DNA from: Narcine bancroftii
Taxonomy: Eukaryota
Direction of reading: 5' to 3'
Length of the DNA: 64,000 nucleotides
NCBI RefSeq assembly: GCF_036971445.1
Contig: NC_091478.1
Location: 63,054,001 to 63,118,000, forward strand
A program made the position numbers and the translations under genes. The notes under the pieces are model-generated. The model was not told the DNA's origin. It did not search any database and saw only the letters and a program-made list of their open reading frames with translations. This document shows, piece after piece, positions 1 through 64,000 of the stretch; positions within the stretch are counted from its first letter, which is position 1, and the number at the start of each line of letters is the position of its first letter.

Positions 1-597
1 AGTTTAACTGCGGGTCTGGACTCCCAGCGATGGCACCCCGACTTCCTCAGGGTGTTGCTGCTGGTCTCCCCCCCTCCAGTATCTCATTGTTTTCTCACCA
101 ATTCGCAAAGAAAAACAATTTCTTCAGATTAAAATGCTACCTGGTGCATTTCCATCAATGGCGTCATCTTCCTGCATACTCCCTCCATTGAAATTGAAAG
201 TCTTTCCAAATCGGGGTCCATTTCTTGGAAACACACACCTTCTTCTGGAGAACGAGTAATTCCAGCGCACTCCTTCATTTGGTGAACAATAGATTATTTT
301 CAGCCCCCACAGGCGATCTTTGGGGTTAAGGCAATGAAGAAATTGAGCCTGGGGCTGTTTCAGGTCTCTAGGCCCCAGATCTTTGGCACTTCAAAAATGT
401 AACTTCTTATGAACTTGTGGATTAGTCCTTTTCCCATTAGTGGCCATAATAATTCCTTAATACTTTAAACTAAAATTTTAAAAGTTTTCAAGTTTTAAAA
501 ACTTGAAAACAAAGTGTTAAAAAACAGGTATTTAAAAGTCTGGCCAGAGAGGTTGAGATTGCACATCCAGACTCTACACCATCTTGTCACGCCACCC
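1..597 (-). mobile_element. L1-clade LINE family A, 5' UTR and start of ORF1
   Basis: Aligns by eye with 42637-43235 and 53509-54090, which continue into L1 ORF1/ORF2. Confidence 0.8.
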
Positions 598-3500
598 CCA
601 TCTTTGGTATTAATGTAATTATTGCTCTCTTACATGAATCTGGCAAGTTTTCTGTTTCTTATGTCTGGTTCATTACTTACAGTAGAGGAGGAATTAATAA
701 CTCTTCAAATATTTTATAAAATTCTATTGGAAATCCATCCTCTCCTGGTGATTTATTGTTCAGCAGCTTTTTTAATATATCCTGTACTTCCTCTATTTCA
801 AATGGTTTTATTCGTTTGTTTTGTTCCTCTTCTTGCAAATTCGGCAATTCAATTTTAGCTTAAAAATTCCTCTATTTTATCATCTTTGCCCTCGTTCTCA
901 GTTTGTTACAATTGTTCATAAAATTCTTTATAATTTCTGTTGGATTATATGTAATTTGTTTGTCTTTTTTCCTTTAACTTGTTCTGTTTTAAGTTGCCAG
1001 GCTAATATTTTATGTGTTTTTTTTCTCCCAGTTCATAATATTTTTGCTTTGTTTCCATTATGTTCTTCTCCACCTGATACATTTGTAATGTTTCGTATTT
1101 AAATTTTTTTGTCCGCCAATTCTCTCCTTTTCATTGTATCATCCCTTTTCACTAATTCCTTTTCTGTACTTACTATCTCCATTTCCAACTGCTCTATTTC
1201 CCGATTGTAATCCTATTTCATCTTAGTCACATAACTTATTATCTGCCCTCTAATGAAGGCTTTTGTTGTGTCCCATAATATAAATTTGTCTTTCAGTGAT
1301 CCTGTGTTTATTTCAAAATATGTTTTAATTTGGAATTCAATAAACTCCCTACATTCCTGTCTTTTACAAAGCATGGAGTTTAACCTCTATCTATATATTC
1401 TTGGTGGGATGTCCACCCCAGTTCTATTGCTAATAATAGGGGTGAATGATCTGATAGTAGTCTAGCTTTATACTCAGTTTTTCTAACTCTCCCTTGAATA
1501 TGGGCTGACAACAAAAACATAACAATCCTTGAGTAAGTTTTGTGCCTACTCGAATAATATGAAAATTCCTTCTCTCTTGGGTGTTACCTCATCCATAAGT
1601 TTCATTTCCTGCATTGATTTAACCATAATATTGGTTACTTTATTCTTTTTACTTGTCTTTTGTCCAGTTTTATCCAACATTGGGTCCAAATTAAGGTTAA
1701 AATCCCCTCCTATCAATATATTTCTTTGTGTGTCTGCAATCTTCAAAAAAATATCCTGCATAAACTTATGATCCTCCTCATTAGGTGCGTATATATTGAG
1801 CAAATTCCAAAATTCTGAGTGTATCTGACACTTTATCATTGCATACCTCCCTGCCGGATCTATTATTTCCTCCTCTATTTTGATTGGTAATATGGCTATA
1901 CCTCTAGCTTTTGAATGACAGGATGATGCCATTACATGTCCTACCCAATCTCTATTTAGTTTGTTATGTTCCGCTTCAGTTATGTGTTTCCCGCACAATT
2001 GCTATATCTATTTTTTCCTTCTTCAATAAATTTAGTAGCCTCTTCCTTTTAATTTGGTTATGGATTACATTAATGTTTATAGTCATATAGTTCAACATGG
2101 CCATCTTATATCTTGTATACACCACTTTTCCAACTCTTCGCCACCTCCATCCCCCTTTTCCCCATTTTCATCTCTTAGTTTTCTCTTATTACACTTAATG
2201 TACAACAACACATTTAAAACATAAAGTACCCTCACAGTTCTCACATTAACCCCAAAAGTTTCCCCCTCTCTGAGTTGCCCCATATCCATTGCTGGACATC
2301 CACAACTCCCCTTTTCACTTGGATTGCAATCTTGTTCACAGCGCCAACTGATTTTGCAGTGATGGTTATTCCATCTCTACCCATCCCTCTCCAGAAAACA
2401 CTTTTTTAAAACACATATAACAAAGCTCTCTCTTTTTCCCCTTACCCCCTTCCTTCCTTCTCTTTTCCCTCTATAGTTCTTTACATATAAATTGTTTTTA
2501 CATCTTTATATATACTTTATCACCATTTGTCATTCTTGTTACATCTCTTCATCTCTTCTTCTGTCTTGCAAACATTCTGCAAATTCTTGCACTTTCTCTG
2601 GATCCGAGAACAGTCTGTTTTGCTCCCTGGGTATAAATATTTTAAACCAGATGGATTTCATGACATGTATTTTTAACTTTTTTTTCCATAAAATCAATTT
2701 CGCTGTTTTAAACTCCTTCCTCCTCCTTGAGTTCAAAACTTATGCCTGGGTACAAAAAATATTTTTGACCCTTTTATTCCAATGCTTTTTTAAATCTTCT
2801 CTAACTTTATTCCTAGCTCTTTCCAGTATATTTTCTCTTGTCGTGTATCTCAAAAATTTTATTAAGATGGATCTTGGTTTTTGATGTGCCTGTGGTTTCG
2901 GAGCTAATGGTCTGTGTGCCCTATTTTCTATTCTTCCTGCATTTCTGTCATTCCCAGGACCTTCTGGATCTATCCTTTTATAAATTGCTTCATGTCTGTG
3001 CCTTCTTCACCCTCCTTCAAGCCCACTATTTTTTATGTTGTTCCACCAACTATAATTTTCCAACATATCAATTTTCTGAGATAACAACTCTTGTGTCTCT
3101 TTAATTTTTTTTGTCACTTTCTTCCAATTTTTCTCTTAAGTCATTTACTTCCATTTCTACACCATTTCCCATTCTTCCACGTACTCTACTCTTTTCCCTA
3201 TTTCTGTTATTACCACTTCTAAACTTTGCATCTTCTGTTCTTTTCATTTTCCTTTTAATTGCATTAAATTCTAATTATAACCATTCTTTTAGTGATCTCA
3301 TTTGTTCTTAAAAAAATACTTTATCTATACTCTGTTCATCAGTTTTACCTTTTATTTCTGTTTGTCCATCAGTTTTATCTTCTATTTCTCTATGAAGATC
3401 TTGGTTTTCTTCTTTCTCTTCTTTTGTGACTGTACCTGTGTTTGTGTCTTCATCTTCTCCTCTTTGTGCCTGTGTCTCTTCTGTTTTCCCTTATGAGCTA

Positions 3501-4135
3501 CTTGTATCTCTTTGTCAGGCCTCTTCTTGCTGGGCCTTTTGTTGCTGGTCCTCCCCTCCTGGGCTGCTTATGTGTTGTGCTTCCTGACGTTGGCCTTCTT
3601 ATCATTCAACCCTCCGTCTATATCCCACATCTGTTTCATCGCTCCCTCTTCTGCTGTCTTCCTCATCCTCCAGCTGAGAGCCCTGGTGTTGGGTGTCATT
3701 TAGCTGTTCACGTTGTGACAGCCTGCTCCTCTGCTGAGCCCCCTTCCACCAGTGTCCTCTTTCTCCTTTGATTGCACACTGCACACATTTGTTTGGCTCA
3801 GAGAACCATTTTTGAAGTCCACCAGCTGGTGAGTCGCAACTCTGTAGGTCAGGTACTGACCTCGAGGATTGGGCGCTCCTCGCCACCACAGCGCCTTGTT
3901 CCTTCTTGTAGGTAAAGTCTTCTTCTTTCTTCTCCGGCGACTTTTCTCCTTTTTTTTCCAGTTGTTCTTACTTTCTCCTTCTTGGAAGCCATCTTCTTTC
4001 TCTTTTCTCTATCTTTATCTTCTATTTCTTATATTTTATTTTTGTTATGCTTTGCTTTTTTCTAACGTTTCTCCTATTTTCCTGGAGAGGGCTGGTTTCC
4101 CCAACCGGCCACTACTCCATCACGTGACTCCCGAC
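598..4135 (-). mobile_element. L1-clade LINE family B, 5' half (5' UTR, ORF1, endonuclease), degenerate
   Basis: ORF 1546-1998 has APE motifs LLNIYAPN and IGGDFN. ORF1 remnants at about 2500-3300. Confidence 0.85.
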
Positions 4136-4139
4136 TCAC

Positions 4140-6575
4140 CGGAACTTGATGTCCTCTATTCTCTCCTCTACTGAGTTATTAATGTGTAGTGGGAGGTAGC
4201 AGTCGCTGGCCTATCACAATCATCTGCTTTATCTTCTCCAGGATGATTCTCCGGTTGTTTCTCTTGCACTATTTCACAAGATTCCCCCCCCCACCCCCGC
4301 CCTCTTCTCTGTAGTGCGACTCATCATTGTTGCTGATCAGGCTAAGCACTGTCGTGTCATCCAAAAACTCTGTTGGAGCTGGATCTGACACTGCTGTTGT
4401 ATGTCCATAGGGTAAAGAAGTGCGGACTGAGCACACAGCTCTCAGCTGAGAGCCAGTTCTCAGCATGATGGTGTTCCACGTTCTGCTTCAGTCCCGAACA
4501 GTCTTCTTTCCTTAAGGAGTCCAGAATCCAGTTAGATGGAGGGGTGATGAGTTGCAGCGAGGTCAACTTGCCACTAATCTTTGGAGTAGATTGTACGAAA
4601 CGCCGAGCTGAAGTAAATGTACAGCACTTAGCATATATTGTTCTCCAGATGGGTCAAGGTGGAGTGATTTTCAATCAATTGCTTTCTCAAAATAGGCTGT
4701 GATGCAACCAGTCAGTATGCTTTCCACGGTGCACCTGCGGAACTTTGATATCTTCTTCTTTGGCTTGGCTTCGCGGATGAAGATTTATGGAGGGGGTAAA
4801 TGTCCACGTCAGCTGCAGGCTCGTTTGTGGCTGACAAGTCCGATGCGGGACAGGCAGACATGGTTGCAGCGGTTGCAGAGGAAAATTGGTTGGTTGGGGT
4901 TGGGTGTTGGGTTTTTCTTCCTTTGTCTTTTGTCAGTGAGGTGGGCTCTGCGGTCTTCTTGAAAGGAGGTTGCTACCCTCCGAACTGTGAGGCGCCAAGA
5001 TGCACGGTTTGAGGCAATATCAGCGCACTGGCGGTGGTCAATGTGGCAGGCACCAAGAGATTTCTTTAGGCAGTCCTTGTACCTCTTCTTTGGTGCATTC
5101 TGTCACGGTGGCCAGTGGAGGGCTCACCATATAACATGATCTTGGGAAGGCGATGGTTCTCCATTCTGGAGACGTGACCCACCCAGCGCAGCTGGATCTT
5201 CAGCAGCACGGACTCGATGCTTTCGGCCTCTGCCATCTTGAGTACTTCGACGATAGGGATGAAGGCGCTCGAATGAATGTTGAGGATGGAGCGGAGACAA
5301 CGCTGGTAGAAGCGTTCTAGGAGCCATAGGTGATGCCGGTAGAGGACCCATGATTTGGAGCTGAACAGGAGTGTGGGTATGACAACGGCTCTGTATACGC
5401 TTATCTTTGTGAGGTTTTTCAGTTGGTTGTTTTTCCAGACTCTTTTGTGCAGTCTTCCAAAGGTGCTATTTGCCTTGGCGAGTCTGTTGTCTATCTCGTT
5501 GTCGATCCTTGCATCTGATGAAATGGTGCAGCCGAGATAGGTAAACTGGTTGACTGTTTTGAGTTTTGTGTGCCCGATGGAGATGTGGGGGGGCTGGTAG
5601 TCATGGTGGGGAGCTGGCTGATGGAGGACCTCAGTTTTCTTCAGGCTGACTTCCAGGCCAAACATTTTGGGAGTTTCCGCAAAACAGGACATCAAGCGCT
5701 GAAGAGCTGGCTCTGAATGGGCAACTAAAGCGGCATCGTCTGCAAAGAGTAGTTCACGGACAAGTTTCTCTTGTGTCTTGGTGTGAGCTTGCAGATGCCT
5801 CAGATTGAAGAGACTGCCATCCGTGAGGTACCAGATGTAAACAGCATCTTCATTGTTGACGTCTTTCATGGCTTGGTTCAGCATCATGCTGAAGAAGATT
5901 GAAAAGAGGGTTGGTGCGAGACCACAGCCTTGCTTCATGCCATTGTTAATGGAGAAGGGTTCAGAGAGCTCATTGCTGTATCTGACCCGACCTTGTTGGT
6001 TTTCGTGCAGTTGAATAACCATGTTGAGGAACTTTGGGGGCATCCGATGCGCTCTAGTATTTGCCAAAGCCCTTTCCTGCTCATGGTGTCGAAGTCTTTG
6101 GTGAGGTCAACAAAGGTGATGTAGAGTCCTTTGATATATAATTTGATGGTATACCAGATATCTAGACATTTTAGAAAGTATAGGCATTGGTATGCCTTCT
6201 TCAAGTTTGTCTCGAAGCATTGCTCTGGGAGAGCCCTTCTAATATATGGACTTCAAGGAACTTGAAGGTATTAAGTCTCTCCACCTCTGTCCCATCTATA
6301 GAGTCTGGCATGTGATCTATCGGCTTCCCCCTTTCTATTATCAAGCTCTTTGGTCTTAATGATGTTGAGAGCAGGAATGTGGTTGTGGCACCACCCATTC
6401 GTATTCCTGACCTATATTTTGACATTATTTCCAGTTATCTGGCCAACCAAGGGGAGTCTCAGCAACTTTATAGACTGTGATGCAGATGCATTTGTCTACA
6501 CAGTCCACAAGAAATAAAGCAGGGGCCCTTGGGTGACCTTGAATTGATGGTCAGCGAGGAGGATGTACCAATCTG
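4140..6575 (-). mobile_element. Rex1/Babar-type LINE fragments, interrupted by an RTE copy
   Basis: FLDDTTVLSLISNNDESHYREE (RT xADD region) and VERLNTFKFLEVHI. Confidence 0.7.
4752..6130 (-). mobile_element. RTE-clade LINE, 5'-truncated
   Basis: RT ORF 5066-6067 (LLFADDAAL), (AAG)n-type tail, CTTTGATAT repeated at both junctions. Same family as 37640-41196. Confidence 0.95.
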
Positions 6576-6609
6576 TCTTTTCCTATGCCATATGCAAATA
6601 TGTGTGACA

Positions 6610-7610
6610 TTGGATAACTCAGGCACTTGCGATGGTAAAGGATCCCTGGTTGGCTCACCAGCAGCATCACCTCTCCTTTGTGTAGCACTTTACCACCGAC
6701 ATTAGGCACAAGGCGGGAAAGAACAACATGGTTGCTGATGCACTCTCCCAGCCATCTGTACGCTGACACACAGCCTCGACTTCCACCAGCTCACCCAGGA
6801 CCCGATGTCTGATGAGGAGATGAGAGCCTTCAAGACCACCATCACCAGCCTGCGGTTCCGAGATCTCCTGACTCCGAGTGGTGAAGATACCATCCTTTGC
6901 AATATCTCCATGGGCACTCCATGACCAGTGGTTCCCCAGCAGTGGCACAGGCGGGTCTTTCATCACATCCAAGACCTTTCACATCCGTCCATCACATCCA
7001 CGGTCCGGATGATGGCAGAACGGTTCATATGGCATGGGCTGCGGAAGCAGATCGTGGGCTGGGCCAGAACATGCACCCATTGCAGACATCCAAGGTGCAT
7101 ACGCACACCAGGGCACTGTAACAGGAGTTCGAGTATGTCCGGGAATGGTTCAGCCACATTCACATGGACATTGTCAGGCCCTTACCCATTTCCCGAGGCA
7201 ACCATTACCTGTTTATGATGGTGGACCACACCACTCGCTGGCCCAAGGCAATCTCGATGCTAGACACCTCCACTGACTCCTGCTCCCAGCACTGTTGCAT
7301 GGTTGTGTCACCCGGTTCAGCATCCTGGGGCACCTCACCAGCGATTGGAGCATCCAGTTCACATCTGTGCTCTGGGCACAGCTCGCCAATAGGTTGGGGA
7401 TACAGCTACACCGCACCATGGCCTACCACCCACTGGCCAATAGACTGGTTGAATGTCTGCACCGGTGCTGACTGGTTGGACAAACTGCCTTGGGTGCTCC
7501 TGGGCATCCACTCCACTCCCAAGGAAGATCTGCAGGTGTCATCAGCTGAGCTGGTCTATGGTGCACCGCTGGCACTACCTGGTGAGTTCGTCAAAGCACC
7601 TCACAATCCA
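6610..7610 (+). mobile_element. Ty3/Gypsy pol fragment (RNase H end, HHCC zinc finger, integrase core), frameshifted
   Basis: GKNNMVADALS, SHPS...FIWHGLRKQIVGWARTCTHC, MDIVRPLP...YLFMMVDHTTRWPKAI, LPWVLLGIHSTPKEDL. Confidence 0.9.
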
Positions 7611-9209
7611 TTTCATTGGATAACCATCGAAGAGTTTAGCCAAAAAACATAACATTAATGATTTTTTTTTAGCTCAGCGAGAATCTCTCCAAATGTTTCC
7701 GAAACTCAATTATTTATTCGACATACATACAGGATGTGGTTCAGTCATTCAGCTCGAAGAGATACACTTCTGTATATCTAATTTTAACATTATTCAATAG
7801 GCACGTCAACATATACGCAGTATTTTAAAAAAAAACACAGAAAATGCTCCAAAGTGCATACTTGAATGTAATTATTGCAATATCTGCTGTCAATATTCAA
7901 TGGAAATTCAGTGCCCGTTATGGCGGTCTCACCTTTCTGTTTATACAAATGACCAAGTCTCAATGCTTGCTTTAAAATGTACGTTTCTGATAAGTTGCCA
8001 AAATGGTTTCGTGAGAGGGGTAAGTTTTAAACGAGATTTGCAGGGCAATTCTGTGGAGACAGTGTTTAGTCGCTGAAATGCGGATGCGTGGCATGTGTTA
8101 GAAACTGATAGGATAGCAAAGTTTAAACATTCGGAGGCATTTAGAGAGCTGTATGGAAGACAGGGGTATGATCCATCTTCAAACATATGGGATTAGTGTT
8201 ATTTTGCAATGTTATCCACATAATCAGGATGGGACGAATGGACTGTTAATTTCTGTTGTTACCAGTTCACTGGAGCAATTACTTTCATAAATTCCGATCT
8301 TCGTTTGGATATCGTGAGCAATTACGTCCTTCGTGAAGCTACTATGGGGTTTTGCAAATATCTTGCTAAATGCAAGATACTCCCATCCGATTTCTGAATC
8401 TGAGGAGAAATCGCAGGAACAAAACAATCCGTCTCCCCAACCCCCGTTAGCCGATACCTTCACTGGATGTAATTTCTGTCTCAATCGTAGTATTTCCATC
8501 ACTTGGCTCCCCAGTAATTCGTAATTCTCTGCCTCAATTTGTGAATGTTCCTGACTTAACCTTTACGACGGACAGAAAGACATTAGTCGACCAGCCGAAG
8601 ATGGAGGGTCTGCGGGTATTAACGAGGTATACCTCTACCTCTAACTCGACCTTTCGGGAAGTTGATTCCAAAGATATACGAGCGCGTGATGACTGGTACC
8701 TGTAAGTATTCTAAGTGTCACATACATAAAACTTGAAACTGATCCAAACTATTGCCCCTTGGATAAGTCTACAGCACACTTACGAGGGCAAAATACTGGA
8801 CGGAGTGGTCCTAAATGACTGGTCGACTGTTTTATGGGAATATAGAAAAAATAAACATCACCAAGTTGTGGTTTCGCTGAGATACACTGTGTTGTAGATC
8901 CATGGTTAATATCATGGCTTGCATGCCACTGTGAAGCAAAGGAAAGATTTAAATACAATTCCTCAGACAGCCAAACCTGAGGTTCCCATGTTCAAATGAA
9001 TCAAAGGTTATACAATGAAGATCCAACAGTAGGTGGAATGGCTCTCTTCATTTCTTTCAGAGGTATCACAGGGTAAACAGATCCATTCTGAGTCAGGATG
9101 GGCAGAATTTGCACCGTGGGTCGTGGAGCAGAAATTCTTCGAATTGGAGGAGACTGCTGGGAAGAGCCGAGGACACGACATCCACTGTGGAAAGACAGCA
9201 GGAATATAA

Positions 9210-9465
9210 TTTTTAATTTAGAGGTATAACATGCCATTCGGCCCACGAGTCCATTACCCACGACTCAAACCCCCACCACCCTAACACTCCCACCCCATTT
9301 ATACCCCATTAACTACATGCCCGTTACGTTTCGAACAGTTGAAGAAAACCGGAGCCCCCGGAGAAAACACGGGCGAAGATTCAAACTCCTTATAGACACT
9401 GCGGGATTCCAACCCTGGTCGTGGTCGCTGGCGCTGTAAAGGTGTTGCGCTCTCCGCAGCCACCA
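9210..9465 (-). mobile_element. tRNA-derived SINE
   Basis: Minus strand has a tRNA-like head (...AGCGCAACACCTTTACAGCGCCAGCGA...GGGTTGGAATCCC) followed by AAGGAGTTTG...CCCGTG...CCGGGGGCTCCGGTTT. A related fragment lies at about 22990-23130. Confidence 0.7.
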
Positions 9466-10574
9466 GTGATGGCAGTGTCACCTTTCCTTAAGGTGATCTG
9501 TGTGATTTCCTGGCATATCATTTTGCCAAATATAGCTGATGACTTCGTGGCTTCACGATAAAAATCATCTAAGGACCCTTTCAATCTCCAGATAATCAGG
9601 GAGCAGCTGCATTGCTGGACCACAATACCGACGTCTGAATTCAAAGGATTTCATGCCAGAAACTGAGCCAGACATTGAGGAGGCCTTTCAAGTGTCCAAA
9701 AATTGTTGGCTTTCTCTTTGTCCATGATGACCTGACTCTTTTATGCCTGGTTCACGTCTAGTGGCTCTCATCGCATTGCCAAAATTAATGAGTTCTCTCC
9801 ATCCACCGTCCGTCCTTCAGCTTACAGCTTTTTTGCTAGACTTCTGCCAATATGCGCCCGTAGAGCATTTTATATTCTTTGGCACAACTTCCAATACGGG
9901 ACACTTTATGTCAATTTTCAATTCAATTCCGATCCCCAGGAGATTATCGCTGAATTACTGCTCATTCCACTAGGATCATCTTATCTACATTTGGGGTGTG
10001 AATTAGGTCTTTAGCAAGTTCTGTGTTCCATGTATTGGACGTTACCTGAAGTTGCTACACTTGATTCATATGTTTTAAGTGTAACTCCAGTGAGCTGTGG
10101 CTCCCTAACATTCACTAATTAAGCGGGGGAAGCTGATGAGAAGGCAGAGTCATCCTTTGTTAATGGACCAAAAATATCTTGCTAAATGCATGAAAATATG
10201 AAAATATCCTTCCTCTTCGATGTAGTGATCAGCCATGATCTGTAAAATGGCGGTGCTGGCTCGACGGGCCGAAGGGCCTACTCCAGCTCCTATTGTCTAT
10301 TGTCTTCTGGTTTCAAACTCCAGAATACTGTGTACTTACAACTTTCTACTTAAAACTGGCCAGATCGCTCAGTGGATTCATTGGACTTGATTCATTGGAT
10401 TTGACATTCGGTATGTCAAAACGCCTGCATTTTCTATCCGTGTTTATCGGGTGTCCTTCTGGTTATTTACCTCTGTTATTGACCTTGAAGCTCGTGGAAT
10501 TTCATGTCAGAATCTTCATATTGAGGAGTTATATCTGCCTAAGTTTTTTGCCTTTAACCTGAGATCACACGGTA

Positions 10575-11520
10575 CACCTGTAGAAAAGTGCAAGTTTTGG
10601 TGACATATTCAATCCCCCTAAACTCCTCGCAAAGTATAACCACTGTAGAGCATTTTACGTTAACGCGCTGAGATGTAGACAGATCTTCTGGGATGTTGAC
10701 ATACGTGAATTTGAAGTTCTTAAATTTTCCTCTGATGACCCCTCATTGGGTTTCCCCCTCCTGAAGTCCACAATCACTTAATTAGTTTTACTAACGCTGA
10801 GTGCAGGGTGGTTGTTGTGAATGAGTATTCACCTGACCTATCTCATTCCTGTACACTTGGCAAATTTGTAAATGGCATTAGCATTGACCCTAGCCACATA
10901 AACATGGATGTAGACCCAGTCCAGCAATCGGAAGAGCGCTCATCCCTGAAGTACGCCTGTGTTGATTGTCAGTAAGGAGGAGTCGTTGTTCCAGAGCCAC
11001 ACTTACTGTGGTCCTCAACGAGGGTCAAAGATCCATTTTCAGAGGGGTTGCAGGGGCCCAGGTTTTGGAACTTGTTGACCAGCACTGAGGGTATGATGGT
11101 ATTGAAAACTGAGCTGTAGTGGATGAAGAGCAGCCTGATGTACGTGTTGTGGTCTAGGTGATCCGGAACTAAGCGGAGAACTAATGATACTGCATCTTCT
11201 GTGGAGCGATTGTGATGGAAGGCGACTTGCAGTAGGTCCAAAACTTTACTTAGGTCGGAGGTACATGTGACCATAACCAATCTCTCGAAATATTTCATCA
11301 CAGTAAATGTGAGTGCGACTAGGAGATAATCTTTGAGGCAGCTCATTCTGCTCTTATCGGGCACCTGCATGATTGAACCCTGGCTGCAGCAATGACCAAT
11401 TAAAAATATCGATGGACTCTCCAACTAGTTGATGGGCGCAGATATTCAGTACCCTTCCAGGTAAGCCATCAGGACAGGGCGATAGCCAAAATACTTGTTG
11501 AAAGGTATGCCATTCTGTGG
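10575..11520 (-). mobile_element. Rex1/Babar LINE RT fragment
   Basis: VALTFTVMKYFERLV and YIRLLFIHYSSVFNTIIP. Confidence 0.8.
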
Positions 11521-12339
11521 AATACTTCGCCCACTGTGGTCATGCCACAGGAATCAAAGATGAACTGTATGTTACATATGTTATATACATTAATAACACG
11601 AATTAGCTATGGTTTATTGACAGTTCTGATCGTTGAGAAAATAAACCACGTGGTGATACAAATATCTTCAAAGAGATTAACAACACATGGTGTCGTTGAT
11701 TAGATACTGACTGTTTTTTACCGCGAGCACCAAATGTGCGCGCCCATATAAAAATGCGTATACACACACACACACACTTAACTATTATACTATTATTGCA
11801 GGGAGTGGGATTCTCAGTTTCAGTTGTTTGCACAAGGTACGATTAATGCCTCTCAGTCTTGGTGCTGTAAGTTGTCAGTTGTTTTCCGTGACGACAGGTA
11901 CAGTTGCAGAACATGATTGGGGAGGGCTCGGCGCATATGTGTTTATTAAAGGAATCTGTTCTGTGAGGCGGGTTTGTGTGACAAATGTCCAATGTAGAAA
12001 GGCAAAAAGTGTAAAAGATCAGGATGGAAGCAGCAATTTTTGGAAGTGTGGTCACATTTATAATGTGGGGAACCGGTTGACTACATATTCAGAGCAAAAT
12101 CCGTCCAAGGGCACTTCAATGAAAACTGGATAATCGGTACTTTCATGAGCAGATTGACAGAATCCTATTCGGATTACTCCCCTTTTACTTTTAAATAGTA
12201 CCAGAAGATCTTTTCCCTGAGTTTGATACCTTCTCCCTTTTTCAGAAAATAAAGTAATTATTTGAACACTAATGGAAAACAGGGTTACAAATGGTGACAC
12301 GTAATGAACTGATTCCCGTTCTAAATAGAGACATTTCAA

Positions 12340-12920
12340 GTCGTCATATTTATGATCATCTGATTGTACAAGTACAACCCGATGAAACTGCATTTTCCAC
12401 TTCTCGGTGCACAACACGCAATCAGACATAACATACATACAGACAAACAATACATATGCAGGACATATAATCAGCTATACAAATAAATAAATAAATAGAT
12501 TTTGCTTCATGAATCGGATGGTTAGTGCGAGAATGTATTTTTGGTCTTTCAGCACGTGGGAAGAAACCTGGTACTGCTGGTTCTGATAATCCTGTATCTC
12601 TTCCCTGATGGAAGCAGTTGAAAGATGTGTGCAGCATACAAGCAGTCCACAATGATTTTGCGTGCCTTCCTCAGACAACCATCGGGTTGACCACATGAAT
12701 GGTAGGGGGTGGGGGGAAGGGTGTGGGTGGGTGGTGGTGAGGGAGACTCTGCCACTCTCCTGATCCTGTGGATGGACCTCCAATCCATTTCTCTGCAGCA
12801 AGGATACCACACGATGATGCAGCCAGCCACGACATTCTCCATAGAGTTCCTGCTGAAGGTTGACATACTGGTTAGTCTTGCCCACTTCATTCTTCCAAGG
12901 AAGTGTAGACGCTGTTGCAC
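12340..12920 (-). mobile_element. Rex1/Babar LINE 3' end
   Basis: QQRLHFLGRMK...GCIIVWY...FQLLPSGKRYR. Confidence 0.75.
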
Positions 12921-14327
12921 CTTTCATTTGTCGTATCCTCAGGCTCTGGAAATTCAGCAAATAGTTTTACCTTTTCATGCCATTTCATTTCTTACCAGAC
13001 GAAGAGGAATGTTTTAGGAAATAGAATCGTGTGAAGTCTTGGTATGTTTGTGATTTTATTTCATGCCAAATGCTTACATAATGTTGTAGACAAAGCAATC
13101 TGTGCATAATTCATATTTATTCCCTTATTATTGTCTTGAAAATGTATTGACCATTCACAATATACTTTTCAAATCATCTGATATTTATATGCAGATAGTA
13201 ATTAAATGTACTGAAATAATGTAAACAATATATGAGGTTGAAAATATACCCTGGCATAAACTGAAATCACTTTCCTCTAAGCTTTTATATGGAGCTATTC
13301 TATATTCTGGAACTTCCCCATTTTAGTTTTGAAGCTTTCATTTAAAATGTTTATTGGAAGCTCCAATCGACAGATTCAAACATTAATTTGGTGGCCAGTG
13401 TACATTTGTTTGCAAAATGTACAAAAGGCAAACAATAGTGTACCTCAACTCTATTTCAGGTGAATTTGTTTAACATTTGACAGCAAACATACACAGGTGA
13501 AGATAATGGGCGAAACAGGATTTGTTCTTTCTAAAGCATGCAGGGAACGGAAGCTGCACCAGTTCACTACACCCTACAGACACAATATGGTTCAAGGTAC
13601 CATGTTCCTTTTATTGTCATGCCATTGAAATGTAACCTTTGTCTACATAATGTAAAGAGTAGCCATGAGCTTGGTGCTCATGGAGAAAGAGAAGAAAAAG
13701 AGAGCGTCTTCAGAGTCACAGAGTGTCTGAGGATTCACAAAGGCATCCGGCAGCCCTTCTTATCCTGAAATACCTCCTGGAATCCCGGCTCCAATACGTG
13801 GTTCCCATGATCAAGCCGCTTGCAGCCAGCAGCTTGTGTGGGTCCCCCACCACGTCTCCAGTTGCCTGTGTCGGTCACTCGCTCGCTGGTCCCTTCAGTC
13901 CTGTCAGGTCATCTCCTCTGCTTCCCCTTTATAACTGGAGGCGTTCTCACTGTCACTGTTGCCCTGCGCCTGTCCATTGATCCTTCAGAGTCTGCAAGCC
14001 CTCGTGGCCACTGCCCAGCGCAAGAGTTGATATCTTGGGCATATATGGCTGCAGCACTTTACTTACAAACTCTGTTGGCAATTTAACAGTTTGTTTAAAG
14101 CCTGCATGGAGCTTCGATGTACAGGAAATCACAATGGGAGCACCTGAAGAATTACAAGTTAAATGTAACTTAACCTATGCAGTCCATTGTGGGCACTGAA
14201 GGTTGGCGAGGGAAGAAACGTGAGTGCAGAAGAAGCACCTCCTCCTAGGATTGTTGTGTAAAGAGGGCACACAAAATTGTTCAGGCCCTTTGACCCTGCA
14301 AACAGCATCATTCAGCTACTTCCATTT

Positions 14328-14451
14328 CTTTGGCTTGGCTTCGCGGACGAAGATTTATGGAGGGGGTAAAAAGTCCACGTCAGCTGCAGGCTCGTTTGTG
14401 GCTGACAAGTCCGATGCGGGACAGGCAGACACGATTGCAGCGGTTAATGGT
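14328..14451 (-). mobile_element. Short RTE 3'-end insertion with 11-bp TSD
   Basis: TSD TACTTCCATTT at 14317-14327 and 14452-14462. Matches the 3' ~120 nt of the RTE at 41070-41190, plus 6 extra nt at the 5' junction. Confidence 0.92.
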
Positions 14452-15319
14452 TACTTCCATTTACCCGTAATTGAAACCACACATTTGAAGAGCAAAAATA
14501 AATGAGTTTGGGCTGTCTTTGGTAACTTTAATAATTATGCAGCCCAGATCATAAAATCTATTGATATTCAATTACTGGTGCACCTACCCTGCCATTGAGC
14601 TAATTAAATGAAAGATGTTCCTGGGTATCAACCTTCATAATTGCACATCTACAACATTCAATCTACTTTGAGGCTGCCTCTGTAGTGGCCCTGAAAATTG
14701 GTAGACTGCCAGAATGATCATGTCCATTCACAAGTTGTGGGATCTGTTTGCATGCAAGTGTTTTGCTGACGAAACAGAATCACTCATCACCATCCACACC
14801 ATCAGACTAATGAGCTCCTTTACCGATATCCTGGTCCCAGTTCATGGTTTTCCAGCTGCTGTGATCACGCTTTTCAATTCTGTTAACCAAGTCATTAGCC
14901 TGCTGCCTTCCTCATTTAGATTGAAATAAAATTCCCACATCTCATTCATTCCACACCATTCAAATGCAGATTTGATGTTATTCGGTACCTGACGATTAGC
15001 CCAAAACAAATGCGACTCTGTACAGATAATTCTTCATAAAGTTATGTGAGCAGAGTTGGTCACGGCACTCTCACACCATTGATATGGAACATTGTATATC
15101 CCCTTGTGGGACTATTCAGGTAATTAACCAGATTCATTTTAGTTCTGAGGTCTTTGTTGGCTACATGGAGCAATTCACGCCAACGGAGGCAAGGCTTTCC
15201 AATTCTTCCTCTGCTAAAGCAATGACTATTTTGCTACTGCCTCAGGTATCCACGATGAGCTCGAAGACTTTATCCACTTTGCTGCCAACTTCCACTCCAA
15301 CCTTAAATTTACTTGGTCC

Positions 15320-17294
15320 GGGCACCAGGCAAGGGTGCCCCCTTAGCCCTTTATTATTTAACTTAGCTTTAGAACCTTTGGCAATTGCTATCAGAGAAGC
15401 ACCCAATATTACTGGTATTATTCGTTGCAGGGATATTCATAAAGTATCACTATATGCAGATGATTTATTGTTATATATTTCCAATCCTGAAAATTCTATT
15501 CCTGCAGTTTTATCTTTATTAGCCCAATTTAGTAATTTTTCGGGATATAAACTGAACTTAAATAAAAGTGAATTATTCCCTTTTAATGGATGGGTTCCTA
15601 TTTATGATAGTTTACCTTTTAAAATAGCTGGAGACCATTTTATATATTTAGGGATTAAGATTACTAAAAAACATAAAGATTTGTTTAGGACTAATTTTTT
15701 CCCTCTATTGGACCTGATCGGCAGTTTACTTACCAATTGGTCACCATTATCCCTATCCATGATAGGCCGAATTAATGCTATTAAGATGATGATCTTACCT
15801 AAATTTTTATATATATTTCAAGCTATACCTATTTTTGTTCCTAAATCTTTTTTTGATAAGGTCGATTCTAAATTGTCCTCGTATATCTGGCAAAACAAGA
15901 ATCCCAGATTTGGGAAAAAATATTTACAGAAATCTAAACTAGAGGGAGGGTTGGCATTACCCAACTTAAGAATTTATTACTGGGCAATTAATATTAGTTA
16001 CTTAAGATATTGGTTGAATTATTCAGAATTATCTCTAAATCCCCATTGGGTAAATTTAGAAATTAAACCGATACAAAATTTTTCAATTAGCTCTATTTTG
16101 GGAGCGGCTCTCCCTTTTACTCTTACTAAATTATATAAACAAATTGATAATCCAATGGCTAAACATACACTACATATATGGTTTCAATTCCGGAGATTTT
16201 TTTGGCCTAAGTCATTTTATCTTGGAAACTCCTATTGTACTAAATTTCCTTTTTCATCCCTCTCTAATTGATCAAGCTTATTTACTCTGGAAAGTTAAAG
16301 GTATAACATGCTTTTCGGATTTATTCTTGGATAACTTTTTCATGTCATTTGAACAATTATCCATGAAATATGATTTACCTCGATCTCATTTCTTTCGATA
16401 TTTGCAGATTAGGAGTTTCTTAGTTTCGACTTTACCCTCTTTTCCCAATCGGGAGACTCCGACTGTTTTAGAGGATATACTATATTCAAAATTCCCTCCA
16501 AAAGGTGTGATATCTAAATTATATAATATAATTACAAAAATAAATTCTGGGACTTTTGAAAAGTTTAAAAATGATTGGGAAAGAGAACTCAACCTTCATA
16601 TTTCTAATGAAAATTGGAATAAAATTCTGCGACTAGTAAACTCTTCTTCTCTATGTGCAAAACATTCACTAATACAGTTTAAAGTTGTTCATAGAGCTCA
16701 TATGTCTAAAGATAAACTCCACCGCTTTTATTCTCATATCGATCCTATATGTGATAAATGTCAATTGGAAATAGCTTCCCTTACACATATGTTTTGGTCC
16801 TGTCCCTCTTTACAGAATTATTGGAAGGAATTTTTTTCCATTATGTCTACTGTTTTGAATATTGATTTACAACCACATCCCATTACTGCAATTTTTGGAT
16901 TACCTATGATAGATTTGACTTATTTATCTCTTCCTGCGGATCGTATGATTGCTTTTCTTACACTAATGGCTAGAAGATCTATACTATTGAATTGGAAAGA
17001 GGTTAATCCTCCCACTGTTTTCCAATGTTTTTGTTAATTCAGATTTGTTTTTTCTTCTTTTTTGGTTTTTTTTTTCTCTTTTTTCATATATTGTTATTAA
17101 TTATATCTTTTTTTTTAGAGATAGTTCACACCCTAAACTGGTCTAAATTTTTTTTTTATGATATATTTTTATTCTGTAATATTATTGTTTAATATCTCTG
17201 TATTAATTCATTACTTACTATGTATTTTTTATATCTCTTTGAACTGTATGTGTTTATAAATTATAATAATAATAAAAAGATTGAAAAAGAAAAG
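15320..17294 (+). mobile_element. L1-clade LINE, 5'-truncated, with 16-bp TSD
   Basis: GTRQGCPLSPLLF, SLYADDLLLY and C-terminal CDKC...HMFWSC zinc knuckle. AATAAA and A-rich tail. TSD TAAATTTACTTGGTCC at 15304-15319 and 17295-17310. Confidence 0.95.
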
Positions 17295-17328
17295 TAAATT
17301 TACTTGGTCCTACTCTCGCAACATACTC

Positions 17329-17545
17329 CAGGTTCATTAAATATATTTAAGAGGGAATCAGGTTCATTAAATATATTTAAGAGGGAATTAGATATATTTC
17401 TTCAGTATAAGGGTATTAAAGGTTACGGAGAGAAGGCGGGGACGGGGTACTGAACTTTAAGATCAGCCATGATCTCGTTGAATGGCGGAGCAGGCTCGAA
17501 GGGACGAATGACCTACTCCTGCTCCTATCTTCTATGTTTCTATGT
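17329..17545 (+). mobile_element. CR1 LINE 3' end (young)
   Basis: Nearly identical to 48838-49021. Its first ~30 nt are tandemly duplicated at the 5' junction. Confidence 0.9.
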
Positions 17546-18579
17546 TTTTATTTTTCTCAATTTTTATCTCCTTCTAGAGAGTCTAACTCTCAGTAGACAT
17601 CGTCAACAAACCCATTAACTCAGATACCTAATTTGACTGCTCCTCTTCACACCCTGTTCCCTTTAAGGGGTCTATTAATTTATCTTAATTTTTCAGTCTC
17701 CCTCACATCTGCTGCCAGGACAAAGTCTTCCATGCCAGATCATCAGAGAAGTCTTCCTTCTTCAAACAACATGGCTTTCCCCCTACCACTATCAAATTGG
17801 CCCTCACCCGCATATCCTCCATTAACTGCACATCTGCCCCAGACCTTCCTCTACAAGTGCAAAAAGGATCTCACCTACCACCCCACCAAACTCCATAATC
17901 TCTGCCACTAATCATATTATCCCACTAGCAGACACATCTTCCCTTTGTGTCCCTTTCCATTTTCCATAGGACCTCCTCATTTTGTGACTCCTTCATCACA
18001 ATTCCCCATGGAACCATTGTCTCTGACTTGCACCCCAACCTTCACCCACACCTATTCCAGGCTCTAAGTAGTCCTTCCAAATGAAGCAACACTTCACTTG
18101 AAAATCTTCGTTGGTTAACAACTGTACTTGGTGCTCCTGTGGTGCTCTGCTGTACATCATAGAGTCTGGTCACAGACTTGAATAACGCTCTGTTGAGCAC
18201 CTTGACTCTATACACTAAAATAACTGGATTTCCCATTGGCCACGCATTTCAATTCTCCATTCAATTCCCTTGCCAATACATGTTCCCACGATCTCATTCA
18301 TTGCCAGGCTGAGATCACCTGCAAATTTGAGGAAAAACAACCCAAATTCCGTCTGGGCAAATTCCAACAGGATGGCGTTAACATCGACATTTCCAGTTTC
18401 AGTTAGCACTACCCCCATCGTTCTGTTTGTCTCTATTCCTTGAGCTGCGTGTCTTTCTCTTCTACTTTCACTCTTTCTCCTTTCAAAATTTAAAAACAAC
18501 CCCCTTCCCCAATCAATACTCCCCATGGCCAATACCAGCAGGCAGACTGATAGCACCATGTTGGCTCTGAGCTTCAAAA

Positions 18580-20085
18580 GGGGAACAAATACGACATTCT
18601 ATTGCCACAATAGAGACTCCAAGTAGTTTCATTCCAGGTGCTTGGGTCCAGAATGTCTCTGAGCGGGTGCAGAACATTCTTAAGTGGGAGAGTGATCAGC
18701 CAGAGTCCGTGGTACATATTGATACAGTACAAACATCATAGGCATGAGTTGGCTAGAGGTCATGGAAAGCAGGGAAGAGGCTGAAGAGCAGTATCTCCAA
18801 GGTGGTAATCTTTGGATTATTCCCGGCGCCATAAGGTAGGGAAGGTCACAACTGGAAGATAGTGCAAAGAAACTGAAGAGGGGCAGAGTTTTAATTTCTG
18901 GGATAATTGTAAGCTTTTCTGCGGAAGTGGTGACCTTTATAAATGGGAAGGGGTTCGTCTGAAATTGAAGGGAACCAATGTCATGGCACGGGGATTTTCT
19001 AATGCTGATTGGTGGGGAGGGATGTTGGTTAAAACAGATTCACAGGGGGTTGGAACCAAACTGAAGAAATAGAGGAAAAGGTGGTCAGCACACAAGTAGC
19101 TGATAGGGGGTTTGTGTGGAAAGAAAGGCAGATAGGGAAAAATCGGAGGCATGGGGAATGTGTTACAATGCACAGTGACACAGTGTTAAGTGAAGCAAAT
19201 AAAGAACAAAAGGCTTGTATTTAAATGCATACAACATAAGAAATAAAGTGGACAACCTTGTCGTAAAGTAACAGATTGGCAGGTATGATGTAGTGGCAAC
19301 CACAGAGTCATGGCTAAAGGATGGATGTCCTTGAGAACTGAATGTCTGAGGATGAGCAGGTAATCCGGGGTGCTGTCGCTGTGCTGGCAAGGAACAACAC
19401 TGAATCCTTAAAAGAGCTGACAGGGCTCAGAAGATATAGAATCAATGTGGGTTCAGTTAAGAAATGGCAAGGGTGAAGACACTGTAAACAGTTATATACA
19501 CACTTCCAAACGTCAGCCGCGATATGGAAAAAGCAGATGGAAAAGACGTGTCAGAAAGACCATGTTATGGTAGTCATAGGGGATTAAATATGCAAGTAGA
19601 TTGAGAAAACCAGGTTGGCACTGGATCTCAAGAGAGAGATTTCGTAGAAAGCCGATGAGATTACTTTTTCGAGCAGCTTGTTGATGAGACCACGAGGGGA
19701 TTGGCTGTATTGTAGTGGGTCTGGAGCATGAACCCGAGGTGATTCGATTGCTTTGAGTGAAGGAATCAATAAGGGCAGTTATCATAATATATACGATTGA
19801 GTTCAATTTGAGATTTACAAGGAGAAAACAAAGGCAGATGTGCAGTAAAGGGAATTACACTGACATGAAAGAGGAACTGGCCAAAGTAGATTGGAAGGGG
19901 GCACTAGTAGAGAAGACAGCAGAGCAGAAATGGATGGAGTTTCTGCAAGAAATGGGGAAGTATAAATACAAACCCCCAAAAAAGGGGAATATTCGAAAAG
20001 AAAAATGTCACAATTATGGCTGACTCGGAAAGTCAAAGCCAACGTGAAAGCAAAAAAGAGCAACAGAAAATAGTGGGAAGACTAT
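18580..20085 (+). mobile_element. Old CR1 LINE fragment (ORF1 esterase to endonuclease)
   Basis: Degenerate but colinear with 45500-47100 (YLNAYNIRNKVD, YDVVATTESWL, GNYTDMKEELAKVDW). Confidence 0.75.
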
Positions 20086-20385
20086 CTCCGGCTCCCAAGC
20101 AAAGACCGGTACACACAGCAAACCACGCCAAGGCGGTCCAAAGAAGAAAGAAGACCATCTGAACGCTTAAAGCACTATGTGCTCCGATTATTGTTAAATA
20201 CTTTCCCTTTTATAGTTATAATTACTCATGGGGTGTATTCTAATTCTCACTTGTAGTCCTGGGCCTATGAAATTTTTATAGTTGGAAGGGACCCAGTCAG
20301 CATTTATCGTTGGGTGGAAACCGCCCTCTGCTGGACATTATGACACCCATTGCCCTTCCACGTGTATAAACATCCATATATATAT

Positions 20386-21652
20386 CTTTGGCTTGGCTTC
20401 GCGGACGAAGATTTATGGAGGGGGTAAAAAGTCCACGTCAGCTGCAGGCTCGTTTGTGGCTGACCAGTCCGATGCGGGACAGGCAGACACGATTGCAGCG
20501 GTTGCAAGGGAAAATTGGTTGGTTGGGGTTGGGTGTTGGGTTTTTCCTCCTTTGCCTTTTGTCAGTGAGGTGGGCTCTGCGGTCTTCTTCAAAGGAGGCT
20601 GTTGCCCGCCAAACTGTGAGGCGCCAAGATGCACGGTTTGAGGCGTTATCAGCCCACTGGCGGTGGTCAATGTGGCAGGCACCAAGAGATTTCTTTAGGC
20701 AGTCCTTGTACCTTTTCTTTGGTGCACCTCTGTCACGGTGGCCAGTGGAGAGCTCGCCATATAATACGATCTTGGGAAGGCGATGGTCCTCCATTCTGGA
20801 GACGTGACCCATCCAGCGCAGCTGGATCTTCAGCAGCGTGGACTCGATGCTGTCGACCTCTGCCATCTCGAGTACCTCGACGTTAGGGGTGTGAGCGCTC
20901 CAATGGATGTTGAGGATGGAGCGGAGACAACGCTGGTGGAAGCGTTCTAGGAGCCGTAGGTGGTGCCGGTAGAGGACCCATGATTCGGAGCCGAACAGGA
21001 GTGTGGGTATGACAACGGCTCTGTATACGCTTATCTTTGTGAGGTTTTTCAGTTGGTTGTTTTTCCAGACTCTTTTGTGTAGTCTTCCAAAGGCGCTATT
21101 TGCCTTGGCGAGTCTGTTGTCTATCTCATTGTCGATCCTTGCATCTGATGAAATGGTGCAGCCGAGATAGGTAAACTGGTTGACCGTTTTGAGTTTTGTG
21201 TGCCCGATGGAGATGTGGGGGGGCTGGTAGTCATGGTGGGGAGCTGGCTGATGGAGGACCTCAGTTTTCTTCAGGCTGACTTCCAGGCCAAACATTTTGG
21301 CAGTTTCCGCAAAGCAGGACGTCAAGCGCTGAAGAGCTGGCTCTGAATGGGCAACTAAAGCGGCATCATCTGCAAAGAGTAGTTCACGGACAAGTTTCTC
21401 TTGTGTCTTGGTGTGAGCTTGCAGGCGCCTCAGATTGAAGAGACTGCCATCCGTGCGGTACCGGATGTAAACAGCGTCTTCATTGTTGGGGACTTTCATG
21501 GCTTGGTTCAGCATAATGCTGAAGAAGATTGAAAAGAGGGTTGGTGCGAGAACACAGCCTTGCTTCACGCCATTGTTAATGGAGAAGGGTTCAGAGATTA
21601 TGATTATCCAACTGCACGAAAACCAACAAGGTCGGGTCAGATACAGCAATGA
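20386..21652 (-). mobile_element. RTE-clade LINE, 5'-truncated with terminal 5' inversion
   Basis: Open RT C-terminal frame (ORF 20438-21712). Segment 21600-21652 is in the opposite orientation. Flanked by TA repeats. Confidence 0.95.
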
Positions 21653-21653
21653 A

Positions 21654-21654
<1 letters not shown>

Positions 21655-21692
<38 letters not shown>
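21655..21692. repeat. (TA)n microsatellite
   Basis: Read directly from sequence. Confidence 0.95.
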
Positions 21693-21693
<1 letters not shown>

Positions 21694-22429
21694 CCCTTGT
21701 GTCAGTAGCCATGTTAGTCTGATGAAAATAAAGGATGAGAAAGCATCAGGTCTCCTTTCATACAGACGTCTGTCTCGTTTTAAATCATACATTTAAGAAG
21801 GGCCCAGACCCGAAACTTCGTCATATATAGTTACCCCCTGTTGGACGCGGCAGGTCGTGTTAAGCTACAGCATTTCTCCATCTCATAGTATCCAGCTTAA
21901 TCTCAACCTTCAAACAATGTGCTGGACGGGAGTTCAGAGACAGTGATGGACCCGGCGATGTGTGCTACCTTCTGTTTTCCGGGCTTCTCAAATTATCATT
22001 CCAGGGCGATACGCAACCAGTCGATATTATTTGAGCAGAACATGTTCGACAAAAGATTCCGAACCTCCTCGCACTGCTTAGAAAGTAGGCACCTTGGAAA
22101 GCAACGCAGGTGGGTGGAGTCGGTATGGGTGGACGCGTACGAGTTGGGTGAAGGGCAGGCACTCAATTTGGGGCTGAAAGGCAGCGGTGAGGATGGCTCG
22201 CGCGCGGACATCGAAACCCGCGAAAGGGAAGCAGGGAGAAGTCGATCCCATCACGGCCACCAACCCCTCCCCCCCCCCCCCCTCACCCTGGGAGGAAGGA
22301 TGCTGGACAAGTGACGTTGAAAGGAGGGCGCAGAGAGCGCTGTAGTCGGTCTGTGAACCCTGGACCCACCTCCCTCGCATTCCCTGCGCGCAGGCCAATG
22401 AATTTTTATCATTGCTTTGTTCGGTAACT

Positions 22430-22760
22430 CGAGTGTCCGGGCACCCAGGAGGTGGGAAACGTCCCCTCCACCTTCATCACCATCGGGGTTTCAAACAGGT
22501 GAGGCAGACGTTCGGCTGCTCCTCCTCCAACCTCGTCCACTGCAATCGCTGCTTCCGATGTGGTTTCCTTCACGTCGGTGAGACGAAACGCAAACCTGGA
22601 GACCTTTTCGTATAGAGTCGACGATCTGGGTGCGATGGCGATGCCGCGCATTTGATATCCCTGCCATTTCAACGCCTCTTCCCATACTCACACCAACCTG
22701 GCCTCTCCACTGCCGGAGTGAGACCTGTTGCAAGTGGAGCAACAACCTCATGTCATCTTG
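22430..22760 (+). mobile_element. Penelope GIY-YIG endonuclease remnant
   Basis: FKQVRQTFGCSSSNLVHCNRCFRCGFLHVGETKRKPGDLF. Confidence 0.75.
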
Positions 22761-23214
22761 AACGCGGTGACCGGATCCGATTCATCATCTCCTCGGGCAG
22801 TGAGTTCTACATATTAATGAATCTCCGTGTAAAAAAAAGGATCTTTCAGATCCCCTTGAAACCTTCCTCGCATCTTGAACCGATGCCCTCCCGTTCTTGA
22901 TGATCCAACCGACGGAGTAAACCCAATCTGATTATCTACCCTCTCTGTTCTTCTCATCTCGGCCATATTTCTAACGATAAATATATATACATTTTAAATT
23001 TAGCACGGTAACAAGCCCTTTCTGCCCACCAGCGCGCGCCGCCCAATTTATTCACAATGAACCTATAAAACCCGGTACTTTTCGAACAGTGGGAGGAAGG
23101 AAACCATAGACCCGGGGAAAACCCACTCATTCAATGGACGGAAATTCTTTCTTGTTGCAGCCGAGTTGGTCCTCCGTAAAAAAAGTCACCCGTCCACATT
23201 CAATTAAAAAAGAG

Positions 23215-23510
23215 ATAATAATTTCAAGCTGTAGTATGGGATTCGAGGACAAGAGGGCACAACTTCAGGATAAAAGGGCGTCAATTTAAGAGAAGCGGAA
23301 TAGTTTCCTTTGCCAGAGGATGGTGAGTCTGTGGAATCCAGATCGTTGGGTATATTTAAGGAAGACATTGGCAGGTATTTGATTAGTCAGGGCATCAAGG
23401 GTTACGGGGAGAAGACCTGAGAGTGGGGCTGAGTAGGTGGATGGATCAACTCATGATAGAATAACGGAGAAGCCTCGATGGGCCTAATTCTGCTCCAAAA
23501 TCTTGTTATC
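23215..23510 (+). mobile_element. Old CR1 3' fragment
   Basis: Degenerate match to the CR1 3' end (...AGAGGATGGTGAGTCTGTGGAAT...GGCATCAAGGGTTACGGGGAGAAG). Confidence 0.7.
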
Positions 23511-23744
23511 AATGTAAGAAGCATGATGTTTGAGCATTGCAGGATTAGTGGGAGAAGGGGGCGTTGTTTCGAGGGGAAATTCATCACAAATCATACTTTC
23601 TATATATTAAGTCGTCAAGGTGATTTCAGGAGGGCAAGAAATTAATGCATTTCAAACTCCTACTTTTCCCCTTCCTCAATTATCGATAGCAAACCCTGAA
23701 ACGATGTCAACTATTTATTTTGAACATATAAATTCAACATTCCA

Positions 23745-23862
23745 ACGTTCACTTCCAGGATGTGATAAGCCCCGGCAACTCGTCATACAACCCAAACGTC
23801 AGACGTCGCTTCACATTTAACAGCGTTCCTGACTGCAAGGTCATTTGAATCCCTTGTGCAGA
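23745..23862 (+). promoter_or_regulatory. Candidate proximal promoter of the IgSF gene (ETS and GATA motifs)
   Basis: CACTTCC (ETS core, reverse GGAAGTG) at 23750-23756 next to TGATAA at 23763-23768, about 100 nt before the ATG. Short motifs, so weak evidence. Confidence 0.3.
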
Positions 23863-23902
23863 ATGTCAGGGACTGCGATTGTTCTCCTTCTGCTTCTCCG
23901 AG
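23863..23902 (+). CDS. Exon 1, signal peptide (MSGTAIVLLLLLR)
   Basis: ATG, hydrophobic run, phase-1 donor G|GTAATA, then a 116-nt intron. Typical Ig leader exon. Confidence 0.8.
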
Positions 23903-26366
23903 GTAATATTTAACCAGTACCATTTTGTTCCTTGTTCTACTTATTTAGTTCTCTCTCTTTATCTCCCATCTCGATGCCGGCCTCACCGATTTAATTGCGC
24001 CATGTTACATTTTCTCAGCAGTTGCAGATCAGCGAGGTTTTCATGTAAATCAATTACCCAAAGAAACCAGTATACCAGTCGGGGGAAATGTTACCTTTTA
24101 TTGTGTGTTCCCCATCATCCGCGACAAGTCCAGTGTGAAGGTCTACTGGTGGAAGGAGGGTGAGAATGCATACCAACACAGCGATGTCGCCAATGGAAAA
24201 CGATATGGTCTCCGAGGTAGAGCAAGTTGGTACTTTGAGTTGTGCAAAGCAACTGTCCAAGATTCTGGAGTATATCGCTGTTCCGTCATCGGTCCGGAAA
24301 TGGTTGCAATCAATGGAAGTGGATCACGTCTAATTATTCACGGTAAATCATATTAACGGGAAAGGCAAACAGCGAATAACTGTCTGAACAATAAGAAACG
24401 GAAAGGCTGGTAGATAGACCATGATTTGTCGATACCCCTCTACCCACTCAATGAGGATGAGGAAGGCAGAGGTTCTGTCGCCCGTCACCCAACCCGTACA
24501 GTTCGCGGTTATGTTCATGCCCGCCCGAAGAGGCTCGCTGCAACGTGACACAAAGCTTTATGGATTCTCATTTCTATTGTCTAGTATATTCACCATCCTC
24601 ACCCAGGCCCCCATCCTATAACTATTTTGTCTGATGTGGATCAAACAACCTGCAAATAAAAGCATTCCTCAGCCATTCTATATTCAGAAGATCATCGCTC
24701 CACCATTGCCTGAGTACCTTGCGGGAACAATATCACGTTATAAGTAGCAAAAGGGAACCATTGAAAATTGTGGAAGTAGAAGATAACCACCCATTCACTC
24801 CCCCCGCCCCATACACTCAATCATTATCTCTCTGTNNNNNNNNNNNNNNNNNNNNNNNNNNNNNNNNNNNNNNNNNNNNNNNNNNNNNNNNNNNNNNNNN
24901 NNNNNNNNNNNNNNNNNNNNNNNNNNNNNNNNNNNNNNNNNNNNNNNNNNNNNNNNNNNNNNNNNNNNNNNNNNNNNNNNNNNTGTAGTATCCAGCGATT
25001 TAACCTACAGCAACGGCGAGGATCAATATGCCTGCAAGGTATATCACCTCTCTCTCCAGACTCCAGCCGTTGCCAGGTATTCTGTTGCGAAACAAGGTAT
25101 GTCGTTTAACAGTCCAGTGAGTCGTGATTTGTTGTAAATGCCTTGATGCATTGTATAAATTCTTGCAGTTAATAATTCCGAAATTAAATCATTCAAATTC
25201 CATGGGGAAATATAGGATGGAGCATTGATTTAATTTCCAATTTGTATCAAAACCCCGTGCGTCTGAGGCATGGCCACTCAAATGCCGTTGGCAATCATTT
25301 TTTCAAAAAATTGCTGCGCTACAAAAGCATAGAGATATTAATCGTTCATGTTTCATACCCACCTCATTTTCATTAGGTTTCTTTTGTTTTCAATTTTAAG
25401 TGTGTCAGAGTTTTGCTCTACCACCATCTCTAAACTTCTTGTCCTTCTTGGAACTCTTAAATCTGCAGTTTGCTTTGCAAATTAATTTGGACTACATTCA
25501 ATCAATGTAGAAACTTCGAGTATTAATTATGTGCACATCATTTGTTCTGTATTTATTGCTATTTTCATGTTCACTCGTGTACAGCGTAATTCCACCCAGT
25601 TGTGTTTCAGCCCTATTCTGACCGCTCCACTCACAAATGGACAAAGAATGTGTTTAACATGAAAACCTAATGTTACTGAGTCCAGAGGACCCCAAAAACT
25701 AGCAGCAATAAATATGCACCACAACACAGTGTTACTTCAACAAAAGTAGTTTTTACTTGTATTTGAACAATAAAACAGAATTGAACTTTAACTTATTACT
25801 TAAATTACCTAATAATTAATACCCCCCCTCCCCACCCCAATCCCTCTAATACTAAGCGCAGGTGTGTGTAATGTATATTTTAGATTAGAAAGGTTCTTTG
25901 GATCACAGTCCAATCTCACTGGTTGCAGGCAATTCTTGTACTGTGCACAGATGTTTGCATTAGCAAAGTTCACCAGTCTTTGGTGCTTAGCAGGCAAATG
26001 GTTACCACTCAAGAGGGTTCTTGCTGGTTTTCAGTGATAGATTCCTTTTCTAGACATCCACAACTGATTCCTACTCAATCAGTCTTGCTGACGAACCTTG
26101 CCCCCTTTTGGGTTCTCCAGGTGATCCTCTTTCTTTCAGACCGCCAATCTCCGCCTCTGACCAGACAGCCTTCCAAAGTTTGCCAGCTGCTGCCCCTGGA
26201 ACGGATTACTGTCTCCTCTCTCTCTGTTTCACATCATCGCTCTCTGAGAGCAACACTCTTCTCTGCCTGCAAAGATATCATAGTCTCCCAGGCAAGCTGC
26301 TAACGATACTTTATTGCCTCCTGCAAAGAGCATTCTGAAATAGTCCTGCAAATAATCTATGTTTTA

Positions 26367-26405
<39 letters not shown>

Positions 26406-29400
26406 TGTGTGCAAGCTGCTCTAAGAATTCCTCCCAAACCACCTGTGAATACTCTGTCACACTAACAAGTATAATAAATATTCCTTATAACTTTGCAGAT
26501 TCTCGCAATACACTCGCAAACTACCTGGTTCCTAGTGGCGTGGTGGTTGGATTACTGATTTTAGTGCTAATGATTGTTGTCGGGGTACGGTTGGGACGAC
26601 AGGAACTTGAAGGTAAGATCTGGATTGAACGCTCGATGTTACTGAACACGGAAGAATTGTAAAATTCCTTTAATCTGTTGACAGCTTTGACAAACCGCCG
26701 GTCATCCTGAACGAGGAGTTGCCTCTTCTCGGTGACTGAACGTCCGTTCTCCTTTTCCCAATTCAGATTTTGCCTATTAAGAAGCAATAATGATTGCCAT
26801 GTTCACCCTAGAACAACTGGAAGAAACTGCAGGGAACAGGATGAACTACAAATCAAAGCCACATAATCTGGGAACTGAGAAGTATATGATGAATTCATTT
26901 ACAGTTCGAGCCAAGGCAGAAAATCACCTCCATTCCATGTATGTTACACGTGATGATATGCGAGAGCGACTCGTCTATGCGCTCAGAACAGGCGTTATGA
27001 CCCTGTTTCTCCTATAGTTTTGCACTTCACATCAAACAGGTTTACACTTCATGAGCAGTTAATCCGTCAGGCAATGTGAAAAATATTCGACATTTGTGGC
27101 ATTCACACCGGGATCAAGTTTTACAGAAAATATGGTTATAAAGCCGAACTCTGCAGATTATACTTGTGCACTTATGTTGTGAAAGTCAGACTCCCTGACT
27201 ACTTTCATGAAGCGTCTGCAAATTTTAAGTAAAGACTCTCAACCAATCTCCTGCTGCTGAACATAACCCAACTCCATGCTCCAACACGGGGCAGAGGAAT
27301 ATTCTCTATCTCATTCTCCATCAAAGGAAACTCATCTAAGTGTATCCTAATCAGCTCTGCTTCAAATGAAGCTCCCGACCTGAAGAAGAGAATGTTCAAA
27401 TTTCAATTCTGGCTCTGGTATAATATACTTTTCGATATCAGTGAGTTCTGCTCTAACCCGCACTTCAGATGTATGGTCGATTTTTAAAAATTAACTTGCA
27501 AACACTTAACAGATAATATGAATGCCCCAATAGGCTAAACAAACCAAAAGCCGTTTAAAACAATATCGTCACCAAAATCTAATTCAAACTTAAGCAACAT
27601 CAATATGTAGAGCTCGTGGTTCGTTTACCTATCAAAAGTATCTCCAATGGAGCAGTCTATTCCGAAAGGCGCCCTTGAAAGTAATTATCTGGAGCGTAAG
27701 GAAAATAACGTATGAATATTTTCAAAGCGTCCATAAAAACAGCTAACGTTGTGGCAGCTTCATTGCGATTCTGGCATTGAACGATCGAAACATTGTAAAG
27801 AATCATCCAAGAGTCTATGGTGTAAGGAAAAAAAGCTGGTTATCAGTCGGATACAGAAACAAAGGAAATAGTGGAAGCAGAAGGCAATCGTCCATGACCC
27901 ACAAGCTCACACACACAAACTGCCTGTGCAAAGCCTAAATCCACATTCGCTGCACCATTACCTCAGAAACATACCTGCGGAGCAATGATTCAATTAGATT
28001 TTCGACTTCAATCCAATTAAAAAAAATGTCATTTGATGGCATTGGTCGCCTTGTAAATGTTTTCCTTCATTTCGGAATTAAACAAAATACCACTGATAAA
28101 ATGAATTTGGGTTCGATTTGAGGATAGAAAAGATGTCACAATGCGAAATACGAAATATTTCCAGCATTTGTCCATTTCCCGAAATATATTTTAGAAACAT
28201 AGAAGATAGGAGCAGGAGTAGGTCATTCGACCCTTCGAGCCTGCTCCGCCATTCAACGAGATCATGGCTGATCTTAAAGTTCAGTACCCCGTCCACGCCT
28301 TCTCTCCGTAACCTTTAATACCCTTATACTGAAGAAATATATCTAATTCCCTCTTAAATATATTTAATGAACCTGCCTCTACTGCCCTCTGCGCAATGAA
28401 TTCCACAGATTCACCACCCTCTGGGTCAAGAAATTCCTCCTCATCTCAATCCTAAATGGTTTGCTTATTATCCTCAAACCATGGCCCGGGATCTGGATTT
28501 TCCCATCATTGGAAACATCCCATCTGCATCCATTCTGTCCAATCCTGCCAGAATTTTATATGTCTCTATGAGATCCCCTCTCAATCTTCTAAACTCCAGC
28601 GAGTACAATCCCAATTTGCGCAATCTTTCCTCCTAAGTCATTCCTGCCATTCCAGGTATCAGCCTGGTGAATCGCCTTTGCACTCCCTCCATTGCAAGAA
28701 CATCCTTCCTTAGATCAGGTGACCAAAACTGCACACAATACTCCAGGTGGGGTCTCACCAAGGCCCTGTACAGCTGCAGTAAGGTATCCTTGTTCCTATA
28801 CTCAAACCCTCTTGATATGAAGGCCAACATACCATTTGCCTTTTTAACTGCCTGCTGTACCTGCATGCTCACCTTCAGAGACTGGTGTAGAAGTACCCCT
28901 AGGTCTCTCTGCACTTCCCCATCTCTTAATCTATTGCCATTCAAATAGTAATCTGCCCTCTGGTTTGTATTACCAAAGTGGATAACCTCACATTTATCCA
29001 CATTGTAGTGCATTTGCCATGGATCTGCCCAGTCCCTCAATTTATCCAAATCACACTGGAGCTTCCTGACCCCCCTCTTCCGTGCACATAACCCCTCCTA
29101 GCTTAGTGTCATCTGCAAATTTTGAGATATCTGCACTGGAAAGATGTTAAATGTTATAATGACATTAAAATTTTGCCTCTTTCAAGGTGAAGAGGAATGT
29201 GGGATGGAACCAAATGGCCACCAGGATCAGGTATGTCCCTTCATTTATTCATACTGGTCAATGCTGGAAATGCCAAGAAATAGACTGAATTAGAGCGACT
29301 ATATTCTGCTCACATTAGAAACTTTACGTATGTTTACCAGAAGTATTAATCGTAATCAGAATTTATTGTCATGATCAAGTCATGAAATTCGGTGTTTTGC

Positions 29401-30624
29401 AGCAGCATCTTAATGAGAACATGGATATAACCATCTTACGACATTACTATAAAAGTAATAGAAAGTAATTAAAAACAAAAGTGCAAGGTAGGATTTTTGG
29501 ATCATTAAACATTCAGGAATCTGATGGCAGCGGGGATCAAGCTGTCTTGTGCCGTTGAGAGCTCGACTTTAGGCTCCCGTACTTTTCGCAGATGGTAGTA
29601 GAGTGAATCTGGAATGGGCTGTGTGCTGGGTGGTGGGGGGTTCTTAAGGATTGAGGCAGTGTTTTTTTTTTAAAGACACCACCTCATGTAGATGTCCGCG
29701 ATGGTCCCAGACAGAGTTAACAACCCTCTGCAGTTTATTCTTGTCCTGAGAGTTAGTGTCTCCATACCAGGCAGTGATGCAACCAGCCAGAATGCTCTCC
29801 ACGGTCCACTTGTGACATGCTCCTCAGACACCTCACAAAGTATAGCCGCTGGCGAACCTTCTTGGTGATTAGATCAACGTGGAGGCTCCAGGACAGATCC
29901 TTGGAGATGTTAACACCCAGGAATTTGAAGTTCTTGATCCGCTCCACAAATCCGGTCACAGAGGACTTTTCAAATGGTTATCACAATGCCCTTGGTTTCA
30001 GCGATTTCAAGTGTTAAATGTCTGATTAACAGATCAAGGTTCAGTAGCAGTGGTTAAATGTTGGAGATCGTCGCTCTTTGAAACTCTTCCAAAGTCAAAA
30101 CTGATAGGTTTAAATAAAATATGATGTTCATCGTGCCATAATATTTGCAACTGTATCCATATATTTATACATGAACTCGTGTCCTTGATCTCAAGCCCAG
30201 AGCAACCTATTTAAGGATTGACACGGACACTTAGCCGAATAATATTTTTGTCGAACTTTTCAGAGAGAAGAGAACAACATGGTACATTATGTTGCAATAC
30301 ATTTCGACACGTCCAGGAAGGCCACAAAACAAAAACGTCTTGACGCAAGGCATGCTTTTGATCAGGTGAGCGTAAATAACGGTGTAGAGCGTTCATTAAT
30401 TGGATGCTATTTCTCAAGCATACGATTTGAGCAGCACATCCCAAAACAAATGAAAAAGCCAAATAGCAGTATTTTCTCAATTGCCTTTACAGAAAATGCA
30501 AGGGGAACCAAGAGGAACCAGGACGGAGTATAGGATAAACTGCAAAGAGAGCACAGAATATGCGGAGGTGAAAACAAAAAAAGACCGCGGAGCAACAGAG
30601 GCGCTTTATTCAACAATAAGATAA
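23863..30624 (+). CDS. Spliced IgSF receptor gene: leader - VJ-type V - C1 - TM - ITIM/ITSM tail (SIRP/NKp30/antigen-receptor-like). Exons 23863-23902, 24019-24342, [start uncertain, ~24750-24838]-25096, 26499-26612, 29187-29230, 30264-30365, 30493-30624
   Basis: All visible introns are GT..AG with compatible phases (1,1,1,1,0,0). The spliced reading is open from ATG 23863 to TAA 30622-30624 wherever sequence is available. Roughly 340-370 aa depending on true gap size. Confidence 0.88.
24019..24342 (+). CDS. Exon 2, Ig V-set domain with J-like G strand
   Basis: Acceptor ttttctcag|. Translation (A)VADQRGFHVNQLPKETSIPVGGNVTFYCVFPIIRDKSSVKVYWWKEGENAYQHSDVANGKRYGLRGRASWYFELCKATVQDSGVYRCSVIGPEMVAINGSGSRLIIH has the B-strand Cys, C-strand Trp, DSGxYxC and GxGSxL. 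Donor G|GTAAAT, phase 1-1. Confidence 0.93.
24836..24983. other. Assembly gap (148 N) within the C1 exon region
   Basis: N run. Confidence 0.99.
24984..25096 (+). CDS. Exon 3, visible 3' part: Ig C1-set domain C-terminus
   Basis: After the gap it reads VVSSDLTYSNGEDQYACKVYHLSLQTPAVARYSVAKQ, containing the C1 signature YxCxVxHxSL. Phase-1 donor G|GTATGT. The 5' part is hidden by the N gap. Confidence 0.88.
25671..26461. mobile_element. Solo LTR (791 bp) in intron 3 of the IgSF gene
   Basis: Termini TGTTAC...GTCACA. 4-bp TSD CTAA at 25667-25670 and 26462-26465. Contains a (TG)n tract at about 26368-26411. Confidence 0.82.
26499..26612 (+). CDS. Exon 4, transmembrane
   Basis: Acceptor ctttgcag|. 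(D)SRNTLANYLVPSGVVVGLLILVLMIVVGVRLGRQELE has a ~22-aa uncharged hydrophobic helix followed by basic residues. Donor G|GTAAGA. Confidence 0.9.
28192..29130 (-). mobile_element. Young CR1 LINE, 5'-truncated, in intron 4
   Basis: ORF 28633-29049 (LVRPHLEYCVQFWSP). Near-identical reverse complement of about 48082-49020. Confidence 0.95.
29187..29230 (+). CDS. Exon 5, cytoplasmic ((G)EEECGMEPNGHQDQ)
   Basis: ttttgcctctttcaag| ... CAG|GTATGT. The 44-nt length converts phase 1 to phase 0, exactly as needed to join the TM exon to exon 6. Confidence 0.8.
29350..29950 (-). mobile_element. Rex1/Babar LINE 3' fragment in intron 5
   Basis: VERIKNFKFLGVNISKDLSWSLHVDLITKKVRQRLYFVRCL. Confidence 0.8.
30264..30365 (+). 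CDS. Exon 6, cytoplasmic, ITIM VHYVAI
   Basis: acttttcag| REENNMVHYVAIHFDTSRKATKQKRLDARHAFDQ CAG|GTGAGC. 102 nt, phase 0-0. Confidence 0.85.
30493..30624 (+). CDS. Exon 7, terminal, ITSM TEYAEV and ALYSTI
   Basis: ttgcctttacag| KMQGEPRGTRTEYRINCKESTEYAEVKTKKDRGATEALYSTIR*. Confidence 0.85.
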   Translation, partial: KMQGEPRGTRTEYRINCKESTEYAEVKTKKDRGATEALYSTIR

Positions 30625-31499
30625 ATATACCAGTCAGGCTGCAGTGGCGAAGACTCGTTTCTGACGTATTTCAATCGCAATCTGCTTCAAAATCAACTTC
30701 AAAACAGATGTACTCCATTCACTCCTCTAGAATGCTGGTCTATTAGTTAGACCCAGGATAAATCTCTCAGACCTTATTGAGAACATCCTCACTAACTGAG
30801 CTGCCAGACTCCTCTTAAGATCCTGAAAGACACACACAATGTAATCCGTGCCTGAAGAAGTGTATTTTAAACCCGGCCTGAAAGACGTGCACCTTATGTC
30901 GAGGTAGCACTTCCTGATTCTAAACAACTCCTCTACCTGAAGCAGTAATTTTTCAGGTCCCATCTCAACCCGCCATTATTATTATTATTATTATTAACAT
31001 CTCCTACCTTTTAAAACTCGATAGAGAAAAGTTTAGCCTACATTTTCTCCTGACGGAACAAACCGAAGAGCGATATGATGTGCATCTGCTAAATGTTCCC
31101 TGTTTTAACGAGATAATTCCTTCCATCGCGTGACAAAACGTGCGTAGAATTTTCCAGAAGCAGTCCCAGCACCACTCCATATCGTTGCAGCGATGCGTCT
31201 CAACTGTAAAAGAAATAACACTCTATGTACAATCCCAATTTCTTGTTGAAACCGCATATTTCTATTTCACGTGATGTTCTCTATTTTTCCACCTCAGCGG
31301 AGAAACTCGATTGTCCACAGTTTATCCCGTCTGTTCTATCCTCCAGCGTGTCCTTTCACTTAATCGTTCTGTATCTACCAAGCCCCCTCTGTTAAGTTCA
31401 TCTACCATCCGATTGTCCCAGTAGAACCGGAGCATTCTTCGATCCTGAGAGCAAAACCGTGCAAACACACCTACAGACATAACACACGCAGTCAAGTAA

Positions 31500-32030
31500 A
31501 ATATGTGTGTGTGTGTGTGTGTGTTATTAATAAACAGTAGCGTCCCGGAGAATAGATTTAGCAGTTCATCACTCATTCAAAAGTCTCTCTGCCCTTGGGA
31601 AGAGGCTGTTTCTCAGCCTGGGGATTCCGGCTGGAATACTTCTGCATCCCTTTCCCGACGGGAGCAGCTGAGAGATGTTGCGCGCGGCGTGGTAATGGTC
31701 ATCACTGGTTTTACGAGCCCTCTTTAAACAACGATCCCGGTAATTCACGTTGATGGGGACAGGTGAGCGGAAGGGGGAGACCTATGTAATGCGCACTGCT
31801 GCTTTGATGGTCCTATGAATTGACGTCCGATCCAATGCTCTCCAGTAACCGTATCACACTGTAATGCTGACGACCAGTCGTTCTCGATAGAGTTCATGTA
31901 GAAAGTTGACAGAATAGAGCCCGGTTGCTTTTCCAGCCTCAACCATCTAAGGAAGTGCAGTCATTGTTAACGCCTTCCTGACAAATGAGTAGATGTTTGT
32001 CCAATATAGGGCACTTTGTAGTTGGACTCC
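31500..32030 (-). mobile_element. Rex1/Babar LINE 3' fragment
   Basis: LRWLRLEKQPGSILSTFYMNSIE-type remnant and 3' UTR similar to the other Rex1 copies. Confidence 0.6.
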
Positions 32031-32036
32031 AGGAAC

Positions 32037-34520
32037 GTTTTCTTTATATATGTATATGTATACATATTCTTTTATTTTTCACACTATGAATCATATCAAA
32101 CAAAATATGTACAAACGTTTCTCATTAAATTTACACAGTGGTCTTTTTTTCCCTTTTTCCCCTTTCTTCCCTCCCCTATACCCACCCACCTCCAAAATCC
32201 ATAAATAGTAAACTTATACAATATAATAAAACCATAAACAATATCTTCAATCAAAGGACAACAAACAAGAAACATGCATCATCGAATCTAGTGATTTTGT
32301 CTTCTTATCATTTTCATTTTCATTCTAGGGGATGGAGGTTGTAGGTAACCTCTCTCTGATATGTTCCATGCATGGTTCCCAAATTTGTTCAAACATTGTG
32401 ACTTCATTTTTTAAATTATGTTATTTTTTCCAATGGAATACATTTATTCATTTCCATGTACCATTGCTGTATACTCATGCACTTTTCCATTTTACAAGTT
32501 GACGTTATACATTTTTTTGCTATCATAAATAATTTTTTTTGAACTTTATCCAATTTGAGGCCTAATTACCTACTTCTATGTTACTTAAAATAAATATCTC
32601 TGTTTTTTTTATGCTATTTTTTGTAATTTTATTCAGTATCTGATTTAGTTTTTCCCAAAACGTATAAACTTTTGTACATGCCAAAGTTGCATGTAATGTT
32701 GTTCCCATTTCCTTCTTACAGCAAAAACATCTATCCGATAAGGTTTTTTAGGAGTAATATATACCCTGTGTAACCAATTAAACTGTATCATGCGTAACCT
32801 TGTGTTTATTGTATTCTTCATAGTTCCAGAACAACTTTTCAAATACTTCATTTTTATCTTTATGTTTAGATCCTTTTCCCACTTCTGCTTAGGTTTATAA
32901 TTTATTTCATTTTCCTTATCTTGCAGCTTAATGTACATGATGGTTATAAATCTTTTAATTACCATTGTGTCTGTAATTACATTTTCAAAGCTGCTTCCTT
33001 CAGGTAATCTCAAGCTGTTTACCAATTTATCTTTTAAATAAGCATTCAATTGATGATATGCAAACATTGTCCATGAGTTATCCCATATTTGTACTTCAAC
33101 TGTTCAAATGTTAATAAATTATTTCCAAAAAAATAATTTTCTATTCTTTTGATTCTTTTTTGCTCCCATTCTCGAAAGGAAAGGTTGTCTGTTGTAAAAG
33201 GATCTGGCAGATTGTGGGTCAATAATAATTTTGGTATTTGATAATTCACTTTTTTTTCCTTTCTAAGTGGATCTTCTTCCATATATTGTAAATGATTCAG
33301 TACTGGTGTGTTATCATATTGCACCAACTTTTCATCCCACTTATAAAGTATATGTTCCAGTACCTTCTCCCCTATTTTATCTAGTTCTATCTTAGTCGAG
33401 TCTAGTTTTTCCCTTGTCTGGTAAAAATCTGATAAATACCTTAATTGTGCTGCTCTATAATAATTTATAAAATTTGGTAACTGCAAACCACCTTGATTAT
33501 ACCTCTCTGCTAATTCATCTAATGCTACCCTTGATTTCCTCCCTTTCACAAGAATTTCCTTATTATTCTCATTAGTTCTGCAAAGAATTTTTCTGTTAAA
33601 GGAATTGGTAAAATTTGAAATAAGTATTGTATCCTTGGGAACACGTTCATTTTAATGCAGTTCACCCTTCCTATCAATGTTAGGGGTAATTCTTTTCAAT
33701 GTTCTAAGTCTTCCTGCAATTTCTTTATTAGTGGCTGATAATTTAGTTTGTACAAGTGGCTTAAGTTATTATCTAACCTGATCCTAGGTATCCGATTCCT
33801 TGTGCTTGCCATTTAAATGGTGATTCTTTGTTAAATTGTGTATAGTCTGCATTACTCATTGGCATCACTTCAATTTTATTTCCTTGATCTTGTAACCTGA
33901 TATTTCTCCATGTTCCTTCAATTTCTTATGTAATTCTTTTACTGATGCCTCTGGTTCTGTTAGGTATACAATGATGTCATCTGCAAATAAGCTGATTTTA
34001 TACTCTTCCTTTATTTTTATCACTTTTATTTATTTTCTATTCTTATCAGTTCTGCCAAAGCTTCTATTGCTAAGGCAAACAATGAGGGGCATAGTGGACA
34101 TCCCTGTCTAGTTGACCTATTTAATTTAAAATGGCTCAATACATATCCATTTACTGCTACCTTCGCCAATGGTCCATAATACAATGCTATAATCCAATTT
34201 ATATATTTTTCCTGTTGATTGAATTTATGTAAGTAGTTCCATTCTACTCTGTCAAAGACTTTTTCTGCATTCTAGAGTAACAGCCACTGTTGGTTTCTTA
34301 TTTTCTTCAACTGCATGGATTAGTTTAATAAGTTTACAGACATTGTCTGCTGTTCATCTTATCTTAATAAATCCAGTTTGATCTTGTTTTACTATTTTAG
34401 GAACACAGTCGGCAAATCTGTTAGCTAATAATTTCACTATTATCTTATAGTCTAAATTAAGTAGAGATATTTATCTATATGATGTTGGTGTCAATGGGCC
34501 GTTCCTCATCTTTGGTATTA
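32037..34520 (-). mobile_element. L1 family B, 3' half of ORF2 and 3' UTR
   Basis: GGLQLPNFINYYRAAQLR, RLRMIQFNWLHRVY and RT motifs at about 33950-34450. Continues at about 43245. Confidence 0.88.
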
Positions 34521-37167
34521 ATTTATTTTCATAATTTAATTTATATAAAGATTGATAATTAACATTCAAAATTATACCCAGATATTTAATTCAAAACTTC
34601 AAGTTAATAATATTCTTATAAACTGAATAATCTCCTTCACTTACCAGTAACATTTCACTTTGTTTCCAATTAACTTTATATCCAGAAAGACATCCATATT
34701 TTATTAAACATTCCTTCATATGCAAAAGTGGCTGAGCTGGGTTTATTAAATACTCCAATACGTCATAAGCAAATAAATTAATTTTATACTCCTCATCTAA
34801 AACTTTCATACATTGTATCTGTGTATTTTGTCTTATCAACTGTGCTAAGGGTTCAATCACTAACACAAACAAAGCTGATGATAAAGGACAACCTTGACGA
34901 GTTGATCGAGTTAACTTAAAAGATTCTGAAATCAGACAATTCGTCAATACTCTAGCTACCAGTTTATTAAATAGAGACCTAATCTATCCAATAAAAGAAG
35001 GACCAAACTGAAATTTCACCAAAACTTTAAACAAAAAATTCCATTCAACTCTATCAAATGCTTTTTCTGCATCGAAGGATATCACCATCAGATGATCTAA
35101 AGATTGTCGAAATCTATTAATCAAACTAATCACACGCAAAATGTTATCTGAAGCATATCTATTCTTTATAAAACCTGTTTGATCAATATGAATCAACTTT
35201 GGTAAAAAATTAGTGAATCTATTCGCTATTATTTTATCTATTAAGTTATAATCTACATTTAACAATGAAATTGGTCTATATGAAGATACTTTCAAAGGAT
35301 CTCTATCTTTTTTAGGAATTACTGTAATTAAAGGACCAGAACAAGAATCAGTTAAATCATAATGTTCTCCATCTTGATGTAAAACTATAGATAAATCATC
35401 ATTAAAAATTTTATAAAACTTAACCGAAAATCCATCATCACCATGCGATTCACCATTCGCCCATTTCCAGCATAGCCATTTTAATTTCTGAATCAGTAAA
35501 TGGTTCTTCTAACTCCTGAATATCTGCATCCTCTAATATTGGTAAATTCAACTGTGATTAAAAAAAAGATCAATCGATCCAGTTTCCTGTTTTCCTTCAA
35601 ATGTATATAACTTTTTATAAAATGAATAAAATTCATCATTAATCTCACGAGGTTTATAAGTAATAAGAGAATTCCATCTAACAGCATTAATAGTCCTCAA
35701 TATTTGTTCTTTCATTAATTGCCATGCCAATACCTTATGTGCTTGCTCTCCCCAGTCGTAATACTATTGTTTAGTCCTATTAATCACACATTCAAATTGA
35801 TAAGATTGCAAAGTATTATATTTCAATTTCAGCCTAGATAATTCTATTTTATGATCTTCTGTAGCATCTTTCTGAAATTCCTTTTCGAACTCATCGATCT
35901 GTTTCTCTAATTCAAGACTCTGATTTAATTGATTCTTTTTAATTTTAGAAGAAAACTAATTATTTGTCCTCTCAAATAGGCTTTCATAGCATCCCATAAT
36001 ACAATGACTTTGAACAGAATTAGAATTTTCTTTAAAAAATTAATTTGTTTTTTCAAAAAAAATCACTAAATTCCATATTTTTTAAGAATATTGTATTAAA
36101 TCTCCAATGATAAGCTATTTGAATTTTCTCAGAAGTTTCATATGTAAAATATAACAGAGAATGATCTGAAATCACCCTACTTTTATATTCCACTTGTTGT
36201 ATTTTCCCTTGTAAATGTGCCGATACTAAAAAGAAGTCAATCCTTGAAAACGATTCATGTCTAGATGAATAAAAGAAAAAATCTTTCTCTGTTGGATTAA
36301 GATGTCTCCAAATATCTACTAAATTAAGATCTTTCATCAACGCTTGAACCTGAACTGCCATCTTAGATTTCTTAACTTTCTTCGGAGATTTATCTAATAA
36401 AGGTTCCAAAACACAATTAAAATCACCACCAACTAAAATATTATCATTAGCTTGACCCAAACATAAAAGTGCATCCAAAATAAATAGTTCATCATCTGCA
36501 TTTGGAGCTTAAGTATTAGGTAAAGTCCAAAATTCACTAAAAATCTTACAATTCAATTTGAGAATACATCATGCCCTTTCCTCCATTGATTGTAATTCAA
36601 AAGATAAATTTTTATGTATCAAAATTGCTACATCTTTAGCTCTAGAATTAAATGAAGAAGAATGTACATGCCCACCCCAATCCATTTTTAATTTCACACT
36701 TTCCTTCACATTCAAATGTGTTTCTTGTAAAAAGGCAATATCAATTTTCATTTTCTTAATATACACCAGTAGAGCCAGTGAGATGCCATCTACTGTAGAC
36801 CTGTTGCTATGATGGGAGAACTGGAAAGTATTCACGTTCCTATGGCAGGAGCTGATCTGCTTCATCACCAGCCTTTGAAAACACTTAATCACTGTTGATG
36901 TAAGTGTTACTGGTTAATAGTCATTGAAGCAGGTTACCACTCTCTTCTTGGACACTGGTGGGATTGATGGCTGTTTGGAAGCAGATAGGTACCATGCCTA
37001 TCAATGCAATGCTGGAAGAAAGGAGATAGAGGGATAGGGAAAGAGAGATGAGGGAGGGGCTAGCAGAAACTGGAGATGTCGATAGTGATGTCTGGTTGGA
37101 GAGGGTCTCCAGCTCTTTTGTGTATTAATTAGGGAAGTAGAATAACAGGTCTAGGGAAGTAGAATAA

Positions 37168-37640
37168 CAAGGGGGGAGACGGCGGCCCCGGCCTCGGTCG
37201 TGTGAGGCAGGCGGAGGCCCCGATACGGGCAGAGAGTTGGAGGCGGCGGCACCAGTCCAGGCACAGGGAGAGCAGCAGCGGCCCCGGCCCCGGTCCGGGC
37301 GAAGGGTAGACGGCGGCGGCCCCGATACGGGCAGGAGCAAGGGGGAGACGGCGGCCCCGGCCTCGGTCGAGTGAGGCAGGCGGAGGCCCCGGTCCAGACA
37401 GGGAGTGGGAGGCGGCGGCCCCAGTCCGGGCACAGGGAGAGCAGCAGCGGCCCCGGCCCCGGTCCGGGCGAAGGGTAGACGGCGGCGGCCCCGATCCGGG
37501 CAGGAGCAAGGGGGAGACGGCGGCCCCGGCCTTGGTCGAGTGGGGCAGGCGAAGGCCCCGATCCGGGCAGAGAGTGGGAGGCGGCGGCCCCAATCCAGGC
37601 ACAGGGTGAACTGCGGTGGCCTCGGCACCGGTCCGGGCAG
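37168..37640 (+). repeat. GC-rich higher-order tandem repeat (~170-bp period, ~2.6 copies, ~30-35-bp subunits)
   Basis: CAAGGGGG(G)AGACGGCGGCCCCGGCCT recurs at about 37168, 37338 and 37507. Confidence 0.9.
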
Positions 37641-37757
37641 TATGGACCGACCTAGGAGGGGAGGCAGGCCCCTCCAGCCCGGGTAAGAAACCTGCATAGG
37701 AGAAGGCCACTCCGATATAAAACCTACGACCCAAGGACCTCGCTGCCACGTCCCAGC

Positions 37758-40700
37758 TTGCTTGGCCACGGCACACGAACCATGGGTGTAAAGGGTGGGG
37801 CCAGTACTGCGCGCACTGCACTCCACCTAAAAGCTCCTTTGCGCAGGCCCGAGGATAGGTCCACGTCCTCCCCCTCCACGTCCTCCCCCTCCACGTCCTC
37901 CCCCTCCACATCCTCCCCCTCCATGTCCTCCCCCTCAAAAGATGCTCACAAACTCAAGCTAGCATGCTGGAACATCAGAACCATGCTAGACAAGGCTGAC
38001 AGCCACCGACCTGAACGTCGGTCTGCCCTCATTGCACATGAACTCCTCAGACTTGACATCGACATAGCCGCTCTCAGTGAAGTCCGCCTGGCAGACGTAG
38101 GCAGCCTCCAAGAACGCGGCGCGGGCTACACACTCTACTGGTCTGGCAAGCCTTCGGATGAACGACGCCTATCTGGTGTAGGCTTCATGGTCAAGAGCTT
38201 CATTGCCTCCAAACTCGAAAACCTTCCGACAGGCCTCTTGGACCGAATCATGTCCATGCGACTCCCACTTCAAAACAAGCGTCACATCACCCTCATCAGT
38301 GTCTATGCTCCAACCCTCCAGGCGGAACCAGCAGAAAAGGACAAGTTCTACACCGACCTGCGCAACCTCATCCAACGTACCCCTACAGCCGACAAGGTTG
38401 TCATCCTGGGCGACTTCAACGCTCGTGTCGGCAAAGACTCAGAAACCTGGCCAGGAATCCTGGGCAAGCATGGCGTCGGCAAGTGCAACGACAATGGGCG
38501 CCTCCTGTTGGAGCTCTGCGCAGAACAGCGACTTGTCATTACAAACACCCTTTTTCAGCAGAGGGACAGCCTTAAGACCACCTGGATGCATCCCCGATCC
38601 AAACACTGGCACCTCCTGGACTACATCCTGGTGCGAGAAAGTGACAAACAAGATGTGCTCCACACCAGGGTCATGCCTAGCGCGGAATGCCACACTGACC
38701 ACCGGCTGGTTCGCTGCAAGCTCAACCTTCACTTCAAGCCAAAGCCCAGGAACATTAAAGCCCCCAGAAAGAGGTTCAATGTTGGAAACCTGCAGTCAGA
38801 CGAAGCGAGAGGAAACTTCCAGGCAAACCTCAAAGCAAAGCTCGACGTTGCAACCCGCCTCACGGACCCGTCCCCTGAAACCCTCTGGGATCAGTTGAAG
38901 ACTACCATACTGCAATCCACTGAAGAGGTACTGGGCTTCTCCTCCAGGAAAAACAAGGACTGGTTTGACGAAAACTGCCAGGAAATCCAGGAGCTGCTGG
39001 CAAAGAAGCGAGCTGCCCACCAGGCTCACCTTACAAAGCCGTCCTGTCCAGAGAAGAAACAAGCCTTCCGTCGCGCATGCAGCCATCTTCAGCGCAAACT
39101 CCGGGAGATCCAAAATGAGTGGTGGACTAGCCTCGCCAAACGAACACAGCTCAGCGCGGACATTGGCGACTTTAGGGGTTTCTACGAGGCTCTAAAGGCT
39201 GTGTACGGCCCCTCACCCCAAGTCCAAAGCCCGCTGCGCAGCTCAGACGGCAAAGTCCTCCTCAGCGACAAGATCTCCATCCTCAACCGATGGTCAGAAC
39301 ACTTCCAATCTCTTTTCAGTGCCAACCGCTCAGTCCAAGATTCCGCCCTGCTCCAGCTCCCTCAACAGCCCCTAAGGCTAGAGCTGGATGAGGTTCCCAC
39401 CCTGGATGAGACATATAAGGCAATCGAACAACTGAAAAGTGGCAAAGCAGCAGGTATGGATGGAATCCCCCCAGAAGTCTGGAAGGCTGGCGGCAAAACT
39501 CTGCATGCCAAACTGCATGAGTTTTTCAAGCTTTGTTGGGACCAAGGTAAACTGCCTCAGGATCTTCGTGATGCCACCATCATCACCCTGTACAAAAACA
39601 AAGGCGAGAAATCAGACTGCTCAAACTACAGGGGAATCACGTTGCTCTCCATTGCAGGCAAAATCTTCGCTAGGATTCTACTAACTAGAATAATACCTAG
39701 TGTCGCCGAGAATATTCTCCCAGAATCACAGTGCGGCTTTCGCGCAAACAGAGGAACCACTGACATGGTCTTTGCCCTCAGACAGCTCCAAGAAAAGTGC
39801 AGAGAACAAAACAAAGGACTCTACATCACCTTTGTTGACCTCACCAAAGCCTTCGACACCGTGAGCAGGAAAGGGCTTTGGCAAATACTAGAGCGCATCG
39901 GATGTCCCCCAAAGTTCCTCAACATGATTATCCAACTGCACGAAAACCAACAAGGTCGGGTCAGATACAGCAATGAGCTCTCTGAACCCTTCTCCATTAA
40001 CAATGGCGTGAAGCAAGGCTGTGTTCTCGCACCAACCCTCTTTTCAATCTTCTTCAGCATGATGCTGAAGCAAGCCATGAAAGACCCCAACAATGAAGAC
40101 GCTGTTTACATCCGGTACCGCATGGATGGCAGTCTCTTCAATCTGAGGCGCCTGCAAGCTCACACCAAGACACAAGAGAAACTTGTCCGTGAACTACTCT
40201 TTGCAGATGATGCCGCTCTAGTTGCCCATTCAGAGCCAGCTCTTCAGCGCTTGACGTCCTGCTTTGCGGAAACTGCCAAAATGTTTGGCCTGGAAGTCAG
40301 CCTGAAGAAAACTGAGGTCCTCCATCAGCCAGCTCCCCACCATGACTACCAGCCCCCCCACATCTCCATCGGGCACACAAAACTCAAAACGGTCAACCAG
40401 TTTACCTATCTCGGCTGCACCATTTCATCAGATGCAAGGATCGACAATGAGATAGACAACAGACTCGCCAAGGCAAATAGCGCCTTTGGAAGACTACACA
40501 AAAGAGTCTGGAAAAACAACTAACTGAAAAACCTCACAAAGATAAGCGTATACAGAGCTGTTGTCATACCCACACTCCTGTTCGGCTCCGAATCATGGGT
40601 CCTCTACCGGCACCACCTACTGCTCCTAGAACGCTTCCACCAGCGTTGTCTCCGCTCCATCCTCAACATCCATTGGAGCGCTTACACCCCTAACGTCGAA

Positions 40701-41138
40701 GTACTCGAGATGGCAGAGGTCGACAGCATCGAGTCCACGCTGCTGAAGATCCAGCTGCGCTGGATGGGTCACGTCTCCAGAATGGAGGACCATCGCCTTC
40801 CCAAGATCGTGTTATATGGCGAGCTCTCCACTGGCCACCGTGACAGAGGTGCACCAAAGAAAAGATACAAGGACTGCCTAAAGAAATCTCTTGGTGCCTG
40901 CCACATTGACCACCGCCAATGGGCTGATAACACCTCAAACCGTGCATCTTGGCGCCTCACAGTTTGGCGGGCAGCAACCTCCTTTGAAGAAGACCGCAGA
41001 GCCCACCTCACTGACAAAAGGCAAAGGAGGAAAAACCCAACACCCAACCCCAACCAACCAATTTTCCCTTGCAACCGCTGCAATCGTGTCTGCCTGTCCC
41101 GCATCGGACTTGTCAGCCACAAACGAGCCTGCAGCTGA
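37758..41138 (+). pseudogene. RTE ORF (APE endonuclease, reverse transcriptase, C-terminal C2H2-like motif) with one premature stop
   Basis: 921-aa ORF (ACWNIRT, LSEVR, VYAPT, LGDFNA, YRGITLL, DLTKAFD, QGCVLAP, LFADD). TAA at 40521-40523 where the other copies have CAA; the same frame continues to TGA at 41138. Confidence 0.95.
37860..37936 (+). repeat. 15-bp tandem repeat (TCCACGTCCTCCCCC, about 5 copies) encoding STSSP repeats
   Basis: Read directly; in frame with the RTE ORF. Confidence 0.9.
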
Positions 41139-43244
41139 CGTGGACTTTTTACCCCCTCCATAAATCTTCGTCCGCGAAGCCAAGCCAAAGAAGAAGAATA
41201 TACACCAAGACTCGCTTATGTTTAATTGGACTATTTAATCCTCGAACATTAAAAGTATCAAACCTCAACTTTGATATATCTACTATTATTACTAAATACC
41301 AATAATATCTTTATATAAAAACTCAAATCAATGTATATAGGCCCTCCAATAAAAAAATCACATATTAAAAACTAAAAAAATTTTTAAAATAAAATTTAAT
41401 AAATAATAAAGAAAAAGGAAAAAAAGAAAATCCCCCCCTCAAAAAAACTACCAAAAGGTAGTAATCCCCTAAACAAAAATTGGGTGTGGGTCACCCACCA
41501 GTGACTAATGACTAGTAAAGAACTTAGTACAAATCTCTCCCTCCCCAGCCAAACAGTCAATAACATCAAAATATCATAATAACAAAAGAAAAAATAAAAT
41601 AAGAAAATTCTTCTTTTCATCCTGAAGATCCCATTTCAGAAGGAGATAGACTCTTTCCATCCCCGTTTTTCCCATTTCTGCCATTTCTTCCATTTCCAGA
41701 ACAACCAGATTTTTCTTTAGGAGATAATGGTGGACTACGTCTTTGTCCTCTTATATCTGGCAATGAATCAGCAAAAATCATTGCTTCATGATCAGTTTCA
41801 AAAAACCGAAATTGATGGTCTCCATAAAACACCAACACTGCAGTGTAGCGAAAAGTAGACTTATAACCTTTACGCCACAAAACTTCTTTAACTGGATTGA
41901 ATCGACGTCAATGTTGAATGACATCTTGACTCAGATCAGGATAGAAAAATGACTCTGCTGTGCTGAATCAATAATGGGGTTTGTTGTTGTCTCGCATTTT
42001 GTACTGCAATTCAAACTATTGCTTCTATATCCAAAAAACTCAAACATCGAATTATTACCGGTCTTGGGGGTTGACCAGCTGAGGGTATTCTTCTTAAAGC
42101 TCTATAGGCTATTTCCAGTACCAATCCCCCAGAGAAGAATTCTTGCCCCTAATATTTGCGGAATCCAGTCTTTAAAAAAACGAAGACGATCTTGTCCTTC
42201 TATACCTTCTGGCAAACCAACAATTTTCACATTATTCCTTCTGCTTTGATTTTCCAAATAATCAATTTTTCTTTCTAGCTCCTTCTCATGATCTCATAAT
42301 TCTATGACTGATTTTTCCACCTTCAACACTTTTTCTGTATTAGAAGTCACTTGTTGTTTACAGTCCAAAAAAGCAGTCTGAATTTAAAAAAAATTCTTCA
42401 TAAGTTGCATCCACATGTGTCTTAATCATATTTAATTCTGAACTCATAACAGCATTCATTTCAACCATTTCAAACATTTGAGATGTCAACAAATCCTTCC
42501 AGGTTTTATAACAGCTTGAATAATTGCATTCAATGCCATACACTGGGAATCAGTAAATCTCACCTCTGCTCTCTATGACATAGTGGCAGAACAAAGTAAC
42601 TGCAGCTCCTGCTGCAACTCAACAGAAGGCATTTTAAGTTTAACTGCGGGTCTGGACTCCCAGCGATGGCACCCTGACTTCCTCAGGGGATTGCTACTTG
42701 TCTCCCCCCCCACTCCCCCCTCAGTATCTCATTGTTTTCTCATCAATTCACAAATAAAAATGATTTCTTCAGATTGAAATGCTGCCTGGTGCATTTCCAA
42801 CAATGGCATCGTCTTCCTACATGCTCCCTCCATTGAAATCGAAAGTCTTTCCAAATAGGGGTCCATTTCTTGGGAGCATGTACCTCCTTCTGGAGAATGA
42901 GTAATTCCAGCGCCATCCTTCATTTGGTGAGCAATAGATTTTTTTTTCAGCCTCCACAGGCGATCTTTGGGGTTTAGGCAATGAAGAAATTGAGCCTGGG
43001 GCTGTTTCAGGTCTCCAGGCCCCAGATCTTCAGCACTTCGAAAATGTAACTTCTTATGAACTTGAGGTTTAGTCTTTTTACCATTAGTGGTCATAATAAT
43101 TCCTTAATACTTCAAACTAAATTTTAAAAAGTTTAAAGTTGAAAACAAAGTGTTAAAAAATGGGTATTTAAAAGTCTGGCCAGAGAGGTTGAGATTGCAT
43201 GTCTAGACTCTATGCCATCTGCCACTCTCCACACCCCCCCCCCC

Positions 43245-43838
43245 CCCGATCTTTAGTAATAATGTAATTATAGCTCTCTTACATGAATCTGGCAAGTTTT
43301 CTTTTTCTTCTATCTGGTTTATTACTTCAAGGAGAGGTGGAATTAATAACTCTTCAAATGTTTTATAAAATTCTATTGGAAATCCATTCTCTCCTGGTGT
43401 TTTATTGTTCAGCAACTTTTTAAATATATCCTGTACTTCCTCTATTTCAAATGGTTTTATTAGTTTGTTTTGTTCCTCTTCTTGCAAATTCGGCAATTCA
43501 ATTTTAGCTTAAAAATTCCTCTATTTTATCATCTTTGCCCTCGTTCTCAGTTTGATACAATTGTTCATAAAATTCTTTAAAATTTTCATTAATCTCTGTT
43601 GGATTATATGTAATTTGTTTATCTTTTTTCCTTGATGCCAGTATCATTCTTTTAGCTTGTTCTGTTTTAAGTTGCCAGGCTAATATTTGATGTGTTTTTT
43701 CTCTCAGTTCGTAATATTTTTGCTTTGTTTTCATTATGTTCTTCTCCACCTGGTACGTTTGTAATGTTTCGTATTTAATTTTTTTGTCCGCTAATTCTCT
43801 CCTTTTTGTTATATCATCCTTTTTCACCAATTCCTTTC
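43245..43838 (-). mobile_element. L1 family B ORF2 segment (continuation of 32037-34520)
   Basis: KTPGENGFPIEFYK. Homologous to 598-1165. Confidence 0.85.
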
Positions 43839-46800
43839 CTTTTTTTTTAAACTTTATTTATTTGTTCAAAAAACAAATACTATATGACATATACAACAAT
43901 TAACCATAAACATGAACATTATTTTTTATATATAGAAAAAAAGAAAAAAAAAGGAAAAAGAACCTCCCCCTTCAGCCAACTCTCCTAAGGAGAGCCATAA
44001 AGAAAGAAAAAAGAAAAAATATTAAAAAAAAAAATACATATTAAGATCTAATCAATGTAAATAGAAATGTAAATATTCTGAATATAACAACCACATTAAT
44101 AAAAAATATAATTATCACACAAAACATATGTAATTTTTCTATTATTAAACAATATCTCATCTCATTATGCCATCTATTAATATCAATCATATTTGTATCT
44201 TTCCACATACTAGCAATATATTTTTTCACTACACATAAAGCTACATATACACAAGCAAGCTGAAACTTATCTAATCCCAAGCCTTTAAGAGGTTGCAAAC
44301 TACCCAATAAAAATACTGTCAGATCTAAAAGTATTTTAATCTTATACAGGTATTCTAAAAACAATTGAATTTTCTTCCAAAAAGATTGTATATGTACACA
44401 TGACCAAACAGTATGAAAAAAAGTTCCAACTGTATTACCACATCTAAAACACAAATCTGATCATGAAAACCATATTTTTTAAAATTCTTCAGGTGTTAAG
44501 TATAATTGATGTAAAAAATTTTCATTAATCATTGCATAACATGCATTTATCAATCTAGTTACACTAGCATCAGAGGGTGAGTAGAATAAATAGCTGGACT
44601 TACCAGGGCTTGGGCTCAGAAAGGTCAGACTCGGGGTCGGAGGAGACAGTGAGTCAGTGCCTGGTGTCGGGTGAGAGGAGGAGGAGCCAAGAGACAGCAT
44701 CAGAGGGTGAGTAGATTAAATAGCTGGACTTACTAATTTGGCTAGTCCAATCGACATGTAAATTCGATCTGGGAATCGAAGGAGGAGAAGCTCGGAGAGA
44801 GTGACGTGGAGGTAAACAGTTAAATACAAGGACTTACTGGGGCTTGGGCCTACTCAAATCGGGCTGGGAGTCAGAGGAGCAGGAGCTTGGAGAGAGTGAC
44901 TGGGTTAATTGGTCAAGGTTAATTGGTCAAGGGGCCAGCAAAAGGAGTAAAAGGGGAGGGAGCGGCCAGCGAGGAGCGGCGCACTGAGTGAGTGGGGCAC
45001 TGAAGGAGTGGGACTTCCAGCCTTTGGCTCAACAGGCTGAGGCAAAAGCAGGCGAGGAGAAAGGTAAGTGGCATTATTTTAGCTCAGCCATGCCTATGGG
45101 GTTAGTGCTTTGTACTGGATGTCAGATGTGGGAACCATGGGTGAGTCCCACCCTCCCAAATAGCCACATCTGCGTCAGGTGCACCGAGATGCAGTTCCTT
45201 AAGGACCGAGTTGGGAAACTGGAGCTGCAACTTGAGGACCTACGGCTGGTAAGGGAGAGTGAGGAGTTGATAGATTCAACTTTCAGGGACATAGTTACCC
45301 CAAGACCAGATGTGTCAGTTAAGTGAGTAACTGTCAGGGGAGGGAAGAAAAATACCAGGAAAATGGAGAGCACACCTGTGAATATCCCTCTCAGTTACAG
45401 GTATGTTTTGTTGGATGCTGTTGAGGGAGATGACCTGACAGAAGCTGGCAGCAGTGACCAGGTCGCTGGCACTGAGCCTGGCATGGTGGACAAAAAGGTA
45501 AAGAGGAATACAGTGGTCATTGGGGACTCCATTGTCAGAAATACAGACAGGAGATTCTGTGAGCCAGATAGGTATGCCCGCATGGTGTGCTGCCTCTCTG
45601 GTGCAAGGGTGCGGGATATCTCAAATCGGGTCCAGGGTATTCTAAAAGTGGAAGGCGAACAGCCTGATGTCTTGGTACATGTGGGTACCAATGACATAGA
45701 TAAAAAGAAGGAGGAAGTACTGAAAAAGGATTACAGAGAACTAGGACAAAAACTAAGAAATAGGACAGCCAGGGTGGTGATCTCTGGTTTGCTACCTGTG
45801 GCAAGTGCAACTGAGGACAAAAATGGAAGGTTAAGAAAAATGAATGTGTGGCTGAGGGGCTGGAGTAAAGGACAGGGTTTTGGCTTCTTGGATCATTGCG
45901 ATCTCTTTTGTGGAAGGCATGACCTCTACAAGAAGGATGGGTTACACCTAAACCCAAAAGGGGTCAATATATTGGCAGCTAGGTTTGGTACAGCCGTCGG
46001 GTGCGGTTTAAACTAATTTGGCAGTGGGGGTGGGAACCTGTATGATAGGGCAAAGGACAGAAAAGATAAAACAGGAAAAGCTAGGTTAGGCAGCGAAAGT
46101 AAAAAATCAGAAAGAGCAAGGAGGGTGAAAAAAGCAAATCTGAAGGCTTTATATCTTAATGCAAGAAGCATTCAGAACAAGGTAGATGAATTAGCTGTGG
46201 AAATTGAGATAAACAAATATGATTTGATTGGGATTACAGAAACATGGCTGCAGGGTGGGCAAGCCTGGGAACTTAACATCCCGGGGTACACGATATTTAG
46301 GAGGGATCGGCAAGAAAGAAAAGGGGGTGGGGTAGTATTGATGGTGAGAGAAGGGACCGACACGATTGACAGAAAGGATATCAACTCGGAAGATGCGGAA
46401 TCTATATGGGTAGAACTGAGGAATACCAAGGGGCGGAAAACGTTAGTGGGGGTGGTATATAGGCCTCCAAATAGTAGTGTAGAGGTGAGGGAAGGCATTA
46501 AAAGAGAAATTAGAAAACCGTGCAATAAGGGAACAGCTGTCATCATGGGAGACTTTAATTTGCATATAGATTGGACTAGTCAAATTAGTAAAAATACTGA
46601 GGAGGAGGAATTCCTTGAATGTTTACGGGACGGTTATCTAGACCAATATGTCGAGGAACCAACTCGGGAGCATGCCATTTTAGATTGGGTATTATGCAAT
46701 GATAAGGGGCTAATCAACAATCTTGTTGTATGAGGCCCTTTGGGTAGGAGCGATCACAATATGATTGAATTCTCACTCGACATGGAGAGTGATGAAATTA

Positions 46801-49800
46801 AAACCGAGACTAAGGTCCTGAATTTAAATAAAGGGAATTATGATGGTATGAGACGGGAGTTGAGTAAGATTGATTGGGTGGTGTTAATGGGGGAGTTGAC
46901 TGTGGATAGACAATGGAAAGCTTTCACAGATCTAATGGAGAAATTACAAAAACCGTTTATACCGGTTTGGCATAAAAATAAACCAAAAAAGGTGACTCAA
47001 CCGTGGATAACAAGGGAAATTAGAGACAGCATTAGGTCCAAAGAGAGAGCATATCAACTGGCCAGAAAAAGTACCACAACCGAAGACTGGGAGCAGTTCA
47101 AGATGCACCAAAGGAGGACAAAGGGATTAATCAAGAGAGCAAAAATAAATTACGAAAGTAAGCTTGCGGCAAATATAAAAACCGACTGCAAAAGCTTTTA
47201 TAAATATGTCAAGAGGAAAAGATTGGTGAAATCCAGAGTAGGTCCCTTGCAGTCGGAATCAGGGGAATATATAATGGGGAATAAGGAAATGGCAGACCAA
47301 TTAAATTCTTACTTTAGTTCTGTTTTTACAAGAGAGGATACAAATAACCTCCCAAGGATGTTGGGAAACATAGAGACTAATGCAAGGGAGGAACTGAAAG
47401 AAATCAGTATCTCTAAGGACATGGTCTTGGGGAAATTGATGGGATTGAAGGCAGATAAATCCCAAGGGCCTGATAATCTACATCCTAGGGTACTTAAGGA
47501 AGTGGCCAATCAGATAGCAGATGCTTTAAGAATTATTTTCCAGAACTCGATAGACTCAGGATCAGTACCCATGGATTGAAGGGTAGCTAATGTTACCCCA
47601 CTATTTAAAAAGGGGGGTAGAGAAAAAGCGGGGAATTATAGGCCGGTGAGCCTTACATCAGTAGTGGGCAAAATGATGGAATCCATTATTAAGGATGTAA
47701 TAGCGGAGCATATGACTAGCAGAGAAGGGATCGGACGGAGTCAACATGGATTTACAAAAGGTAAATCGTGCTTGACAAATCTATTGGAATTCTTTGAGAT
47801 GGTGACAGGTAAAAGAGATGGGGGAGAGCCCCTGGACTTCCAAAAGGCCTTCGATAAGGTCCCGCATAAATGACTGGCTTACAAAATCAAGGCTCATGGG
47901 AATGGGGGCAAAGTATTGATGTGGATTGAGAACTGGCTGGCAGGTAGAAGACAGAGAGTTGGGATAAATGGCTCGTTTTCTGAGTGGCAGGCGGTGACCA
48001 GTGGGGTGCCACAGGGATCTGTACTGGGACCCCAGCTGTTCACAATTTACATTAATGATCTGGATGAGGGGATTGGATGTAATATCTCCAAATTTGCAGA
48101 TGACACTAAGCTAGGAGGGGTTGTGTGCACGGAAGAGGGAGTCAGGAAGCTCCAGTGTGATTTGGATAAATTGAGGGACTGAGCAGATACATGGCAAATG
48201 CACTACAATATGGATAAATGTGAGGTTATCCACTTTGGTAATACAAACCGGAGGGCAGATTACTATTTGAATGGCAATAAATTAAGAGATGGGGAAGTGC
48301 AGAGAGACCTAGGGGTACTTGTACACCAGTCTCTGAAGGCGAGCATGCAGGTACAGCAGGCGGTTAAAAAGGCAAATGGTATGTTGGCCTTCATATCAAG
48401 AGGGTTTGAGTATAGGAACAAGAATACCTTACTGCAGTTGTACAGGGCCTTGGTGAGACTACACCTGGAGTATTGTGTGTAGTTTTGGTCACCTGATCTA
48501 AGGAAGGATGTTCTTGCAATGGAGGGAGTGCAGAGGCAATTCACCAGCCTGATACTTGGAATGACAGGAATGACTTATGAGGAAAGATTGCGCAAATTGG
48601 GAGTGTATTCGCTGGAGTTTAGAAGATTGAGAGGGGATCTCATAGAGACATATAAAATTCTGGCAGGACTGAACAGAATGGATGCAGATGGGATGTTTCC
48701 AATGATGGGGAAATCCAGAACCCGGGGCCATGGTTTGAGGATAATAGGTAAACCATTTAGGACAGAAATGAGGAGGAATTTCCTTACCCAGAGGGTGGTG
48801 AATCTGTGGAATTCATTGCCACAGAGGGCAGTAGAGGCAGGTTCATTAAATATATTTAATAGGGAATTAGATATATTTCTTCAGTATAAGGGTATTAAAG
48901 GTTACGGAGAGAAGGCGGGGACGGGGTACTGAACTTTAAGATCAGCCATGATCTCATTGAATGGCGGAGCAGGCTCGAAGGGTCGAATGACCTACTCCTG
49001 CTCCTATCTTCTATGTTTCTATAACAAATATCTACCCAATTATCCTCGGAAAAAAATAAAACCAATATCCGCTTCCCATTTACTTTTAGATCTATCCCAA
49101 TCCATTTTATCCACACAATCCTGTAATATTTGATACATAGATGAAATATAACCCTTCTCTGGTACCTTCATAAGAAAAGTCTCAAATTTAGTCATTTCAG
49201 GTAAAATTATATCTCTACCAAAAATATTTTTACCAAAGATTGAATTTGATAATAGAGAAACAAAGAGTTCTTATCAATATCAAAACTGTCCCTCATCTGA
49301 TTAAAAGATAAAAATTTACCCTCTTTAAAACAATCTCCCAAATTTTTCACACCTTCAAATCTCCAATGCAATAAACCGATTATGCATTGAAAAAGAAATA
49401 AGTTGATTATTATACAACAGAGTCAAAGCCGATAATTTACCCCTAAAGCCTATCATTTTATTTTTCTTTATCCAAAACTTCATTAAATGTTTTAGTATAG
49501 GCACATTATGTTGCCGTAACAAATTTATATTCCATCTAAACAAAAATTGATGTATTTCAAATTCAGAAATATTTGCCATCTCAATTTTAGCCCAACAAGG
49601 AGGCCATACTAAATCCATCAATGAACTAATAAATTTAAGTTGGGCTGCTTCATAATAATTTTGAAAATGTGGTAAATGTAATCCCCCTAACTCATATTTC
49701 CAATTTAATTTATTCAAAGCTACTCTCGAAAATTTACCTCTCCATAAAAACTCCCTAACAATTTTATTCAAGTCTCGAAAAAAAAATTATTAAGTAAATA

Positions 49801-52800
49801 CGGAATAGATTGAAACAAATATTGTATACGCAGAAAGATATTAATCTTAATTGTATTTATCCTACCCATTAAATTAATAGGTAAATCTTTCCATTAAATC
49901 AAATCAGTTTTAATTTTTTTTATTAATGGAAGATAATTTAATTTATATAAAGATTGATAATTAACATTCAAAATTATACCCAAATATTTAATTTGATCAG
50001 TCCATTTCAAATTAATAATATTCTTATAAACTGAATAATCTCCTTCACTTACCAATAATATTTCACTTTTTTTCCCAATTAACTTTATATCCAGAAATAC
50101 ATCCATATTGTATTAAACACTCCTTCAAGTGTAAAAGTGAATGTGCTGAGTTTGTTAGATACACCAATACATCATCAGCAAATAAATTACTTTTATACTC
50201 CTCGTCTAAACCTTTCATACCTTATATCTGTGTATTTTGTCTTATCAGCTGTACTAAAGGTTCAATCACTAACGCAAACAAAGCTGGTGATAAAGGACAA
50301 CCTTGACGAGTTGATCGAGTCAATTTAAAAGATTCCAAAATCAAACAATTTGTCAATACCCTAGCTACCGGTTTACTATATAGAACCCTAATCCAACCAA
50401 TAAAGAAAGGACCAAACTTAAATTTCTCCAAAACTTTAAACAAAAAATTCCATTCAACTCTGTCAAATGCTTTTTCTGCCTCTAAGGATATCACCATCGG
50501 ATGATCTAAAGATTGTCAAAATCTATTAATCAAACTAATCACATGAAAAATGTTATCCGAAGCATATCTACTCTTTATAAAACCTGTTTGATCCATATGA
50601 ATCTACTTTGGTAAAAATTTAGCCAATCTATTCGCTAATATTTTAGCTAATATTTTATAATCTATATTTAACAACGAAATTGGTCTACATGAAGATACTT
50701 TCAAAGGAACTCTATCTTTTTTAGGAATTACTGTAATTAAAGCACTAGAACAAGACTCAGGTAATTCATAATCTTCTCCAACTTGACGTAATACATCCCC
50801 AAACACTGTAGATAAATCATCATTAAAAAATTTTATAAAATTCAACCGAAAATCCATCATCACCAGGTGATTTACCATTTGGCATTTCCATCATAGCCAT
50901 TTTAATTTCCGAATCAGTAAATGGTTCTTCCAACTCCTGTATATCTGCATCCTCTAATATCTGTAAAATCAACTGTGATAAAAAAGATCAATCAATCCAG
51001 TTTCTTGTTTTTTCTTCAGATGTATATAACTTTTTATAAAATGAACAAAATTCATTATTAATCTCACAAGGTTTATAAGTGATAAGAAAATTCTGTCTAA
51101 CAGCATTAATAGTCCTCAAAACCTGTTCTTTCTTTAATTGCCATGCCAATACCTTATGTGCTTTCTCTCCCCATTCATAATACCGTTCTTTAGTCCTATT
51201 AATCACACATTCAAATTGATAAGATTGCAAAGTATTATATTCCAATTTCAACCTAGATAATTCTATTTTCTGATCTTCTGTAGCATCTTTCTGGAATTCC
51301 TTTTCTAACTCATCGATCTGTTTCTCTAATTCAAGACTCTGATTTAATCAATTCTTTTTTATTTTAGATGTATAACTAATTATTTGTCCTCTCAAATAAG
51401 CTTTCATAGCATCCCATAATACAAACTTACTTTGAACAGAATTAGAATTTTCTTTAAAAAAATTAATTTGTTTTTTCAAAAAATCAATAAATTCTGTATT
51501 TTTTAACATTGAATTTTCTCAGAAGTTGCATATGTAAAATATAACAAAGAATGATCTGAAATAACCCTACTTTTATATTCCACTTGTTGAATTTTCCCTT
51601 GTAAATGTGCCGATACTTAAAAAAAAGTCAATCCTTGAAAACGATTCATGTCCAGATGAATAAAAGGAGAAATCTTTCTCTGTCAGATTAAGATGTCTCC
51701 AAATATCTACTAAATTAAGATCTTTCATCAACACTTGAACCTGAACTGCCATCTTAGATTTCTTAACGTTTTTCAGAGGTTTATCTAATAAAGGTTCCAA
51801 AACACAATTAAAATCACCACCAACTAAAATATTATCATTAGCCTGACCCAAACATAAAAATGCATCTGAAATAAATATTTCATCATCTACATTTGGGGCA
51901 TAAATATTAAGTAAAGTCCAAAATTCACTAAAAATCTTAAAATTCAATTTAAGAATACATCCTGCCTTTTCCTCCATTGATTGTAATTCAAAATATAATT
52001 TTTTTATGTATCAAAATTGCTACACCTTTAGCTCTAGAATTAAATGAAGAAGAATATACATGCCCAACCCAGTCCCTCTTTAATTTCATACTTTCTCTGA
52101 CATTCAAATGTGTTTCATGTAAAAAAGCAACATCAATTTTCATTTTCTTAATATACGCCAAGACTCTCTTACGCTTGATCGGACTGTTTAAACCTCCAAC
52201 ATTAAAAGTAGCAAACCTCAACTTTGACATATCGACTAATTTTAGTAAATACCAATAATATCTATATATGAAAACTCAAATCAACATATATAGGCCCTCC
52301 AATAGGAGAAAAAAAATCACAAATTAAAAGCTAACTAAAATGAAAATAAAAAAATGATTTAAAAAAATCCATCCCCCCAAAAAAACTACCAAAAGGTAGT
52401 AATGCCTAAACAAAAATTGGGTGTGGGTCACCCACCAGTGGCTGATGACTAGTAAATAACTTAGAGCAAATCTCTCCCTCCCCAGCTGAACAATGAATAG
52501 CATCAAAATAACATAAAAAGTAAAATAAGAATAATAATATTCTTCTATTCATCCAAGAGATTCCAAACTCGGAGATCCCATTTCAGAAGAAGTTGGACTC
52601 TTTCCATTCCCATTTTTCCCATTTCTGCCATTTCTTCCATTTCCAGAACAACCAGATTTTTCTTTAGGAGACAATAGTGGACTACATATTTGTCCTCTTA
52701 TATCTGGCAATGAATCAGCAAAAATCATTGCTTCACGATCATTCTCAAAAAACCAAAATTGATAGTCTCCAAAAAACACCTTCAACACTGCCAGGCAGCG

Positions 52801-54090
52801 AAAAGTTGACTTATAACCTTTACGCCACAAAACTTCTTTAACTGGGTTAAATCGATGTAGACGTTGAATGACCTCTTGACTCAAATCAGGATAAAATAAA
52901 CTCTGCTATTCTGAATCAATAACGGAGTTTGTCATTGTCTCACATTTTGCACTGCAAGTCGAAGTATTGCTTCTCTGTCCAAATAACTCAAACATTGAAT
53001 TATTACAGGTCTCGGTGGTTGACCAGGTAAACATCTTCTTCTTAAAGCTCGATTAGCTCTTTCCAGTACCAAGCCTCCAGAAAAAAATTCTTGCCCTAGT
53101 ACTTGTGGGATCCAGTCTTTAAAAAAACAAAGAGGCTCTTGTCCTTCTATACCTTCTGGCAAACCAACGATTTTCACATTATTCCTTCTGCTTTGATTCT
53201 CCAAGTAGTCTATTTTCCTCTCTAACTCCTTCTCACGTTCTCGCAATTCTATAACTGATTTTTCAACCTTCAACACTTTTTCTGTGTTAGAAACCACTTG
53301 CTGTTTACATTCCAAAAAAGCAGACTGAAATTTTAAAAAATCTTCGCAAGATGCTTCCACACGTGCTTTAACTGTATTCAATTCTGAACTTATACTGGCA
53401 TTCATTTGAGCCATCTCATTCATTAAAGGTTGAATGACTGCTTTCTCTGATAGTGACAGAACCAGGTAACTGCAGCTCCTGCTGCAACTCAACAAAAGGC
53501 ATTTTAGAAGTTTTACTGCGGGTCTGGACTCCCAGTGATGGCACCCCGACTTCCTCAGGGGGTGGATGCTGGTCTCCCCCCGCAGCTCATTGTTTTTGCG
53601 CAAAATCACGGAGGAAAGCGATATCTTCAGGTTGAAATGCTTCCTGATGCATTTCAAACAATGGAGTCGTCTTCCTGCGTGCTCCCTCCATTAACATCGA
53701 AAGGCTTCCAGAATCGGGATCCACTTCTTCAGAACACGCACCTTCTTCCAGAGAATGGGTAATTCAGCGCCATCTTTCACTTGGTGAGCAGTAGACATTT
53801 TTTTTCAACTCCCACAGGCAGACTGTGGTTTAGACATTAAAGAAATTAAACCTGAAGCTGTAACAAGTCGTTTAGACCCCAAATCTTCAGCACTTCGAAT
53901 ATGTAACTTCTTCTGCACTTGAGGTTTAATCTTTTTACCATTAATGGCCATAATAGTTCCTCAATACTTTAAGCTAAAATTTAAAGAGTTTAAACTTGAA
54001 AACAAAGAGTTAAAAAATGGGTACTTAAAAGTCCAGCCAGAGAGGTGGAGATTACACGTCTAGACTCTATGCCATCTTGCCACGCCCCCT
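43839..54090 (-). mobile_element. Full-length degenerate L1 family A copy, interrupted by CR1
   Basis: Poly(A) tail at about 43839, zinc knuckle CFRC...HTVWSC, RT, EN start MSKLRFATFNVGGLN, ORF1 YLENQSRRNNVKIVGLPEG, 5' end GGGGGCGTGGCAAGATGGC. Confidence 0.9.
44565..49021 (+). mobile_element. Near full-length CR1 LINE (ORF1 zinc finger and SGNH esterase; ORF2 EN-RT) with several stops and small deletions
   Basis: VLCTGCQMW..ICVRC, VVIGDSIVR, VHVGTND, DGLHLN; [45 protein letters not shown] ~38-bp direct repeat lies in the 5' UTR (about 44566 and 44696). Confidence 0.95.
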
Positions 54091-54096
54091 CATTGC

Positions 54097-54829
54097 CTCA
54101 AGTTTCAGGTAAGTATATTTAAGACAGAGATCAGAATCCCAAAGCATTTAAGACATAGATCGATAGGCTTTTCAAGAATCAATGAGTAGGGTTTATGAGG
54201 AAAGGGTGGGTAAGTGGAGCTGGAACAGCCATGGTTTCATTGAATGATACAGCAGGTGTGATGGGCCAAATGGCCTACTCCTCATCATGCTGTTAACCGA
54301 GCAGTTAAAACATGACGAGTAGTAGGCCATTTGGCCCATCATGCCTGCTCTATCATTCAATAAAACCACGGCTGATCCAGTTCCACTACAATGTTTAATT
54401 CGTTTGTGTTGGAATTGTTCTCAATGCTCAAAATGCAAAAGGATAAATTTAAATGCATTCACTTTCCCAGAGGAAAATCATGGCAATACAAAATATAAAA
54501 AGATATTCAGATTATCCTCGTTCATCCCTTCCCTTTTCATTCTGCATGGAAAAATACAGCATCCATGGTGAATCCGATTTGTTAAACAAGAAAGTGGAGA
54601 GCAAGAAATCGGAATTGGTTTCTCCACAGTGGCTATACTTCTATAACTTTGGCTTTCAGCTCCACTTACCCACCCGTTCGTTCCTCATAACCCTTAACTC
54701 CTCGATTCTTGAAAAGATTTTCGATCTGTGTCTTAAATGCATTTGGCTTTCATGGGTAAATAATTCACTGGTCTCTGGGAGAAGTTCATGCCGATCTCTG
54801 TCTTAAATATACTTCCCCGAAACTTGAAG
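54097..54829. repeat. Long imperfect inverted repeat built from CR1-like 3' ends (tail-to-tail)
   Basis: 54212-54289 is reverse-complementary to 54311-54387. Pairing resumes at about 54656-54750 and 54793-54829. Confidence 0.8.
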
Positions 54830-54909
54830 TCTTGGTTTAACGTCTTGCAGCCGCGCTACTAAAAGAAAATAAATTCTTTAACAGACTCTAGTATTTTCAT
54901 ATTTTTTTT

Positions 54910-55500
54910 TGGGGGGGGGGCGTGTGGGGTGGTCAAGTGATGTAGTTGAGCTTGGGCGACACGAACCCCGGGGTCCTCAGAGAATTCAGTTAAAAACGCT
55001 CAAATTTGCCTTTAAACTAGTTGAACAGCTGGAGCAAGAATAAGAAACGAAGTACAATGCAAAAACAAAATACAGTTACTGAGCAGAATTCAGCCTCGAG
55101 ACGTCGGCAAAACAGGATGATGGCAGCCGCAAAAGCCTCGAGGTCTGCTGAGAGCTCCATCCCTGGGACTGGGCCAGCTCAGGAGACGCTAGAGGACCAA
55201 TTAAGTGAGATCCCCTTGAGACTCTAAGGAAGGAAAACGACTTCCTACTGGGAAAGGATCCCATATAATTTTTTTAAAAGAGTAGGTCCCAGACATTCTG
55301 GGACGAGAACAATTGAGTTAACCACTAGTGATTGAAAGGGCCCATCGAGTCTCTGCGCCTGGCGCATCTGCGGATCAGAGACCGAGACGTCTGTTGAGGT
55401 ATCAGGACAGTGATAAAATATTGCTCATCGCCGCATGGCGAGCGAGAGAGGACAAGGGACCCTTTATGTATAGAATTGCTGTCCTCTTAGGCCCCTCGCT
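54910..55500 (+). mobile_element. L1 5' end / ORF1 remnant
   Basis: IERAHRV...RPRRLLRYQDSDKIL. Confidence 0.6.
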
Positions 55501-56329
55501 ATCCTTAGTTATTTGCAACTGTCTCAACGTAAGCTTTAACCAAGTTGTATTTATGAATTAATATTTTGGTTAATTAAATAATGTGTTAACTTATTTGATG
55601 TATTAGTCAAGACCAATCTAAGCCAGAAAGAACCTTACCTCTACAATTTCTCTGCCCTGCAACACTCCCCAGGGTTCCTACAATTTTCGATGCAAGTCCC
55701 GCCCTGATTTCAGTCACCAAAATGCAACCCTTTGCAATTATACACCATCTGTTGTTGCTCGTCCTGCTGACTCCGTTGATCAAGATCGCTTCGTAATGTC
55801 AGACAGTGTCCTCTGAGCCATCAACGTTCGTGTTATCTGCAAACTTTCTACATACCACTATTTCACAATGGAGATCGACTCGGCATCGGGTGGCAAAGGT
55901 CCGCAGTACTCCGTTACCATTGCACTAAAAAGTGGTTCTCTGGCATTTCAGAGGAGATTTCTTTGTAGTACGGGAGGCAAAAAAAAAGGGACGTTAGTTC
56001 AGAATTAGGATCAAACCATTCCACATCAAAACCACGAGCCATTGTAGAATCTGGAATCCCCTCCCCGAACAAGATCGCGAATTGTCAAGCAAATAGAATT
56101 CTTAATCCTGAGCTGACGGGCTGTTTTTGGTCTATTCTCTCAGGGGACATTGAGTTCGGTGGAGGAATAGGGGCTGAGCTACAGAAATCATTGTTAGCTA
56201 AGCGCCAAATGGGTTATTCCTGATGAATTTTTGGATCCTATAGAAGTCAAATTTTGGTGTTTACTGATCTACGAATACGAGTTGAAAGCATATCTCACTG
56301 TTATTTATCGGGGATAATTAAATGTCACT

Positions 56330-56770
56330 GCACGGTAGATCAAGACTCCAGTCTTATCGTCCTATGGAATTACCTCCAATCCATTTCTCTGCAGCCAACA
56401 CTACCACACTTCAATGCAGCCAGCCAGGACGTTCTGGATAGAGCTCTTGTAGAAGATTGACATGATTGTGGCCAGTAGCCTTGCTTCTTCATCCTTCTCA
56501 GGAAGCTCTGTCGATGTTATGGCTTCCTGACATGTGAGATGTTGTGTGACTAGGATCCATCACTCATCCAGTGAACTCCAAGGAACTTGATGCTCTCCAT
56601 CCTCAACTTACAAAGTTATTTATGCGTAGTGGAGGGTGATAATTCCTGGTCCTCCTGAAGTCCATGATCATCTCCTTCCTCTTGTCCACGTTGAGACTCG
56701 GGTTGTTACTCTCGCACCATATCACGAGATTTTCCACCTCTTCTCTGTCGTGCGACTCATCGTTAATGTC
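56330..56770 (-). mobile_element. Rex1/Babar LINE fragment
   Basis: DESHDREEVENLVIWCESNNPSLNVDKRKEMIMDFRR. Confidence 0.8.
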
Positions 56771-57336
56771 ATTAATTAGTCTATTTTGCTTCAGGTTAAA
56801 CTGTCCAGCTATATAGACTCTGCTTAAAACCTCGTCCTCCAGTCCCAGAACCACCTGGTGGATCCTTTCTGCTCTGGCTCTGAAATAATCATATCCCATC
56901 TATAGTAAAGTTACCAGACCCACAGTCAATATTCCTAGTGTGGAAACTCCAACATCCTACCAGATGACATGACAGCACTTGTACTCAGATGAAAACCTAG
57001 ACCTTTTTCACCACTTCGACTACCCGTGTTGTCACTTTCAGGAAACTGTGTTCTTGTACCTTTAACTTACTTATGATGCCATCTTTATTAACACCCAAAT
57101 CATTAATATGCATGATCAAATAAAGAGAGCCCAGCAGCAGCGATCCACATGGCACACCACCATTACAGGCCTACAACCTACAATCCAAAAAAACAGGCTG
57201 CCACTATCACCCTCTGACTCCTTCCACCAAGCTATTTTTTTTCATCCAATTAGCCAGTTGACCTCAGAGCTTATATGATTTCACCTTTCAGACCAGCCTA
57301 CTGTGCGTGGCTTTATCCAAAGCTCACATAAATCCC

Positions 57337-57467
57337 CAATGGTTCTCAACCTTTTTCTTCCCAATCATATATCACTTTAAGTAATCCCAATGCTATTGGT
57401 GTTCTATGATTAGTAAGGGATTGCTTAAGGTGGTATGTGAGTGGGAAGGGAAGGTTGAGAAGCACTG
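57337..57467. mobile_element. Short hAT (Charlie-like) MITE
   Basis: TIRs CAATGGTTCTCAACCTT / AAGGTTGAGAAGCACTG, internally palindromic. Right flank CTCTAGAC fits the Charlie target; the left flank does not match it. Confidence 0.7.
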
Positions 57468-58018
57468 CTCTAGACCCAATTGTTACCAAAATATTTTGCT
57501 CAAGACAAATTGTCATTGGCCCATTTCCTTTGGAAATTGTGAGACTGTTCATTTGTGACACTGCAGAGACACCTAGCGGAGAACATGGGAGAAATTAAAA
57601 GCTCCTGTTAAATTGACAGCAACAACCATCAATTTCAATGGATGTTCTATACTTTCCAAAGCTACACGATTTTATGCAATCTGGGACTGTATTGTAAGTA
57701 ACCAAATGTTATTTTTTGCCTCACAATTATCTCTGTGTTGATCTCCCATGGCCTGTTTTTAATCTAGTAAAATACAAAAATTCTGCAGGAACTCAACATG
57801 TAAACAATGTTTCAGACCTGAGCCCTTCTTCAAGGTATGAGTAAAAAGCAGACAGGCACCCGAATAAAAAAAAACTGGAGGAGGAAGGAAGAAAGGGCAG
57901 GGGGAGGATATCACAACCTAGACCAGCAATAATAGAAATTCACCAAGACAATGGTATATTCAGAACAATAATTTTTATTAATAACTTAATAATATAAAAA
58001 CTTAACTCTAAACTTACC

Positions 58019-58146
58019 NNNNNNNNNNNNNNNNNNNNNNNNNNNNNNNNNNNNNNNNNNNNNNNNNNNNNNNNNNNNNNNNNNNNNNNNNNNNNNNNNN
58101 NNNNNNNNNNNNNNNNNNNNNNNNNNNNNNNNNNNNNNNNNNNNNN
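58019..58146. other. Assembly gap (128 N)
   Basis: N run. Confidence 0.99.
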
Positions 58147-58362
58147 CGTGTGGAGGATCACATTTTTACATTAGTAGCACCTTTTTTTATATTTTTTCCC
58201 CTATATAGTCCAGATATGGTTGCCATATTTTTATAAATACATTAGGAATACAACTGTTCATCTTTGTTTTCCATCATATGATCTATAGAGGAAAGTCGGA
58301 TATATAAGCAGTTGCCAAACAGGCTGCGCTCACGGAGAAAATAGACATGCAGCTGTTACTGC

Positions 58363-59834
58363 CCACCCCTGGAGTATCCTATTCATTCTATTAAACCTGG
58401 TGATTGGGTATATGTAAAAGCATGGCAAGATCACCAACTAAAACCGGTCTGGGATGGCCCCTATTGTGTACTTTTGATTACAGACATAGCCGTGCGAACG
58501 AAAGGGATGAAGCCACATCCAATGAATTAAATGAGCTGCTGAACCACAGACTAACAACATTGATAATCTACTCTCCACCTGGCGTGCAGTCCTTCATCCT
58601 TCTGATCTGAAAGTTACACTATGCCGGGAAAAAGTGCTGTAATGTTGTTTTTACCATTTGCTGTTTTGTTTACTTGTTGGTTCCCAATTTTTGGGAAATC
58701 ACCAAATTGCTCACAATGTATTAAGTCCTCCTGGAATAGGGGCAGCAGAGGTGACAATTATTTACCTTTAGAATATAGACAGGGCACAGATATAAAGTAT
58801 AGTCATAGTGGGACCAGGGGGACAGAACGGCTCTAGAGGAGTAGATTTGGTTTGTATTCCGGCCTCTACAGATATTAAAAAGAGGAGTTTTAAAGAGATA
58901 GCACAAAGAAGATGATGGGACAATGACAGACAGAATGTTAGTCAGGATTGTACATGTAGCAGAGATAGAGTGAATACATATGCTAATGTTCACAGACAGG
59001 CTGCAACTCACAGGCTCAGTGATACTTTTGCTAATGTTCGCAGACAAGCTGCAACTCACAGGTTAAGTGACAAGAAACACCCCTCCCCAACTGGGTCTCC
59101 TGTAAATCATCCTTTGGGTCACACAGACATTCGGAATGTTAAGAACCACCACTGTAAGGGGAGTTCCAGTTGTAAACGACGTAAGCTGCTCCAGAACACC
59201 ACAGCTGCTTGGTATTTAAATCGTTTAATCAGAGTCCAGCCTTGGAGATCATCACCGAACAGACAGTGATGGCCCTGAATTTATGGGCTGAAGAAAGACG
59301 ACAGATACGAGCCACAGTTCAACAAAGCCGCCTGGCTCTCGATTACTCGTTGGCTGCTGAAGGCAGCGTTTGTGAAAGACTGGTTAATGACAATGCTCAC
59401 AACGGTCAGGCGGTTCAAGACACTTCTTCAGGAGTTCGAAAATCTTCCCATGCCCAGGTTCAGACTTGGCAACCTTGGTGGGATGGACTAGACTTTTTAT
59501 TGGTAACTGGAGTCTGATACCCACAGCCCTTATAACAGCTGGACTCGCTATTCTGGCCATGATGGTGCTCCCCTGCCTAAAGACTTGTGTGCAGTATTTA
59601 ATTCAACGGACCCCTCGTCAGAACACTATAACCCAAAGGATGTATGTTTCCCTAATTCTGTCTGATGATGCTGAGACTGCAGTTCGTTTCCTGACCCGCT
59701 GGGAAAAAGACCAAGTTTACAAGTAATACATTCCAGTTGAGAAGTCACGAAGAGTAGCTAAAAGAAAAGTGAGGATTGTGAGAGATAAGTAAAACTGATA
59801 TAAAAATATGAAGATGAGGAAACTAGTATAGATA
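58363..59834 (+). mobile_element. Class I endogenous retrovirus remnant: integrase C-terminus, deleted env, PPT and start of 3' LTR
   Basis: 58363-58506 reads PPLEYPIHSIKPGDWVYVKAWQDHQLKPVWDGPYCVLLITDIAVRTKG (GPY/F). Env TM reads YLNRLIRVQ/ALEIITEQT...QQSRLALDYSLAAEGSVC, with membrane anchor ...LAILAMMVLPCL. Purine tract at about 59760-59775, then TGTGAG at 59777. Confidence 0.9.
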
Positions 59835-62800
59835 TTTTTTTTAAACTTTATTTAAAGATTTTATCACATGAATAAAACAGAAAAAATTACATTTAAAGAA
59901 AAATGAAAAATAAAGTAATTATTACAACACAACATTAATAACCTAACTTAGATTAATCTAACCCCCCCCCCCCTGCATATATGCGGCCACTAAAAAAATT
60001 TATATATAAAAAAACCCACCCTCCCCCCAAAATAAAGAGTGAAGAATTAATGAAGTTAATAATATTATGTATATAAAAAAAAACTCACAGACAAACAAAA
60101 AGAAAAATAACAAGTAAAAGTACTAATAAAAAAAAGTTATCAAATCTAAAATATCACACATAAAACATATTTAAGTCAAACTTAATTACATATACTTAAC
60201 AAATAGAGTCCACTTCAGCTAAAAGACATCCTATCTTAAATTGAAAAGAATATCTTTTCCATAATTAAACAAGACTTCATTTCTAAATACCACCTATCTA
60301 AGATTAGTATATTTCTATCTTTCCAAGTCAGCACTATACATTTCTTGGCCACCATTAAGGCTAAATAAATACAAGAAATCTAATAATCAATTAAACCTAA
60401 ATCAATTAATGATTACATTTTCCCTAATAAAAATATATCAGGATCTAATACGACATAGATATTATATAAACTATTAAAAATAGATTGAATACCTTTCCAA
60501 AACTGTTGCAATCAATCGCAAATCCAATCAGTATGTATAAAAAAAAAGCAAGTTGATTATTATATAATGGCTTAATTACTCTTGAATTCTTATCCAATAA
60601 AGGCTCCAGTACCACATTTAAATCTCCCCCAATCATCACATTAGAATTTACTTATCCAAATAACAAAGACATATCCAGAACAAAAGCTATATCCTCAACA
60701 TTTGGAGCATAAACATCAAGCAAAGTCCAAGCCTCATTAAAGATTGTACAATTCAGTTTTAATAATCTTCCACCATCTTTCTCTTCATTCTGTAACTGAA
60801 ATAGTAGATTCTTGTACATCAAAATTGCCACTCCTTTTGCCTTTGAATTAAATGAAAAAAAAAACTTATCCAATCCATTCACGTTTAAATTTCACATGTT
60901 CCTTATCTCTTAATTAAGTTTCCTGGAAAAAAAAAGCCACATCAACTTTTAATTTTTTTAAGTAAACAGGTATTTTCTTACACTTAATAAGATTATTTAA
61001 ACCCTGGACATTTAAAAAAAACAAACTTTAGTTTAGACCTTTCTTACAACACCACAACAAGAAAAAAAAGGAAAAAAAAACACAAAGAAAAGAAAAAAAG
61101 GACCCCCTTCCCTTATCCTCTCTTAAAACTACAACAAAAAAAGAAAATAATTTTTTAAAAAAATAATAAAAATAAACTTCACTCCTTAATCCAAAAATTA
61201 ATTAAAAAACATAGGTAAGAGGTTGTTACCTCCTCCTGTCTAAACCGCACAATGCGGTAACTCCCACAAAATATTGGGTGTGAGATAACTCACACGTAGC
61301 TGACGACTTCTGGAAAATAATGCCCACCCAGTTCCCTCTCTTAACTCCCATTTCACATTAAACTATCATCATCATTTAAATCTTCTCGAGAAAAAAAAAA
61401 AATTCTTTTTTTTAATCAGCTTTATCACTCTGACCACCATTGCTTCCATTTCTTCTTGAAATTCGATTCCCATCTTGTATCTCTACTTTCTTTGGAGACT
61501 GTGGAGGACTACGTCATTCCTGGAATTGCGTGATTGGTAACAGTTGAGCAAAGTCCATAGCTTCTTTAGGGTTATCAAAAAATTTTGGCTGACATCCATC
61601 CTGGAAAATCTTCAATACTGCAGGGTATCTAAATGTTGCTTTATATCCTTTTCTCCATAACACTTCTTTCACAAGATTAAATTCACGTCATTGAGACATA
61701 ACTTCTTGACTCAAATCCGGATAAAAAAAAAACACGATTGTTCTGGACCATCAAAGGAGATCTACTTTGTTGCGCATTTCTAATAGCCACACGTAAAATT
61801 GTCTCTCTATCACAGGGGTGTCAAACTCAAATTCACGGAGGGCCAAAATTAAAAACTTGGACTAAGTCGAGGGCCGAACTAAATATTTATTGAAAATTTT
61901 CAACATCTGCATGTTTTCTCTTCTTTCAACATATGTAAAGTTAAACTTTAGGATATAACTTTAGGAGGATAATGTTACAGGTCAGGAGTAGGTAGCTCAA
62001 GTTCACCCTTGCTTGACCTGAGGGAAACATATTTGGTCCCTGTGGAGATGTAGTCAGCATTCACAGGCTGTGTCCATTTTGGGCTGCATCAGGACTCAGC
62101 ATTTCCTGCTCACTCCTCAGGCTCTAGGCCTCTATTCACCCTCGACCCACCATCCCTCTACCTGATCAGTCCTTTACCCAACCTCTACTCACCCCTCACT
62201 CCACTCGCTCTGCCTCTACCCACCCCATCCTATACATGCCCCTCTACTGCCTCTCCCCTCAACCTGTTACTCCCTCTACCCGTTTCTCACCCTCTAATCA
62301 CCCCTCCCCTACTCGCCCTGCCCCTCCCCTTTTACCTCTTCCCTATCCACCCCTCCTTCTACTCATCCCTCCCTCTAACTGCCCCTCGCACCACCAAAAC
62401 TTCCCCTGCCCATTACTCCTCACCTACACCCTCTGCCCACCCCTGCTTACCCACCCACTCAGGCCCAGCGCGCTGCCGATCAGCCTTTGCGGACAGCCAC
62501 CATCTCTCTCTTCACGTGCAGGGCCGAACCAGCCGACCCTGGGGTCCGCGCGGGTGCAAGCGCTGAAGGCCGTGGCCACCGGGAGAAGTGCGCTCGCGCT
62601 GTGGAAGGGCCATCCAGTGCCAGTCGCGCGGGGCTCGCGCTGCCCGGGGGCCGTGCGCAGCCTGCCATGCCCGTCACGCCGACAGGAAATCACAGGCACT
62701 CGCCCATCCGCCGCACCGCTCGACAGGTGGGAGAAGTGACTGGTTGTGCGGGGAGCCTTCCAACTGGCTTTCCGGCTGATGACATCGACAGACTTCTCAT

Positions 62801-64000
62801 GTTACAATTTCTCGTGTTACAATGGGGAAGGATGTGCAATGAAGGGGGAGGATGGTGGGGGTGACATTACCAAAAAACAGCATCGGCTCTCGCTGCAGGG
62901 CGGGCCACCTCTAATACATTTTTGAAATGATCTTGCGGGCCAAATATAATTATATCGCGGGCCAAATCCCGTGGGCCAGAGTTTGACATGTATGCTCTAT
63001 CATGATAGTTTAAACAACAAACCAGAACAGGTCTTGGATTCTGTCCTGAAAAAGGCTTTCTTCTCAAAGCTCTATGAGCACGTTCCAATATTAAGCCCTC
63101 CGGGAACTTATCTTGTCCTAACACTTGTGGAATCCATTCGGTAAAAAATTTTCTTGGATCTGGTCCTTCTATATCTTCTGGCAAACCAACAATTTTTACA
63201 TTATTCCGTCTAGACTGATTCTCCAAATAGTCAACCTTTTTCGCTAAATTTTTATTCTGGATTTGTAAAGTTTCAATTGTTTTATTTACATCTTGTATTT
63301 GATCTTGTACCTCAACTATACCTTGGTCACAAACATCAAGTCTTTCATTCATTTCAAGCTTAAAAGCTCCATAATCAACCATCTGTTGAGTATTAATATC
63401 CACCAAGGTATTAAGCTTAGTATTAACTTGAACCAAAAATTTAGCTATCTCTTTGATTGAAGAAGATAACTTAAATTCAAGATTCTTGATAAGCTTATCA
63501 ACTGGAATAGATTCAGACAAAATAGGATCCTGCTGTTTCTGAATAACCAGAGGGTTTTCTTTTCCTTCCTTTAATTTAACTGCTTTTCTTGCAATCTGAC
63601 TCCATGTAAAAAACCCTGCCACAACCTCCTCAGCAATATCAGAAGACTGGTATTCAGGGTTATCCTTAACCCATATTACATCAAAAGCCTTCATTACATC
63701 AAGGTCTGTTGAAGTCTTCATAATTGGTGGTGCATTTCACAGCGCCACCGCTACACCAATCGGTGGACGTCTCTTTAAAGTCGAGTCTTCAGCTGGCGGT
63801 GTCCCAGCTGTTTCAAGTGTCAAACGTTCAGTAACAGCGCTCATAGCGGGCGTTGATTGAAATACACGCGCCTGGCTAGCCCTTTGTTCCAAAGGCTGCC
63901 GGGCGCCATTTTTAAAGAGCCCTACCGGTACAGAGCGGAGCTCCTTTGCCGAATCCTGCACTTCTCCTCTTGGATCCATTCCATGCTAAGTCCTGGCTTC
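59835..64000 (-). mobile_element. L1 family C, internally deleted (3' end joined to EN; ORF1 present), interrupted by a hAT MITE
   Basis: Poly(A) tail at about 59835, LLDVYAPN, GGDLN, ORF1 YLENQSRRNNVKIVGLPE...LERAHR. Most of the RT is missing near 60500-60580. Confidence 0.85.
61813..62994. mobile_element. Non-autonomous hAT DNA transposon (1182 bp)
   Basis: Perfect 8-bp TSD CTCTATCA at 61805-61812 and 62995-63002. Imperfect TIRs CAGGGGTGTCAAACTC / GAGTTTGACATGTATG. No transposase ORF. Confidence 0.92.

Follow-up and report, generated by a model that had tools for sequence, protein, structure and literature searches.

Genes in which a V domain and its J-like strand are encoded without rearrangement and are followed by a C1-set domain bear on the origin of antibodies and T-cell receptors, and the arrangement of VJ in one exon plus C1 is the layout discussed for the pre-RAG antigen-receptor ancestor (PMC10751288, PMC12227049). 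Sharks possess UrIg and UrIg2, non-rearranging antigen-receptor-like genes with three to eleven C domains that form Fc-like dimers and for which no inhibitory motifs or tail have been described (PMC12227049), while a citing paper describes PRARP-A and PRARP-B as V-C1 genes of bony vertebrates that do not rearrange (Fu et al. 2019, cited in PMC10751288). A coupling of ITIM with ITSM in the cytoplasmic tail is also found in PD-1 (PMC11599192). In the literature searched, we found neither a name nor a functional study for shark or ray V-C1 receptors of the inhibitory kind.

The locus described here lies in a 64-kb window (the whole stretch of DNA analysed, 64,000 nucleotides) of the lesser electric ray, Narcine bancroftii, and is a real, transcribed gene for a putative inhibitory immune receptor with a non-rearranging V domain. 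We consider it likely that this gene is an expressed, non-rearranging Ig-superfamily receptor belonging to a multigene family of cartilaginous fish. With UrIg and UrIg2 it shares the one-exon VJ, the split leader, the C1-type constant domains and the confinement to cartilaginous fish, but it differs from them in having one C1 and an ITIM/ITSM tail, and we did not place it in UrIg/UrIg2 because these carry at least three C1-type domains where the window gene and its relatives have a single C1. NKp30 (NCR3) and PD-1 resemble it in their single-exon V(J), and its C1-skipping isoform has their V-stalk-TM-tail layout (TM, transmembrane). However, both of these receptors are without any C1 exon, NKp30 signals via a charged TM residue that the window gene does not have, and PDB and fold searches with the V domain gave no specific match to either beyond the Ig fold.

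As in the relatives of the window gene, the SIRP family (human 2wng, 4i2x) combines a non-rearranging V domain bearing a J-like strand with a C1-set domain that follows directly, and SIRP-alpha has a tail with paired ITIM-type tyrosines whose motifs resemble those of the ray/shark family. SIRPs are V-C1-C1, whereas the ray/shark family has one C1, with no second C1-like exon in the window, and is a large tandem family without one-to-one orthology to SIRP. Some members of the ray/shark family have short tails and may act as activating counterparts, in the way that SIRP-beta does for SIRP-alpha.

Organization of the gene

The exons of the gene and the assembly gap that interrupts it are as follows.

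23863 to 23902, + strand: exon 1, start codon and leader MSGTAIVLLLLLR; 40 nt, GT donor, leaves phase 1
24019 to 24342, + strand: exon 2, encoding the entire V domain including its germline J-like G strand NGSGSRLIIH; 324 nt, phase 1-1
24836 to 24983, no strand: assembly gap of 148 N, a length that is only estimated, concealing the C1 exon's acceptor and beginning
24984 to 25096, + strand: readable 3' portion of the C1-set exon, VVSSDLTYSNGEDQYACKVYHLSLQTPAVARYSVAKQ in the frame from 24985; leaves phase 1
26499 to 26612, + strand: stalk and TM exon, DSRNTLANYLVPSGVVVGLLILVLMIVVGVRLGRQELE; phase 1-1
29187 to 29230, + strand: cytoplasmic exon 1 (cy1), G-EEECGMEPNGHQDQ; phase 1-0, RefSeq protein residues 158-173
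30264 to 30365, + strand: cytoplasmic exon 2 (cy2) with the ITIM VHYVAI; 100% match to RefSeq residues 173-207
30493 to 30624, + strand: last coding exon (cy3) with TEYRIN, the ITSM TEYAEV, a terminal ALYSTI and the stop; open frame

The visible exons are 100% open, all visible splice sites are canonical AG/GT, and the exon phases are compatible throughout (1-1 for the V and TM exons, phase 1 at the exit of the C1 piece, then 1-0, 0-0 and 0-stop). The exon 1 product is identical to residues 1-13 of RefSeq XP_069755609, the TM exon agrees with the RefSeq protein, and 142 nt lie 5' of the V exon on one RNA contig (run X1, record 1). Homology searches were run exon by exon. In the 64 kb, the family profiles found the V exon, the C1 fragment, TM, cy2 and cy3 and nothing else, neither a second Ig-like exon nor a paralogue, and the window carries no other gene. 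Two weak tblastn matches (18504-18605 and 55987-56073) were dropped, as they were absent from the family-profile scan.

The gene is already in public RefSeq as a Narcine bancroftii 'uncharacterized protein' without C1. The entries XP_069755607/9 reproduce the leader, V, TM, cy1, cy2 and the start of cy3, and both isoforms are V-TM, so that the C1-skipping form is the only one in RefSeq. The present analysis corrects this public model, from which the C1 domain is missing because the assembly gap prevented it from being modelled.

The V domain

The whole V domain is contained in one 324-nt exon, whose product ends YRCSVIGPEMVAINGSGSRLIIH; neither an intron nor an RSS precedes the J-like G-S-G-S-R-L-I-I strand. 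This agrees with the single-exon VJ claimed in a preliminary description of the locus. The exon matches Pfam V-set (E 3e-7) and the family V profile (E 6e-38), and its AlphaFold model (pLDDT 85) is a V-type sandwich whose nearest folds are shark VNAR, TCR V-beta, V-lambda and the V domain of PD-L1. When the window V alone was compared with the PDB, IgNAR V and PD-L1 V led the matches and SIRP fell outside the top 60. The germline separation of V and J by recombination signal sequences, as in rearranging antigen receptors (Ig light chain, TCR), is not seen here: a single exon extends without a break from V to the end of the J-like strand. The V exon has a tandem NAGNAG acceptor (24019/24022), and the RefSeq isoforms X1 and X2 differ by the NAGNAG alanine.

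Transcripts and isoforms

RNA from four runs (here X1-X4) was aligned to positions 24000-29999, with cy2 and cy3 lying outside that stretch. In all four runs the RNA is confined to exons, and intron bins such as 24400-24799 are at zero depth. The preliminary description had equated an absence of spliced transcripts with a pseudogene; spliced transcripts are present, and their joints are GT..AG. C1 is joined in frame to TM (25096->26499, GT..AG) in runs X1, X2 and X3; contigs of runs X1, X2 and X4 cover the V exon (24017-24341), and in these same runs a GT..AG joint leads from V to TM with C1 skipped; and TM is joined to cy1 (26612->29187) in 4/4 runs, with 44-47 nt on the cy1 side. In run X4, one contig of 699 nt covers V and TM and reaches the tail. 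None of the records shown for the four runs connects V with C1 in a single RNA molecule. Skipping of C1 preserves the frame (phase 1 to phase 1), and alternative splicing would give two forms, V-C1-TM-tail and a shorter V-TM-tail. C1-containing and C1-less transcripts occur side by side at the locus.

The C1 exon and the assembly gap

Only the last 113 nt of the C1 exon (37 codons, including YACKVYHLSL) are readable in the window, and its acceptor together with roughly the first 50-60 codons lies inside the gap. Judged by its sequence, this visible fragment is C1-type: it contains the C1-set F-G signature Y-x-C-x-V-x-H ... P (YACKVYHLSLQTP), it matches positions 73-101 of the 104 in the family C1 profile (E 6e-6), and in the PDB it matches beta-2-microglobulin and MHC-I alpha-3 best, in both cases at their F-G strands. 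Pfam gave no match for the 37-residue piece or for the tail exons, and profiles built from relatives were needed for both. Left of the gap, tblastn and the family profiles found no C1-like coding. Since an RNA contig runs 184 nt to the left of 24984 while RNA depth at the gap's left flank (24400-24799) is zero, the C1 exon continues inside the gap. A total exon length of 267 or 297 nt would agree with these RNA data. The V and C1 frames are compatible across the gap (both V and the C1 piece are left in phase 1), and we infer a V-to-C1 junction in the transcript. Of the VJ-C1-TM-tail gene proposed in the preliminary description, the V, TM and tail exons are in place, as is the C1-set exon over the third or so that is visible; the continuity of V with C1 is a prediction. 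Some two-thirds of the C1 exon lie hidden in the gap and may contain a defect.

The cytoplasmic tail

The TM span has no charged residue. The family tail profile matches TM (E 7e-5), cy2 (E 6e-5) and cy3 (E 0.03-0.04) with the motifs aligned in family order: cy2 aligns to the family consensus vtYaaL...tvYaq, with the second family tyrosine replaced (HAFDQ), and cy3 aligns to tail-profile positions 108-128 (nteYAelq). The motifs in the window are VHYVAI, TEYRIN, TEYAEV and ALYSTI, among which VHYVAI fits the ITIM pattern (I/V/L/S)xYxx(I/V/L) and TEYAEV the ITSM pattern TxYxx(V/I), next to an uncharged TM. ITIM and ITSM are short motifs.

Phosphatase recruitment, ligand and cell type are aspects that we infer by analogy: the V domain would bind a cell-surface or pathogen ligand, Src-family kinases would phosphorylate the tail tyrosines, and SHP-1/SHP-2-type phosphatases would dock, damping the activation of the receptor-bearing cell as for SIRP-alpha. 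The SHP-recruiting tail of the preliminary description has its ITIM and its ITSM in the window frame, but the RefSeq version is without the ITSM part. In the last exon, the RefSeq protein has KMQGEP in common with the window and continues as AQSIG-stop, ending 11 residues into the exon; a difference from the window that fits 10 bases leaves its tail with the first inhibitory motif only. The longer window tail, with ITIM and then ITSM, is the one that fits the family profile. Single-letter differences separate the RNA contigs from the window, one in V and one in C1, so the short-tail allele may be the expressed one.

A family of cartilaginous-fish receptors

Searches with the V exon matched 44 proteins at E<1e-10, and the V domains of these relatives are 36-54% identical to the window V. 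The single-V relatives looked up are all chondrichthyan and all V-set + C1-set, all ten relatives in a domain scan show a single V-set and a single C1-set stretch, and relatives with V-set, C1-set, TM and ITIM/ITSM tails come from about 20 species of sharks, rays and chimaeras. The following are named in the text or representative of these relatives.

Hypanus sabinus: XP_059849417, 'tapasin-related protein-like'
Mobula hypostoma: P0146, 'SIRP-alpha-like', the nearest full-length relative
Mustelus asterias: XP_078066559
Callorhinchus milii: cluster XP_007902823-30

In the V tree, the window sequence clusters with the Hypanus and Mobula proteins (97/90) within a subclade of sharks and rays (92/96). 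The family comprises many paralogues per species, several of them on one chromosome-size contig, and at least three old subfamilies. The window gene and its relatives have in common the signatures WWK.GEN..., QDSG.Y.C and G-x-G-S-x-L-x-V in V, the same TM and the tail order ITIM...ITSM, with LTYAAL/VTYAAL and TEYAEI/TEYAQL as the motifs of the relatives. In the relatives the C1-set domain follows V, whereas the Narcine C1 exon is mostly inside the gap. The Narcine gene also differs in its shorter tail, from which the family's second and third tyrosine motifs are lost, in the absence of a cysteine that many members have at the TM start, and in its C1-less isoform in RNA.

The family consists of chondrichthyan SIRP-like V-C1 receptors, which are unnamed and of which databases already hold members under inconsistent automatic names (SIRP-alpha-like, tapasin-related-like, Ig lambda-like, NCR3LG1-like, CD276 homolog, MHC II beta-like). 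The preliminary description had anticipated a poorly characterised cartilaginous-fish family with an antigen-receptor-chain-like ectodomain and homologues under generic names, which the comparison bears out; its label 'NK-type' found no support. The locus adds a transcribed batoid member to the family and leaves the overall picture unchanged, being useful rather than unprecedented, as relatives are already in RefSeq for many species.

Against solved structures, P0146 matches human SIRP-alpha best (9.5e-19), followed by SIRP-gamma (3.2e-16), UrIg2 (about 3e-16) and antibody chains (from about 4e-13). Sequence comparison of P0146 thus suggests SIRP, and not TCR or NKp30, as the nearest characterised family, although the window V alone ranks IgNAR V and PD-L1 higher. 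The word-filtered protein search gave no bony-vertebrate orthologues, and its filter may hide some. Its only matches outside the chondrichthyans, reptile multi-V proteins without C1 and one Coregonus protein that looks like an Ig chain fragment by profile-profile alignment, were rejected as orthologues.

Alternative interpretations

It is quite unlikely that the gene is a plain ray orthologue of tetrapod SIRP-alpha and so already characterised. Among solved structures its co-orthologue P0146 matches SIRP-alpha and SIRP-gamma best, SIRPs stand high in the family-profile search and align there across V and C1 in one stretch, the tail motifs are SIRP-like, and many RefSeq names of relatives say SIRP; but the ray/shark family has one C1 domain and not two, the many paralogues per species and at least three old subfamilies leave no one-to-one SIRP relation, SIRPs of tetrapods or bony fish did not appear in the protein searches, whose word filter may conceal them, and no SIRP is among the top 60 PDB matches of the window V. 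A relic of a pre-RAG antigen-receptor precursor lineage, kin of UrIg/UrIg2 or PRARP and not of SIRP, would account for the one-exon VJ plus C1 layout, for a V fold nearest to VNAR, TCR V-beta and V-lambda, and for the rank of UrIg2 as second-best match of the family profile (5e-33) and third for P0146. We regard this as very unlikely, since UrIg2 owes its scores to the several C1 domains that it contains, UrIg/UrIg2 possess at least three C domains but no described inhibitory tail (PMC12227049), and SIRP-alpha, whose V is also VJ-type, scores higher for P0146.

The working product might instead be a single-V inhibitory receptor of the V-TM-tail type, PD-1/NKp30-like, in which C1 is a decaying or optional cassette exon. 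The V->TM joint in X1, X2 and X4, the V-to-tail contig of X4, the two V-TM isoforms of RefSeq and the frame kept by the skip are consistent with it, yet we hold it unlikely: the C1->TM joints in X1, X2 and X3 mean that the C1 exon is also used, the visible C1 is open and keeps its conserved YxCxVxH...P core, every relative tested has a C1-set domain, and RefSeq could not have modelled C1 across the gap. Intact splice sites, open frames in each visible exon, the fact that it is the window's last-exon frame that follows the family profile past the ITSM as far as the terminal tyrosine, and transcription and splicing of the gene all speak against a non-functional allele or pseudogene in the window. 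Such a copy is highly improbable, even with most of the C1 exon unread, letters that differ from the RefSeq protein and the RNA contigs, and decay of two of the tyrosine motifs in the family's tail, the second and the third (HAFDQ, TEYRIN).

Beyond the reading that we prefer, an expressed member of a multigene cartilaginous-fish family, the elements could be joined by taking the family both as a cartilaginous-fish sister of tetrapod SIRPs and as a little-changed descendant of the VJ-C1 ancestor. In this ray one gene would be tuned in two ways, by exon skipping (V-C1 versus a PD-1-like V-only form) and by a 10-base length polymorphism (ITIM+ITSM versus an ITIM-only tail). We offer this combination as speculative and, on present evidence, unlikely. 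An imperfect 10-nt tandem repeat is located in cy3, at about 30505-30524.

A germline V domain in a seven-piece gene

Inspection of the window sequence identified seven coding pieces on the + strand, in which all visible acceptors are AG, all visible donors are GT and the exon phases are compatible:

23863-23902 (+), leader exon
24019-24342 (+), V exon, phase 1-1
24836-24983, assembly gap, a run written as 148 N
24984-25096 (+), C1 fragment, starting at the gap's right edge and exiting in phase 1
26499-26612 (+), transmembrane (TM) exon, phase 1-1
29187-29230 (+), first cytoplasmic exon (cy1), phase 1-0
30264-30365 (+), second cytoplasmic exon (cy2), phase 0-0
30493-30624 (+), last cytoplasmic exon (cy3), phase 0-stop, with the stop codon at its end

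The V exon holds the whole V domain, from the remainder of the split leader to YRCSVIGPEMVAINGSGSRLIIH, and a J-like G-x-G-S-x-L-x-I strand is germline-joined to it with neither intron nor RSS between. Together with the Pfam assignment of the exon as V-set (3e-7), this bears out the single-exon V domain with a J-like strand claimed in the preliminary description. In searches run exon by exon, the solved proteins closest to the V exon by sequence were shark IgNAR V domains (5e-5) and the PD-L1 V domain (6e-5), and an AlphaFold model with the family alignment as input (mean pLDDT 85) is predicted to lie closest to the folds of VNAR, TCR V-beta, V-lambda and PD-L1 V (TM about 0.7). The domain is short, with an inter-cysteine distance of 58 residues. 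The V exon opens on a NAGNAG tandem acceptor (cag/cag, 24019-24022), which accounts for the one-alanine difference between RefSeq isoforms X1 and X2 at the leader/V boundary. A (GT)n microsatellite occupies 26369-26410 in the intron 5' of the TM exon.

Two spliced forms and an exon interrupted by the gap

Transcription was followed in four small public RNA runs (X1-X4; 112-330 million letters) of one study containing the V exon, 97% of whose sampled words were present in two of the four. Aligned to 24000-29999, the runs covered exons and transposon pieces and left unique intron sequence uncovered, and thus behave as RNA. Joints with GT..AG ends connected the C1 fragment to TM (25096 to 26499; runs X1, X2 and X3), V to TM (24342 to 26499; runs X1, X2 and X4) and TM to cy1 (26612 to 29187; all four runs), so that spliced transcription of the locus is confirmed. 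A 699-nt contig of run X4 contains V-TM and a further 453 nt, and a 564-nt contig of run X3 contains C1-TM and a further 336 nt. The first two joints establish two transcript forms, with and without the C1 exon, each in frame. The C1-skipping form, found alongside the C1-containing one within the same runs, is the sole form in RefSeq; skipping would set the V domain nearer the membrane and leave the tail unaffected. Over the intronic transposon pieces at 25600-26200 and 28000-29999, RNA-contig depth rose as high as about 190,000, and variant letters were numerous and joints odd; this RNA represents repeat-family transcripts from other genome sites and not from this gene.

The readable C1 exon comprises 37 codons, VVSSDLTYSNGEDQYACKVYHLSLQTPAVARYSVAKQ, which matched positions 73-101 of the 104 in a profile built from C1 domains of the relatives (E 6e-6). 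That profile gave no other match in the 64-kb window, and none in the 493 bases that separate the V exon from the gap. Among solved structures the fragment best matches two C1-set domains, beta-2-microglobulin and MHC class I alpha-3, in their F-G strands. These matches, and their confinement to this place, indicate that a C1 domain ends with this fragment and must begin within the gap at 24836-24983. One contig of run X2 (record 10, 326 nt) joins the 111-nt C1 fragment to 31 nt of TM sequence and extends 184 letters further leftward, exceeding the 148 N written for the gap. This extension equals the need of a 99-codon exon such as that of the Hypanus relative (297 - 113 = 184), but it could alternatively consist of 154 nt of exon and a 30-nt overhang into the V exon, as is usual in such contigs; phase 1-1 is kept under either reading. 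Among the displayed RNA records of runs X1-X4 on 24000-29999 none spans V and C1, and depth was zero at 24400-24799. The C1-set exon originally described after V is thus upheld as to its type, with only one-third of it visible and a putative continuity with V.

The annotated protein and the cytoplasmic tail

The top database match of the V exon was XP_069755609 (isoform X2, 218 aa), accompanied by XP_069755607 (isoform X1, 219 aa), both named 'uncharacterized protein' of Narcine bancroftii. Mapped onto the window, the RefSeq protein covers the leader, V, TM, cy1, cy2 and the beginning of cy3 and lacks C1; the RefSeq form of the gene is truncated by the assembly gap. It differs from the window at I106V, beside the end of the V exon, and in the last exon, which gives KMQGEP-RGTRTEYRINCKESTEYAEVKTKKDRGATEALYSTIR-stop in the window and KMQGEP-AQSIG-stop in RefSeq, the latter ending upstream of the ITSM. 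An imperfect 10-nt tandem repeat lies here (30505-30530; GGAACCAAGA / GGAACCAGGA) and, judging from the protein, the RefSeq reading would fit a sequence 10 bases shorter at the repeat with two substitutions. Either a tail-length polymorphism or an assembly difference could account for this. Since single-letter differences from the window also occur in the RNA contigs, one in V and another in the C1 piece, the window is probably a haplotype or assembly version other than the annotated one. Its last-exon frame is the one that follows the tail profile of the family as far as the ITSM (nteYAelq versus STEYAEVK), so the long tail is apparently the ancestral state and the RefSeq form apparently a truncated one.

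The TM helix is uncharged, and the ITIM VHYVAI and ITSM TEYAEV align to conserved family motifs, which points to an inhibitory receptor. From motifs and homology, the tail would be tyrosine-phosphorylated and would then recruit SH2-domain phosphatases, by analogy with SIRP-alpha, PD-1 and Siglecs. Two middle tyrosine motifs of the family are decayed in the Narcine gene (HAFDQ, TEYRIN).

An unnamed receptor family of cartilaginous fish

With the V exon as query, an exhaustive HMMER search returned 122 proteins, including 44 below 1e-10, and the single-V relatives looked up came without exception from cartilaginous fish: rays and sawfish (Hypanus, Hemitrygon, Mobula, Pristis), sharks (Scyliorhinus, Mustelus, Heterodontus, Heptranchias, Stegostoma, Chiloscyllium, Hemiscyllium, Carcharodon, Cetorhinus, Rhincodon) and a chimaera (Callorhinchus). 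Pfam found one V-set and one C1-set domain in all 10 scanned. These results support the suggested membership in a poorly characterised receptor family, and the expectation that homologues carry generic automatic names proved correct, the naming being inconsistent: SIRP-alpha-like, SIRP-beta-1-like, SIRP-gamma-like, tapasin-related protein-like, Ig lambda-1 light chain-like, NCR3LG1-like, CD276 homolog, MHC class II beta-like and TCR beta-like. Among the papers searched, none names or studies the family. The gene adds a member to a family that is known but has no name, and is itself already in RefSeq.

Within a species, several paralogues share a single chromosome-size contig, and in Callorhinchus at least 12 occupy one 18-Mb scaffold. 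In the V-domain tree the window sequence clusters with Hypanus and Mobula proteins (support 97/90), within a subclade that includes shark sequences (92/96). Sharks and rays are mixed in other subfamilies too, which indicates that the family diversified before the shark/ray split. Most relatives' tails carry the first ITIM, TVYAQ, LTYAAL and TEYAE(I/L), and some are short, very much so in relatives P0003, P0004, P0015 and P0147; in P0003 and P0004 the TM helix has an arginine close to its start. These features hint at activating partners paired with inhibitory members, as SIRP-beta is with SIRP-alpha.

For the nearest CHARACTERISED family, the closest full-length relative, Mobula P0146, had human SIRP-alpha as its top solved match (9.5e-19), spanning the V end and the entire C1, followed by SIRP-gamma (3e-16), UrIg2 (4e-16), antibody chains (about 1e-13 to 1e-12) and TAPBPR (1e-11). 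The family profile ranked the IgA heavy chain first and then UrIg2 (5e-33), multi-C chains leading because scores add up, and matched SIRP-alpha at 1.6e-29 in one stretch across V and C1. The family is not SIRP in the strict sense, given its single C1, where SIRP has two, its many paralogues and the lack of one-to-one orthology, nor is it UrIg/UrIg2, given their three or more C domains as against one C1 here.

Surroundings of the gene

The 64-kb window contains no second gene beside the receptor gene, and its remainder, which also includes a second assembly gap, is LINE debris:

5066-6067 (-), reverse transcriptase fragment
15084-17037 (+), reverse transcriptase fragment
20438-21712 (-), reverse transcriptase fragment
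37758-40523 (+), ORF of 921 aa
45363-46016 (+), ORF adjoining more, unassigned ORFs at 46125-47579
58019-58146, second assembly gap, 128 N

The 921-aa ORF encodes an endonuclease (Exo_endo_phos, 1e-12) and a reverse transcriptase (RVT_1, 4e-35) and is a LINE copy that appears to be still open. The ORF at 45363-46016 contains a GDSL-esterase / OSK-like domain (3e-13), as also occurs in ORF1 of certain LINE families.
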